DNA of 64,000 bases, taken from the NCBI GenBank assembly GCA_964016885.1, contig OZ024740.1, forward strand, positions 147,436,001 to 147,500,000, read 5' to 3'. Positions within the stretch are counted from its first letter, which is position 1; each line of letters starts with the position of its first letter. Under the pieces are notes generated by a model that saw only the letters and a list, made by a program, of their open reading frames with translations, did no database searches and was not told the DNA's origin. The stretch comes from Eledone cirrhosa (taxonomy: Eukaryota). Below, piece after piece: positions 1 through 64,000 of the stretch. A program made the position numbers and the translations under genes.

Positions 1-222
1 TGATATAAATACAAATAGATTCATCTTCATTATTTTGTCTGCTTTTGATGTTGGCATGGGAGTTTTACTCACCTCCCCATCTCAAACTGATACTTATCAA
101 AATATAAACAAAACTTGTGACTGACAACATGTTTGTTTCCATTTTAATAAGTAGTATTCTATTATTATCAGCAGTCTGAGTCGGAAAGGTAAGTAAATTT
201 TGTAGAATTCATTATCATTTAA

Positions 223-1003
223 CATCCGAGAAGACTACGTTGGTATGGTCACGTGATGCACATGAAAGACGACAGTTGCATAAAAAAGTGCAAGGCGATC
301 AAAATTGATGGTAGTTACGGAGTAGGTAGACCCAGAAAAACCTGGGATGATCTGATAAATTCCGACCTTACACACATCTCTCTAAGACAATGTCTCTGGA
401 CCGAGATCTTTGGCGCTATGCAGTAATACAGAAGACTTGCCTTGCCTATGTACAAAGCGAAACCTAGTCAGTAGGCACCTCTTAACCAAATATACACCCC
501 AATCCACTACCCTATCCTCCCACCAACAGCATGAGATAATGAGATCGAGATCGTGTAGGTGTCACGACAAAAAACACACACAGTCCATGCTGTAATGTGG
601 CCGTGTAGGTAACACGGTAAAAAGTTCCCAGTTCTACACTGTAAAGTTAGACAGGAGTTGTCCCACTTGAGGCAAGGTTGGTCGGGTGACCGTGTCTCGC
701 TCAGGACTATCTGGCAGGTTTTCTACGGCTGGATGCCCTTCCTAACACCAACCACATTTACAGTGTGGATCTGGGAACTTTTTACCGTGTTACCTACACG
801 GCCACATTACAGCGTGGACTGTGTGTGTTTTTTGTCGTGACACCTACACGATCTCGATCTCATTAGGAAGGGCATCCAGCCGTAGAAAACCTGCCAGATA
901 GTCCTGAGCGAGACACGGTCACCCAACCAGCCTTGCCTCAATTGGGACAACTCCCGTCTAACCCATGCTAGCGTGGAAAATGGACGTTAAACGATGATGA
1001 TGA
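223..1003 (+). mobile_element. RTE-clade LINE 3' fragment with (ATG)n tail and internal inverted duplication
   Basis: RRLRWYGHVM...GRPRKTWDDLI C-terminus; 3' UTR shared with 8385-8730; ends GTTAAACGATGATGAT. Confidence 0.85.
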
Positions 1004-2097
1004 TCCATTTTTCCATGAATGTATGGTTGGGATGGCATAGCCTATTCAGGTAGGTCAATCAACACAGAATAATCCTGGGTAATTGTTGGCTTTGTGCCAA
1101 AAGTAGAAACAATTATCAAAAAATGAGATGACAAACTAGTAATCCATGTGTACTTAATCAGGCTATGTAATTAGATCCACAAGTGCCATGTTGGCAAAAT
1201 TTAAAAGTCAGTGTTCTCATCCTAAGTCGTTAAAAAGGTACCTGTGGATCTATTTTCACAGCAGGACTAAATATATATGAATTACATGTCTAAATCATCA
1301 TCATATTTTTCATGATGATGGCGATGGTCAAACATTTCCATTCAACTCAAATCCTTATATCAGGGTTAATGGTAAGAAGCATTGTTTCTCATTCACCCAA
1401 ACAGACCATTTGCTAGTTTGTTGAAATTCTGCTTCTATTGTATCTTCATTGCATAGTTCTTAAACTTACCTTCTGTAAAATATCAATTTGTCCCTCATTC
1501 TCTCCAACATTCTTTTCACTAACAAATTTATTTCCCCTGCCACCATACAATCTGTTCAAATATCTTTTCTCATTGTTTTTTTTTTTAATGTTTTACTTTC
1601 TGTATCCCCTTTGTTTCTTTATTTTCCATTTTCTCTCCTTTCATGTCTCTTCTTCTGCTAGCTAGCTTTCCAGAATATTTTTTTATTAAAAAAAAAAAAA
1701 AAAAAAAAAATCTTTATGAAGCTATCTAAGAGCTAGGTCACTACAAAATGTAAATGGCTAAGACACTTGTCACAACACAATTTACACAGTTACTAAGTAC
1801 AAAATCTCTTATTGCTTTAACCCCAAAAGGTAATTAATCCCTTCCATTATCCTCAAATATTACACTGCAGGGCTAGCTTCTATCTGAAGTAAACACTCCA
1901 AGCCTTTTCTTTCAAATGAGAACTATCCCCATCAATAAAAACATACATGATAATATCTATTCTCCCCCCAGTAACACAGACACAAAACGTTCTCATATGA
2001 GTAGTCAGAAACATCACCATATTACTGGCAGATGTTAACATGCTTAAGGTTCATCTCAACATATCAAAGTGGCTAATCTCAAAAAAATTAAATTCAC

Positions 2098-2196
2098 CTC
2101 TGTGGACTTTGTTGCTGTACCATCAATCCAGCTGTTTCTTGTAGATAAAGCTTCCAGTCTGGTTCAGTTACTTCCTGATCAACACTAAATGGATAT
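2098..2196 (-). CDS. RFC3: RFC3 exon 6 (99 bp); remaining exons lie left of the window
   Basis: YPFSVDQEVTEPDWKLYLQETAGLMVQQQSPQ; GTCAG acceptor, GTGAAT donor. No further RFC3 exon found in 1-2097. Confidence 0.93.
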
Positions 2197-2858
2197 CTGA
2201 CACAAAAAAAGTCATATTTGCAAGAATCAATATAAAGAATTATAATTCAGAATGAAATATTTATACTGATCCAAGACAGTCAAATTAAGAGAAGAAGCAT
2301 TCAAATGGCATAGCTATATGGCAAAAATATAAAATACCTACAGCACCTTTATTTGAATTTGTAAATGTCTAAAAAAAATAGCAATGGTTTTACAATAGCA
2401 TTTAAAAACAAAAAAAAAACAACAAAAAACAAGACCATAAGGAAAAGACATTTTATTTCTTGGTCAGCACATCCATTCATTATACATGAAACTCATGCTT
2501 TCGCTTTTATGCCATTAGTTGATAAATGAATCCTGGTGACTTCCTTGAGAAGTGCTATATGCTTCTCATGGAAAAAAATGTTTTTGAGTGTTTTTTACAG
2601 GACACCTTATCTGTTAAATACAGACAACTTCACCAGAGCTGTTACAGCACTTAGAAGGTAAAGAGACAGAACAATTACTGCAAAGTTTTTTCTCCAAAGT
2701 TCTAACAATTCAGCCATAACACTACCTTATATTGAAACTTTATTTTAATGATCATGGAAGGATGAAAGGCAAAGTTGACATCAACAGGATTTGAACTCAG
2801 AGTGCATTTTACTGATGGTCTAACAATCTTGCCATGTCAGCACCCTATAACCTCTTAA

Positions 2859-5414
2859 CCCTTTAGCATTCACATTGAATTGTCAAATGTCATGTTCATC
2901 TATTCGCATTATTTTCACTTAATTATACTCAAGAGGGTTATCAATTTTATTTGTTTGTAATTACTTTAATTTTCTATGTGCAGACTTGAAATTTTGTCAG
3001 TAGATGTTTAAAGAACTATAATTTACAATTATATATTTTTACCTGATTTTTTTTTGTTAAATTTGACTTTTATGGGCAGGTGAAATTAATTAACAGGTGT
3101 AAAAGTAATAACTTTATGGATAAACACAAACATTTAAACTTTATCTGCCTTACCTGTTAGATTTGTTGCAAAAAAAATCCAATAATGATCTAGATGCTGA
3201 TTTCCATCAATTCTAGCAGTTTTCCGAACAGGTGAATTAATTAAAAATGCAGGTGTAATCAGTACAAGGTTTTAGTCTTTCTCTACATTCCAGGCAAATA
3301 TTTTCATTGAAAAAAAAATGTATAAAACCTTTTCACCAGTCAAAATAATATTGGCAATGTACTCTTACACAATGTACGGTGTACGGTGTAAAATTACGTA
3401 ACAGAATGTTCCCAATATATAAGTTCATTAACAGGTGTGTCACAGGTGAATGCAGGTGTTTTTGTATATGTGTGCTAATATATTTTTAAAATATTGTTTT
3501 CAATATTGTCAGACAATATTTCTATCGTGATACTGCCCAAAGCACCCTTTACATAATGGCACTTTGCAAAAGGAACACATAAATAGGGTTTGGATTGTGT
3601 AACCTTTAACAGTTTTTCTCTTTTGCAAAGAGCACAATCGGCAAACCTTCCTCCTACCATCAATTCTCTCCACTTTATGAAAATTAATATTTTCTTTGTG
3701 GACCACTGCTAATTTTGATTTTTTCCCAGCTTTGTGTTTGCGAGAAGTATATCCTCCACGTAGCTGGGATGCAATGTCCACGCGAAATTACATGTGGCAG
3801 TAGTCCTTTGGTGGTGGCGGATCCTTGTGGCTTTTAGTAAATACAATAAAAGAATTCACAATGGTTAAATTCACTAAAAACCACAAGATGCATCTCCACT
3901 ATTTCTTTCCAGAGCGTCCAACTGGGTAATACGCGCAATATTGGTTGGATTTGTCAACCCCACCCATATATTTATTATAGGAGAGGTTAACTAAAGGTCT
4001 ACCCTCAGCCCCAACACCTGGTTGTTGGTTAGAATTCAGGAACAAAATTTGCCGTTTGTCTTTGAACACTGTGGCTAACATGTTCTCTTTTTGCATTTGG
4101 AGAATGTCTCCTCTGTTTTTTAGTTTCGCAACTTTTATTTCTTGGGGTAGCCCTTTCCGATTGCTCATTATTGTGCCACAGGTGTATGTATTTACAAGGG
4201 CAAGATCCTCTGCTAAAAGCACCGAAGAAAAAAAAACGGTCAAAATAAATATGTCTGTGTTGAAAGTGGAAGGGTTGAGTCAGCGACCACACAACATCGT
4301 AACCCAACCCGTGTTTTCTCTCTCCGTTAAGTTTTTTTCCTGTGTAAACATCAAAGTTTACACAGTATCCCGTGTCCGATTCACAGTTCCCACACTTTGA
4401 TGCCCCATTTGGTGGGTTTAGCTGGCATATACTGTCTGAAATGAACCCTACCCTTATACCCAATCATAGCTTCATCAACACTAAGATTTTTTCCAGGTAT
4501 ATACATACTTTTAAATTTTTCTGTCAACATTTCAATTAATGGTCGTACTTTGTACAGTGGGTCGTAATTCGATTCATTTCTACCAGGGGCATTTGTAGTA
4601 TCAACCAGATGCAAATACTGGTTTAATTTTATAAATCTCGTTTTTGCCATAATACTAGATATATAAGGGTCACCAAACCTTATATCAGTACTCCAATAAT
4701 TCCACAGTCGTGGAAATTGTTTAATACCAAACAATGTTTATGGTAAAAAACGCTTTCATTTCGGCAGAATCTGTCGGACGCCATAACAGATCGGGTTTTC
4801 CTCGATTAGAAATTTGTTGTTGTGCATAGTGATTTGTCTCTTCTGCCACAACTTCGAAGAAAGTTTGTGGTAGAAATAAAAAAAAATAATCCAGTACTTT
4901 AGCATCGGGTGGTAATGTGTGTTGTGGTCCAGTATTTTCATTAAAATCCGAAACATGTATCGGTGTTGTTTCTTTCAACCACGTTGGTGTTTTTTCAATG
5001 GTGTCAGATATATCTTCGCTTTCACTTTCAAAGTGACTATCATCATCATCATCAGATATATCAGAAATAAATATATCTGATTCATTTAAAGATAAATCAC
5101 TGATATTATCTTCTGTTTCTTTTTTATCTTGAATGTCGTAGGATGTAAAACCTTCAAATTCGTTGTCGCTACTTTCGGAAGCCATGTTACAATTTCAAAG
5201 TTAAAAACACGTGTTATCGCAAGGTCTTTAACTATAATAAGAGTTAATTTTCGCGCATAAGGGCTTTATCTCGCTGTAATCTCGAATTGACGAGATTTTG
5301 ATGATGTCAATGTTTATTTTTAGAAGGAGATCTACGTGTCGTTGGAAATGTCGGTTTGAATAAATGAAAGGGGACATAATCTTGTCGGTTTTTGTCGCTT
5401 TGAACGCTAAAGGG
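2859..5414 (-). mobile_element. piggyBac DNA transposon in RFC3 intron 5
   Basis: TTAA at 2855-2858 and 5415-5418; 14-bp TIRs CCCTTTAGC(A/G)TTCA. Confidence 0.95.
3509..5185 (-). pseudogene. piggyBac (PGBD4-like) transposase, frameshifted
   Basis: Acidic N-terminus; DPLYKVRP, SVDEAM, KPTKWGIK, YNKYMGGVD; C-terminal Cys-rich domain; split across 5-6 ORFs. Confidence 0.9.
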
Positions 5415-5489
5415 TTAAGTGGAAAAAGAAAAAAAATAGCAATTATAAAGGATTCCCCAAGAAATTAAGAATTAATCTCCTCTTCCACT

Positions 5490-5790
5490 TATTACTGAGA
5501 GGGTTGTGGGAACAAAGTCCTCAAGCATGCCTTCCAGCAGGACCTGTCAGAAGCAACCATCTCCAATCGATCTGGTTGGATTCTCAAGTGAGACCAGCCA
5601 AGCTCATGGATGTTATCCAAACATCTTGTTCAAGGTCTACTCCTGGGTCTCCTGCCAGTTGGTTTAGCCTGTAAAATCTGTCCAGTGATTCTCTCCTTAG
5701 ACATGTCTGTAATATCAGAGCTGTGATTTCTCAATTTGGGATGTAGTAGCTCTAACTTGAGCGAATCTCTGATCTTTGAGCTGTGCAATC
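5490..5790 (-). mobile_element. RTE-like LINE 3' fragment
   Basis: ILQAKPTGRRPRSRP; same family as 16130-16496. Confidence 0.7.
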
Positions 5791-6388
5791 TAATCATCAT
5801 CATCATTTTACGTCCGCTTTTCCTTGCTTGCAAGGGTGGGACTACAAACAGCCGAAATGAGGTTCTCCAAAGGGTCTTTGTAGTAATGTTATTCGATTGA
5901 AGAATGAAGCTCTCAAAATAAATTTCTATCCTCAGGGGAAGAAAAGTCTGATCTTTCTTTACAAGTAAGGACAAATATGGACTAGACCTGATTAGTATAG
6001 CCTATCTAACCCTGGATAAACATTTTAGCTTCTACCAGAATGTACTATTTATGCTCCCCTTAAAAGTAATAATAACATGAGTGTTTTACTGGATTGAACT
6101 AAAAGCTGCACTCTGGTACTGTGATAATGGATAATGGTTTCCTTCAATTTTGGAGAAGAAGAAAAATAAGGGGCTGTTCCCAAAGACAAGTCATCAAGAA
6201 ATAAAAAAAACAGCAAATCAATATTAGATTGTAGACTTGGCTTCCAACAAATTACTTTTAATGTGCTTTTGTATGAGATGGCAGGGGTTAACCGAATGAA
6301 TATTACTTTTAACTATTTTATTGACCATGAGATGAGTAGTAAAATTGACACCATGAGGTTTGACCACAGAATAAAAATATTAACTTAC

Positions 6389-6525
6389 TGTTGGACTTTG
6401 CAAGCTTCACACATGAGAAGTGCTCTTCTCAAATTTCTCTCACTGACTACTGATATTTTTTTGGCAAGTTCTATTGGCAATGTAAGGCCTTCTTTTTTAC
6501 ATACCAACTGCAACACTCGACAGAT
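6389..6525 (-). CDS. RFC3: RFC3 exon 5 (137 bp)
   Basis: ICRVLQLVCKKEGLTLPIELAKKISVVSERNLRRALLMCEACKVQ; TGCAG acceptor, GTAAGT donor. Confidence 0.95.
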
Positions 6526-7027
6526 CTGCATTAGAAGATTTTATAAAGAAATTCAGTTACTTATCATCATCCTCAGTTATCAATTTAAAGAATTAGAAGA
6601 GTCCTTGTACATATTTTTATATGTATGTAAGGCTTAGTCGAGCTACTTCAGTCAATGTTTTATTTAACTTACCCAAGAGGGCTGACCACAGGTTAAACAA
6701 CACTGCAGATAAGAATGACAAAATATGCACAATTTGTTTTTCATAGTTTGAAAAGGTGCATTGTGTCCACAGTTTTAAGTCCTTTTAGACTAAAGGGATA
6801 AGGGATAATCTAGTTATCACCATCATCATCGTTTAACATCCATTTTCCACGCTAGCATGTTTAATAGTTGGTGAGACCATATGAGTGAAGGGAGGTCATA
6901 CAGAGATGGAGTTATATAGGAAGAAGGAATGCAGAGTATGTTGTAAAATAGAGGTGAGAGACAATGAGTGTGATGAGAAGGAAAGAACACATTAAACACA
7001 ATTATAGTAATTTTAAATAAAGCTAAC

Positions 7028-7209
7028 CTCGTCAACAGTAGGTGCTGGTACTCGGATTCCAAGACAACGGCTTTTTATGGCAGGAATGACTTTACTTGAA
7101 GAGTTGCAGATAAGGATGATCCGGCATGTTGCCATATATTTCTCCATTGTTCGTCGAAGAGCATGCTGAGCATCTTTTGTTAAGCGGTCAACTTCAGTGA
7201 GGACAACAA
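7028..7209 (-). CDS. RFC3: RFC3 exon 4 (182 bp), Walker B / SRC region
   Basis: [61 protein letters not shown]; TTCAG acceptor, GTTAGC donor. Confidence 0.96.
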
Positions 7210-8384
7210 CTGAAATACATACAATTTAAATAAGAATAACTGAGCAAAAAAGATGACGATGATAACACTGATGACGATCACCATCCTTTAACGTTTATAT
7301 TTCCTGCTACCAAGGGTTGGATGAGTTGGCACAAACCATGTCTGTATCTAATCAAAAGTACTGAACTCTTTGAAAGGAGGTGGAGGGGTGGGCATCTACA
7401 GAGTGCACTGGATGCATTATCATTGCACTAGCACTAAAGAAGTTATATCTTTGACATAAATTTTCTATGGTTGGATGCCATTCCTATTACCCACTAACTA
7501 CTTTATAGAGTGTACTGGGTACATTTTATCATGTTACCAAACATTAGAAAGATTGTTGTGCTCTTAACATAACTGAAAAGTCTTCTTCATCTTTTGTTTG
7601 GCAAATTTTCTACAACTGGATGTTCTTCCTATCACAAACTACTATAGAGTGTACTGGATGCATTTTGTTGTCACCAACACTAGAATGGTTGTTGTGCCCT
7701 TGACAAAACTGAAGAGTCCACTCAACATTTTTTAGCCTGATGATGATTATTGCTGTTAGTTACAATAATTATTCTACTCACACTTTCTTGCATATATACG
7801 GGTCCAATAATGTGCCACTTTCTTATTTCAGTTTATCAAATATAAAAACACTCTTGTTTTATATAACCAAACAATTAATGGGAGGAAAAACCAACCTTTA
7901 TGTTAAGGGTAGAGAGGGTCTTTAGTCATGTTGAGGACTTGCTACAATAAAATGCACTTACAACACTGTAAAGTAGATGGGGTCAGAAAGGGTATCCAGC
8001 CAAAGAAACTATGCCAAATTTTGGAATGTATGAGGACAGTAACTCTAAATAAGTACTGACTTAGACTGTGACATCCTATCTAACCTATGCCAAAATAGAA
8101 AGTATGTGTAAAATGATGGTAGGTGGGTGAACGAGTATGTACAAATGCATATCATTTCACATTTGCTAGCACAGGTTGGATATATATGTATATAGAATAA
8201 GAAAACGTGAAGTAGTTGTAGATGTAACCTTATGCAATGAAGCTGTCTATGAGATCATGACACTGGTTCCATGAAATCACATGGCCACTGTTGTCACCAT
8301 TTTCTTATTCTAAATATACTCAGACATTCCTATTTGGAAAAAGAACAGAGTGCTTGAATTGAATTGCATCAATGTTTACTGTAA

Positions 8385-9622
8385 TCATCATCATCATCAA
8401 CGTTTAACGTCCGTGTTCCACGCTTGCATGGGTTTGGACGGGGGTAGTCCCACTTGAGGCAAGAGTGATTGTCTTGCTCGCATAGGACTGTCTGGCAGGT
8501 TTTCTACAGTTGGATGCCCTTCCTAACACCAACCACATTTACAGTGTGGGTCTGGGAGGTTTTTACCGTGTTGCCTACACGGCCACATTACAGTGTGGAC
8601 TGTGTGTTTTTTGTCGTGACACCTACCCGATCTCATTTGTTTCGGCCTGGATGGCGCGGCACCAACATAACTTCACATAGAACGGGGCGGTGTGGATGGG
8701 GTGGGGGTGGTGGCGGGACGGGGTGTATTTTGTTAGAGATGCCTACTGGCAAGGCAGGTCTTCTCTGTTACTGAGTACCGCCAAAGGTCTCGGTCCAGTG
8801 ACATTGTCTTGGAGAGGTGTAAGTGTGTGAGGTCGGAGTTTATCAGCTCGTCCCAGGTTTTTCTAGGTCTGCCTATTCCGTGGCTACCGTCTATCTTTAT
8901 TGCCCTGCACTTTGTTATACAGCTATCGACTTTCATGCGCATCACGTGTCCATACCAACATAGCCTTCTCTCGAGTAAACAACATCTGATCCCTCTTATC
9001 TCTAATTTTTTCCTTAGTTCGTTTATGCTTTGCCGTTCACGTATATTACTGTTACACATCCAGCGGAGCATGCAAGCTTCGTTCCTCTCTAGTCTGCGTA
9101 TATCCTCTGCACACAATGCCCAGGTCTCACTGCCATGCAACATTGCTGTTCGTATGCAGGCATCGTACAACCTGCCTTTCATTTTTAGGGAGAACCCTTT
9201 AGCAGCTAATAGTGGTATAAGCTCTCTGAACTTTTTCCAACCAGTTCTGACTCTAGCTACAGTACTTTCAGAGCACCCTCCCCCACTGCTGATTTTATCG
9301 CCCAGGTAACGGAAGCTGTCCACTATTTCTATAGAACCCTCTGCGCAATTGAAAGAGCTAGTATTTTGTGGGCACTTGCTGCTACTTATTGCACCAGAAC
9401 ACCGGCCACATGTAAAATCTATGTTCTTAGTTAGCTTACCTGTGATCCCACTACATCTTTTATGCACCCATACTTTGCATTTAGGACATAAAATGGAGTT
9501 TCTACCTACGCCTTTCCTACACACCGAGCACGACCATTTCCCAGAAGGGACCGCCGCCTTGTTTTCTTTCCTACAAACTAGAACTTTGGTCTTAGCCAGG
9601 TTAATTTTAAGTCCTTTTGACT
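8385..9622 (-). mobile_element. RTE-clade LINE, 5'-truncated
   Basis: ORF 8733-9524: PHD-like Cys cluster, FRYLG, LHGSETW, WYGHV, GRPRKTW; (ATG)n tail at about 8385-8398. Confidence 0.9.
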
Positions 9623-9637
9623 AGTATATAAATAAAT

Positions 9638-11970
9638 CATCATCACCGTTTTACATCCATTCTTGCACGCTAGCATGGGTTAGACAGGTTGTCCTGTTGT
9701 GGGCAGTGCCTGGTTGGCTGACCTTGTCTTGCTCATACAGAAACTGATTTTGGCTTATTTCTACAGCTGGATGCCCTTCCTAACACCAACCTCATTTACA
9801 GTGAGTGCTGGGTGGCTTTTTTCTGTGGCACCTCCACGACCACTTTACAGTGTGGGCTGGGTGCTATTTTGCTGTGACACCTCCACGACCACTTTGCAGT
9901 GGGAGGGGGTGGGGGCATATTGTCTATATGCTTCAGTTTCGGCTTGTACCCGTGGGAAGTCGGGTCTTCTGTATTACTGCACGACGCCAGAGGTCTTGGT
10001 CCTGAGTCATCACCTTGGAGAGGTGCAATTGGGTAAGGTCGACTTTTATCACCTCATCCCAGGTCTTCTTGGGTCTCCCCACTCTACGGCTTCCATCAAC
10101 TTCTAGTGCTCTGCACCTTTTTATGCAGCTGTCATCCTTTATACGCATCACATGTCAATACCAACGTAACCTCCTCTCCTGCACACAGCATTTGATTCCT
10201 CTTATGCTCAGTCTCTCTCACAATTTGTTTATACTTTGCCATTCGCGTATATTACTATTACACATCCATCGGAGCATGCAAGCTTCGTTTCTTTCTAATC
10301 TACGCAAGTCTTCTACACAGAACACCCAGGTCTCACTACTATGTAACATTGTTGTTCGTATACACGCATCATACAGTCTGCCTTTCATTTTGAGGGAAAA
10401 GCCTTTTGCAGCTAGCAGTGGCTCCCTCAACTTCTTCCATCCCGTTCTTACCCTAGTTATTATACTTTCCGAACACCTACATCTGTTGCTAATTCGGTCA
10501 CCTAGGTAGCAAAAGCTGTCTACTGTTTCTACAGACCCCTCCCAGAGTTTGATGGTGTTTGTTTCTTGTGGCCGTTTGCTGCTTGCCGTCCCAGTGCAGC
10601 CGCTACATGTAAAGCCTATATTCTTAGTTAAGCTTCCTGAGATCCCACTACACCAGATTATAGCACGGGGCGCTCTGTCGAAGGCTTTTTCCAGATCGAC
10701 AAATGCCAGGTAGAGTGGCTTACTTTTAGCTAGGTACTTTTCTTGTAACTGCCTCACAAGGAAGAGGGCATCAGTGGTGCCTTTTCCTGGCACAAACCCA
10801 AATTGCATCTCATCTAGTTTTACCCAGTCCCTAATCAACTCTGCTATATATAACTCTTTCCGTTACTTTTATGACCTGGTCCATCAGCTTTATACCTCTA
10901 TCTAGTGCATCACCTGTACCCTTGTAGCAGTTGACAATGATGCTGCTGCACCAATCCTTTGGTACGACACCCTCTAGTATTATCTGGTTAACAATACGTG
11001 TGGTTATGGTGTGATCTACTGACCCAGATGCTTTCAGCATCTCGGCAGCTATACCCGATGGACCGGTTGCCTTCCCAGTCTTCATATCTTTAATTGCCTT
11101 ACTACACTGCTGCTGACTTATACTGTTCGCCCCTCTATAGGGTCTCTTTCTCCCATGACAAGATATGATGCCTATTCACAAAATTTCAGCAAATTTCAAT
11201 AATATTAAGACACCCTAATGGGGGTTAAACTCCCTATAGTGAAAATTTTGGCCAATAAATGGAACAAGATTTCACAAACTCCTATAGTTTTGGAGATAGA
11301 CCCCATATAAACCATATATATTCTGAAACTACATTGCCCAGGGTACTTGGATAAGTATATTTTATTGTAATCAAAGGGTTCTCCAGGGGCACAAAACCCC
11401 CGTTGAAAATGTTTTCCCTTCGATTTATATGAAATTTAAACCATAGGTAAATGATAAGATATGATGCCTATTCATAAAATTTCAGCAAATTTCAATAATA
11501 TTAAGACACCCTAAAGGGGGGGGGGTTCTATTCTTCGCCTTATAACAACATTCAACTTCTGACAAAACATTTTTTCGCCTGACCAATGCAATCAACAATA
11601 TTTGTTTGTATTATTGTTTCATAAATGAATTTGTCCTCGCTTTTCATTATCTGTCCTATATTTTGATTTCATTTTTGGTCTGAGAGGCACTGGGCATTTT
11701 AATGGGAACTGGGAATACCCCTGCTAGTCTTTCATAATGGCGCTTCCACGCATCTTTCTTCTCAGCACTTCTGAGGGCAGGATCACCTTTATCATTCCAG
11801 ACACACTTCTCTCCAATGACATCACAATTTTCTCTAACACACTGCCTCGCAATCCTGAACCCCTCCTGTTTCTGGTCCTCACGCTGCAAAACATGCTTGA
11901 ATTTTCTATCCTCCGCTTCCCTTCTCGCTAAGTATACTTGTCGCCTAGCTTCCCTCCTGGTCTCTATGTA
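9638..11970 (-). mobile_element. RTE-clade LINE, internally deleted and interrupted
   Basis: QFGFVPGKGTTDA, AFVDLEKAFDR, GKATGPSGI; RT motifs 4-7 deleted; interrupted at about 11157-11727. Confidence 0.88.
11157..11727 (+). mobile_element. Non-autonomous Helitron-family fragment inserted in RTE
   Basis: Reverse-complement match to 27620-27990; ends in CTAG at 11724-11727 but lacks the terminal hairpin. Confidence 0.65.
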
Positions 11971-12036
11971 ATGTACTCTTCTTCCCTATATATATAGATG
12001 TGTGTGTGTGTGTGTGAGAAAAAGAGAGTGACCCAC

Positions 12037-12134
12037 CTTTAAAATCACGTTGAGAATTTACATCTAACTGATTGACCTCAGCAATTGACTTAATAAGCTC
12101 CTGTATGACAACACGGTCCTGCACACCAACATCA
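12037..12134 (-). CDS. RFC3: RFC3 exon 3 (98 bp)
   Basis: Hand translation (S)DVGVQDRVVIQELIKSIAEVNQLDVNSQRDFK; ATCAG acceptor, GTGGGT donor. Confidence 0.93.
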
Positions 12135-12674
12135 CTGATAAGCAGAAAAGTGAGAGAACAAAGAAACTGTATAAGAAAAGTTAAATTGATGATAAAACAA
12201 GTAGCGACTGTGTAGAGGAATATATATCAAAATTGTTTCGTTATTAAAAAGATTGGAGTTAGAAAGGGTGTGCAGTCATAAAACACTGCCTCAAAATGTC
12301 TCATCTAACCCTGTGGATGTAAAATAAATAAAAATAATGATGATTGGTTAAGTGTTTAGAATAAAATCTGCAAACCAGGACAAAGTAATCATAATCTAAA
12401 CCTTCAAAAATGTTTTTCTCTAAAATTTCATTAAAATTTATGCATTATTATGAAAGTTATGGAGAAACAAATTCGAGCAGGTACTAAACTGTAGTCATAC
12501 CAGTAACAAAAGGTTGCTTGGGCTCACTCACAAATTCTGTGTGTAAATGTTGAATTATTTTCCTTTGTTCACCCTCTTCTCTTAATAGTGCATATTAAGT
12601 AAACAATAAATTGAAAGTGATTTTTTTCTTTCTGATTATTTATTTTTGCAGACACTATAATTACATTGTTTTTA

Positions 12675-13430
12675 TCATATGCATCATTTTTACGTCCGCT
12701 TTTCCATGCTTGCATGGGTTGGATGGGTCCTTCTCAGCATGGCATCTCTCCACTTGTCACATTCCTTTATCATTTCCTCTGCAAGTCTTATCGATTTGAG
12801 GTCTGCTCTCACAATCTCTGCCGAGCTCTTTCTTGATCATTCCACTGGGATTTCCTGGTATTTCTTCACCCATCGGTCATTGTCCATGCGCATCACATGT
12901 CCACATCAACGCAGTCTTCTCTCCTGCACTCGGCCTCCCCTTAAATCTAGCTTCTCCCTCAGCTCATCCAACCTCTGCCTTTCTCAAACATTTACATTGC
13001 ACATTTTTCTCCAGTCTACACATATCCTCTGCTGTCAATGTATTTTTATTGATAATTTGTGTTTTATTAAATTTTAAAGGGATTCTTTGTGTAGACTTTA
13101 GGTATTGATTGAGTGTATAGAATGAACTGTCTCTAATCATCACCATCACACATCCGCTTTTTTGCGTTTGTATGTGTTAGACAAATCTTCTCCGGCACAA
13201 CATCTCTCCACTTGTCGCGGTCCTTTGTCATCTCTGCGAGCTTCAGCATTTTGAATGGACTGTTTAAGTGGTTGAGTATGTGTGTATATGTGTGACATCT
13301 GAACGAGTATCCTCCACCGCCAAACTATCTTACCCTCCACCCCTGGCCGAGAGGATGGAGAGTACACTGTCCTGAAGGATGGCTAGGGAGATGCGCTGAG
13401 CCAGCCACTCCACCCCGTGGGACTAGCATT
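12675..13430 (-). mobile_element. Short RTE-derived pieces
   Basis: RTE C-terminal remnant and 3' tails at about 12680 and 13136; GC-rich leader-like segment 13310-13430. Confidence 0.55.
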
Positions 13431-13718
13431 TTAGCAATGAACAAAAATTGACTTTCACAGGTTCTATAAATCATAATCACTTACTTATTTTAAATGGTTC
13501 CTATTTAAATTAAAATGTTCCAATATAATTTGATATACCTTTTGTTCAGTTATGTTACAAATATCATCTTAATGAAAACATTTTAGTAAATTTCTTAAAG
13601 TTCTTCATTCATTAATTCAAATGCAGTATATTTTATTAGAAATATGATAATGAAAGGGTTAAAAAACAAAACGATTAGTGAAAATGAGACGAGATTTAAA
13701 AAAAATTACTTGTCTCAC

Positions 13719-13924
13719 CTGGGATTTACTTCAATGTGGTAATTACTAGAAATTGTCATTATATCTAGCTTTTTCTTTGATGGTGTTACAAAAGAATATG
13801 GTCGGTTGATAAGTTTTTCTACACCGCTTCCATAGAGTTCTCTAAGCAGTGCCATCATCCTGGTTTTCTTACCAGCACCTGATGGCCCATACACAAGCAG
13901 ATGAGGGAAGTCACCATGATTCAC
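13719..13924 (-). CDS. RFC3: RFC3 exon 2 (206 bp), P-loop
   Basis: TTTAG acceptor; VNHGDFPHLLVYGPSGAGKKTR...SNYHIEVNP; GTGAGA donor; phases consistent with neighbours. Confidence 0.96.
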
Positions 13925-14736
13925 CTAAATATTAAAAAACAAACAAACGATATAAATGTTAAAATTTAGAAGGTACACATGTCATAAAATTATGTTAAGA
14001 GAAACCATTTTTCAATTTTCTTTATCAAAAATGCCGATGGTAACAAACTGATATTGTGCCTTTACTTAATTCTGGTGTCTCAAATTGTGAAGCATATATT
14101 TAAGTTGTTTTAGAAACATTATTTGCTCTTATGAAGTTAGGTTCAATTGTAAGTAAATCGAAGTGGACACAAATACTAAATGGATACATTAATTTATTAT
14201 ATCAGTATTATAGAACACCCTCAATTTCAGAGAGAAGAAAAATTGTTTTCCTCGTTTTATTTTTCGTGTGCTAAGATCCCAAAAATGTGTGGTTCTGTTT
14301 CAGTGTAAGCAAGCATCAATAATATTGTTAGGTGAAGTGGCAGAAACGGTCTAGGGACAGACTAATTATTTTTAGCAGTTTTAAAAACGGTGTATTTTCC
14401 ACCGTCGGAGGAACAGTGAGCAGTGAAATTGTTTTTAAACATGAAAGAACGATAGTATTTACACCATGACGGTCTATATACGAACTTAACATCAGCAACC
14501 GATGACGTTAATCTGAAGAGAACAAAATACTTCAACAAATACAAATGAAAAATATATTAGAAATACACTGACGTTATTTTAAAAGGTTTCGTTAAAGCTA
14601 AGTTGATATTATGCTTCTCGGTTCCCAAATAACAGTAACATAAAACATTGGTCGAATCTATAGTAAAATAAATAATTCAATATGTTTATCATGTTTATGA
14701 GTAACATACGGTTAAAAAATAATGAAATATACTCAC

Positions 14737-14823
14737 CAGCCTTTTCAGAAGAACTGCTTGATCTTTGTGATAGTCGAGTTTACTGAGAGATGTTGGCCGA
14801 TATTTGTCCACCCAAAGACTCAT
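14737..14823 (-). CDS. RFC3: Replication factor C subunit 3, exon 1 (87 bp)
   Basis: MSLWVDKYRPTSLSKLDYHKDQAVLLKRL followed by a GTGAGT donor; typical RFC3 N-terminus (WVDKYRP). Confidence 0.96.
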
Positions 14824-14879
14824 TTTATAACCATCAATAATGAAGATACCCGTATTAAATAAATATACGCGGTAACTTG

Positions 14880-14906
14880 TTCCCGCCAAATGTTATTGAC
14901 GGAAGT
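14880..14906 (-). promoter_or_regulatory. E2F site (TTTGGCGGGAA) plus ETS-like ACGGAAGT in RFC3 proximal promoter
   Basis: TTCCCGCCAAA at 14880-14890, about 57 bp upstream of the ATG; ACGGAAGT at 14899-14906. RFC genes are established E2F targets. Confidence 0.65.
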
Positions 14907-15379
14907 AGTAATCGAGAGTGATCTTCCTTCATGTGCAAAACACCATTAAAGGGAAATAACTCGGTATACTGTTGAGCATGTATATTATCTATGGTAGCAA
15001 AATAATAGTAATTTGGACCCCCCCCCAACCTCCAAGTGTAATTTAGCCACCTCGTCCTCTTATTCCGCCACTAATTAGTATTTAAGGAAGGGAAAAGTTT
15101 ATTAAATCAACCTAGACTTTATTTTATCGAAGAATGAAACCCACCGAGGTCAACTTTATCTTTCATCGTTTCCAGGTTTAATATAGTATTCTACTTTTGG
15201 CACAAGATCAGCAATTACTCCAGTGGATTACTGGTACTTTATTTTATCGACCCCGTAAGGATGAAAGGCAAAGATAACCTCTGCGGAATTTGAACATGGT
15301 GTCTGACGCCCTATTACTACCATCGGCTTCCTGATCGAGCACATACGAAGGCTGAATTACAGTTTTAATTACATGAAAA

Positions 15380-15612
15380 GGAAAGGGGGCGCTCTTGGGT
15401 GTTCCGATGGAACCGGACAACAAGTGACTAAAGTCGTTTTGAAGGAAATTAAATGACTCAAAATTGAAAATAGAATAATCGGTATGTCCTTCGACACAAC
15501 TGCCCGTAACACATGTAAGCACCAAGGAGCCTATACGAAAATTGAAGTAGCTCTGAAAAAAATCGATCTTGTGGCTGGCTTGCCACCATCACATTCTTGA
15601 TCTAAAATTGAA
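15380..15612 (+). mobile_element. hAT (hATm-like) transposase fragment
   Basis: IIGMSFDTTARNT..HQGA..KIE..L, then after a frameshift LWLACHHHIL; matches the FDTTASNTG...LACRHH signature. Confidence 0.7.
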
Positions 15613-16129
15613 ATATTAATTTGCTTCTGTAATAATTATAGACATGCATGAATCTGTGTTAATTATAAAACACTTACAGTTGCTGAGAATTTGAACATCA
15701 AAATATATAGGAAAGTAACTCATATTTTCCTTATCTATATCGAAAATCCACTTAATGTAATTTAACATGACATTTCTATCAAGTGTATATTTTATAAGTG
15801 AGTACAGTAACTTTATGATAAAGAACTGCAAACTTCGTTTCCTTATCATCCTATTAAAACACACAAGATGAGATGTAATTTCAAAACAGCCCGATCTTTA
15901 TAAAAGTGAGATGACTTTCATCTAAGATTCAGGAACACACACTTAGGCTCACCAAAACTTAAATCCAGCTTTTACTAAGTAAAATAACCAAACTATTATA
16001 ACGATAAATTAAGGTTAACACATTACATTTATGGCACATTGAATAACCATATAGAAATTATTAAAAACAACCAATGTTTAATTATTTTGGCAATTCCAGT
16101 AGATAACTTTTAAGTATGCAATTTCTGAA

Positions 16130-16496
16130 TGGGGTTTCTCCGAAGAGTCTTTGGAGTAACGTTACTCAATAGAGGGCGTAGCTTGGAGATAAGAGAGTTA
16201 CTCCTTGTAGAGCCGCTATGAAAAGATCACAGCTCCGATACTATGGGCATGTGGTTTGAATGTCTCAGGAAAGAATCGTTGGACGGGCAAAACCAACTGG
16301 CAGGAGATCCAGAGGTAGACCCCGAGCAAGATGTTTGGATAATGTCCATGAATTTGGTTGGTTTCGCTTGAGGATCCAGCCGAATCAGTTGGAGACGGTT
16401 GCTTCTGGCAGGACCCGTTGGAAGGAGTGTTTGAGGGTTTTGCCTCAACGACCCTCGCAAGAAGAAGAAGAAGAAGAAGAAGAAGAAGAAGAAGAA
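16130..16496 (+). mobile_element. RTE-like LINE 3' end with (GAA)n tail
   Basis: AKPTGRRSRGRPRARCLD; (GAA)n at about 16459-16496. Confidence 0.75.
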
Positions 16497-16614
16497 CTGA
16501 ACATCATTCCTCTACTGGCATAATTAAAAGATCCCCACCGTCAACATAATTATTTTTGGTTTGAATCCATTCACACTTTTTTTGTTTGACGAACTAACCA
16601 ATAACTGATAAAAG

Positions 16615-16735
16615 TTTCCACTTTTTGGCACAAGGCCAGCAATTATCCCAGTGCATAACTGGTACTTTATTTTATCGACCCCGTAAGGATGAAAGGCAAA
16701 GTTAACCTCGCCGGAACTTGAACTCAGATCATAAG
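16615..16735 (-). mobile_element. tRNA-derived SINE (partial)
   Basis: B-box GAGTTCAAGT and central GCCTTTCATCC..GGTCGATAAAATAAAGTACCAG domain. Confidence 0.8.
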
Positions 16736-17339
16736 AAGAAACTGTTACAGCTGGAGCAGTTCCTTCCTCTCTTGCGTCAGTTGCGCACGAGTGGTCGACA
16801 TCCAGCAGGGAGGAAGGCTGAGGGGAGGTAGGTATTTTAAGTGGGGTGTTGGAGGTAGTTGGTAGATGTATACAGGGATAGAAAGAGGGAGATGTAGAAA
16901 GATAGTGATGGGGGATAAATAGCTGGATAGTTGTATGGAGGGAGAGAGAGGTAGAGAGGAATGAATAGAAAGGGAGTGATGAATAGATAGGTCGCTGGGT
17001 TCCATAAAGGGAGAGAATCAAGTGAAAAGACAAAAAATGTATAGACCCAAATTTGTTAGATTTGATAGTAAAAGAAACAAATATAGTAAATAAAAAGGAG
17101 GAACATGGACCCCCCCACCAAACTTTTTTTTATTTAGAAAATCAGATACATAAATACAAAAAAAAAATAAAAGAAAAAGGGAGAAAGAGAGCAAGTAAAG
17201 TAAAATGTAAAAAATGTTTTCAAAGAGAGAGTAAATAACTACAATTCACTATCGAGATAACGTTTAAGACATTTGTATCACCTTGAAATAAATGTTTCTT
17301 TAACTTCTCAACAACGATACTTCCAGTTTTGAAATAACT

Positions 17340-17607
17340 GTTTCTATTTTAGGCACAAGGCCAGCAAATACCCAGTACATTACTGGTACTTTATTTTATC
17401 GACCCCGTAAGGATGAAATAACTGTTTCTACTTTTGGCACAAGGCCAGCAAATACCCAGTGTATTACTGGTACTTTATTTTATCGACCCCGTAAGGATGA
17501 AAGGCAAAGTTAACCTCGGCGGGATTTGAACTCAGAATGGCAAGGGCCGTAACTCTATGCGTCAAAGCATGGCGTCCGAGCCTCTACTGATACTGCCAAT
17601 CCACCGT
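17340..17607 (-). mobile_element. tRNA-derived SINE with duplicated 3' part
   Basis: A/B boxes and central domain; 17340-17417 duplicates 17422-17500. Confidence 0.8.
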
Positions 17608-17681
17608 AAGGACGTTAGTTCATTAACTTCAAAATGTTCAAAGTGACAGTAACGTTACAATACACTATCGAAATAACGTTT

Positions 17682-18050
17682 ATAATAATAATAATGAAAT
17701 TATTGTGTAAAGTGCTCAGGTGCACTACAACTCGTCAAAGGTGTATGTATAGTACATAGAATAATACACAAATGTCAGGGAAGTGAATAGTGTATGAGTC
17801 ATGGTATACATGTGTGTATGTGTATGGAGGGGGAACATTAGCTGTAGTGTTGGCGGATCTCGGGAAGCATGGAGGCCTTAAAGGATGCAGTGTCTCGACA
17901 GCTAACAACTGATGCAGGTAGTTTGTTCCATGCTTCAGCAACTCTGAGCGTGAAAATATGTTTCCGAAAGTCATGGGAACTGTGCTGTTTTCTGACTTTG
18001 TGGGCATGTCCACGTGTGTTAGACACATGGAAATAAAAAAGGTACTCAGG
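17682..18050 (-). mobile_element. CR1-type LINE 3' end with (ATT)n tail
   Basis: NTRGHAHKV...RKHIFTLRVAEAWNKLPASVV...SFK. Confidence 0.85.
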
Positions 18051-18464
18051 GTTTAAGACGTTTGTATCGCTTTAAAATGAATATTCCTTTAACTTCTTCT
18101 CAACAACGATACTTCCAGTTTTGAAATAACGTTTGTTCATCAACTTCAATAGTTTCAAAGTTACTATAAATGGTAGCTTAGAAAATCGGGTAAAGTACCC
18201 ATCTTGACGGATAATAGTGGTTAATAGCCACTACATAGAATAAAAAACTGCACATCTTAAAGGTACAGAGCTCGATAATCCTTAGCAGCTGATTAAAAGT
18301 TTAACCAAGCTATTTCGACTTTCATCCTAAAGCGGGATCTTCTTTTGTACCGATACTACCTTTCTTACATCCTTTTGCTCCAATAGCAATAAATCCTGCA
18401 CTATCAGTAGCTATAACATTACTCCACCAAAATGGGGGAAGGGGGGGGGGGGGGGCGCATGCTT

Positions 18465-19650
18465 TTTATCCAGGACTCTTGCACTCTGTCTGGCCCAGGC
18501 TCCATCCAGTTAGGTATCTTACTGATCTTTTCCTTTAGGTTATCAATTGTCACTTGGATGTTTTCTTGTTTCTGTACTTTTTGTGCTAGAATTTCTACAT
18601 CCTCTAACTATAATGTTTCTCCATTTTGTACCACAGGATTATCCCAAATATTACTCTAAAAGTTATGCTTTCATCTGCATTTGAGCTAATATCATTCTTG
18701 AACTTTCTCTCGATTTCATTAAATAATTTTTTTTGGTTTGCCTCAAAACAATCTATTTTGTCTGCATTGTTTGATCTATGCAGCATACCTCTGCAATTTA
18801 CCAGCAATTGTCACCAGACGTTGTTTCTATTCAACGTATACTATATCTAACCTTTTTTTTGCTTATTCAGTACTCATGCTCCAGTTATGATATAGTCCTT
18901 CCATTTTTCATTCTGTTTATTTTTTCCAAAATCAACACTTGTCCTTTTAATTTTCAACCTGATTCTTTTTCCCCATTGTGTGTTTTTTTTAAAAATTTTA
19001 CGACGTGTAGTCCATAATAGCGTTCTTATATCCTGCTGATTATGCTACTACATTTGCAGCAGCTTGTAGAAATCTGTTTGTCTGTGTGATACTGACTGTC
19101 TCAATTATTCAAATAACTGATATGGCCTTTCCAGCAATGACTTTCACTTTGTTTCCTCCAATCTTAATATGGGGGCTGATCATCTTTTCTTTTCCTTGTA
19201 GATATCCATTGCACAATGTTACATTTCTCTTTCTCATATGACCACTAAGATATCATTTTCATCAGTGCCTGATCCAACCAAGTTGAATTCTTCAGTTCTT
19301 TGTTGCTCACTTTCCTCTCAGTTACTGGCATTCACTTCCGTAACCTCTGCAACTTTGAAGCCAATATTTTCTTCCAATATAATGTTTCTTCTGGTCTCTT
19401 CAATTTACACTGTTGTTACTACTCACTCATTTGTCTTAATTGCTCTGGCTTGATCAATTAGCCGTTGTTTACTAAATGGAAAGTTCTTTCATTCTGTTCA
19501 TGTATCCTCTCCTAGTAGGTTCACTTTTGATACAGTATTTTATCACTATTTTATTTGTCTCTTTCTCCCATTCTTTACTCCTCCATGTCCGCCTTCTTTT
19601 GAAAGCAATCGCTGGTTGATGACCGGGCTCACCCTGCAGCACCGTGGAAG
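18465..19650 (-). mobile_element. Degenerate R4/Dong-like element (5' half)
   Basis: WEKETNKIVIKYCIKSEPTRRGYMNRM resembles WTKELNRTVMQCYLKSNPKEKGYRKRM of the 55/60 kb ORFs; FEANQKKLF; ends near PGPD motif. Confidence 0.75.
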
Positions 19651-19966
19651 ACTTATGCACACCCCCCCCCCCCCACACACACACACATATAAATATACAC
19701 ATATGTGCCTACACAGAAACACACACAAACATACACACACATCCATACTTACATCTATCACACCACTCCAATTTTAAAACTACAGCGTCCAACTGTACGC
19801 AACAATGATATAACTACAGTACCCATCGTTGCGTCCAGTATCGAAACATACCTGCTCAGGAACCTCTCCACAATTGTAAATTCGGTGTTGAAATAACTTT
19901 TGTTTCAGATTACTCCACTGTGTTTTCAAAGTGACAATATATAACGCTTCAATCCACCAGAGAAAT

Positions 19967-20178
19967 AACGATTTCTATTATAAGCACAAGGCCAGTAATT
20001 TTGGTGGAAGGGAAAATTGATTAAATCGGCTCCAGTGCGTTACTGATACTTTATTTTATCGACCCGTAAGGATGAAAGGTAAAGCTAACCTCAGCAGGAT
20101 TTGAACTCAGAACGTAAAGAGCTTAAATCAATGCCGCGAAGCATGTTGTTCGACGCTCTACCGATTCTGCCAATCCAT
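19967..20178 (-). mobile_element. tRNA-derived SINE
   Basis: TGGCAGAATCGG A-box, GAGTTCAAATCC B-box, central domain. Confidence 0.8.
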
Positions 20179-20289
20179 CAGTAGAAATAATGTTTCTTTA
20201 AAACGTTTGAATAATTTTGAAATAAGTGTTTCCTTAACTTCTTTTCAACAACATATTGTTGACCAGTGTTGAAATAACATTTGCTCAGA

Positions 20290-20650
20290 TTTATACATAC
20301 AATGTGCACTGTGGGACTGACGTTTCATCTTTCATCAACTCTCGACTAAAGATCTCAGCGATTTCCGTACTTTCCGACAGTGTCCTTCCCTCCAGCGGTG
20401 CCAGTCAGGGATGCTACCATGGAATATCCGGGTTTTCCTCGTTGTCAATACCATTAACATTGTGATGTTTTCTCCTTGATGGGGGTTGCTTAGAATTAGT
20501 CTTGCAATTAAATATTTTTTGTAATATCTATGATAAAGTTCTTGAAGCACTTCTCTACTCTCCTTTCCGAGTCCAATGCCAGTCAGGTAGGACATGGTGG
20601 ATCCAGCTATACATCATTGACAACCAATCTGAACTGGAAGCACTGTACAC
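20290..20650 (-). mobile_element. Highly degenerate L1/Tx1 ORF2 C-terminal relic
   Basis: Weak similarity (DWH; DET...VHC) to the C-terminus of ORF2 28357-31794. Confidence 0.35.
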
Positions 20651-21397
20651 ACAAATACACACAAACTCTCTCCACCCCTTCTCTCTCTCGCACACACGCA
20701 CATATATATATAACGTATTTTTCGTAATCTTAATTGATATGTTTAATAAATGATTGTGTGTGTATTGACTAATGGGATTAAATATGCAATATGTTATAGA
20801 GGATAATGGTGCATACTTTACTTCTATTGTCAAAGAAATTAACATACCTACTCTACTACTATAAGCGATATTTGGTACAAGCTAAAAGAATGCATTAGTT
20901 CATAAGAAAGAAAACTAAATGAAATGACTTTACGAATTTCACTTGGAAGAATACCTTCTGATTTCTAAAACTATTGATATAGATTAATATTAAATATTTA
21001 GATCCCTGTATATGAATTCGAAATATAAAATTATCTAAACTCGAAAAGTTTTTCAAAATTTCTCGCATGCACGATTGCTTTTTTACTCAAATTAACTTTG
21101 ACATATTGTTAAAAGTATAAAAAGGAAAAGGCAAAAAAAAAAAAAAGAGAAAATCTAAAATACTCCACCATAATGATGAGATAACTTTATTTCAAAATAG
21201 AACTACAAATATCATAGAATATAATTGAAATAAAAGGAAGTTTAATGTATGTACTTACCAAGTGTATTCATTTGAAGATCTATTAGAGACTTCCTCGTAA
21301 ACAACTTCAGCGCTTGTGAAATGGATATAACAGAAAATAAAACTGGATAATACTTTATCTCGGTTAACTGAAAATATTTATTAAAAGTATGAGGATA

Positions 21398-21592
21398 GTG
21401 GATTAGCAGAATCGTTGGAGCGTCGGACGAAATGCTTTGCAGTATTTGTTCCGTCTCTTTATATTCTGAATTCAAATCCTTGCCTTTCATCTTTCCAAGG
21501 TCGATAAATATAGTACCAGTCAAATACTGGGGTTGGTGTAATCGACTTTCTCCTTCAAATTGCTGGCCTTATTCCTACATTAGAAATCATTA
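21398..21592 (+). mobile_element. tRNA-derived SINE (degenerate)
   Basis: A/B boxes and GCCTTTCATC..GGTCGATAAA..GTACCAG. Confidence 0.7.
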
Positions 21593-22379
21593 ATTTATCT
21601 CGACTATGCTAGAATGGTCCCATATTTACGTTAACACAAAAGAGGAATATTTTGGCACACATGTTTCTCTCCTGGCAAGAGAGATGTGCGGCGGCTTCAA
21701 TCGCACCCAAATCACAAGCATGTATATTTCCTTATAGCACACCTTACAGTTATATAAATTCAAATTATACATATTAATCGGTTATCAATTTTAGTATTCA
21801 TATTACTAACAAATCTGTGCAACCTAACTTTATTAATTATTTATACTTGGCAAACACGCTTAGTTTTCAATGGTTGTATCTTTCTAGATGTTAATAGACC
21901 TTATGTGAATAGACAGCTGAAATATTATCGAGTGCTCCTAGCAGTGAAATATTGAATTTCAGTATTTATATATTTAAGGTAAGCCAGCGGTAAGAAACTG
22001 AACCAACCTTGAAATTGATGACAACTGATGCATTATCTTAGTAATAGTTACCGCAAACAAAAATAATTGGTTATTTTATGAAGTTAGATTTATAAATTAC
22101 TTAATCTAAGACTAGATTACAATCATTATTGCCACTGGTTCGGGCTTACGATTATATTCATGGCTTCTTGTGTTGGCTATTCTGTTGGCTATAGTTTAAA
22201 AAAAATGATAAATGTGTGAAGAAGAATTCCAGAGGATTGCATTTGTGGATAAATACCCGAATAAAGTGTTTGTTGTGGGGTTAGGGATTGGATGACATAA
22301 AGTACAGCTAAAGAGAGGAGTAAAAGTTCCTGCAAAATCTTTTGGGATCTTATAAAGTACCCTCTTCTGGAAGAATCGC

Positions 22380-23760
22380 TCATGTTTCTCAAAGCGAAAT
22401 ACATTGCATGCCTTTGTTGATATGTTTTGTTTATGTGAGAGAAACCGGTAGTGGAAGGAGTGCAACCGATAGTGGAAGGAGTGCAAATATTCCCCAAACC
22501 TGCTCAGACACTTCCAACTATCTGATACTATATATTTCACAAATACGTCACTGTGGACTTGGACTAATTGTAGTTGGTCATCAAAGGCGTATTTAGATAA
22601 CATTTTCATGAGAGTAATCGATAGATTAAACGTTAGTTGTTCACAGATTCAGAGTAGGGGATAGGATACACGGACCACAAATGTACATTCAACTTAGAAG
22701 AAACTAATAGGCAGAGGCCCGGTTAATGGAAATCGAATGGGTCTTTCTCTGTGCGGAAATATTTCAGGGATCAGATTAGTAAACTAGCTAAACTAAAACT
22801 TACGGAGTCTTCATAAACAGCAGGTGGTGGATTTTGTTAAAGAGAAATATTAAAGCAGTATCGGTTAGATTCAATAGAAAGGGCTTTTTGCGGATGATGG
22901 GAATCTTGAGAGAAATTCCACTTCAACTGGATCACAGGAGAGATGTATCTGCGTATGTAGATAACGTCACCTTCACGAAGGGAGGCGCAACAAGCCTTCC
23001 TCTGCCTAGCAACTATGGCGAAAGAAGCAGCTTGGTGGATATGTTTAATGTTTTGAGGACGGGAATTTCCCCTCCGACTAAGCCCTCATCCATTTCTCCG
23101 CGTATCACTTCAATAAGATGGTGGGGGTAAAGAGAAAAGTGTTTCCCTCTAGTGTGTTTTAGGAAATATTGGTGAGAGGTTTGAAATATATGTATCAGAT
23201 AAAGACAGGTTTGGCACAACCTGCAAAACTGAACAAGGACATGGGTCAATGTAGCTGTCACCTCCCAGGTGTTGGCAGCAACTTCCAAAGATGGGACGGT
23301 CAGAATCAGCAATAGACGCATAAGTTGAAAGGATCTTGAAAGGCATATAGTCCGACATTAAATATCTCACAAGAGCATTGCAGTTTTGGAGAATAACAAT
23401 GCTATATAAAATCCATCAAATCTTCTATATCGACAAGTATGTTCTTTTCCATCGTATTTAAGGAGAAGAACAGTTAACCTTAACATTTTGGGAATCCCCT
23501 CGAAGTTAGATACCTGGTGGATCCTGACCGGTGTTTTCCTAGAACGAAACGTTACCCTTTCAGAAGTTAAGAGAACGTGGTGGGAAAAGTCTGGTTTCAG
23601 TTTGAAGGCGCTGCTGCTCATTAAGCCAGAAAAGCTTGATAATATCTCAAACCTCATTCGCCTGCCAAATGGGGTTGAGCTATATGTCGGGCTGAGTGGA
23701 GAATGCCTCACTACCATCTATGTGGTGATACCAACCTCTTGAACCATTTCTATGCTTAAC
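22380..23760 (+). mobile_element. Degenerate L1/Tx1 relics: ORF2 pieces followed by an ORF1 piece
   Basis: WTWTN...AYLD, IGYTDHK..NLEETNRQRPG*WK and VSAYVDNVT match ORF2; PSYLRRRT..GIPSKLDTWWILTG...KPEKLDNISNLIRL matches ORF1 of 31828-33705. Confidence 0.7.
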
Positions 23761-23927
23761 AAAAGATAGAACGGTATAACAAAGAGTCTGGTGTATCTGG
23801 AAATTTTTTGACTTTTTTTGTCATTGTAACACACATACATCACGGTCTCGCTTCATACTGTAAACCAGACAACGCATCCAATACAGTCGTTTTCTCTTCT
23901 ACCTGTCTTCTCTTATCAACTGTTCAA

Positions 23928-23954
23928 CCTGGCGAAGCCGGGTACCTCATCTAG
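23928..23954 (+). mobile_element. Helitron 3' terminus (hairpin + CTAG)
   Basis: CCTGGCGAAGCCGGG hairpin, 8-nt spacer, CTAG followed by T; CCGGGTACCTCAYCTAG shared with 27589-27605. Confidence 0.75.
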
Positions 23955-24259
23955 TTTAAGATAAATTTATCTTAGGTTTAGTTTCTATTTGTAACTTGTT
24001 GAGCGACCACCTGATTTGCCATATTGTGTCGCACTCTGCCTGCTTACATAACAAATCATGTACATTATAAACGTACGGTAGTGGAATACTACCATCACGT
24101 TGCTAACTACAGTAGCATATAAAAACAAAAAACAAAAAGATTACAAAGGGTTATTATACAATCACTTTGACGTCTTCGAAATATAGCAATACAATAGACT
24201 ATACAATAAATAGAGAATGTACACCCGCTATTTATTGTATAATCTCCCTTCTTTTTATT

Positions 24260-24315
24260 GCGAAATAAATACTTTTGTTTATATTTTGTTAGTGTATGAA
24301 AAAATATCTGTACAC

Positions 24316-24373
<58 letters not shown>

Positions 24374-24428
24374 GTGTACAGATATTTTTTCATACACTAA
24401 CAAAATATAAACAAAAGTAATTATTTCG

Positions 24429-24429
<1 letters not shown>
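24260..24429. repeat. Palindrome: ~59-bp arms around (TA)n
   Basis: 24260-24318 is the reverse complement of 24371-24429 with one mismatch. Confidence 0.95.
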
Positions 24430-24484
<55 letters not shown>

Positions 24485-24489
<5 letters not shown>

Positions 24490-24690
24490 AACGAGTAGGA
24501 CCCCGACGGCTGAGGTCAAGCCGTTTCGACGGCTAATTCTGGACTAAATTTAGTCCAGAATTAGCCGTCGAAACGGCTTGAGCTCAGCCGTCGGGGTCCT
24601 ACTCGTTCCTATTACCCACTCTACTACCCTAAGTATTGAGTACTTTGGTGCGTTATGGTCCACCTGGTTCCTTACCACATTTCCTTCGTT
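24485..24690 (+). mobile_element. Penelope-like terminal fragment with 128-bp foldback and hammerhead 3' half
   Basis: Palindrome 24485-24612 centred on CTAAA|TTTAG; same family as 42383-42500 and 45775-45956; flanked by (TA)n. Confidence 0.75.
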
Positions 24691-24977
24691 ATATATATAT
24701 ATATATATATTGAAAGGATAACAAGGACGATTGATTACTCCTTCATTGTATTTATTGGTAGGTGACGCGCATTTTGCCACTGATCAGCTCAAGGTTCGAT
24801 CAGTATCGATCCTACCCGACTCAATAATCGGCGGCTCGACGGACCCTTTAAAATGCTATAAGAAAATCCTTTCAATATATTACACTCTGTATAGCTCTAC
24901 ACCTCATCACAGAAGTGAACCTAAACATCGAGTGTTTTCCCGGGTGAACCTGCAGTAACTCCAAGTTACACCCCCTG

Positions 24978-25934
24978 GAATTCGCAGACCAGACCCCTTC
25001 TTCCTCCCGTTAGACCTGTGCGAAATTCATTCCTTGCTCGCATTTCAACCAGGTTTGATGGTCTTTATTCTCTCGTTCACGATTTCACCGAATTTATATT
25101 CATAGAAATCTGGGACTTGTCTCTTTCTTCATCACTTTCTGTTGCTTAAACCATTTTGTTTGTTTACCCTAGCATCCCCTTTATTTACGTGTCCCAACGA
25201 CTTTTTTTAGCCGTTGCTCGCACCAACCTGAGGTATATGGTCTTTAAAGCGATGAAATGCCTATGACGGCTGGAAGACCACTGATGAAGGACACACTTTT
25301 TCATATGTAACCCATTTGCAACGCCGCAGCTCCATTATTATCATATTTACACATATATTTTTTCCTCTGCCGCTACCCGTCTGTTTCGTTCTTTGTATCT
25401 TTACCCTTTCTAGCAGTCTCTCTCTCTCTGTTAGCCTCTTCCTCACCCTTCACTCACTCATTCTCTATCACTACCTCTCCTCCTCCTCTTTCTTCCCGTT
25501 TGACCTGTCCGTAATTCTTTTCTCGCGCGCTCTTGGCCAAGCGGTATGAATTTTTTTTCTCTCTCTCTCTCTCTCGTCTGCGACTTCACAGAACTTATGT
25601 TTACCGAATTCGCAGACCAGACCCCTTCTTCCTCCCGTTAGACCTGTGCGAAATTCCTTCCTTGCTCACATTTCAACCAGGTTTGATGGTCTTTATTCTC
25701 TCGTTCACGATTTCACCGAATTTATATTCATAGAAATCTGGGACTTGTCTCTTTCTTCATCACTTTCTGTTGCTTAAACCATTTTGTTTGTTTACCCTAG
25801 CGTCCCCTTTATTTACGTGTCCCAACGACTTTTTTTAGCCGTTGCTCGCACCAACCTGAGGTATATGGTCTTTAAAGCGATGAAATGCCTATGACGGTTG
25901 GAAGACCACTGATGAAGGACAAACTTTTTCATAT
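24978..25934 (+). repeat. ~328-bp direct repeat (24978-25306 / 25606-25934), pLTR-like
   Basis: Near-identical copies 628 bp apart, each ending CCACTGATGAAGGAC; related sequence at about 45130-45410. Confidence 0.85.
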
Positions 25935-25951
25935 ATATATATATATATATA

Positions 25952-26241
25952 TATAGAGAAAATTGAGGTTGGTAATGGCACATGGAATATATAAGAGACA
26001 GAATACTTTTTTGTGAAAAAACATAATTTTATAAGGTAAGGAAATAATAAAGGGTATAAAAAATGACCGGTTTCGATGGGTCTGCAAAAGCTTTTGCAAA
26101 AGCTTTTGCAGACCCATCGAAACCGGTCATTTTTTATACCCTTTATTATTTCCTTACCTTATAAAATTATGTTTTTTCACAAAAAAGTATTCTGTCTCTT
26201 ATATATTCCATGTGCCATTACCAACCTCAATTTTCTCTATA
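25952..26241. repeat. 290-bp palindrome carrying hammerhead 3' half (CGAAACCGGTC)
   Basis: Centre between 26096 and 26097 (GCTTTTG|CAAAAGC); identical ORF starts on both strands in the ORF track; flanked by (TA)n. Confidence 0.95.
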
Positions 26242-26269
26242 ACCTTCGTTTTGTGTAGAAAATTACACT

Positions 26270-26315
<46 letters not shown>

Positions 26316-26317
<2 letters not shown>

Positions 26318-27510
26318 GATAACAAGTTATCGCTATAGGTAATCCAGTTAGAGGTTGTGAGTACTGTGCGTCGTGGATAGTTTTAACGTACAGCTTTTTT
26401 GGACTCAACAAGATGCTTCCATAGTTATGCAGCGAGTTCGCGGTAATTTCTATTCAGGTTATACTTGGAGTAATAATAGTTAAAGAATAAAGATTAACAT
26501 GGTTGGCTGTACAATAAGGGCTTTATTTAAAGTACTGACAATTGTTTCGTTGATCAGGTGAGTCTAGAGTTCGCTAATCGCTTGATGTTGTGTTATTCGA
26601 TCTCCAATACATTATTCACCTATGGTCAACACATCAGAGTACGTAGATATGAAAATAATTCACTCGAGGCAAGACTTATATAGAGAAATAGCGTATAATT
26701 AAAACAATAACATCAATAATAAAATAGCGTATAATCTAAACAATGACATCAATAATAATACATGTATGGTAAATAGGTAGAGAAGTTACAGATGTAAAAA
26801 GTAAAAGTAGAATATAAGATAGGGTACATTAAAAAGTAAGAAAATGAGAGAATGGAAAATATAAAGAGATAAATAAATATATAAGTGAGAACGTGTAAGT
26901 AAATAGTAGTAGTTTTTGAGTAAGTTTTCTTATAAGGATTCGTTGATGGGAAACTAGATTCGAGATGTACATAGATATGCGTAGAGGGTCCGATAAAAGA
27001 GACAATAAATTAGAGATTAATTGCTGGATGTATGTATGATATTTATGGGCTTGGGATGACGAGACATTTGATAAACGCTTGTTCTAAATGTTTTGCTGAT
27101 TGTGCTATCTTAATGGGGTTGATGTTGTTTCAGGGAGAGAGGGTGGAAGAAATGTTCAGAGATTTATGATCCAGTGACCAGTTGACCGTTTGATAGCTAA
27201 TAGCAGTGCGATGGTGTATATTCTATATGTTAAAATCTAGGTGGTTCAGTACTAATTTTGGGATTGCTGGTTCAATTCATGGTGAATCTAGTAGCTATTT
27301 TATGTCTACAGTAGCTATTTTATGTCTACTATGTTTAGCTTGACTTGTCTTTTGGCTTAGGTGGTTAATGCCTTCTTGACCACTTTTTCAGTTTGTATGG
27401 TGTTTTAACATATGTTTAGCTCTGGTTTTTTAACTATAGAACGCTTGCCAGCATAACTCTGATTTTGCGTTTCGTTTAGCTTTTTCTACCCGCCGAAATG
27501 CGATTCTCGC

Positions 27511-27513
<3 letters not shown>
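26316..27513 (-). mobile_element. Degenerate Penelope-like element 3' part
   Basis: Lies between (TA)n tracts; carries a hammerhead at 26532-26642; only weak coding remnants. Confidence 0.5.
26532..26642 (-). ncRNA. Type I minimal hammerhead ribozyme (one core deviation)
   Basis: GUACU-CUGAUGU-stem II-GAAA-CAAUUG-UC-AGUAC; palindromic stem III; CUGAUGU instead of CUGANGA. Confidence 0.7.
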
Positions 27514-27588
<75 letters not shown>

Positions 27589-28128
27589 CTAGGTGAGGTA
27601 CCCGGTAATAACCAGGAGCGGGTGTATTCCCATTTCCCATTAAAATGCCTAATGCCTCTCAGACCAAAAATGAAATCAAAATATAGGACACATAATCAAA
27701 AGCGAAGACAAATTCATTTACGAAACAATAATACAAACAAATATTGTTGATTGCATTGGTCAGGCGAAAAAATGTTTGTCAGATAAGTTTAATGTTGCTA
27801 TAAAGAAAAATATGGAACCCCCATTAGGGTGTCTTAATATTATTGAAATTTGCTGAAATTTTATGAATAGGCATCATATCTTGTCATTTACCTATGTTTT
27901 AAATTTCATATAAATCGAAGGGAAAAAAATTTCAGCGGGGGTTTTCACCAGGGGTTTTGTGCCCCCGGGGAACCCTTTGATTAAAATGAAATATACGTAA
28001 GAAATCAAATGGGCATGAGCCCCACACACGTGTCAAGTTTCATAAGATCGGTTTGGTAGTTTTTGAGTTTTAGGTTCACAAACAAACAAACACACAAACA
28101 GACAGAAATTGCTATTTATGTATATAGA
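27589..28128 (-). mobile_element. Non-autonomous Helitron
   Basis: Minus strand: A^TCTATATAC... start, (TTTG)n near the 5' end, CCTGGT-TATT-ACCGGG hairpin, then CTAG^T into (TA)n. Confidence 0.8.
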
Positions 28129-28356
28129 TTAAATATATAGATTTCTTTATTTACCATAAAGGCATAAAAAGAAGGGACAAATACAAAGGGGGAGTTTACA
28201 TATAATCGAGTAAAAAGGGTGTAACATGAAAATAATCGAAAATAACCTCAAAAGGGAGGGGACGTGATGGGGGTTGCACACACCCCCGAAAAAGTGTGCA
28301 ATCCTTTGCCCGGGGAGCACATGGAGAAGGTGCTCCCCTCTCCTTTACTTCTTTAC

Positions 28357-31300
28357 CTACAGGATGGTATACAGAGAAGGCCCATTTACACGAGCCATTC
28401 TCGCCACTATCACCCACCTTTCATAAAACTGCCTGTGGCCAAGCACCTCTCTCTCCATTCTTATCCTTCTTCCGAAGTGATATCGGAAGAAGTAGACCAG
28501 ACTATGGCCAGAGAGGAAGTTGCCTGACCTCAGACCTTTCAATCGTGTCCACCAAACAACCTCTTTCAACATGGCTATTACGCACAGAAAAACCGCCTTT
28601 GCTTCCTTTGTGAAGAGGGGAGGCGGTTTGATTGTCATCACGGACTCGGCTGTCAATTTAATCGGCGCCACCCGCGACAGCAGTTGTTCGGCGTAGCCCC
28701 ACAGATCAGCCACGCCCGGACATTGCACCAATGCGTGCGCCACGGTTTCTTCGTGACGCACGCATCTAGGGCAAATCTTTTTTGAGGGATCCTTGTCCGG
28801 GCGCCCGTGTCTGTAGAGCCTCTCTCGAACGGGTAGAGCCCCTCGGTAGCACTGCCAGGCCAGTGACTTCTGGAAGTTGTCCATTGGTCCTGGGCCGAAA
28901 GTCCTACCGAACAGGCTGGCCAGTTCGTCTTCTTCCATGTCCAGCGACTCTCCAAGGGTGTCATCGCCCCTGCTAGCCACCAGCCCTCTATAGAATGATG
29001 AGGTGGATTCTCCACCGATGGCCCGGCCCGCTTGCCAGAGAGCCCTGAGCGCCTGAGCACACTCAGTGTGCCAGTCTCCCAGTTTTCCGGATCTTTGCTT
29101 GACCCAGGACTGTAGCTCGGTGAGTGAGACGAGTCTCGGAAAGGCTCGTTTCACGAACGGAGCCCACACCGGTTGACCAGTGAGGAATACCTGTAGGTGC
29201 CGTAGCCTTAATGCGTGCCTACGCATCATCAACCACGGCATCCCCAGCCCTCCTTTCGAAGGTTGTTGGCAGCAGATGGATCTTCTCACCATAGGAGGAC
29301 GCTTCTTCCAAAGAAATTGGAAGAGCATGCGTTCCATGGTGGTGAGTGTTTCCTTAGGGCAAGGCACGACAGTCAGGCGGTAGTAAGTGACGGACGCTAT
29401 GTAAATGTTCGCCACCTCCGCCCGGCCTTTTAGGGACAGCTTACACTTGGCCCATTTCTGGGTTAGTGCAAACACCTTGTTCGTAACCTCGTTCCAGTTC
29501 TTTTCCACCTGGAGGTCCGGTCCAAACCAGACCCCAAGCAACTTTACCGGGCCCTCCGTCCAGTGTCCGACGACACCATCGGGAGGCATCGGTCTGCCTC
29601 TCCACGTTCCGAGTTGCAGCCCGATGGATTTTTCCCGGTTCAGTTTCGCTCCTGACAACCTTTCGTACTCCTCCAGTAAGGTACCGATCGCCTCGATCTC
29701 CGAGTCGGTTGATACCATTACTGTTACGTCATCGGCGTAGGCCGACACCGCTTTGCTCAATCCTGGTTCCAGGGGGATACCCTGCAACAACTCCAACTTC
29801 CTCAGTAAAGGCTCGAGAGTCAATACGTACAGAAGGGAGGAGAGAGGGCACCCCTGTCGAATGGATCGTGTGATTTCGAACGGCTTCGAAAGGTAGCCGT
29901 TCACCTTGATCCTAGAACAGATGTGGTTGCTATGTAGGGCAGTGATCCAGCCTCTGAAAACAGGACCGAACCCAGCCGCCGCTAGCACCGCATCCAGGTA
30001 ACCATGGTCGACCCTATCGAAGGCCTTAGACTGATCCAAGTTGATCAGGGCCCCACCGAAGCCGGGTTTGTTGCCAACCCTCTCTATGATGTATCGCATG
30101 AGGTGGAGGTTATCGTGAATGGACCTGGATGGGATAGCACATGTCTGCGCATCTCCCACCAGGCCACCCACGACAAGCGCCAACCTCTTTGCTAACACCT
30201 TGGCCAAAATCTTTAACTCTGTGTTTAGCAGGGTTATGGGCCGAAAATTATTTATACTATCCCCCTTGTTCTCGTCCTTCCTCACCAGCGTGACTACGCC
30301 CTTGGCTACAGAACAAGGAATTCTCCCGTTCTGCTGCCAATTGCAGTAGACCGCTTCGAGGAGTTCGGAGAAGAAGACCGGCATTGCTAAATAAAGTTCG
30401 TAAGGTATACCATCGAGACCTGGAGATTTGCGTCTGCTGCATTGGCTCAGCGCATCTCCGATCTCATCAGCCGAGATTGGTCCCTCGCAGGACTCCGCCT
30501 CTTTGTTCGAGAGACGCGGCAGGCCGTCGAGGTATGGACCGAAATCCACGCCCCGGCCCGGACCCTCGCCTCCCCCGAACAATCGGGCAAAGTGCTTTTG
30601 AAAGGCCTCGCACATCTGCTTAGGCTCCCGGATCACTCGTCCATCTTCGTCTTGCAACGACCGGATGGTGGATCGATTTCCACTTTTAGCTTCTGTCACG
30701 CGGGCCCATCCAACGGCTTTGGCCCCCTCATTACCTAGAGCACGTATTTTACTTCGAATGACGCAGCCTTCATGCTTTGCATCGAAAAACTGGTTCAAGG
30801 CCGTCCTCGATGCCAGCACTCGGGCCACATCTTCGCTCTTGATTGCCTCTTCTAATTTACCTGTTAATTCTTTCTCGTTTCTATTCCTATTGGCAGCTAA
30901 CATCTTGCTATAACTTATTGATTCTGTTCTAATCTCTCTTTTGAGAGATGCCCACCATCGGTTGTTGACGATTGCACCCGTCAACCTCTCCTTAACTAAT
31001 CTGCTAATCCGGTTTCTGTAAGTCTCTTTTGCCGGTAAAGACAAATTAAGTTTCCAGTAACCGGGACCCTGTCTATGTGTTTTCTCGAGATTGACCACGC
31101 AGGTCACTAATTTGTGATCCGTGTAGCCAACCGTGCGCATTTCTGGACAGCTTAATATGTCCCTATCCTTACTTCTAACTAAGAATCTATCTAAGTACGA
31201 TCTAGATTGACCACTGTGGTTTCTCCAAGTCCAGGTAGGCACAGTTGGAAAATCTAGTCGATATCTATCGACCAAGTTAAAACGGTCGAGTAACCCCTTG

Positions 31301-31794
31301 AGGCTGTTACACCCCCCTCTATTAGGACATGCTCCTGCATAGTCCCAACGTGCATCTAGGATGTCATTCCAATCCCCCGCTAGAAGCAGGGAACGCGACG
31401 TTCCCAGAAAAGTCTCCAAACGCTGGAAGAAGTCGGGCCGTTCAGCTCCGAAAGGGGAGTAGACGGCGACCAGTCTCAAGGCCGCACTTTCACTACTGCC
31501 AACGTCTAGCACCAACAAACGACCCTCCGGGTCCGAGTGCACAACCTGTACGGCAAGACCCAGGTGTTTTTGCAGCAGCACGACAACCCCACCCCCACCT
31601 CCAGGTTGACAGAGAGATGCATGCACCTCAAAGTCATCGAAGGTGGGGGCCAGCTGCCGCATGACGCTGATTCGAGTCTCACAGATAACCATTACATTTA
31701 TACTACATGACCTGAGGTCATTTAGAAGCTTTGCTTGCTTCCAAGTTGAGCCCAGGCCACGTGCATTCAAACATCCTACTCTTAACACATCCAT
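28357..31794 (-). CDS. L1/Tx1 ORF2 (APE endonuclease + RT + zf-RVT)
   Basis: 1145 aa; LNARGL, GDWN, YLDRF, TDHK; KSPGLDG, FRPITLLN, KAFDRV, QGCPLS, YADD; CPRC..ETVAHALVQC. Confidence 0.96.
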   Translation of the reverse strand: MDVLRVGCLNARGLGSTWKQAKLLNDLRSCSINVMVICETRISVMRQLAPTFDDFEVHASLCQPGGGGGVVVLLQKHLGLAVQVVHSDPEGRLLVLDVGSSESAALRLVAVYSPFGAERPDFFQRLETFLGTSRSLLLAGDWNDILDARWDYAGACPNRGGCNSLKGLLDRFNLVDRYRLDFPTVPTWTWRNHSGQSRSYLDRFLVRSKDRDILSCPEMRTVGYTDHKLVTCVVNLEKTHRQGPGYWKLNLSLPAKETYRNRISRLVKERLTGAIVNNRWWASLKREIRTESISYSKMLAANRNRNEKELTGKLEEAIKSEDVARVLASRTALNQFFDAKHEGCVIRSKIRALGNEGAKAVGWARVTEAKSGNRSTIRSLQDEDGRVIREPKQMCEAFQKHFARLFGGGEGPGRGVDFGPYLDGLPRLSNKEAESCEGPISADEIGDALSQCSRRKSPGLDGIPYELYLAMPVFFSELLEAVYCNWQQNGRIPCSVAKGVVTLVRKDENKGDSINNFRPITLLNTELKILAKVLAKRLALVVGGLVGDAQTCAIPSRSIHDNLHLMRYIIERVGNKPGFGGALINLDQSKAFDRVDHGYLDAVLAAAGFGPVFRGWITALHSNHICSRIKVNGYLSKPFEITRSIRQGCPLSSLLYVLTLEPLLRKLELLQGIPLEPGLSKAVSAYADDVTVMVSTDSEIEAIGTLLEEYERLSGAKLNREKSIGLQLGTWRGRPMPPDGVVGHWTEGPVKLLGVWFGPDLQVEKNWNEVTNKVFALTQKWAKCKLSLKGRAEVANIYIASVTYYRLTVVPCPKETLTTMERMLFQFLWKKRPPMVRRSICCQQPSKGGLGMPWLMMRRHALRLRHLQVFLTGQPVWAPFVKRAFPRLVSLTELQSWVKQRSGKLGDWHTECAQALRALWQAGRAIGGESTSSFYRGLVASRGDDTLGESLDMEEDELASLFGRTFGPGPMDNFQKSLAWQCYRGALPVRERLYRHGRPDKDPSKKICPRCVRHEETVAHALVQCPGVADLWGYAEQLLSRVAPIKLTAESVMTIKPPPLFTKEAKAVFLCVIAMLKEVVWWTRLKGLRSGNFLSGHSLVYFFRYHFGRRIRMEREVLGHRQFYERWVIVARMARVNGPSLYTIL

Positions 31795-31827
31795 GTGGGC
31801 GGCAGAGCCAAAGGAGAGTGTAGAGAC

Positions 31828-33705
31828 CTACCTTTCCGCTTCCCGGGGTTCGGGTTGCACGACTTCCATGGGGTCGGGGGTGTTGGGTGAAGGGGTGTCT
31901 TGTGGTGGTGTGGGGTCGTCGGTGTGTGGTGGGGTTGGGGTGTTTGGAGTTGTGTTGGGGAGGGGAAGGGGAGGGGGAAAGCTTTTTAGTAGGACGCGGT
32001 TTATGGGTTTGACAGAGGGTGGTCCTACGTCCTCCTTAAAATCCTTTTTTAGTTTTTGGTAGAGGTTCATTGGGATTTTTATTAGTTTTAAATGTGGGTG
32101 GTTTTCTGATGAAACAAAGTTTACACCTTCGGTTTGTACCGAAGGATTATTGTATATGAGTTCATTTAATTTATTATTGTTTCTGTTGATGTAAGTATAG
32201 TGTAATGTCTTTTTTTCCGATGGTGTGAGTGTTTCGAAGAGGGGAGGGGCAGGTTTGGTTTTGTTTGTTGCTGGAGGGGTGTTTTCTGTTTTGTTAGATT
32301 GTGTTGCGATTTGGGTGGGGGTTGTTTGTCCTTGTGTGTTTTGCACATGTTTTCTTTTTTTCCTTTTAATCTGTCTGAAGGACTCCGTTTCTTCCTCCGA
32401 ATTCGTTGGGTTATCTTCAGTGTTGGAGGGAAGAGGTATGTTTGCTGGTAATGTTTCCGTGTTGGTTTTCTTTGTGGGGGAGATGGATGTCACTATGTTA
32501 GACTGTGTTGTGTGTTGTGTCTGCGGTGGTTGTGTTGTTTTATTGAGTGAGAGGTTGGGTGGGCCTGTATTTTGTTTTGGGGTAATGTGTTGTGACTGTT
32601 TGTGTTGTGGTGGTGTTGTGGTGTTACTGAGGGACGGGTTGGGTGGGACTGAGTTTTGTTGTTTGTTTATCTGTTGTGGTGGTGGTGGTGGAGCTGGTGT
32701 TGGTAGCAGGGTTTTCTTTTTGTTGAGTTGGGGACAAGCGGCCTTCAGGTGCCCTCTGCCTGCACAGATATGGCAGGACGGCCTTCTCCCCTCCACGCTA
32801 ATGTTTATATACCCGTGGTCCTCTAATAGGATTCTGTCGGGTATTTGGGCGATGCGTTCAGGCTTCATTTGTACTACCAGCTCTATACCTGTTCCACTGA
32901 ACGCATTGCCTGTGGTTTTCCCAATGGAAATCACGTTGTCATTCACTGGATCGATGAAGCCAGCTATGAGCCAGCAGTAGTCCACATCTGGCATCATTGC
33001 ATCCAGCCATATGCGTTGAGTTTTTTTTCCCATATAAGATGGATAAAAGGTGAAATTTTTCGAACGAATCGGTGACAAAGCACATTTTTTTGCCGCCGAT
33101 TCGTTCTTCATGATAATTGCTAGGCTTCCATACAGTCTGTCTTTTCTTATGAAAGTTGTTTCATTCAGTACTTCTGCGAGTACTGTTTTGATATCTGCTT
33201 GAGAAGGCTGTTCAGGTTTTTTTGTACTGTTGTTGATGGTCCGAAACTTGACCGTTCGGCTTTCAATGTCTTTCGTGAATTCTTGAGGCATTTTTACCAA
33301 TAAAATACCATTCTCACCTTCACTTATGTATTGTTTTGCGTCCGTGATCCTTCGTACCACATCTGAAATGTTTTCCGCTATATAAGTCAAAGATTTCTTT
33401 GTTTTCTGTGCAAATGAAATCTTGTCGTCTGCTTTGTTTTCTGATATTATGTTATTTTCAACTGTTATTTTTTTGTTTGTTGTGTCTTTGTTTGTGTTAT
33501 TAGTATTGTCATGCAATTTTTCAAATTTTTTTTCTTCGTTGTTTTCGACATTTAATTTTTTCTCCGCAGATTCGTCCGTTTTTATTTTCATTTTTCCTTC
33601 CTTCTCTATGACGTTAGTTGGGAAGGAAGGGAGGACTAAAGCGTGCGAGCTTACAACTCTTACCGCTGTCCCCCCACCACTATTTTCGTTCGCTGCGTTT
33701 AACAT
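31828..33705 (-). CDS. L1/Tx1 ORF1 (gag-like, CCHC knuckle)
   Basis: 625 aa; CHICAGRGHLKAAC knuckle; Pro/Thr/Gln-rich C-terminus; ends 33 bp before ORF2. Confidence 0.9.
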   Translation of the reverse strand: MLNAANENSGGGTAVRVVSSHALVLPSFPTNVIEKEGKMKIKTDESAEKKLNVENNEEKKFEKLHDNTNNTNKDTTNKKITVENNIISENKADDKISFAQKTKKSLTYIAENISDVVRRITDAKQYISEGENGILLVKMPQEFTKDIESRTVKFRTINNSTKKPEQPSQADIKTVLAEVLNETTFIRKDRLYGSLAIIMKNESAAKKCALSPIRSKNFTFYPSYMGKKTQRIWLDAMMPDVDYCWLIAGFIDPVNDNVISIGKTTGNAFSGTGIELVVQMKPERIAQIPDRILLEDHGYINISVEGRRPSCHICAGRGHLKAACPQLNKKKTLLPTPAPPPPPQQINKQQNSVPPNPSLSNTTTPPQHKQSQHITPKQNTGPPNLSLNKTTQPPQTQHTTQSNIVTSISPTKKTNTETLPANIPLPSNTEDNPTNSEEETESFRQIKRKKRKHVQNTQGQTTPTQIATQSNKTENTPPATNKTKPAPPLFETLTPSEKKTLHYTYINRNNNKLNELIYNNPSVQTEGVNFVSSENHPHLKLIKIPMNLYQKLKKDFKEDVGPPSVKPINRVLLKSFPPPLPLPNTTPNTPTPPHTDDPTPPQDTPSPNTPDPMEVVQPEPREAER

Positions 33706-33973
33706 TTCTGTTAGACGATTGAAATTTTTTACACAAAATTTTTTTTAAAACAGGTTTTTCACCTCTAGGAGGGGTAAAGATGAGCTGACCCACCGCCTGA
33801 CAGTTCAGACGGAGGGTCAAGCTACACAATTGTATCAAAATTAAGTTTGAACTCACAAAATTTCCTCAATAAATTTGAACAAAACTTCTGTGCGAAGTGA
33901 ATGACATCCACACTGTAGAACAGACGACAGCTAGATTAATATATAGATTAAATATATAGATAGATAGATATAT

Positions 33974-36900
33974 TTCTTTATTTACCATAAAGGCATAAAA
34001 AGAAGGGACAAATACAAAGGGGGAGTTTACATAAAACCGAGTAAAAAGTGTATAAAATGAAAATAATCGAAAACAACCTCAAAAGGGAGGAGACGTGATG
34101 GGGGTTGCACACCCTACCGAAAAAGTGTGCAATCCTTTGCCCGGGGAGCACATGGAGAAGGTGCTCCCCTCTCCTTCACTTCTTTACCTACAGGATGGTA
34201 TACAGAGAAGGCCCATTTACACGAGCCATTCTCGCCACTATCACCCACCTTTCATAAAACTGCCTGTGGCCAAGCACCTCTCTCTCCATTCTTATCCTTC
34301 TTCCGAAGTGATATCGGAAGAAGTAGACCAGACTATGGCCAGAGAGGAAGTTGCCTGACCTCAGACCTTTCAATCGTGTCCACCAAACAACCTCTTTCAA
34401 CATGGCTATTACGCACAGAAAAACCGCCTTTGCTTCCTTTGTGAAGAGGGGAGGCGGCTTGATTGTCATCACGGACTCGGCGGTCAATCGAATCGGCGCC
34501 ACCCGCGACAGCAGTCGTTCGGCGTAGCCTCACAGATCAGCCACGCCCGGACATTGCACCAATGCGTGCGCAACGGTTTCTTCGTGACGCACGCATCTAG
34601 GGCAAATCTTTTTCGAGGAATCCCTGCCCGGGCGCACGTGTCTGTAGAGCCTCTCTCGAACGGGTAGACCCCCTCGGTAGAACTGCCAGTCTAGTGACTT
34701 CTGGACGTTGTCCATTGGTCCCGGGCCGAAAGTCCTACCGAACAGGCTGGCCAGTTCGTCCTCCTCCATGTCAAGCGACTCTCCAAGGGTATCATCGCCC
34801 CTGCTAGCCACCAGCCCTCTATAGAATGATGAGGTGGATTCTCCACCGATGGCCGGGCCCGCTTGCCAGAGAGCCCTGAGCGCCTGGGCACACTCAGTGT
34901 GGCAGTCTCCCAGTTTTCCGGATCTTTGCTTGACCCAGGACTGCAGCTCGGTGAGCGAGACGAGTCTCGGAAAGGCTCGTTTCACGAACGGAACCCACAC
35001 CGGTTGACCAGTGAGGAATACCTGTAGGTGCCGTAGCCTTAATGCGTGCCTACGCATCATCAACCACGGCATCTCCAGCCCTCCTTTCGAAGGTTGTTGG
35101 CAGCAGATGGATCTTCTCACCATAGGAGGGCGCTTCTTCCAAAGAAATTGGAAGAGCATGCGTTCCATGGTGGTGAGTGTTTCCTTAGGGCAAGGCACGA
35201 CAGTCAGGCGGTAGTAAGTGACGGACGCTATGTAAATGTTTGCCACCTCCGCCCGACCTTTTAGGGACAGCTTACACTTGGCCCATTTCTGGGTTAGTGC
35301 AAACACCTTGTTCGTAACCTCGTCCCAGTTCTTTTCCACCTGGAGGTCCGGTCCAAACCAGACCCCAAGCAACTTCACTGGGCCCTCCGTCCAGTGTCCG
35401 ACGAAACCGTCGGGAGGCATCGGTCTGCCTCTCCACGTTCCGAGTTGCAGCCCGATGGATTTTTCCCGGTTCAGTTTCGCTCCTGACAACCTTTCGTAAT
35501 CCTCCAGTAAGGTACCGATCGCCTCGATCTCCGAGTCGGTCGATACCATTACTGTTACGTCATCGGCGTAGGCCGACACCGCTTTGCTCAATCCTGGTTC
35601 CAGGAGGATACCCTGCAACAACTCCAACTTCCTCAGTAAAGGCTCGAGAGTCAATACGTACAGAAGGGAGGAGAGAGGGCACCCCTGTCGAATGGATCGT
35701 GTGATTTCGAACGGCTTCGAAAGGTAGCCGTTCACCTTGATCCTAGAACATATGTGGTTGCTATGTAAGGCAGTGATCCAGCCCCTAAACAGGACCAAAC
35801 CCAGCCGCCGCTAGCACCGCATCCAGGTAACCATGGTCGACCCTATCGAATGCCTTAGACTGATCCAAGTTGATCAGGGCCCCACCGAAGCCGGGTTTGT
35901 TGCCAACCCTCTCTATGATGTATCGCATGAGGTGGAGGTTATCGTGAATGGACCTGGATGGGATAGCACATGTCTGCGCATCTCCCACCAGGCCACCCAC
36001 GACAAGCGCCAACCTCTTTGCTAACACCTTGGCCAAAATCTTTAACTCTGTGTTTAGCAGGGTTATGGGCCGAAAATTATTTATACTATCCCCCTTGTTC
36101 TCGTCCTTCCTCACCAGCGAGACTACGCCCTTGGCTACAGAACAAGGAATTCTCCCGTTCTGCTGCCAATTGCAGTAGACCGCTTCGAGGAGTTCGGAGA
36201 AGAAGACCGGCATTGCTAAATAAAGTTCGTAAGGTATACCATCGAGACCTGGAGATTTGCATCTGCTGCATTGGCTCAGCGCATCCCCGATCTCATCAGC
36301 CGAGATTGGTCCCTCGCAGGACTCTGCCTCTTCGCTCGAGAGACGCGGCAGGCCGTCGAGGTATGGACCGAAATCCACGTCCCCGCCCGGACCCTCGCCT
36401 CCCCAGTAACCGGGACCCTGTTTATGTGTTTTCTCAAGATTGACTACGCAGGTCACTAATTTGTGATCCGTATAGCCAACCGTGAGCATTTCTGGACAGC
36501 TTAATATGTCCCTATCCTTACTTCTAACTAAGAATCTATCTAAGTACGATCTAGATTGACCACTATGGTTCGTCCAAGTCCAGGTTGGCACAGTTGGAAA
36601 ATCTAGTCGATATCTATCGACCAAGTTAAAACGGTCGAGTAACCCCTTGAGGCTGTTACACCCCCCTCTATTAGGACATGCTCCTGCATAGTCCCAACGT
36701 GCATCTAGGATGTCATTCCAATCCCCCGCTAGAAGCAGGGAACGCGACGTTCCCAGAAAAGTCTCCAGACGCTGGAAGAAGTCGGGTCGTTCAGCTCCGA
36801 AAGGGGAGTAGACGGCGACCAGTCTCAAGGCCGCACCTTCACTACTGTCAACGTCTAGCACCAACAAGCGACTCTCCGGGTCAGAGTGAACAACCTGTAC

Positions 36901-39298
36901 GGCGAGACCCAGTTGTTTTTCCAGCAGTACGACAACCCCACCCCCACCACCAGGTTGACAGAGAGATGCATGCACCTCAAAGTCATCAAAGGTAGGGGCC
37001 AGCTGCCGCACGACGCTGATCCGAGTCTCACAGATAACCATTACATTTATACCACGTGACCTGAGGTTATTTAGAAGCTTTGCTTGCTTCCAAGTTGAGC
37101 CCAGGCCACGTGCATTCAAACATCCTACTCTTAACACATCCATGTGGGCGGCAAAGCCAAAGGAGAGTGTAGAGACCTACCTTTCTGATTCCCGGGGTTC
37201 GGGTCGCCCGACTTCCATGGGGTCGGGGGTGTTGGGTGAAGGGGTGTCTTGTGGTGGTGTGGGGTTCTCAGTGTGTGGTGGGGTTGGGGTGTTTGGAGTT
37301 GTGTTGGGGAGGGGAAGGGGAGGGGGAAAGCTTTTTAGTAGGACGCGGTTTATGGGTTTGACAGAGGGTGGTCCTACGTCCTCCTTAAAATCCTTTTTTC
37401 GTTTTTGGTAGAGGTTCATTGGGATCTTTATTAATTTTAAATGTGGGTAGTTTTCTGAAGAAACAAAGTTTACACCTTCGGTTAGTACCGAAGGGTTATT
37501 GTTTATGAGTTCATTTAATTTATTATTGTTTCTGTTGATGTAAGTATAGTGTAATGTCTTTTTTTCGGATGGTGTGAGTGTTGAGGGGAGGGGCAGGTTT
37601 GGTTTTGTTTGTTGCTGGAGGAGTGTTTTGTGTTTTGTTGGATTGTGTTGACATTTGGGTAGGGGTTGTTTGGTCTTGTGTGTTTTGCACATGTTTTCTT
37701 TTAATCTGTCTGAAGGACTCCGTTTCTTCCTCCGAATTCGTTGGGTTGTCTTCAGTGTTGGAGGGAAGAGGTATGTTTGCTGGTAATGTTTCCGTGTTGG
37801 TTTTCTTTGTGGGGGAGATGGATGTCACTATGTTAGACTGTGTTGTGTGTTGTGGCTGCGGTGGTTGTGTTGTTTTATTGAGTGAGGGGTTGGGTGGGAC
37901 TGTTTTGTTTTTGGGTAATGTGTTGTGACTGTTTATGTTGTGGTGGTGGTGTAGTTTTATTGAGGGACGGGTTGGGTGGGACTGAGTTTTGTTGTTTGCT
38001 TATCTATTGTGGTGGTGGTGGAGCTGGTGTTGGTAGCAGGGTTTTCTTCTTGTTGAGTTGGGGACAAGCCGCCTTCAGGTGCCCTCTGCCTGCACAGATA
38101 TGACAGGACGGCCTTCTCCCCTCCACGCTAATGTTTATATACCCGTGGCCCTCTAATAGGATTCTGTCGGGTATTTGGGCAATGCGTTCAGGCTTCATTT
38201 GCACTACAAGTTCTATACCTGTTCCACTGAACGCATTGCCTGAGGTTTTCCCAATGGAAATCGCGTTGTCATTCGCTGGATCGATGAAGCCAACTATGAG
38301 CCAGCAGTAGTCCACATCTGGCATCATTGCATCCAGCCATATGCGCTGAGTTCTTTTACCCATATAAGATGGATAAAAGGTAAAATTTGTCGAACGAATC
38401 GGCGACAAAGCATATTTTTTTGCCGCCGATTCGTTCTTCATAATAATCGCTAGGCTTCCATACAGTCTGTCTCTTCTTATGAAAGTGGTTTCATTAAGTA
38501 CTTCTGTAAGTACTGCTTTGATTTCTGTTTGTATTGGTTGTTGAGGTTTTTTAGAAATGTTGTTGATGGTGCGGAAAACGACCGTCCAACTTTCAATGTC
38601 TTTGGTGAGTTCTTGAGGCATTTTTACCGATAAAATACCATTTTCCCCTTGAGTTATGTATTGTTTGGTGTTTTTAATTCTTTGTGCCACATCTGAAATA
38701 TTTTCAGGTATATATGTCAAAGATTTCTTTGTTGTTTGTGCAAACGAAATATTATTGGTGTTGACTTTGTCGTCTGCTTTGCTTTCTGTTATGATGTTGT
38801 TTTCAAATGTTATTTTTGTGTTTGTTGTCTTTGTTTGTGGTATTAATATTGTCATGCAATTTTTCAATTTTTTTTTCTTGTTGGAATCAATGTCCAGATT
38901 TGTGTTTTCGTCATTTTTCTCCGCACATTCGTCTGTTTTTCTTTTATTTTTTCTTTCTTTCTCTATGACGTTAGTTGGGAAGGAAGGGGGGGGGGGACTA
39001 AAGCGTGCGAGCTTACAACTCTTACCGCTGTCCCCCCACCACTATTTTCGTTAGCTTCGTTTAACATTTCTGTCACACGATTGAAATTTTCAGCCATAAA
39101 ATTTTTAAAAACAGGTTTTTCACCCCTGGGAGGGGCGAAGATGAGCTGACCCACCGTCTGACAGTTCAGGGGGGTCAAGCTACACAATAGTATCAAAATT
39201 AAAATTGAACTTACAAAATTTCCGCAATAAATTGGAACAAAACTTCTGCGCGAAGTGAATTACATCTACGCTGTAGAACAGACGACAGCTAGAATTTG
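33974..39298 (-). mobile_element. L1/Tx1 copy 2 (disrupted)
   Basis: Same family; in-frame deletion of about 480 bp after GPGYW, frameshift near 35785, TGG>TGA at 34530, broken ORF1; ~23-bp TSD at 33951-33973 and 39299-39321. Confidence 0.92.
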
Positions 39299-39321
39299 AA
39301 TATATAGATAGATAGATATAT

Positions 39322-39391
39322 TTCTTTATTAGCCACAGGGGCACAAAAGAAGGAGACAAATACAAAGGGGGAAGTTTACATACAATAAAAA

Positions 39392-39393
<2 letters not shown>
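39322..39393 (-). mobile_element. L1/Tx1 3'-end stub (copy 3)
   Basis: TTCTTTATT...GACAAATACAAAGGGGG..TTTACATA matches the 3' ends of copies 1 and 2; abuts (TA)n. Confidence 0.8.
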
Positions 39394-39470
<77 letters not shown>

Positions 39471-39503
39471 AGGAGAGAGAGAGAGAGAGAGAGAGAGAAA
39501 GAA

Positions 39504-39548
<45 letters not shown>

Positions 39549-39661
39549 ACACCATCAATTCCTGATGGAGTCTTATGGAGTCTTAAAGAATCTTGGACAT
39601 TCAAAGCCTAAGGGAGTCCACCCCTTTCTAGGTCGGAACACAGCTAAATTCTTCCAGACAA

Positions 39662-39752
<91 letters not shown>
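39394..39752. repeat. (TA)n and (GA)n microsatellites
   Basis: Seen directly. Confidence 0.95.
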
Positions 39753-39754
<2 letters not shown>

Positions 39755-39799
39755 AAATATTGACCTAAAAAATTGAGAGGCAACGTTGACTTTGTCGAG

Positions 39800-40140
39800 A
39801 TTTGAATTCAGAGTGCAATGAACCGGAACACATATCAAACGACACTGCCAATCCACTGCATTCATTTGTCTTTGACTATACTGCTCAATTAGCAGTTCTT
39901 GTTTTCTATGACAATGTTGCCAGGTTGTGCTACATGACTTCAGACAAAACCTGTCTGAAAAAGATCTTTAGTCTTCCGGATGTTAATTTTCAATCCAAGC
40001 CCTGTATGAATTCTGAGCTTTTGGATTCAAGAGTGCAATCTTCAGGAAATATTTCCATCATTAACAGATGTGTGATCTAAGTTTTAGCTTTGCGGTTGGA
40101 CATCTTAAACAGGTTAGCATCAGCACTAGTCTGTATGTAC
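39800..40140 (-). mobile_element. RTE-like RT fragment
   Basis: NLFKMSNRKAKT and LGLKINIRKTK remnants. Confidence 0.5.
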
Positions 40141-40445
40141 ACACTTACATTTGAATTATAAAAAAACCTTCTATATTGTATTTACTGATATCTCATGTGG
40201 TATACAACATCCAGCAATTTACAGTTTACCGTTTCCAGATATTCAGATGCATTGTTTTCGGATTTGGTGATGTTATGGAGTTATTGAAATAGCACCTTAG
40301 TAATACTTTCGAATAAGTAAAGAAATGTTTTACATTTATTTTTATACATACACAGAGATGCACAGTACGGATGTTTAATAAACAGCTGGTGTCTCTGACA
40401 TAACAAACATAAATACTTAAAAACTGCGAGTAACTTTTATTTATA

Positions 40446-41603
40446 TATCGGGCTGCCAGGTTCCTTGAAGACATTTAATAGAAAAAGGCATAAGCCATGA
40501 AAAAAGAGCCTTATTTGAAGAGAAAATAGCATGAATAATCCTGAGACTCTCCTTGATCCATCAACTCAATGAATCTACCGTTATCATCGATGACTGCTTC
40601 ATTACGAAATCTGAAATGTTGAATGCCCGAATCAGATGATCTTTATCTATTTTGGACATTGTGCTTGTTATGGAGGACTTCCGAAACTTTATAGTGTTAT
40701 TGGGACGTTGATTGATTTCTCTCTCAACTACGTTCCATACTTGTAGTCCAACAGATTCAGGTCTGGGGAGCTAGGAGGTCATATGTTTGGAGTGATATGA
40801 TTGTGGAAATTGTAACTCATCCATTTTTGGGTCATCTTGGCTTTATGAGACGGCGCAGAGTCTTTTTGGTGGGAGTACGGTCTTCTCTTGCTCACACTCT
40901 CTTTCAAAGGCCTCCCAACACTCTCCAACACCTTATATTCAGCAGCACTGGCCCTTAAACCCCGAGAAAAGATTTGAGGCGGCATGACATCTCCCTCGCT
41001 GCTCGCACCTTCCAGAACCATCAGAATTGCTGGAAACTTTGTGTGCATGACCGTTAGCAGATCTTCGGGGGGGGGGGGGGGGGGGTCTGCATAAACATCT
41101 GTCATTTCTTCGGTTGACATTTTGATGCAGAGCAAAATCAAAGCATTCCAGACTCTTGATGTTTCAATTTGCTCAACAAGCGCTTTGCGCGGATCAGACC
41201 GTTATATTTGACTCTGCAGACATGAATTGGCCTCACCGTATCACATATCGAAGTATCAAGATTCGAAGTTCCTTATGCACAATTCTTTCGATTGTGTGTC
41301 TTGATACCTTGAGCTCCTTAGCAACAGCGTTAATTGACTTTCTGGTGTTCTCATCGATAATTTTCTGCACCTTTCATGCACATTTGGGTGTTCTGATGGC
41401 ATTAGGTTTCTTAGCAGAAAGTGAGCAATCTTAAATCCCCATGTTCTGCCTTTAAGGCAACAATTACATTATGTCATTTCATTTGCTGAGTTAGCTTGAT
41501 GTCTGCCATCATTTATCTAAAAAGAAATGATAATCAGAGCCAGTTAGAAGAATTTAGAGCAACTAAAAGATGTGTCCTCAACGGACTGAGCAACCCGGAT
41601 TAT
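40446..41603 (-). mobile_element. Tc1/mariner (maT/DD37D-like) transposon relic
   Basis: MVL..SSEGDVMPP.IF..GLR, QKDSAPSHKA..TQKW, *PPSSPDLNLLDY; degenerate TIR-like ends (TA..CGGGYTGC). Confidence 0.8.
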
Positions 41604-41779
41604 AACTAATTTGTAATGGCATCCTCTCACCTCTTTCCCCTTTATTTCACATTCTTTCTCTCATTTACTTCACCTATTCTTTTTCTTGTAAATATAATAT
41701 ATTAATTAAAGGCAGATGGTGGCAACTACAATAGTGGTAACTAAAAATGCTTAATGGATTGTGTATGTAGCGCAAATCT

Positions 41780-42280
41780 TAGATCTTACCACCTCAAATC
41801 ATCAGGGCAGCAAAAAAGTTCATATTCATATTTGGACCCAAATGCTTACCAGTAAGTCTTCACTAAAGAGAGGTGCTAATGAGCACGAAATCATAAGAAA
41901 TTTCAAGTGTATATTTTTAACTGTGATCAGCATCCAGACATTCCCAAATGAATATGAGTGACTGGATGACGAAGTTGCCCGATTGATCAGTGAGTGAATG
42001 AGTGAAATTCTGAATGGTCGAAATATACATCCAATGGTAGTCATTCATTGTATTAACATACGAGGAGACTTTAAGTTCAAAAGCCGACATTAATAAGTCT
42101 GAGGATGTAAAAGCCGACCATGAGGTATTTGCAGAAGTAATTAAAATTGTAATCAGGGTAATTAATTTTCTATCTGCACGTGCTTTAACTCCGCTCCACT
42201 TAGAATTTACTTAGTCAGTTGAAATTGTTGTAAACTTGAATAATTATGTATAAGGATGCCCATTGGCTTTGTCGAGTTTC
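41780..42280 (+). mobile_element. hAT (Charlie/GTF2IRD2-like) transposase relic
   Basis: IHCI and VIKIVIRVINFLSARAL remnants. Confidence 0.5.
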
Positions 42281-42335
42281 TGTTTTTATTTGATGTGTTG
42301 AGTGTTTATTTGATGTATTGAGTGATGTATTGAGT

Positions 42336-42382
<47 letters not shown>

Positions 42383-42386
<4 letters not shown>

Positions 42387-43469
42387 AAAAAGTATGACCC
42401 CGACGGCAGAGCTCAAGCCGCTTCGACGGCTATTTCTGGACTAAATTAGAATTTTTAGCCTGGTGAATAAATAGCCGAACTTGTCAAGGGGTACTTCCTT
42501 ATATGGGAAGATTGTAGTTGTCAAGAGGATTGGTTAAAATTTGTTGTAAACACAAATAAGTCTATCATGGCATTTAGTGGGAGGTAGGGGTGGATGAACT
42601 TGCCTGTAGAACAATAAGGGTGTGAGTGGAGCGGTCAAGCGTTGAAAGTGATATGTATACAGCAGATTCTAAGGATAGTGTATGAAGTGGAGGAGGGGCG
42701 TTATAGAATAGGTAAATCGAATGAGAGTAGGAGACAATAAAAGATAATAGAAAAAAAATATATATAGTGAGAAATGAATAAAAATTTGTTGTTGAGGGGG
42801 CACGTAGATCTATCAGGGCAGTTACACCTTCTGGTCGGTTCTCCACTGATGTCTAGGTTATTTCTTCCATAGGGGTTGAGTTTTTTGTTGTTTGAGGAGA
42901 CGATGTTTTGTGCGAAGTTAGGTGTGGTGCTGTAGGAGAGTTTGATGGTGTTTTTGTTGATTATGTTGTGGTAGCGGTGTTGTAGTGGGAAGTGTTTTTC
43001 GAGGAGTCTAAAGAAGATTTTCCCGATAGGTGTTGCTACCTCGGCATTATGGGGAGGATTGAACCACGCTACGTTGCGTGAGCGGCGGTGTCGCCTGCTG
43101 GTTCCGCTAAGGGAAGCTGGATAAAAGGATATTTCCTCCCGGAAGCCACTCCGCTTGAGGGCCTGGTTGTAATGAGGCGCGTGTTCGTCGAATATCTGCT
43201 CATTAGCGGACAAACAAGATATGCGGAGGGAGATGTTTTTAACCAGGTTATTGGTGATGTTTCTAGGATGGTTAGAGCGGCGGTGGATGTAGTGCAGGTT
43301 GTCGTTTGGTTTCCTGTATAGGTAGTACCAGGAAATTGACTCGGGTTAGGGACGTTTGTAGGGTGATTTTAAATCCCCAGTCCTGGAGTAGCTTCCGGGA
43401 GGAAATATCCTTTTATCCAGCTTCCCTGAGTGGAACCAGCAGGCGAGACCGTCGCTCACGCAGTCGTAG
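42383..43469 (-). mobile_element. Penelope-like retroelement fragment (Naiad-type linker), endonuclease deleted
   Basis: YNQALKRSG, RNVAWFNPP, HFP..H, IKLSYS, CNCPDRSTCPL; degenerate hammerhead at 42397-42492; inverted duplication 43385-43469 of 43068-43152. Confidence 0.85.
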
Positions 43470-44532
43470 ACATTGAACTGAATTTACTTGCGTTTGTATA
43501 GGGTTTCGGTTGACCCAATTTCTGCAATTTACATCGTCAAATTGAGATTTGACCTATATAACATTTGTTGTTTTGTAAACTAACTTTCGGTGAATACTAT
43601 ATTGGTATATATATATTTTTTTCTTCGACCTCGCGTCGGTGTGTGTGAGTGTGTGTGTACTCACTCACACTAACTGTGACCGACTGTAATTCTAAAGATT
43701 TGATGTTGAGATTAGACCCGTCCAGCGTCTTTTACAGCTATTGAGAGATAGAGACTTGATAGTTTTATGACCCTAACTGAGGACGATAGCAGTCGGCGTG
43801 TTTTGGCTGCTTAATCTTCATATGGGGGACAAAACTCTAGTGAGTGAACATCGTTAAATTTTCTCCCTCATATCAAGATTTGAAGACAATTCATTTTCAC
43901 CTGCCGAGGTCAGTGATAATCGATCATGGCCGCACGATCGATCTATCTCTTATTGAAACATGTGTCGTGATTAAAATTATTGGAAATTTATACCATACCT
44001 TCGGATCTTTATTTTGATATATATATATATATATAGAATAGAATGAAACGAAATTTCATTTCTCACTCTTAGTACGGCAGTTACTTAAATGTAAGTATGT
44101 ATGTATGTATACGTACATACATATATGTATACAGACGTACAGTAGTATGTATATATATATACATACATGCACACATATATATATGCACGTATCGGTTTAC
44201 CGAAAATTTATTATAATGCTCGGTTTGTTTGTATTATAATAAATGTTCGGTAAACTGATACATGCATATATATATGTGTGCATGTATATATATATACATA
44301 CTACTGTACGTCTGTATACGTATATGTATGTACGTGTACATACATACTTACATTTAAGTAACTGCCGTACTAAGAGTGAGAAATGAAATTTCGTTTCATT
44401 CTATTCCATTTATCGTTTTCGGTGCGCCTGGCCGACTAAATTCACTTGATATGCAAATTGGGCTGCTCAGCCGTTAATATGCATAAGGAAAGTATATACT
44501 TTCAGACGTTCAACCTTCTGGCAGGAAGATAT

Positions 44533-44575
44533 ACGATGCTGACGATAGCTAATAAGCTTGAAACTAGTACATCGT
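44533..44575 (+). ncRNA. Type I minimal hammerhead ribozyme (intact core)
   Basis: ACGAUG-CUGACGA-UAGCU AAUA AGCUU-GAAA-CUAG-UA-CAUCGU; palindromic stem III ACUAGU. Confidence 0.85.
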
Positions 44576-44664
44576 TCCTGTGTCAGTGTTGAACAAAAAG
44601 GTGACGTGGTTGCCTAAACACTGTACGGCGTAATTCGACGTTCAACCATCTGGCAGGAAGATAT

Positions 44665-44707
44665 ACGATGCTGACGATAGCTAATAAGCTTGAAAGTAGT
44701 ACATCGT
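44665..44707 (+). ncRNA. Second hammerhead in 132-bp tandem unit (stem III variant)
   Basis: Same as the previous one except GAAAGUAGUA. Confidence 0.75.
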
Positions 44708-44914
44708 TCTTGTGTCAGTGTTGAACAAAAAGGTGACGTGGTTGTCTAAACACTGTACGGCGTAATTCGGGCTGTTTGTTTGTTTACAAACAAACCGAGC
44801 ATTATAATAAATGTTCGGTAAACCGATACGTGCATATATATATGTGTGCATGTATGTATATATACATACTACTGTACGTCTGTATACATATATGTATGTA
44901 CGTATACATACATA

Positions 44915-44979
<65 letters not shown>

Positions 44980-45418
44980 CTTTCGTCCCCTCTGTCAGTT
45001 AACACTTTCTCTCGACTGACCTCTTCCTCGCACTTCCACTCACTCACTCTCTGTTTCTCCCCTTCTCACTTCCTCCCGTTCGCTAGGAGTCGGATTCCTT
45101 CTTTCTCACATCTCATTCACAGCGAAAGGTCTGTTTGCTAAGCGCTCATGAATTCACCCAGCTTATACTGATCGAATAACCATGTTGCTTGTTTTTCTTC
45201 CCATCTTCGGTTAGCTTTTCCTTGTTGTTTACTTGTCTCACTCGCTTTATGCGTTTCACTTGTCCCAATAGCTTATTTTAGTTATTGCTCGCACCAACGT
45301 GAGGTATATGATTTTTAATGCGATGAAATACCAATGATCGTTGGCAAATCACCGATGAGGACTAATTTTATAATATGTAATCCATGTGCAACCATGCAGT
45401 ATTCTTCTCCCCATATTT

Positions 45419-45451
<33 letters not shown>

Positions 45452-45453
45452 AT

Positions 45454-45497
<44 letters not shown>

Positions 45498-45517
45498 TCT
45501 ACACTGAGATGAACGCC

Positions 45518-45573
<56 letters not shown>

Positions 45574-45774
45574 ATAATAATAAATTTGAACAACTAAAAT
45601 CCAAAGAAGGCTCGATAAGGATAAATATATATCAAATATATAACTTCCAACGTTTTTCGAAATATTTAGTTCTGCGTTCACAGATTGATTTTTTTTTAGT
45701 TTCAGAAGATCCCGTTAAGAGTGAAAGCAGCGATTCTTTGCTTAAACTTTAATCTGTTATTTTAATATATATAT

Positions 45775-45956
45775 AACGAAGGAGTTGTGGTAAGGAACCA
45801 GATGGACCATAACGCACCTGAGTACTCACTACGTAGTAGAGTGGGTAATAGGAAAATGTATGACCCTGACAGCAGAGTTCAAGCCGTTTCGACGGCTATT
45901 TCTGGACTCCGTCGAAACGGCTTGAGCTCTGCCGACGGGGTCATACATTTTCCTAT
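45775..45956 (-). mobile_element. Penelope-like terminal fragment with foldback
   Basis: Reverse complement of the 24485-24690 family; inverted arms 45848-45895 / 45909-45956. Confidence 0.75.
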
Positions 45957-46288
45957 ATATATATATATGTATGTACGTATGTGTATATATGAGTGTGTGT
46001 ATGTGTGTGCGAGCTTGTGCACGTTTCTTTGTCTTTATGTGAGTACACATTATGTGATGCGTTAATAGTTAGATAATTTTATTAAATATCACAGGATTTA
46101 TTTATTTACGTTTTTTTTTTAAAAGTGTTTTAGTCATGCATCTATAACTGTTTGGTAGTTTTGATCATAACGGTGTTTATATCTGTCCATGGACATCAAT
46201 ATTGATAAGTTGCACGTGCATGTTTGTTTATGTGCGTGCGGATATATGTGTGTAGATATGCTTGTGTTATTGTCTTTGTGTAAGTGTG

Positions 46289-46321
<33 letters not shown>

Positions 46322-46351
46322 CTGTGTGCTAGTATATTTTATATATTATAC

Positions 46352-46950
46352 TTAGCAAATGCAGGCAAGCCTGTGTGAAAAATGTGTCAAGAATTTGAAC
46401 CGTTTATGAACTTTGTCCGATGAGTTATGTTTCTGGGAAGCTTTCTCAATATGTCCTATAACTTTATGGTGATTGTGGTATCGAGCGTAAGCGATTGGTT
46501 TTTCTTTGAAACTATCTTCAACAGATATGTCTGCATTACGGGACAAAAGAAATTCAACAATTTTGGGATCACCTCTATACGCTGCTAAATGCAACAGTGT
46601 ACAGTTACCTGGTAATCCATCACTTGATTCGCCTAATTGGCAGTTGATACTTACTCCAGAATCTAAGACTTTTTCAAGTAGTTCTTTATGACCCCGTAAA
46701 ACGCAGGCATGCACAAATGTCCATCCATGAATATTATGTGTAAAGATTTTCTTTGCCGTAAGAGGTCGAGATTTAATGATGTTATTAACATTTCTTAAAA
46801 GGTTCTTTTCTTTCGAATGCAACTGCTTAAGTAAACTTACAGCAATTTTGTCAATTCTGAAAGCATCTGGAAATGGTGATGCGGGTTCTGGAAAATCAAG
46901 TGCCATAAAGTAGGGCATGGTGTTGTGAAGGTTTTGTAGTTTTGTGAATC
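46352..46950 (-). CDS. Ankyrin-repeat protein, terminal (possibly only coding) exon
   Basis: GWTFVHACVLRGHKELLEKVLDSGVSIN; TLLHLAAYRGDPKIVEFLLSRNADISVED..PIAYA; TTGTTCCAG acceptor at 46951-46952; in-frame ATG at 46918. Confidence 0.8.
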
Positions 46951-47008
46951 CTGGAACAAACAATAAACTAATTAGTTACATCGGAATAAACGAGAGTGAA
47001 GGTGTATA

Positions 47009-47077
<69 letters not shown>

Positions 47078-47119
47078 ATGTGTGTGTGTGTGTGCTGAGA
47101 GTGTGATATAATATTGATT

Positions 47120-47331
47120 TATAATTTAGGCACATAGCCAGCAAGTTATAGGAGTAGGGCAAAGCTGATTAAATCAACCCCAGTAGTTGACTGGTAATTT
47201 ATTTTATCGACATTGGAAAGACGAAAGGCAAATTTGATCTCATTGGTATTTAACCTCAGAATGTAAAGACTCAGAAAAAATACCATTGGTATTTTATTGG
47301 ACGCTCTACCAATTCTGCCAACTTTCCGCCC
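47120..47331 (-). mobile_element. tRNA-derived SINE (degenerate)
   Basis: A-box and central domain recognisable. Confidence 0.65.
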
Positions 47332-47561
47332 TTAAGGTGTAATATTACTCGACAGCAGTATTTGTAACAACAATCCCCCACCTTCTCTACAATTATGGTA
47401 AGCATTTGTCAGAATGTTTCAACGATAACCTTTATAATCAAAATAGGACAAGGACATAATGAACTACTGGCTTACGTTCCAAAGTTTGCTGATCCTTGTA
47501 TCTTATCTACACAAATGTCGAAGTTCAAGAGACTACATTCCATTCACAATCATTATTAAAA

Positions 47562-47990
47562 GGGCGGTGGATTGGCAGATCGGTATAGCGTCGGACACCC
47601 TGCTTCGCGGCATAGAGTTACGGAACCTTTATGATCTGAGTTCAAATCCCGTCGAGGTTAGCTTTGCCTTTCATCCTTACAGGGTCAATAAAATAAAGTA
47701 CCAGTCACGCGCTGGGTTCGGTTTAATCGACGTTCCCCTCCCCCAAAATTGTTTGCCTTGTGCCTATATAAGAAACCATTATTAAAAGGGCGGTAGATTG
47801 GCAGATCGGTAGAGCGTCGGACACCCTGCTTCGCGGCATAGAGTTATGGCCCTTTATACTCTGAGTTCAAATCCTGTTGAGGTTAGCTTTGCCTTTCATC
47901 CGTACGAGGTCGATAAAAAAGTACCAGTAATGCACTGAGACCGATTTAATCGACATTCCCCTCTCCCCAAATTACAGGCCTTGTGCTTGC
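47562..47990 (+). mobile_element. Two tandem tRNA-derived SINEs
   Basis: 47562-47783 and 47788-47990; TGGCAGATCGG A-box, GAGTTCAAATCC B-box; CATTATTAAAA precedes both copies. Confidence 0.85.
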
Positions 47991-48489
47991 TTATTCTACG
48001 GCGAAAAAAAAAAAAAAATCAAACAGCGTTTCAACTTTTGCACAAAGCTCTGTGTGTATATGTGTGTGAATGTATGTGTGTGTAAAAGGGAGGAAGGGGG
48101 ATGGTGAAAAAACTACGGCAAAAACAGCCAACAGACTTCCAGCCTGTTCCACACTGCGTGAATGTATGTGTGTGTGTTTGTGTGAATGTATGTGTCTGTT
48201 TGTGTGAATGAATGTGTGCGTTTGTGTGAATGTATATGTGTGTACTTGTATGAGTGTATGTCTGTATGTGTGTATGCGTGTGTATTTGTGTGTGTTTATC
48301 GGTGTTTGTAGGTTTATATTTATACACAAATCTATATGATAACAACGATATTAATTCAAATGTAAATAAAGGTGTATATAACGATTAGAATGTAAATATA
48401 TTCAATATGTTTGTATATATAAGAATATGTAAATATATATATATACTAGGAAACTACAACCCAAACCAAACAGTGAGTTACCTTCCTTT

Positions 48490-48610
48490 ACGGTCTGAGT
48501 TCAAATCCTGCCGAGGTTAACTTTGCCTTTCATCGTTACAGGGTCGATAAAATAAAGGACCAGTAATGCACTGGAATAATTGCTGGCTTTGTGCCAAAAC
48601 TAGAAACAAT
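48490..48610 (+). mobile_element. tRNA-derived SINE (5'-truncated)
   Basis: B-box plus central domain. Confidence 0.75.
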
Positions 48611-48945
48611 ATATATTTGTTAATGCTAAGTTATAACAATATACCGTATTAGCTGGACAATTGGACGCCCTTTCGTATGAGTCGCTCTCTCTCTCTTTTT
48701 TTAAAAATATTTTACGTTATATCTTGACGTTTATAGGCATTTTTATGGTTCACGTCCAATATTCGCGGTTTTTCACTCTTCCCGGGTGCTCTAGGAACGT
48801 AACCCCGCGAAGGAAAAGTACATCTTTCCACATACTAATGATACGAACCCATGCCGATATATTTGATTTTGCCATTTATCTAATTTAACAATATAAATTC
48901 TCTACAGGACAAACACTACACATACTGACGGACACACAAACGTAT

Positions 48946-48985
<40 letters not shown>

Positions 48986-49098
48986 CGTATGTGTGTGTGT
49001 ATGCATGTGTTGGTGTGTGTATGTGTGTATGTCTATATTTGTGTGTGTGTGTGTATGTGTGTATATTTATGTGTGTGCGTACGTCTTTATTTATATAC

Positions 49099-49134
<36 letters not shown>

Positions 49135-49260
49135 GTATGTATGTGTGTGTGTGTTTTACGTTTTTACGTTTTTACTTGTTCCAGCCATCTGGCTGAGGCC
49201 ATGCTGGTATATATATTAATTCAAAATATTAACAAAAATAGAACTTCTTGTGATCAAGTA

Positions 49261-49327
49261 TATTTTATTATACATATTTCAGAGGTACTGAGATAACTTC
49301 AACAGTACGTCCTCATCAGATAAAATA
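49261..49327 (-). ncRNA. Type I minimal hammerhead ribozyme
   Basis: UAUUUUAU-CUGAUGA-GGACGUACUG...CAGUACCUCU-GAAA-UAUGUA-UA-AUAAAAUA. Confidence 0.75.
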
Positions 49328-51960
49328 AGATGATGCATGACATACCCTGACATAGTAGATGGTTAAGATCCAGTCATGGTAGTGAGTAAGATATGACAAA
49401 ACTCAATATTTATATACCTTAAGATTGAGACATGAAAAAACTTACATATAATACATATAATACAGAGGGTGCGTGTGAGAAAGCTTAAAAATACATAACA
49501 GCAATTTACAGAACTGTTAGAATTTAAATTATCGAAGAAAGAGGAAAGAAAAAATAAAGACAGAGAGAAAGCACATGAGGGGATAATATAGCTAGTAGAG
49601 GTATAGAGAGCAAAAGAGAATTGATCAAGGAGAGAGATAAATATGAATAATTTTTATAGTGTAAAACATAGGGAGGGATGAATTATATATATCTATACAG
49701 AACTATATATTTGGGCATAGCTTTGCGAAAGAGTAAACTCGAATCTTTGAATTATTGAATTATCTAGAAGTATTCATCAATCTAAATGCTAAATATAACT
49801 GGGTGTAATTATATGAAGGTTAATTTCCAGTCCTTAGTTAATTAGTTATATATACTATCCAAACGTATCCGGTTGACCGTTAACTTTCAAATCAAATCAA
49901 TTAAGTTAGTTCAGAGTAATGAATTAATCAAAGTGTATAATATTTCAGGCTATAAAAGTTTATAAATATCTGTATTAATATTAAAGTATACTATCATATT
50001 TAATTTATAAAATCATATTTTATGAAATCATATTTAAACTATTTGCAAACATGAGAAAGAAGACATAATATTTTCATCCTCACGAAGGTAATTCTTATTA
50101 AATTTTATTATATTATATTTAATTATTTATATTATATTGAAAATAATTCGCATTATATAATTTATAAAATAATTACAGTTATAATTTTAAGATTAACAAT
50201 TAGAATGCCTTAAAGCATCTAAATGCCTTATAATTAAACTAAAAAAAAGTTTATTATTAAATTAAATATATGCATTTGTCTAAATATAAACAAAGATTAT
50301 ATTGTCTAAAGATTAAGATGATACCTATCAGTTATATATAACATAATATAATACAATAAATAAGTTACTGATAATATTGTTAAAAATTAAGGTTTTAGAT
50401 CAATTATTATAATAGGATCATGTAATACATATATACTATAAATATACAAGTCAAACTTCATGAATCATAAGGATAAGAACCAGATTCAAAGTAAAAAAGT
50501 GAATTGTTTGCGATCTTAAAAGTGCCCAATATCCAAGCTATATAGTTTAAAAATACAAGAAATTTTTTAAAAGATTTATATAGTAGTATAATGTGTCTGC
50601 AAACATGAGAAAGAGAAAACCTAAGGATTTTATTGACCCGAAGGTAATCCGAATTTAATTAAATTAAATTAAATAATAACTTAGAAAATTTAGAAAATAT
50701 TTAGAAAATATTTAACGATTATAACACTAGAAAGTCATTAACGTATCTAAAGTACTTATAAATGTAACTAGAAGCATGTTATTATACTAGATATACAGAT
50801 TTGTTCAAATATAAATAGAATATTCCAGATATTAGTGATCGATATACATATAATAAATAATAAGTAAAATCATTGTTAGTAATGTTATAATTGAAGTTTT
50901 ACATCAAGTTAATTGGAAAAAAAAGTTTGTCGACTAGTATCGTGTGTGACGCATATACCATAAGTATATATAAATAAAAATATATAAATCAAACTTCCTG
51001 AACCATAAAACATACTCCAAATGAATCATTCATGCATTTATGTTTTTGTATATTTATACAAAAACATAAATGCATGAATGATTTACGGTACATTATAACT
51101 GTTAAGCATATAAGCCATATATTTAAAAAATATACAAGAATCTCAATCTAAATTAAATATATCTAAACAATCAAATGATATGCAATTCATCAAGAGATCA
51201 TGTTAACAAATAATATGTTTATATACCTATACAGGACCCTTTAATCTAACATTAATCATATCATAAATGAATAAAAAATAAAAAATTATTAAAGTTTTAT
51301 AATCTGTTATAGCGTTTTAGGTACACAGTTGACAAGAGACGTCAACAATTAGAACCTGTTTATTTAGTGTTTTTTTCCTGACTTTTTGCGTGGCTTGGAA
51401 TGTAGACAAAGCTTTATGAAGGCAGTTTGAGAATAATTCACTTGTTTGTTAATTAAATTTTCATAATTAGTAATTATTAAAAGGGTCTCCATGGTACAGA
51501 GGTTGCAGTTAGGTGATATTGAAGAATTCAAGTAAATTCTACTATTACACAACTTCGTCCAAGAAATCGAGTATAACTGATTTAGTTCTGATTTTTTCCC
51601 CCGATTTATTCACGGTACTGGTGTTTATAATTATTAGAATCTTATTTTTATCAGGATTATAATTCAAATTATTATTATCTATATATTCTATATTATTTTT
51701 ATAACCTGCCTTTCGTAGCGCGTCATTATAATATCCTGCCTTTTCATCAAATATGGATTTATTAGCGGATATTCTAGTTATGCGTTTCTGTACATTATCT
51801 TCCCTTCTATATTTTTTCGTTGCTTTACCTCCTCTTCTTCTCTAAGTTTATCATAATATTTGTGGTATATAAATGTTGAGTGTTGGTGAAATAACTTACT
51901 ACCACTACAGGAATTGAAGATTCAAGACCTTCGCGGTATGTCTTATATCCAATCTCTTAT

Positions 51961-52025
51961 ATATTTTATCTGATGAAAACGTACTGAAACACAATTGTAC
52001 CTTTGAAATATGTATAATAAAATAT
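51961..52025 (+). ncRNA. Type I minimal hammerhead ribozyme
   Basis: AUAUUUUAU-CUGAUGA-AAACGUAC...GUACCUUU-GAAA-UAUGUA-UA-AUAAAAUAU. Confidence 0.7.
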
Positions 52026-52233
52026 ATACTTTGGTTATGATAATATTTCTCATTTATTAATATTTTGAATAATATTATATATATATATATATATATATGT
52101 AGATAAATCTAATGCCAATATATATGTAGATAAATCTAATGCCAACTCTAACACATATATATCCTAGAAACGATCGTTAAATAATGAACTTTTTTTGTTT
52201 AATATAAGGAATTGTTTATTCATTATTTGCTTA

Positions 52234-52290
<57 letters not shown>

Positions 52291-52415
52291 AAAAAGCAGA
52301 TCTAAACCTTTTCAACATGAAGGAGCTAATTCAACTATAGTTGTCGATTTATATATCTTTATCATAATTTCTTAACTTCAACAGATAACGGTTTCGAAAG
52401 GTGACGTTCACTCTC

Positions 52416-54223
52416 AAGGCATTCGACATGGTACCTCATTCTTGGATAACCAAAAGCCTAGAGATCTTCAAGGTGGCAGATAACATCAAACAGTTGTTGA
52501 GCAAAAGTATGAAGTCCTGGGAAGCAGAGTTAACATTAGGTGGAGAATCCCGGGAGGCGTGAAGATCAAGAGAGGTATCTTCCAGGGAGATAGTCTGTCC
52601 CCTCTGTTGTTTGTCCTTGCCCTGATACCCCTGACCATTATACTGCGAAAAGTGAGAGCAGGATACAAGTTTGGAAAAGGAGAGCTTACCATCAACCACC
52701 TCCTCTTCATGGACGATCTTAAACTCTTTGGGAAGAGTGAGAAGGAGTTGGATGTACTTGTTGAGACTGTCTCTATTTTCAGCAGTGATATATGTATGCA
52801 ATTTGGTATTAATAAGTGTGGAGTCCTAGTGATGAAGAGGGATAAATTGAGCAGAAGCAATGGAATCCAGGTACCAACAGGTGAGATGATAAAGGAAATT
52901 GATACTGAAGAGGGATACAAATATTTAGGTGTTCTGGAGGCTGATGACATCAAGAATAAAAAAATGAAGGAATTGATAAGATCTGAATACATTCGGAGAG
53001 TAAGGAGCATATTAAAATCACAACTGAACAGTAGGAATGCCATAAGTGCAGTAAATTCCCGAGCTGTGTCTATTATTAGGTACAGTGCGGGAATTCTGAA
53101 ATGGAATGTTGCAGAACAAAAAGAAATGGATAGGAAGACTAGGAAGCTATTGACTATCTACAACATGTTCCACAAAAGGAGTGATGTCGATAGACTCTAC
53201 TTAAGGAGATCTGAAGGTGGAATAGGTCTTATCAGCATAGAGGACTGTGTTCAGATGGAGAAAAACAACCTACACAAATACGTGACTGATAGTAGGGAGC
53301 CAATGCTCAGAATTGTACTGAAGGAGAGGACAATAGACCAGAGGATGTCCAGGGAGGAAATAACAACAAGGAGAAAGAGCAACCTTCAGGAAAAATCCCT
53401 TCATAGTGCCTTATTTGAGAAAACTGAATTTAGAGATCCACAGACATGGAACTGGTTGAAAAGAGGAGACGTTAAAAAGGTTACAGAAGGAATGCTAATG
53501 GCTGCGCAGGAGCAGGCCCTCAAAACGAAGTGGCTGAAACACCATATTTACAAGGAGGAGGCTAACCCACTGTGTAGGATCTGTGGAGAGAGAGAGGAGA
53601 CTGTGTGGCTCACATTGTATCCGAGTGTAAACACCTAGCCCAGACTCACTATAAAGGCTGGAGACATGATGGGCAGGGTGATCCACTGGCACCTATGCAA
53701 AGTAAACAATTTACCACATTCTGAGAAGTGGTATGAGTATAAGCCAGAGTCGGTGATGGAAAACGATGAGGTGAAGGTGCTGTGGGATTTTAGGATACAG
53801 ACGGACAAGAAACTGGAACACAATAGACCTGACCTGGTGGTTGTGGACAAAGAAAAAAGATCGTGCCTGATTGTGGATGTAGCCTGCCCATTCGACATGA
53901 GAGTGCAAGAGAAGGAGAGGGAGAAAATTAACCGATACCAGGACTTAAAGTGGGAGGTAAAAAGGATTTGGAACGGCCATGAGACAAAGTGGTCCCGATT
54001 GTCATAAGCGCACTAGGTACTATCTCAAAGAGTTTCCAAGGATGGTTAAAGAAAATTGGTCCAGCCCCGCTTTTTGGAACACTTCAAAAGGCATGCTTGC
54101 TGGGAACAGCAAGAACCCTCCGATACGTCCTGAATATCTGAGGCTACAGGTAGTGGCTTGATATTCATCTCAACAACTTTCCAGTTAACTAACATCAATG
54201 ACTGAGACTCAAAGAGTAATAAC

Positions 54224-54289
<66 letters not shown>
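52416..54289 (+). mobile_element. R4/Dong-type RLE retrotransposon, copy A (5'-truncated, frameshifted), (TAA)n tail
   Basis: Begins at KAFDMVPH; GIFQGDSLSP, LFMDD, NRPD; same 3' UTR as B and C. Confidence 0.92.
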
Positions 54290-55028
54290 CATCACCGCCG
54301 CCACCACTCCTTCATTGCTACCACCGCTATCCCCCCATTACCTTCTGTTAACTTACGAAAGGGGAAGATGGCGGTATCACTAGACAATATTAATAAACAA
54401 GATTAATATTTAATTTTGGATCAGGAATGTTAGAGTCGAAAAGGAGGAAAATGACAAAATGACTAAATAACTAAAGATAATTTCACCACCAACACCACCA
54501 CCACCACCACTACCACGATCAAAACTCTGGTCAAGTCGACTCAAACGCTATTTCTACTCCAACTTCAACACCATCACTACAGTACTACGATCAAATCACC
54601 ACCACCACTGCCTCATTATCGCTACCGCCGCTATTCTCTCCCACTACCTCCTGCTAGTTGCTGCTAGCACAGCACCGCCACCACCGCCACCGCTGCCTCA
54701 TATTCACTACCGCCGCTATTCTCTCCCGTTACCCCCTGCTACATCGTAGAATCCCCTAAAAGAGGAAGGCATCAAAATATATAAATAGACTGAATTGATG
54801 ACCCGGTCAAAATCAGAAAAACAAAAATCAAAATCAAAGCAGCACAGCAACAACGAAAAACGTAAAGAAAATAAAAATGAAGAGAAAAACAAACAGACGG
54901 ACAGAGAAGGGAAGGGAAAAACTAAGTCAGACATTCAAACACTACATTACAATGAAACTTATGCTTATTCATTTTTGGTGTGTTTTTTTTGCCTGTTTAT
55001 TTGTTTGTTTATTTATGTTCGTCTACAG

Positions 55029-58000
55029 CGTGATAATGCCACACAAAAATCACGTGGAGTGACAAAACCACCGGAGACGATGAATTCACCGGTGGTTATG
55101 TAACCATACATTCGCCAATCCTCGATAAGAGTGTTTAAATGTCGAACGTAAACAGTTCGAATAACGGTGAAATGGAGACTAGAATGTCATGTGACAGACT
55201 CTCACCCAATAGGCGCTCCCTGGCTCAGCAGCAGGGACCTAGCTGTCAACCAAATACTGCTGGTGTCGGAGGAAGAAGAAGAAGGAAAGGGACCAGAACC
55301 AACTGGACGAAAGAATTGAATAGAACTGTTATGCAATGTTACCTGAAGAGTAACCCCAAGGAGAAAGGCTATAGGAAACGGATGCATAACATCTGGAACG
55401 AGATTGGTCTATTTAAATTAGATGAACAAAAATTGGCCGGGCAGGCTCGGGTAATAAGAACTAATGGGTGGATAAGCGAGCTGGAACTGGAGGAACTGAG
55501 CAGAGAGATTAGCTTGGAGATGGAGGGTGGAGTATGCCAGGCAAACGAGCCAGTGGGAAATGAAGGTGAAGAGGTCGAGAGAACGGAGGAACTACCCGAA
55601 GCAGACAATGATCTGAATGCTGAGATAAATAATACCTGGAACAGAGATACGGCCACTGAGGAGATGAATGCTGACGGGCTAGGACAAGATTTGATTGATA
55701 TCCAAAACTTAGTGGTAGATGAATTGAACAATGATAGTGGGAGACCTATGAACCTAAGATTTGTAGACAGGAAAAAGTTAAAAGAAACAACAGCTAAGGT
55801 AAACAAAGTCATCCCATACCTTGAGGCGAGGAGCCTTCACCAGTGTAACAATATTCTCAAAGCAACAGCAAATACGGTGAGGAAACTACTTGGTATAAAA
55901 GCGAGAGGAAACAACAGACAAGAAAGAGCAGAGCCGTGGTGGAAGAAACGACTGAGTGGTCAAATCAGGGAAATGAGAAATGACATTGGAAAGCTTGAGT
56001 CCCTACTGAATGGGACACTAAAAAACATAGACACTAAAAATAGACTGGAAATAAAGTACAACACTAGGAGGAAAAAGCTAAATATTATCATAGAGGAACT
56101 GAAGCAACGCATTGTAGCAAAGAGTGAAAAAATCAGGCGATACGAGAACAGAGTCAGTCAGTATAGACAGAACCGCATGTTCGACAACAACCAGAAGATG
56201 CTGTTTGGACAGCTTGAAGTGAAAGAAAGAGGCAACGACTTGATCCCTGAGGCGGAACAAACTAAAATATTCTGGAGAGGAATATGGGAGCAGGATGTTA
56301 AACATAATGACCAGGCAGTGTGGATTGAGACAGTACAGAAGGAGATTAGTGAACAGGCACACCAACAAACTGATTTGAGTATTACAGTTGAAACTCTTAA
56401 GGGGCAGGCCAAAAGACTAACCAACTGGAAATCACCAGGCCCAGATGGTGTGCAGGGGTATTGGATTAAAAATATAACATCCCTCCACCCAAAACTGACA
56501 ACCATGTTCAATGACTGCTTGATGTCAGGTGAGTTACCAGAGTGGTTGACAAAAGGTACCACAGTTCTGATAATGAAAGACCGAATCAAGGGTAATGATG
56601 TTACCAACTATAGACCTATCACATGTCTGTCCGTAATGTGGAAACTGTTGACAAGCATTATGTCTGAGGAAATCTACCATCACCTCCACACAAACAACTT
56701 GTTACCGGACGAACAGAAAGGATGCCGAAAGAAGTCACGTGGTACAAAGGACCAGTTACTTATTGATAAGATGGTAATGAGGAATTGCAAGAGGAGACAC
56801 ACTGGTCTTGCCATGGGATGGATAGACTACAAAAAGGCATTTGACATGGTGCCTCATTCTTGGATCACCAAAAGCCTGGAGATCTTCAAGGTGGCAGATA
56901 ACATCAGACAGTTGTTGGGGAAAAGTATGAAGTCCTGGGAAACAGAGTTAACATCAACCGGAGAATCCTTGGGAAGCGTGAAGATCAAGAGAGGTATCTT
57001 CCAGGGAGATAGTCTGTCCCCTCTGTTGTTTGTCCTTGTCCTGATGCCCCTGACCAGTGTACTGCGAAAAGTGAGAGCAGGATACAAGTTGGGAAAGGGA
57101 GGGCTTACCATCAATCACCTCCTCTTGGACGATCTTAAGCTCTTCGGGAAGAGTGAGAAGGAGTTGGATGTGCTTGTTGACACTGTCCGTATTTTCAGCA
57201 ATGATATATGTATGCAATTTGGTATTAGTAAGTGTGGAGTCATTGTGATGAAGAGGGGTAAGTTGAGCAGAAGTAACGGAATCCAGGTACCAACAGGTGA
57301 GATGATAAAGGAAATTGACTCTGAAGAAGGATACAAGTATTTGGGCGTTCTGGAGGCTGATGACATCAAGAACAAAAAAATGAAGGAATTGATAAGAACT
57401 GAATACATTCGGAGAGTAAGGAGCATATTAAAGTCACATCTGAACAGTAGGAATTCCATAAGTGCAGTAAATTCCCGAGCTGTGTCTATTATTAGGTACA
57501 GTGCGGGAATTCTGAGATGGAATGTTGCTGAACAAAAAGAAATGGATAGGAAGACTAGGAAGCTATTGACTATCTACAACATGTTCCACAAGAGGAATGA
57601 TGTCGATAGACTCTACCTAAGGAGATCTGAAGGTGGAAGAGGTCTTATCAGCATAGAGGACTGTGTTCAGATGGAGAAAAACAACCTACACAAATACGTG
57701 ACTGATAGTAAGGAGCCAATGCTCAGAACTGTACTGAAGGAGGGGACAATAGGCCAGGGGATGTCCAAGGAGGAAATAACAAGAAGGAGAAAGAGCAACC
57801 TTCAGGAAAAATCCCTTCATAGTACCTTCTTTGAGAAAACTGAATTTAGAGATCCACAGACATGGAACTGGTTGAAAAGAGGAGACCTTAAAAAGGCTAC
57901 ACAAGGAATGTTAATGGCTGCGCAGGAGCAGGCCCTCAAAACGAATTGGTTGAAACACCATATTTACAAGGAGGAGGCTAGCCCACTGTGCAGGATCTGT

Positions 58001-58644
58001 GGAGAGAGGGAGGAGACTGTGGCTCACATTGTATCCGAGTGTAAACACCTAGCCCAGACTCACTATAAGGGCTGGAGACATGATGTGATGGGAAGGGTGA
58101 TCCACTGGCACCTATGCAAAGTAAATAATTTACCGCATTCTGAGAAGTGGTATGAGCATAAGCCAGAGTCGGTGATAGAAAACGATGAGGTGAAGGTGCT
58201 GTGGGATTTTAGGATACAGACGGGCAAGACACTTGAACATAATAGACCTGACCTGGTGGTTGTGGACAAAGAAAAAAGATCGTGCCTGATTGTGGATGTG
58301 GCCTGCCCATTCGACACGAGAGTGCAAGAGAAGGAGAGGGAGAAAATTAACCGATACCAGGACTTAAAGTGGGAGGTAAAAAGGATTTGGAACTGCCATG
58401 AAGTCAAAGTGATCCCGATTGTCATAGGCGCACTAGGGACTATCTCAAAAAGTTTCCAGGGATGGTTAAAGAAAATTGGCCCCTTCACGCTTTTTGGAAC
58501 GCTTCAAAAGGCATGCTTGCTGGGAACAGCAAGAACCCTCCGATACGTCCTGAATATCTGAGGCTGCAGGTAGTGGCTTGATATTCATTTCAACAAACTT
58601 TCCAGTTAACTAACAGCAATGACTAAGACTCAAAGAGTAATAAC

Positions 58645-58706
<62 letters not shown>

Positions 58707-58750
58707 GGGAAGAAGACGCACGAGGTGACGGAGGTCATGAAATCGCTCCC
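55029..58750 (+). other. Putative 117-bp host exon split by R4/Dong copy B (55029-55099 + 58705-58750)
   Basis: T-rich tract + TACAG acceptor; rejoined open frame RDNATQKSRGVTKPPETMNSPVV-I-REEDARGDGGHEIAP; GTAAGT donor at 58751. Confidence 0.45.
55139..58561 (+). CDS. R4/Dong-type ORF (RT + CCHC + RLE), copy B
   Basis: 1140 aa; NYRPITCL, KAFDMVPH, QGDSLSP, CRIC..ETVAHIVSEC, RHD, NRPDLVVVD..IVDVACPFD; FMDD reduced to LDD. Element about 55100-58704 with (TAA)n tail. Confidence 0.95.
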   Translation: MSNVNSSNNGEMETRMSCDRLSPNRRSLAQQQGPSCQPNTAGVGGRRRRKGTRTNWTKELNRTVMQCYLKSNPKEKGYRKRMHNIWNEIGLFKLDEQKLAGQARVIRTNGWISELELEELSREISLEMEGGVCQANEPVGNEGEEVERTEELPEADNDLNAEINNTWNRDTATEEMNADGLGQDLIDIQNLVVDELNNDSGRPMNLRFVDRKKLKETTAKVNKVIPYLEARSLHQCNNILKATANTVRKLLGIKARGNNRQERAEPWWKKRLSGQIREMRNDIGKLESLLNGTLKNIDTKNRLEIKYNTRRKKLNIIIEELKQRIVAKSEKIRRYENRVSQYRQNRMFDNNQKMLFGQLEVKERGNDLIPEAEQTKIFWRGIWEQDVKHNDQAVWIETVQKEISEQAHQQTDLSITVETLKGQAKRLTNWKSPGPDGVQGYWIKNITSLHPKLTTMFNDCLMSGELPEWLTKGTTVLIMKDRIKGNDVTNYRPITCLSVMWKLLTSIMSEEIYHHLHTNNLLPDEQKGCRKKSRGTKDQLLIDKMVMRNCKRRHTGLAMGWIDYKKAFDMVPHSWITKSLEIFKVADNIRQLLGKSMKSWETELTSTGESLGSVKIKRGIFQGDSLSPLLFVLVLMPLTSVLRKVRAGYKLGKGGLTINHLLLDDLKLFGKSEKELDVLVDTVRIFSNDICMQFGISKCGVIVMKRGKLSRSNGIQVPTGEMIKEIDSEEGYKYLGVLEADDIKNKKMKELIRTEYIRRVRSILKSHLNSRNSISAVNSRAVSIIRYSAGILRWNVAEQKEMDRKTRKLLTIYNMFHKRNDVDRLYLRRSEGGRGLISIEDCVQMEKNNLHKYVTDSKEPMLRTVLKEGTIGQGMSKEEITRRRKSNLQEKSLHSTFFEKTEFRDPQTWNWLKRGDLKKATQGMLMAAQEQALKTNWLKHHIYKEEASPLCRICGEREETVAHIVSECKHLAQTHYKGWRHDVMGRVIHWHLCKVNNLPHSEKWYEHKPESVIENDEVKVLWDFRIQTGKTLEHNRPDLVVVDKEKRSCLIVDVACPFDTRVQEKEREKINRYQDLKWEVKRIWNCHEVKVIPIVIGALGTISKSFQGWLKKIGPFTLFGTLQKACLLGTARTLRYVLNI

Positions 58751-59665
58751 GTAAGTTTTGAATTTTTAACATATTTAAATCATTTGTGAAATAACAGCTC
58801 TTAGTACAAATGCTACGTAAAGCACCCGGCTTGAGCCCCAAAAAATTCGGACCCAAAATATATTGTTATAAGGCTCAAATATTCAAATATTCAACTTTGT
58901 ATTGTACACTGTATATCCAAAAAAAGAAAATGGCTATAAATGGAAGAAGAACCCCCCCCCCCCCCCTCCTCTCCTCTGTCTACACTATATAGGACAGCCA
59001 AACTCACCAACACCAGAAACTAGATACACCACCCACCCCATCATCTGTGTACACTAAACACAACAGCCAGATAACGGCATTTTCACCTTCACCACCACCG
59101 CTCACTACGGCCATCATTACCACCACTATCCCATCACCGCCGCCACCACCCCTTGACTCCTTCACTGCTGCCACCGCTACAGCACCATCACTACAGTAAT
59201 ACGGTCACATCACCGCCACCACTGCCTCGGTATCGACATCACCACCACCACTGTCTCAGTATCGCTACCGCCGCCAGTCTCCCACTTCTCCCTGCTGGCT
59301 GCTACTTCCACATTATAGAATTCCTACTACTAACAAAGAGGAAGGCATCAAAATATATAGATAGACTCAAAAGAAAAAAGAAAAAACAAACAACAAAACC
59401 AAAGCAGCACAGCAACAACAGCAAAAACGAGAAAAACAAACAGAGAAAAAACAAAAACAAAAAAAGAAACCCCAAAAACGTAAAGAAAATAAGAATGAAG
59501 AGAGAAGCAGGCGGACGGACAGAGAAGAGGGGGGAAAAAGTAAAACTTAAAAAACAAAAACTAAGTCAGACATTCGAACACTACATTACAATGAAACTTA
59601 TGCTTATTCATTTTTGGGGCCCTTTCTGCCTGTGTGTTTGTTTGTTTATGTGTGTTCGTATACAG

Positions 59666-59721
59666 CGTGGTGATAATGCTACACAAGGGCCAAGTGGGAT
59701 GGCGGATCCACAGATGGCTAT
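59666..59721 (+). other. Putative paralogous exon 5' part, interrupted by copy C
   Basis: Homologous acceptor context; RGDNATQGPSGMADPQMA; same phase at the junction. Confidence 0.4.
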
Positions 59722-59793
59722 GTAACCATACATTCGCCAATCCTCGATAAGAGTGTTTAAATATCGAACATAAACAGTTCGAATAACGGTGAA

Positions 59794-62700
59794 ATGGAGA
59801 CTAGAACGTCATGTGACAGACTCTCACCCAACAGGTGCCCCCTGGCTCAGCAGCAGGAACCTGACTGTCAACCAAATACTGCTGATGTTGGAGGAAGAAG
59901 AAGAAGGAAAGGGGCCAGAACCAACTGGACGAAAGAATTGAATAGAACTGTTATGCAATGCTACCTGAAAAGTAACCCCAAGGAGAGGGGCTACAGGAGA
60001 CGGATGCATAACATCTGGAACGAGATTGGTTTATTTAAATTAGATGAACAAAAATTGGCCGGGCAGGCTCGGGTAATAAGAACTAATGGGTGGATAAGCG
60101 AGCTGGAACTGGAGGAACTGAGCAGAGAGAATGGCTTGGAGATGGCGGGTGTAGTATGCCAGACAAGCGAGCCAGTGGGAAATGAAGGTGAAGAGGTCCT
60201 GAGAACGGAGGAACCACCCGAAGCAGACAATGATCTGAATACTGAGATAAATAATACCTGGAACAGAGATACGGCCACTGAGGAGATGAATGCTGACGGG
60301 CTAGGACAAGATTCGGTTGACATCCTAAATTTAGTGGTAGATGAATTGAACAATGATAGTGGGAGACCTATGAACCTAAGATTTGTAGACAGGAAAAAGT
60401 TAAAAGAAACAACAGCTAAGGTAAACAAAGTCATCCCATACCTTGAGGCGAGGAGCCTTCACCAGTGCAACAATATCCTCAAAGCAACAGCAAATACGGT
60501 GAGGAAACTACTTGGTATAAAAGCGAGAGGAAACAACAGACAAGAAAGAGCAGAGCCGTGGTGGAAGAAGCGACTGAGTGGGCAAATCGGGGAAATGAGA
60601 AATGACATAGGAAAGCTTGAGTCACTACTGAATGGGACACTAAAAAACATAGGCACTAAAAATAGACTGGAAATAAAATACAAAACTAGGAGTAAAAAGC
60701 TAAATATTATCATAGAGGAATTGAAGCAACGCATTGTAGCAAAGAGTGCAAAAATCAGGCGATACGAGAACAGAGTCAGTCAGTATAAACAGAACCGCAT
60801 GTTCGACAACAACCAGAAGATGCTGTTTGGACAGCTTGAGGGGAAAGAAAGAGGCAACGACTTGATCCCTGGGGCGGAACAAACTAAAACATTCTGGAGA
60901 GGAATATGGGAGCAGGATGTTAGATACAATGCCCAGGCAGGGTGGATTGAGACAGTACAGAGGGAGATCGTTGAGCAGGCACAACAACAAACTGATTTGA
61001 GTATCACAGTTGAAACTCTTAAGGGGCAGGCCAAAAAACTAACCAACTGGAAATCACCAGGCCCAGATGGAGTGCAGGGGTATTGGATTAAACATTTAAC
61101 ATCCCTCCACCCGAAGCTGACGGCCATGTTCAATGACTGCTTGGTGTCGGGTGAGGTGCCAGAGTGGTTGACAAAAGGTACCACAGTTCTGATAATGAAA
61201 GACCGAATCAAGGGTAATGATGTTACCAACTATAGACCTATCACATGTCTGTCCGTAATGTGGAAACTGTTGACGAGCATTGTGTCTGAGGAAATCTACC
61301 ATCACCTCCACACAAACAACTTGTTACCGGACGAACAGAAAGGATGCCGAAAGAAGTCACGTGGTACAAAGGACCAGTTACTTATTGATAAGATGGTAAT
61401 GGGGAATTGCAGGAGGAGACACACTGATCTTGCCATGGGATGGATAGACTACAGAAAGGCATTTGACATGGTGCCTCATTCCTGGATCACCAAAAGCCTG
61501 GAGATCTTCAGGGTGGCAGATAACATCAGACAGTTGCTAGGCAGGAGTATGGGGTCCTGGGAGACAGAGTTGACATCAACTGGAGTATCCTTGGGAAGCG
61601 TGAAGATCAACAGAGGTATCTTCCAGGGAGATAGCCTGTCCCCTCTGTTGTTTGTCCTTGCCCTGATGCCCTTGACCATTATGCTGCGAAAAGTGAGAGC
61701 AGGATACAAGTTGGGAAGGGGAGAGCTTACCATCAATCACCTCCTCTTCATGGACGATCTTAAGCTCTTCGGGAAAAGTGAGAAGGAGTTGGATGTGCTT
61801 GTTGACACTGTCCGTATTTTCAGCAGTGATATATGTATGCAATTTGGTATTGGTAAATGTGGAGTCATTATGATGAAGAGGGGTAGGTTGAGCAGAAGTA
61901 ACGGGATCCAGATACCAACAGGTGAGATGATAAAGGAAATTGACTCTGAGGAAGGATACAAGTATTTGGGCGTTCTGGAGGCTGATGGCATAAAGAACAA
62001 AAAAATGAAGGAATTGTTAAGAACTGAATACATTCGGAGAGTAAGGAGCGTATTGAAGTCACATCTGAACAGCAGAAATGCCATAAGTGCAGTAAATTCC
62101 CGAGCTGTGTCTATTATTAGGTACAGTGCGGGAATTCTGAGATGGAATGTTGCTGAACAAAAAGAAATGGATAGGAAGACTAGGAAGCTATTGACTATCT
62201 ACAACATGTTCCACAAGAGGAGTGATGTCGATAGACTCTACCTAAGGAGATCTGAGGGTGGAAGAGGTCTTATCAGCATAGAGGACTGTGTTCAGATGGA
62301 GAAAAACAACCTATACAAATACGTGACCTATAGTAAGGAGCCAATGCTCAGAACTGTACTGAAGGAGGGGACAGTAGGCCAGGGGATGTCCAAGGAGGAA
62401 ATAACATCAAGGAGGAAGAGCAGCCTTAAGGGAAAATCCCTTCATAGTACCTTCTTTGAGAAAACTGAATTTGGAGATCCACAGACATGGAACTTGTTGA
62501 GAAGAGGAGACCTCAAAAAGGCTACAGAAGGAATGCTAATGGCTGCGCAGGAGCAGGCCCTCAAAACGAAGTGGTTGAAGCACCATATCTACAAGGAGGA
62601 GGCTAACCCACTGTGTAGGATCTGTGGAGAGAGAGAGGAGACTGTGGCTCACATTGTGTCCGAGTGTAAACACCTAGCCCAGACCCACTATAAGGGCTGG

Positions 62701-63186
62701 AGACACGATGTGATGGGCAGGGTGATCCACTGGCACCTGTGCAAAGTAAACAATTTACCACATTCTGAGAAATGGTATGAGCATAGGCCAGAGGCGGCGA
62801 TGGAGAACAATCAGGTGAAGGTGCTGTGGGATTTTAGGATACAGACGGACAAAAAACTGGAACACAATAGACCTGACCTGGTGGTTGTGGACAAAGAAAA
62901 AAGATCGTGCCTGATTGTGGATGTGGCCTGCCCGTTCGACACGAGAGTGCAAGAGAAGGAGAGGGAGAAAATTAACCGATACCAGGACCTAAAGTGGGAG
63001 GTGAAAAGGATTTGGAACTGCCATGAAGTCAAAGTGATCCCGATTGTCATAGGCGCACTGGGGACTATCTCAAAAAGTTTCCAGGGATGGTTAAAGAAAA
63101 TCGGCCCCTTCACGCTTTTTGGAACGCTTCAAAAGGCATGCTTGCTGGGAACAGCAAGAACCCTCCGATACGTCCTGAATATCTGA
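59794..63186 (+). CDS. R4/Dong-type ORF (RT + CCHC + RLE), copy C, apparently intact
   Basis: 1130 aa; all motifs present including HLLFMDD. Element about 59722-63290 with (TAA)n tail. Confidence 0.95.
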   Translation: METRTSCDRLSPNRCPLAQQQEPDCQPNTADVGGRRRRKGARTNWTKELNRTVMQCYLKSNPKERGYRRRMHNIWNEIGLFKLDEQKLAGQARVIRTNGWISELELEELSRENGLEMAGVVCQTSEPVGNEGEEVLRTEEPPEADNDLNTEINNTWNRDTATEEMNADGLGQDSVDILNLVVDELNNDSGRPMNLRFVDRKKLKETTAKVNKVIPYLEARSLHQCNNILKATANTVRKLLGIKARGNNRQERAEPWWKKRLSGQIGEMRNDIGKLESLLNGTLKNIGTKNRLEIKYKTRSKKLNIIIEELKQRIVAKSAKIRRYENRVSQYKQNRMFDNNQKMLFGQLEGKERGNDLIPGAEQTKTFWRGIWEQDVRYNAQAGWIETVQREIVEQAQQQTDLSITVETLKGQAKKLTNWKSPGPDGVQGYWIKHLTSLHPKLTAMFNDCLVSGEVPEWLTKGTTVLIMKDRIKGNDVTNYRPITCLSVMWKLLTSIVSEEIYHHLHTNNLLPDEQKGCRKKSRGTKDQLLIDKMVMGNCRRRHTDLAMGWIDYRKAFDMVPHSWITKSLEIFRVADNIRQLLGRSMGSWETELTSTGVSLGSVKINRGIFQGDSLSPLLFVLALMPLTIMLRKVRAGYKLGRGELTINHLLFMDDLKLFGKSEKELDVLVDTVRIFSSDICMQFGIGKCGVIMMKRGRLSRSNGIQIPTGEMIKEIDSEEGYKYLGVLEADGIKNKKMKELLRTEYIRRVRSVLKSHLNSRNAISAVNSRAVSIIRYSAGILRWNVAEQKEMDRKTRKLLTIYNMFHKRSDVDRLYLRRSEGGRGLISIEDCVQMEKNNLYKYVTYSKEPMLRTVLKEGTVGQGMSKEEITSRRKSSLKGKSLHSTFFEKTEFGDPQTWNLLRRGDLKKATEGMLMAAQEQALKTKWLKHHIYKEEANPLCRICGEREETVAHIVSECKHLAQTHYKGWRHDVMGRVIHWHLCKVNNLPHSEKWYEHRPEAAMENNQVKVLWDFRIQTDKKLEHNRPDLVVVDKEKRSCLIVDVACPFDTRVQEKEREKINRYQDLKWEVKRIWNCHEVKVIPIVIGALGTISKSFQGWLKKIGPFTLFGTLQKACLLGTARTLRYVLNI

Positions 63187-63384
63187 GGCTGCAGGTAGTG
63201 GCTTGATATTCAATCCAACGGACTTTCCAGTTAACCAACATCAATGACTGAGATTCAAGGAATAACAACAACAATAATAATAATAATAATTACTATTATC
63301 ATTAATATTCGAAAAACTCAGATTTATATTTCTTGTATTCAGTCATGTAGAGCGATAAAACTATTTATTAGTTATGTGTTTGTG

Positions 63385-63416
<32 letters not shown>

Positions 63417-64000
63417 CCTGCGCAAAACAGTAAGTGAAAACACTATTCTTGTCTCCTTTGACGTAGTAAACTTTTACACTAACATACCCCATAACTATGG
63501 AATAATGGCAATCCAGTACAGGCTAGACACTCACCTATCTGAAATACAAACACGCATCAACAAAAAACTTTATTATTGATCGACTCCGATTTACAGAATG
63601 GGCACAAAGGTAGCCCCCACATACACCAACTTAGTCATGGGATTCCACGAACAAAAAATTTACAACCAATCCCTTTTATTATTCGGAGATTCTTTCCTTA
63701 CACATCTTAAAAATAATTGGAAGAGATACCTAGACAATTGCTTTATACTATGGTAGGAAGACATGAATACACTCACTATTTTCAAAAATATGATAAACGA
63801 ACATTAACAATAACAAACAATTCGAAATGGAATCCAACTCCAAGGAATTAGACTTCTTGGATATCCTTATTTTTTAAAAAGATAGAAAATAGAAGCAGAC
63901 ATCTTTTATAAACCCACGGACTCTAAACAGTACCCTATTCACATCAAATACCCCAAAGCATACAAAACTTAACATTCCTTTTAATTTAACCAAACTTATA
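63417..64000 (+). mobile_element. Penelope-like RT fragment (degenerate, runs off window)
   Basis: LVSFDVVNFYTNIPH, MGTKVAPTYTNLVMG, WKRYLD, LDFLDI, DIFYKPTDSKQY; begins at (TA)n. Confidence 0.88.

Follow-up and report, generated by a model that had tools for sequence, protein, structure and literature searches.

In EN+ Penelope-like elements (PLEs), an inverted 5'-truncated copy lies beside a direct copy and a tail is carried at one end; palindromes at the junction and AT-rich or (TA)n targets have also been described (PMC3846280; PMC8557442). TATA- and Inr-like motifs have also been described in a pLTR of A. vaga. Self-priming was proposed for PLE junction palindromes in 2013, in a paper which argues for an antisense template and predates the link with ribozymes (PMC3846280). 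A Zn-finger-like Cys motif between RT and the C-terminal EN defines the Neptune clade and is also present in Nematis (PMC8557442). PLE hammerheads are of type I with a short stem I, a long stem II and, as a described covariant, a U3-A8 core; a palindromic minimal stem III is described as well (PMC4209133). In D. virilis, the Penelope promoter is TATA-less and transcription starts 46 bp upstream of an intron (PMC2377424), whose 3' end abuts helix I, so that the start precedes the whole ribozyme (PMC2377424, PMC4209133). For the anole Poseidon element, ribozyme cleavage was unnecessary for insertion (PMC11167929). How the inverted ends of PLEs are formed and what purpose the hammerhead serves are questions raised in these reports (PMC8557442, PMC3846280, PMC11167929).

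Here we analysed a window of 64,000 nucleotides from Eledone cirrhosa (contig OZ024740.1) with three palindromic structures, A, B and C, each holding the 3' half of a hammerhead. Microsatellites are abundant in this DNA, and its repeats are of a cephalopod-like kind. We propose that they are head-to-head stubs of PLEs, and that the ends of the family to which A and C belong cluster because transcription starts inside stem II of the ribozyme; we give this proposal an even chance.

Results

All three palindromes of the original prediction were confirmed. Palindrome A (24485..24612) belongs to family 1, a Neptune-type PLE, and consists of two ribozyme 3' halves placed head-to-head. It is 128 bp long without spacer, its axis lies at 24548/24549, and a single mismatched pair at 24515 makes its arms differ at 1 of 64 bases. 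It matches the full family-1 copy of the window as far as position 42445-42447 of that copy. Its long arm has the hammerhead 3' half on the plus strand (24569..24592; CGAAAC, a 5-bp stem III and GUC) and is the only one to carry the tail of about 80 nt (24610..24689, plus strand), which runs to (TA)n. Palindrome B (25952..26241), of family 2, for which the searches gave no relative, is perfect over its 290 bp, with 145-bp arms and, at the centre, 2.3 repeats of a 12-nt unit. The minimal hammerhead 3' half CGAAAC-CG-GUC, whose stem III is self-complementary, was found at 26118..26128 (plus strand) and its mirror at 26065-26075 (minus strand), and one arm continues into a tail of about 34 nt (26242..26275, plus strand) that stops at (TA)n. 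Foldback C (45776..45956, minus strand) is again of family 1; the foldback proper occupies 45848-45956, with a 13-nt spacer and arms that are 84% alike by BLAST (4 differences in 45 shared bases). Its long arm starts at 45908, which equals 42442 in the full copy, and its tail reaches 45776, while the junction shows an extra C followed by a restart at the equivalent of 42428-42429. One identical base, the tail-less site, is where the 42385 copy stops and where the short arm stops in both A and C. All three structures are lopsided, a single arm carrying the tail, and both outer ends adjoin (TA)n. With the junctions of A and C, two of the three family-1 copies in the window are foldbacks.

A strict search for half-hammerheads (CGAAAC, stem III and GUC/GUA) over 128 kb, both strands included, gave 6 sites, 5 of them inside A, B and C, when 50 shuffles used as control led to an expectation of 0.74. 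The short arm of C, where GUC has become GAC, falls outside the six. CTGANGA was absent from A, B and C in a motif search of all three, which together with the five sites bore out the claim that each palindrome keeps only the 3' half. The further claim, that an inverted copy replaces the other half with the axis in stem II, held for family 1; for family 2 the axis is putatively placed there by the motif, because no complete copy was found. Searches of metagenome contigs and viral contigs returned neither a complete family-2 copy nor a linked ORF, and in the window family 2 consists of the hammerhead 3' half and the 34-nt tail only, in the same layout as family 1. The family-2 pattern did occur at 23 loci in metagenome contigs, none with hammerhead context or more than 27 nt of similarity, and these were discarded as chance; viral contigs gave 0 matches to the generic foldback pattern. 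Palindrome B directly follows one copy of a third repeat family (24978-25309, 25606-25937 and 45285-45392), which ends near CTGATGA and in which no GAAA half was found.

Among the 11 inverted structures listed in the window, A, B and C have a hammerhead half at the axis and 8 do not. Directly left of A, a palindrome at 24256-24433 is centred on (TA)n, with about 62 unique bases per arm, 2 mismatches and no hammerhead half, which suggests that the (TA)n tract itself folded back or that two insertions met in opposite orientation. The palindrome at 44036-44413 has arms of about 180 bp, a 15-nt spacer, no hammerhead half at its axis and a third copy of the arm at 44785-44928. A dispersed repeat at 537-962 shows a double inversion without hammerhead (arms of 109 and 100 bp, gaps of 111 and 117).

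The complete family-1 hammerhead lies on the minus strand at 42385..42492, the ribozyme itself covering 42397-42492 and 42385 being the tail-less 3' end. It has stem I (42492-42488/42401-42397), the core UUGACAA, a U3-A8 variant (42487-42481), a long stem II (42477-42427) with its apical loop at 42453-42446, GAAA (42424-42421), the final A of which is changed in this copy, and GUC (42404-42402), followed by the cut site at 42402/42401. The predicted fold of 42385..42492 contains stem I, a two-part long stem II and a 5-bp stem III, with a stability of z = -2.3 (6 of 200 shuffles equally stable). The original prediction had called this ribozyme full and decayed. It is full; however, it is mostly intact rather than decayed: the base at 42421 that restores GAAA was present in 98% of reads in two raw runs (5712 of 5824 in X9, 5756 of 5833 in X10) and a contig of a second organism (from contig set X5) differs from 42397-42534 by only 1 letter and 1 gap. 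The base at 42421 is the sole clear private change in the core of the window ribozyme, and UUGACAA looks like the core proper to family 1, its letters being equal to the published U3-A8 covariant (PMC4209133). With U3-A8, GAAA and helices I-III, the family-1 ribozyme has the make-up of a type I hammerhead and is predicted to cleave itself. Rfam gave no hammerhead match in the window; its 84 rows contained sub-threshold matches to hairpins and microsatellites and nothing else.

The window has four other type I hammerheads, all of them whole. A pair of 132-bp head-to-tail units at 44505-44769, each with a minimal type I hammerhead (core intact at 44539, one change at 44671), is retrozyme-like. 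Two intact minimal hammerheads at 49319 (minus strand) and 51970 (plus strand), within 49208-52083, are 69% alike and face outwards; the 2.6 kb between them is very AT-rich and contains a palindrome of 60 bp (51024-51083). In the copy at 49319, TCAGT opens the 3' strand of stem II and there is no clear TATA box at -31.

Family 1 comprises A (24485), C (45848) and the copy at 42385, which is situated downstream of the remnant of a PLE ORF. This remnant (42701..43345, minus strand; P0001) covers the RT thumb and a Zn-finger-like linker, and the endonuclease part is absent in this copy. P0001 aligns with four RT proteins at 41-44% (E 7.5e-36 to 4.2e-30), and C174, C176 and C182 of the Zn-finger-like Cys motif are conserved across P0001 and these homologues. 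We take the homologues to carry PLE-type RT motifs and a Cys-rich linker, and three of the four (P0002, P0004 and P0005) presumably have a C-terminal region of GIY-YIG type, as judged by eye. Contigs depart from the alignment at 42787-42789, where the window copy lacks the endonuclease. Pfam gave no match for P0001, and viral contigs contained 0 family-1 matches and 0 relatives of P0004. By published definitions, the sequence places family 1 as a Neptune- or Nematis-type PLE (PMC8557442); the label Naiad was rejected since the endonuclease is C-terminal. The inverted 5'-truncated copy and the one-sided tail are both present in A and C, and these, with the RT-matching ORF remnant and the (TA)n flanks, upheld the predicted PLE origin of A and C; for B, with its similar layout, a PLE origin is putative. 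The 3' ends of family 1 are of two kinds, tail-bearing and tail-less, both common in reads (loose ends before 42396 and 42386), the tail-less end lying 58 nt and the tail-bearing one 133-138 nt from 42442. The same Neptune-type copy also has a 5' inversion inside the ORF (43075..43462; arms 43075-43152 and 43385-43462, gap of 232 nt), a foldback away from the ribozyme.

Breakpoints were surveyed with 42385-43600 as target at 80% likeness in 4 of 11 listed data sets, namely contig sets X1 and X5 and raw runs X9 and X10, of which X5 is from another organism than the other three. All survey figures refer to the rows listed; the listing also held 442 difference rows and 817 loose-end rows beyond those counted. 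The joints listed were 15 of 18, and 7 of those 15 switch strand. Four of these seven break at 42438-42442, inside stem II, so the clustering predicted for inversion breakpoints is real in family 1. Among the rows listed, the stem II joints account for 13 of the 16 contigs from X1 and, taking X9 and X10 together, for every one of the 52 reads, and two of the joint rows are common to X1, X9 and X10, that is, to two studies, each read-level joint having only 1-2 start places per run. The remaining three strand switches are single contigs with gaps of 110-770 nt.

Loose ends were far more numerous at the same place: at least 362 and 346 reads in X9 and at least 406 and 332 in X10 behind 42436 and 42442, neither of which is a restriction site, and at least 64 contigs of X1 at 42442. 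Their consensus agreement was 0.35-0.57, hence their flanks are mixed. Summed contig depth does not measure copy number, and short contigs inflate it. Across stem II, it drops 11.7-fold in X1, with an implied mean edge at 42439, and 5.6-fold in X5, with an implied edge at 42427 from few contigs. The listed foldbacks make up at least 2.7% of ends in X9 and at least 4.2% in X10. These shares are lower bounds because hairpins amplify poorly and AATT-centred palindromes such as A get cut, and also because the X10 consensus enters the tail, an inversion outside the reach of the target stretch, and because the first letters of the X1 consensus resemble a foldback to 42438. Foldbacks are probably undercounted in short reads that went through PCR. 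At 42442, the X10 loose-end consensus leads into the family-1 tail, inverted and joined by a 3-4 nt match, which we read as a long-loop inversion or a propagated sub-element. Ends and strand switches thus cluster at 42436-42447. The ribozyme had been predicted to be a foldback hotspot, and the joints do cluster in stem II; however, most short-read ends there are not inverted, and stem II is first a hotspot of 5' ends, foldback being the less frequent result.

X9 and X10 are restriction libraries, the enzyme pair being deduced from AATT and from a loose end starting with CATG. Ends at 42447, 42538-42541 and 43334 were dropped because they are AATT sites in such libraries, and the ratios of RAD depth were excluded as well, together with the 909 loose ends lying behind 42447. 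Neither the molecules ending at 42447 (902 of 1308 and 1060 of 1408) nor the 7-9-fold drop of read depth in X9 and X10 was accepted as truncation for this reason.

The original prediction had explained the palindromes by the stem II hairpin of nascent cDNA, which would prime second-strand synthesis by itself. The cDNA of 42424-42477 is indeed predicted to fold strongly (-10.1 kcal/mol, z = -5.5, 0 of 200 shuffles) and ranks with the best 3'-paired folds among 971 positions. Such priming predicts a fold at about 42475-42477 (-9 to -10 kcal/mol) and the loop kept as a spacer. However, all six family-1 junctions (two in the window and four in reads) end at 42440-42447, before the loop is reached, and none of the six keeps the loop or the 5' strand; they restart at 42445, 42442, 42438, 42429 or 42405. 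Since no junction keeps the loop and the strand at the stop has no predicted fold (42424-42447 alone, 0 kcal/mol), priming by the hairpin was not supported in the form in which it had been put forward.

Several other elements were noted in the window. Long non-LTR retrotransposons of two kinds, whose ORFs measure 1140-1156 aa, occur as tandem copies at 28357-39041 and 52416-63261; we take one to be L1/Tx1-like and the other to have a restriction-like endonuclease, with (TAA)n between them. A 207-aa frame at 46352-46975 (minus strand) presumably has ankyrin repeats and is possibly a host exon or a retrocopy, and the frames at 4029-5194 (minus strand) are presumably the remnant of a piggyBac-type transposase.

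Discussion

What was observed, namely the PLE identity, the two 3' ends, the clustering of ends at 42436-42447 and the absence of the loop and of the 5' strand, led us to propose that transcription starts inside stem II, at 42442 and perhaps at 42447. Reverse transcription would begin internally, 58 or about 138 bases downstream, and would run off the 5' end of a probably capped RNA, so that the resulting stub ends in stem II. A transcript of this kind, copied from either internal site, would give half-ribozyme stubs such as those seen. A palindrome would result when an end of the cDNA, as a minority of them would, folds back on itself or is joined to a twin, and a C derived from the cap may pair with a nearby G and prime the inverted arm.

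The letters around the break are consistent with such a start. The initiator consensus is YYANWYY. Two matches lie in the breakpoint cluster (42438..42449, minus strand): 42442 is the +1 of TTAGTCC, and the +1 of the second is 42447, where palindrome A ends. The TATA-like TATTTATT at 42466..42473 (minus strand) begins 31 nt upstream of 42442 and overlaps the 5' strand of stem II. Its TATA score of 6/8 is the joint best, shared with three others, and 42442 is the only one of 16 initiator matches in 996 nt with a TATA at the -31 spacing, though the initiator motif is common at that count and the sequence was already in view when the TATA pattern was chosen. Pairs of TATA and initiator occur in the window at 2.8 per 10,000 positions, or 18 per strand. 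The loose-end consensus behind 42442 opens with C in all three sets from organism A (X1, X9 and X10), in X10 running on into tail sequence, and three of the six junctions (42441/42438, 42441/42405 and 42442/42429) continue with a C that is not the natural next base, which the other three have. As G makes up 16 of 58 template bases by hand count, three C's by chance would be expected in about 2% of cases, the junction C being a consensus letter only, one for which A is barred by construction and which a subfamily base could also explain. An untemplated G from the copied cap is known from L1/SVA insertions (PMC3287187, citing earlier work). We infer that 42442, and perhaps 42447, marks a transcription start, that the C may derive from the cap and that it may prime the inverted arm. 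Against a start within stem II stands the edge implied by X5, 42427, which is close to the base of the stem. So do the TATA-less promoter of D. virilis Penelope, with its start ahead of the whole ribozyme (PMC2377424, PMC4209133), the lack of YYANWYY at the axis of B and the antisense template favoured in PMC3846280.

A wider proposal is more tentative, and we regard it as rather more apt to be wrong than right: the core promoter of the element would lie within the ribozyme, the 5' strand of stem II serving as TATA and the 3' strand as initiator. The transcript would start with a half-hammerhead and could not uncap itself, the downstream repeat alone would be whole, reverse transcription of the leader would yield insertions of 58 or 138 nt, and the copied cap would prime the foldback.

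Other explanations bear on the same ends. The hairpin could be rescued if synthesis of the cDNA continues through stem II, the end folds onto itself to prime the second strand, and a nuclease or a later deletion removes the loop; loop removal would also yield plain truncations. Palindrome A equals the product of the apical helix minus the 8-nt loop, the strength of the fold speaks for it, and self-priming has the precedent of 2013 (PMC3846280). Palindrome B fits as well, because its axis has no YYANWYY by eye and has a small hairpin of its own (-4 kcal/mol); with this self-complementary hairpin at the centre, B could be a hairpin product plus a 12-nt duplication. But several restarts (42405, 42429 and, it seems, the tail) lie well away from the strand that would naturally pair, most short-read ends at the stem II site are not inverted, and stronger hairpins at 43060-43120 show no strand switch among the joints listed, which makes the rescued hairpin unlikely. 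The inversion in the ORF, the 8 of 11 inversions without hammerhead and the four whole type I hammerheads also speak against foldback by the ribozyme only. We consider it equally doubtful that the RNA is longer, that 5' truncation comes from RT halting within a folded stem II or from RNA breakage near the loop, that foldback proceeds through 1-4 nt of microhomology and that the promoter motifs are coincidental. This needs no promoter, stem II is long and stable, the ends spread over about 10 nt, and the X5 edge is near the stem base. A block of RT would be expected at the 3' base of stem II, however, and the ends lie 15-20 nt into the stem, beyond the 9-bp outer helix; the junction C and the -31 spacing are left unexplained.

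A start in stem II is compatible with a different second step, in which each arm is a separate cDNA; the two would be primed on opposite target strands, from the two RT start sites, and then linked by their heads. In the anole, the PLE protein is able to cut as well as extend both strands and uses two start sites (PMC11167929), the short arms stop exactly at the tail-less start site, A and B are spacer-free with self-complementary centres (AATT and TGCA), and the 12-nt duplication of B fits ends annealed at TGCA. Against it, a comparison between the two arms of A shows 1 difference in 58 positions, and one with other copies shows 6-9, which fits one template (or one master, or later conversion), and the junctions with loops of 3-4 nt fit an intramolecular turn; we hold two cDNAs to be rather improbable. 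That the palindromes are foldback artefacts of library or assembly is far less credible still. B is perfect over 290 bp and the exact junctions of A, B and C had no match in the independent reads and contigs searched, but the AATT centre of A would be cut in restriction libraries, and other foldback junctions, 3-7 bases from those of the window, are present in the independent data, the neighbouring joints recurring in runs from two studies. Moreover, arms have diverged (4 of 45 in C, 1 of 64 in A), and an artefact would not yield a one-sided tail and a shared short-arm end.

If the start inside stem II is true, the escape of the messenger from self-cutting is explained, and a large class of half-ribozyme repeats, missed by current searches, is predicted. 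If it is false, what is left is a PLE of ordinary layout in which a hotspot of truncation has been mapped. A sharp and countable end inside the ribozyme makes both PLE questions, the inverted ends and the purpose of the hammerhead, addressable.

Non-LTR retrozymes are head-to-tail tandem units, each with a whole hammerhead (bioRxiv 10.64898/2026.07.22.740005), and A, B and C, as single head-to-head units with half ribozymes, were rejected as such; the available text of that report and of PMC6962438 has no bearing on PLE junctions. Unlike the whole ribozymes described from PLEs (PMC4209133), many genomic copies here hold the 3' half only and would be missed by whole-ribozyme descriptors. Family 1 otherwise shares with those hammerheads type I, the short stem I, the long stem II and the U3-A8 core, and family 2 the palindromic minimal stem III, while family 1 differs in its 5-bp stem III and its stem II of about 50 nt (PMC4209133). 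As in L1/SVA insertions, an extra G at the 5' junction can be read as a copied cap (PMC3287187), here only indirectly, from consensus letters and three junctions, and we found no such report for PLEs in the literature searched. In vitro, the anole Poseidon element starts reverse transcription at two internal sites, one on either side of the tail, as we propose for family 1, and AT-rich targets are common to both; that study maps the starts of cDNA, not their ends, and its available text reports no start site inside stem II (PMC11167929). With the Neptune clade, family 1 shares, through the homologues, the Cys-rich linker and the presumed C-terminal region of GIY-YIG type, together with the hammerhead near the 3' end and the (TA)n flanks, whereas the endonuclease is missing in the window copy; the Cys motif does not tell Neptune from Nematis. 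A and C have the inverted 5'-truncated copy beside a direct copy and the tail at one end that are known from EN+ PLEs, and the junction palindromes and the AT-rich or (TA)n targets are likewise common to both (PMC3846280; PMC8557442). Compared with those elements, an arm here measures no more than 58-145 nt, family 1 has a tail of about 80 nt where 30-40 is described, and the junction maps within stem II of the hammerhead. In the open-access literature searched, no paper was found that places in stem II of the hammerhead either a start site or the 5' ends of PLEs. The layout of the palindromes is already known from PLEs, and the end point inside hammerhead stem II would be the new part.

Follow-up and report, generated by a model that had tools for sequence, protein, structure and literature searches.

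Stacked L1/Tx1-type retrotransposons in Eledone cirrhosa suggest a preference for ATCT/AT microsatellite motifs beside a likely Helitron

Introduction

Among APE-type L1/Tx1 retrotransposons, Kibi, Koshi and the crocodilian (TTCC)n/(TTTC)n Tx1 elements have simple-repeat targets (PMC4494074), and others overlap another transposon, namely Tx1L in Tx1D, Tx1-Mar in Mariner-N4 and Tx1-9_AMi in Harbinger (PMC4494074, PMC1950540). SINEU-3, which is likely a passenger of Tx1-Mar, forms tandem insertions that sandwich a target-site duplication (TSD), and Tx1 families are treated as target-specific when at least 20% of their flanks are of one repeat type (PMC4494074). In Octopus vulgaris there are 13 recently active L1-Tx1 families, found together with Dong-R4, RTE and Helitron elements (PMC13282606).

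Here we describe a locus in a 64,000-nucleotide stretch of Eledone cirrhosa DNA (contig OZ024740.1, positions 147,436,001 to 147,500,000 of the forward strand; hereafter the window), whose mix of repeats is like that of O. vulgaris. The locus can be likened to Kibi and Koshi by its type of target, although the motif here appears to be an AT/ATCT compound, and to the second group in that one insertion overlaps another transposon. No Tx1 element with a Helitron end as its target was found in the literature searched; such a target, if true, would be a new class for Tx1.

Results

There are three minus-strand copies of an L1/Tx1-type element and they are arranged head-to-tail: a 71-bp stub representing a 5'-truncated 3' end (39322-39392), a broken 5.3-kb copy 2 whose 5' end is full-length (33974-39298), and an intact, full-length 5.8-kb copy 1 (28143-33939; 5,797 bp). 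Coordinates, open reading frames and alignment confirm the anatomy given in a preliminary description, which placed co-oriented stub, disrupted and intact copies beside the TC start of a Helitron. The stack and the Helitron-like element are bracketed by a (TA)n tract beyond the latter (27514-27588) and by (TA)26 followed by (GA)n upstream of the stack (39394-39548), which are likely two halves of one original microsatellite. Other repeats in the window that adjoin TA tracts belong to families D16, I3 and I13.

In copy 1, ORF1 (31828-33705, minus strand; 625 aa) and ORF2 (28357-31794, minus strand; 1145 aa) are both open; they share a reading frame and are separated by one stop codon and a 33-nt spacer. 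The 3' end of the copy is AATAAAGAA, with no poly(A). ORF2 contains the Pfam domains PF03372 (APE endonuclease), PF00078 (RT) and PF13966, the last at 26.8 bits, just below the cut-off of 27.5. The RT motif YADD is at residue 686 and a CCHC zinc finger is C-terminal. Its APE catalytic motifs N, E, Y, DxN, D and DH align to human L1 ORF2p, which is also the best solved match (E 1e-50 over residues 8-855, compared with 5e-20 for R2). Between its anchors, the hairpin loop of the endonuclease is 9 residues long, as in human L1, compared with 11 in Tx1L. ORF1 has a single CX2CX4HX4C knuckle at residue 311 and matched no Pfam family; its look-alikes by ESM, a model-based resemblance, are of zf-CCHC, RRM and ZCCHC3 type (0.89-0.92). 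The ORF1 of Tx1-clade elements is of the RRM/zf-CCHC type (PMC5203782).

An APE domain with its catalytic residues, an RT closest to that of L1, a C-terminal CCHC, a separate upstream ORF1, TSDs and 5' truncation are all present and place copy 1, as judged from sequence, in the L1 group; we call it L1/Tx1-type, its membership of the Tx1 clade being putative. The database matches include no curated Tx1 reference (Tx1L, Keno, Kibi or Koshi), and the only match named TX1 bears an automated fungal label and sits on a long branch. Relatives from metagenomes, among the 80 loci kept, are only 22-44% identical. There were no matches to the exact DNA pattern of the element 3' end in genome and viral contigs, no relatives in a protein alignment search of viral contigs, no names from a cluster look-up of 10 proteins and no Rfam families in the window. 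When the Helitron-like element and the two UTRs were compared with 146 loci by local BLAST, the only matches were two of low complexity.

Copy 2 has a 480-bp deletion in ORF2 at 36405, a 2-bp ORF2 deletion at 35787 and frameshifting indels in ORF1. Its identity to copy 1 is 85-88% over the 800 bp at the 5' end and 94-99% over the remainder, and the two copies are 13 indels apart. The stub matches copy 1 at 61 of 71 bases, and its candidate TSD of 7 bp (39393-39399) is low in complexity and too weak to count. Its allele at position 33988, the only diagnostic position visible, is found in 1,886 of 2,012 RAD reads. The stub may thus belong to a sister subfamily, in which case its differences are probably not due to decay. 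The proposed increase in decay from copy 1 to the stub needs correction, as 5' truncation accounts for the shortness of the stub, whose differences may be subfamily markers.

The TSD of copy 1 is an exact 22-bp repeat at 28121-28142 (3' side) and 33940-33961 (5' side), and that of copy 2 is an exact 23-bp repeat at 33951-33973 (3' side) and 39299-39321 (5' side, directly behind the 3' end of the stub). The two overlap by 11 bp in the junction spacer between copies 1 and 2 (33940-33973), and each repeat is present at only its two places when both strands of the window are searched with up to 2 mismatches. The duplications that had been reported, one including the Helitron start and the other overlapping the first duplication, are exact and unique in the window. 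Within the 22-mer, the initial 10 nt are also present at other loci, and the final 12 nt were seen at this locus only. It is therefore more than the element's own consensus end, an objection that had been raised in advance. The stub and copy 2 have an identical 3' junction, and that of copy 1 lies 12 bp further on. A site struck repeatedly at 12-bp steps is thus an accurate account of copy 1, but not of the stub and copy 2.

If the stack had arisen by tandem duplication in place or were an error of assembly, and the repeats were element ends, the presence of one 23-mer behind both the stub and copy 2 could be read as a shared tail. An identical pair of truncated units in arrays of a sister lineage (see below) suggests some tandem duplication there. 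We nevertheless consider this very improbable for the window, because copies that are 12-15% apart in the 5' 800 bp and carry 13 indels are too divergent for local duplication, the locus-specific 12-mer is on both sides of copy 1, and similar junctions occur in independent reads. The divergence and the exact repeats support the original view that the copies are independent insertions with real TSDs.

The 540-bp element (27589-28128, minus strand) has TC at its 5' end (28128) and CTAG at its 3' end (27592-27589), is inserted between A and T, and contains a 16-nt hairpin (27616-27601) that ends 12 nt from the 3' end. These features agree with those of canonical Helitrons, which have a 5' TC, a 3' CTRR, a palindrome of 16-20 nt about 11 bp from the end and an A|T insertion site (PMC4067079). 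The element is likely a non-autonomous Helitron with an apparent 5' boundary, near which there is a (TTTG/TGTC)-type microsatellite. A partial second copy (11352-11728) is 87% identical; the body and the CTAG|T end are common to both, and the 5' 150 bp and the hairpin differ. The Helitron is multi-copy in read contigs, which match it to 28125 at most. The exact pattern of its body had no matches in two collections of genome and viral contigs.

On the minus strand, the last 8 nt of the copy 1 TSD are the apparent first 8 nt of the Helitron. The Helitron is about 9% diverged from five contigs of set X5, whereas copy 1 differs from six contigs of set X4 at 22 positions in 4,398 bp (0.5%, excluding X4 records 10 and 14, which have 46 and 60 differences and represent a diverged subfamily); this suggests that the Helitron is likely older. 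Later insertion of the Helitron into the TSD of copy 1 was also considered and is disfavoured, since it needs an extra mutation and a chance match of 8 nt and the Helitron looks older.

One possibility is that Helitron 5' termini are the target of the family, in line with the Tx1 families known to insert into Mariner, Harbinger, LTR elements and Tx1D (PMC4494074). The overlap of the copy 1 TSD with the Helitron, the likely precedence of the latter and the resemblance of a recurring 10-mer, ATCTATATAT, to an A|TC Helitron start are all consistent with this proposal. However, it draws on one locus, and the second Helitron in the window has no LINE neighbour of this sort, though its 5' end differs.

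RAD reads from the best-matching species (run X11), which sample few loci and are counted as reads rather than loci, also point elsewhere. Their depth is 109 at 28187 compared with 1,405 at 34018, a position whose homology was checked, so at most 7% of reads could enter this Helitron. The Helitron-side junction takes no more than 109 of 1,514 RAD reads over one 3'-UTR position in this one run, which is below the 20% of flanks used for target-specific Tx1 families. In X4, the flank match of the main high-depth contig (contig 9, depth 66.5) stops at 28133, 5 bp short of the Helitron TC, and its remaining 11 unmatched letters could be a variant Helitron start. Contig 20 of X5 follows the Helitron to 28112 and then continues with 899 letters unlike the window. 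Run X1, which carries another species label, has depths of 35 plus 81 at the element 3' end and 0 at 28043, a gap that contigs cannot establish as true absence. In X4, depth is similar for the Helitron 5' part (89.5 at 28043) and the element 3' end (66.5 plus 45.5), which means that copy number there gives no argument against linkage. The X5 and X4 ratios are opposite, and copy numbers were therefore not derived from summed contig depths. On balance, a Helitron 5' end as the chosen target is distinctly unlikely, as the reads argue against it for this Helitron family; other Helitron families with similar starts may yet be hit.

Junctions at other loci were assessed from the 15 listed of 261 joints and the 24 listed of 2,799 loose ends, and none of these 24 is at the element 3' end. 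Among the listed joints, 33970>33952 (364 reads, 16 starts) places the 3' end before a longer ATCT/AT repeat. Three others, 28876>28133, 29421>33952 and 29439>33964 (121, 89 and 73 reads, respectively), represent 5'-truncated copies that follow another 3' end at distances of 12, 24 and 15 nt; with 1-2 starts each, a single molecule or a chimera of the library may underlie them. The preliminary description had noted that generic microsatellite flanks would tell against a Helitron target, and this is largely what the four joints exhibit, each having a microsatellite or a tandem copy as its flank. An AT/ATCT microsatellite flank fits three of three 3' ends in the window and the four listed joints; the latter are from RAD reads and are not an unbiased count of loci, and alignment against the window's own flanks only will have favoured ATCT/AT matches. 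The suggestion of an ATCTATA target typical of Helitron starts survives as a probable preference for a short ATCT/AT motif, but the reads, contig 9 and the four joints speak against its choice as a Helitron 5' end.

A sister lineage, grouped with SH-aLRT 98 in a quick tree and only 40% identical to the window family, forms arrays with up to 13 3' ends per contig separated by short spacers. None of its 41 3' ends has a TCTATA, ATCT or TA-run flank, so this lineage bears on stacking and not on the motif of the window family. There were no Rfam families in 7 sister loci and no tRNAs by ARAGORN in 11 loci, which indicates that no RNA gene is the target. Sister subfamilies have endonucleases that are 90-95% identical, with one identical hairpin loop, and yet their spacers are unrelated (0-7 of 17 positions). 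In one class of 15 units, spacers differ by 12.5%, an ungapped count that one-base shifts inflate, compared with 0.34% for the 3-kb bodies.

These arrays raise another possibility, in which the flank is carried on RNA. Transcripts would extend 20-25 nt past AATAAA, their ends would pair with the nicked strand, and the flank of the donor would set the next target. The lack of poly(A) and the position of the TSDs, which end 25-26 nt past AATAAA, fit such a scheme, and this is the usual distance of cleavage. A 22-mer behind the element 3' end recurs exactly in the window and two RAD joints, and such recurrence at several loci is expected of an RNA-borne tail and of a target alike. Spacers that differ more than bodies do, beside near-identical endonucleases, and the requirement of R1Bm for downstream target sequence in accurate priming (PMC7265360), add to the case. 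However, the duplication of copy 1 is perfect even in the 12 nt found only here, which makes an RNA contribution unnecessary. Moreover, several sister copies, some 5'-truncated, are flanked by a pair of identical 17-mers in the manner of plain TSDs, the 12-24 residue differences among endonucleases could retune them, and recombination between arrays could mix spacers. We regard an RNA-borne flank as unlikely. The fuller proposal, that the target is written by the read-through RNA flank and not by the endonuclease, with subfamilies inheriting their motif and restacking into arrays of up to 70 kb, is doubtful; under it, an inherited ATCT/AT motif would allow the window family to land on a Helitron start.

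Discussion

The explanation we prefer, with a probability of about 0.6, is that the family favours an ATCT/AT compound-microsatellite motif that is regenerated behind each new copy and thereby gives rise to the stack. Head-to-tail stacking would then be likely because each insertion recreates the landing motif. The Helitron probably plays no part in this and is likely an older resident of the same TA tract. Perhaps the Helitron first entered the (TA)n tract at A|T, after which ORF2p may have made a nick in the neighbouring ATCT/AT motif and used target-primed reverse transcription to insert a copy of its RNA. The observed 23- and 22-bp duplications are the product of staggered second-strand cuts, and the 22-bp one extends 8 bp into the Helitron start. 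Subsequent copies land at an earlier 3' end, or some 12-24 bp behind it, as seen here and in reads of other loci. In a fifth step, the target might be read by the endonuclease alone or through pairing of the RNA 3' end as well. An RNA-borne flank is compatible with the first four steps and would replace the last.

On this explanation, the locus can serve repeat annotation and offers a clean example of stacking driven by TSDs. If sister subfamilies change targets with their endonuclease unchanged, target choice would be RNA-templated and heritable; this would bear on the evolution of site specificity and on the retargeting of APE retrotransposons for gene insertion, and the intact copy 1 makes it testable. 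The model for such pairing comes from R1Bm and SART1Bm (PMC7265360), which, however, belong to the R1 clade and not to L1/Tx1.

The target of SINEU-3 is backed by many loci (313 insertions, 90%; PMC4494074), in contrast to the single locus described here, from whose Helitron the reads point away. Stacks with a TSD between copies are likewise found in tandem dimers of transposable elements and in an R1 array formed by double insertion, where the TSD regenerates the target (10.1101/158386), whereas the stack described here has two nick positions separated by 12 bp and probably contains more than one subfamily. Re-insertion behind an element's own copies is thus a known behaviour, and this family adds a young, intact L1/Tx1-type element with a probable AT/ATCT preference to the known list.

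The LINE stack and its duplications

Reading along the minus strand, the region begins with (TC)n(TA)26, followed by the 71-bp stub at 39392-39322 and a spacer of 23 bp. Copy 2 (39298-33974) comes next, then a spacer of 34 bp and copy 1 (33939-28143). Beyond copy 1 lies a 22-bp flank that contains the first 8 bp of a 540-bp Helitron-like element (28128-27589), and (TA)n closes the region. The stub and both copies are L1/Tx1-type LINEs on the minus strand, which have the common 3' terminus AATAAAGAA and lack poly(A). Both target site duplications (TSDs) are exact and, in the whole window with up to 2 mismatches allowed, each occurs at its two places only. The three-copy stack proposed in a preliminary description is confirmed. 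The target was also said to be hit at steps of about 12 bp. Copy 1 does join 12 bp onward, but a single 3' junction is common to the stub and copy 2.

Copy 1 carries an open ORF1 (625 amino acids, with a single CCHC knuckle) and an open ORF2 (1145 amino acids, with APE, RT and a zinc finger), which are in frame with one stop between them. The nearest solved relative of this ORF2 is human L1 ORF2p. Copy 2 is damaged by a 480-bp deletion and frameshifts. That the stack is a duplication or an artefact is very unlikely, since copies 1 and 2 are only 85-88% identical across the 5' 800 bp, compared with 94-99% in the remainder. The copies are separate insertions, not products of a local duplication. 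The stub allele at positions 33988 and 39336 is in the majority in sequencing runs X11 (1,886/2,012), X4 and X1, and stands at 9% in X5. Given these frequencies, the stub may have its 3' end in common with an abundant sister subfamily or with a short derivative.

The reading we favour, at a probability of roughly 0.6, is that target-primed reverse transcription takes place at a short ATCT/AT motif. Element RNA would be copied in at this motif, and the TSD would restore the landing motif behind each newcomer, thereby permitting stacking. TSDs and stacking are directly observed; the nick preference for ATCT/AT is inferred.

The Helitron and its setting

The element adjoining copy 1 has a 5' TC, a 3' CTAG, a 16-nt hairpin located 12 nt short of its end, and an A|T site, in agreement with the canonical definition (PMC4067079). 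A second family copy (11352-11728, plus strand) is 87% identical in its body and also ends in CTAG|T; its hairpin is absent and its 5' part is different. Therefore, the 28128-27589 element is likely a non-autonomous Helitron with a putative exact 5' boundary. The second copy, delimited more widely as 11155-11728 (plus strand), is partial, has a repeated internal segment and sits within an RTE-like LINE remnant. Read depth over the repeated segment (near 27863 in the first copy) greatly exceeds that over the remaining element, as for a satellite-forming central repeat.

The Helitron shows 79 differences over about 840 bp from five X5 contigs. Copy 1 shows 22 differences over 4,398 bp from six X4 contigs, a count that leaves out two more X4 contigs of a diverged subfamily. 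Because its divergence is greater, the Helitron likely predates copy 1, and therefore the simplest account is that the copy 1 duplication captured 8 bp of a pre-existing Helitron start.

Together, the stack and the Helitron interrupt a single TA tract, and more window repeats (families D16, I3 and I13) adjoin such tracts. Because Helitrons insert at A|T and other repeats also adjoin TA tracts, a shared habitat explains the adjacency of LINE and Helitron, and makes targeting unnecessary. Palindromic MITE-like repeats and a common repeat end lie next to (TA)n tracts at 24256-24550, 25931-26315 and 42339-42447.

There is a second retrotransposon cluster within the window, at 52484-63265 (plus strand). 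Three RT elements in the same orientation make it up; each has a restriction-like endonuclease-type region at the C terminus and terminates in (TAA)n, and we take them to be Dong/R4-like. Two have ORFs of about 1,140 amino acids, and the leftmost is 5'-truncated and adjoins a TA tract. A piggyBac-type DDE transposase fragment (4721-5194) and an ankyrin-repeat reading frame (46352-46975), probably a host exon, are found on the minus strand. The mix of repeats in the window may point to an octopod genome.

Read evidence on Helitron targeting

The preliminary description proposed that the family aims at ATCTATA motifs at Helitron 5' ends. Four of 13 listed runs were aligned at 85% likeness to 27590-34035, which holds the element 3' end twice, once beside the Helitron and once beside an ATCT spacer. 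The RAD run X11 gave a depth of 109 on the Helitron side, at 28187, versus 1,405 at 34018, positions whose homology was checked. Because reads passing from the element into the Helitron would match the former place, they make up at most 7%, although RAD samples few loci and the counts are of reads.

The read evidence draws on 15 of 261 joints and 24 of 2,799 loose ends, in a comparison biased toward flanks resembling the window's own. Among the joints listed, 33970>33952 (364 reads, 16 starts) has a longer ATCT/AT repeat after the 3' end. Three others represent copies truncated at 734 nt (28876>28133), 1,279 nt (29421>33952) and 1,297 nt (29439>33964) that start 12, 24 and 15 nt, respectively, behind another 3' end across ATCT/AT-type spacers, each with 1-2 starts and so possibly single molecules or chimeras. 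A high-depth X4 contig across the 3' end has only ATCTATATAT in common with the window flank and diverges 5 bp ahead of the Helitron TC; its 11 unmatched letters could be a variant Helitron start. One X5 Helitron contig continues 5' into unrelated DNA. In X1, which carries another species label, the element end is present with zero contigs at 28043.

In X4, where the Helitron is as deep as the element end, depth does not speak against a linkage. The X11 fraction and the ATCT/AT-type or tandem joints listed make targeting of Helitron ends unlikely for the window's Helitron family, other Helitron families being undetectable by this test. The earlier interpretation is partly supported.

A sister lineage that also stacks

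An alignment search recovered a sister lineage of the window element (40% identity) in G001, a bin titled as a bacterium. This sequence is evidently animal DNA, presumably of host origin, and the animal-like contigs of the bin are likely host contamination. A quick tree with 72 rows groups the sister and window RTs (SH-aLRT 98). One pattern found 62 sister 3' ends, up to 13 per contig at about 6.4-kb spacing, in which AATAAA and a short spacer are followed by the next copy. Many contigs (C3-C19; loci L001-L044 and L127-L146) carry head-to-tail arrays, which reach 13 3' ends in 70 kb. For none of 41 sister ends in 20 regions do the following 60 nt contain TCTATA, repeated ATCT or a run of TA, and the sister-lineage flanks yielded no RNA gene. 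Thus, stacking is a habit of the lineage that requires no Helitron. At one array end (L128 466-6746, contig C9), a tandem pair of near-identical 5'-truncated 3.1-kb units suggests tandem duplication alongside re-insertion.

Among 23 full units, sister subfamilies have endonucleases that are 90-95% identical and unrelated spacers (0-7 of 17 positions), and they also differ in the 5' region. One class of 15 units differs by 12.5% (ungapped) in the spacer and by 0.34% in the body. Some units have the same spacer on either side, as in plain TSDs, and others do not. One spacer reappears in unique DNA at the upstream end of its array, whereas the match is partial or absent at three further upstream ends. 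This pattern raises, short of proof, the alternative that the landing motif is carried on the element RNA. It would fit TSDs that stop 25-26 nt past AATAAA, the use of downstream target sequence in R1Bm priming (PMC7265360) and sister targets that vary although the endonuclease is near-constant. We nevertheless consider it unlikely, and prefer priming at ATCT/AT motifs in the target.

Comparison with known systems

Tx1 targets on record in PMC4494074 include microsatellites, the piggyBac-type Tx1D, Mariner, Harbinger and LTR elements, and the same paper describes tandem insertions with a TSD sandwiched between them. Dimers arising from regenerated targets are a general phenomenon (10.1101/158386). 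In the literature searched, which lies outside Repbase, subscription papers and the PMC4494074 supplements and includes PMC8869645, PMC4640811, PMC13282606 and PMC9004415, neither a Helitron-targeting Tx1 nor a target for the window's L1/Tx1 family came to light.

The copy 1 element belongs to the L1 group, and its ORF1 is compatible with the Tx1 clade. Its endonuclease hairpin loop is 9 long, as in L1, whereas that of Tx1L is 11, a length shared by the sister lineage. The element acts like a target-preferring Tx1, of which it is a putative member. It adds to an already known type of target-preferring LINE, and the sister arrays are notable because targets vary while the endonuclease hardly changes.
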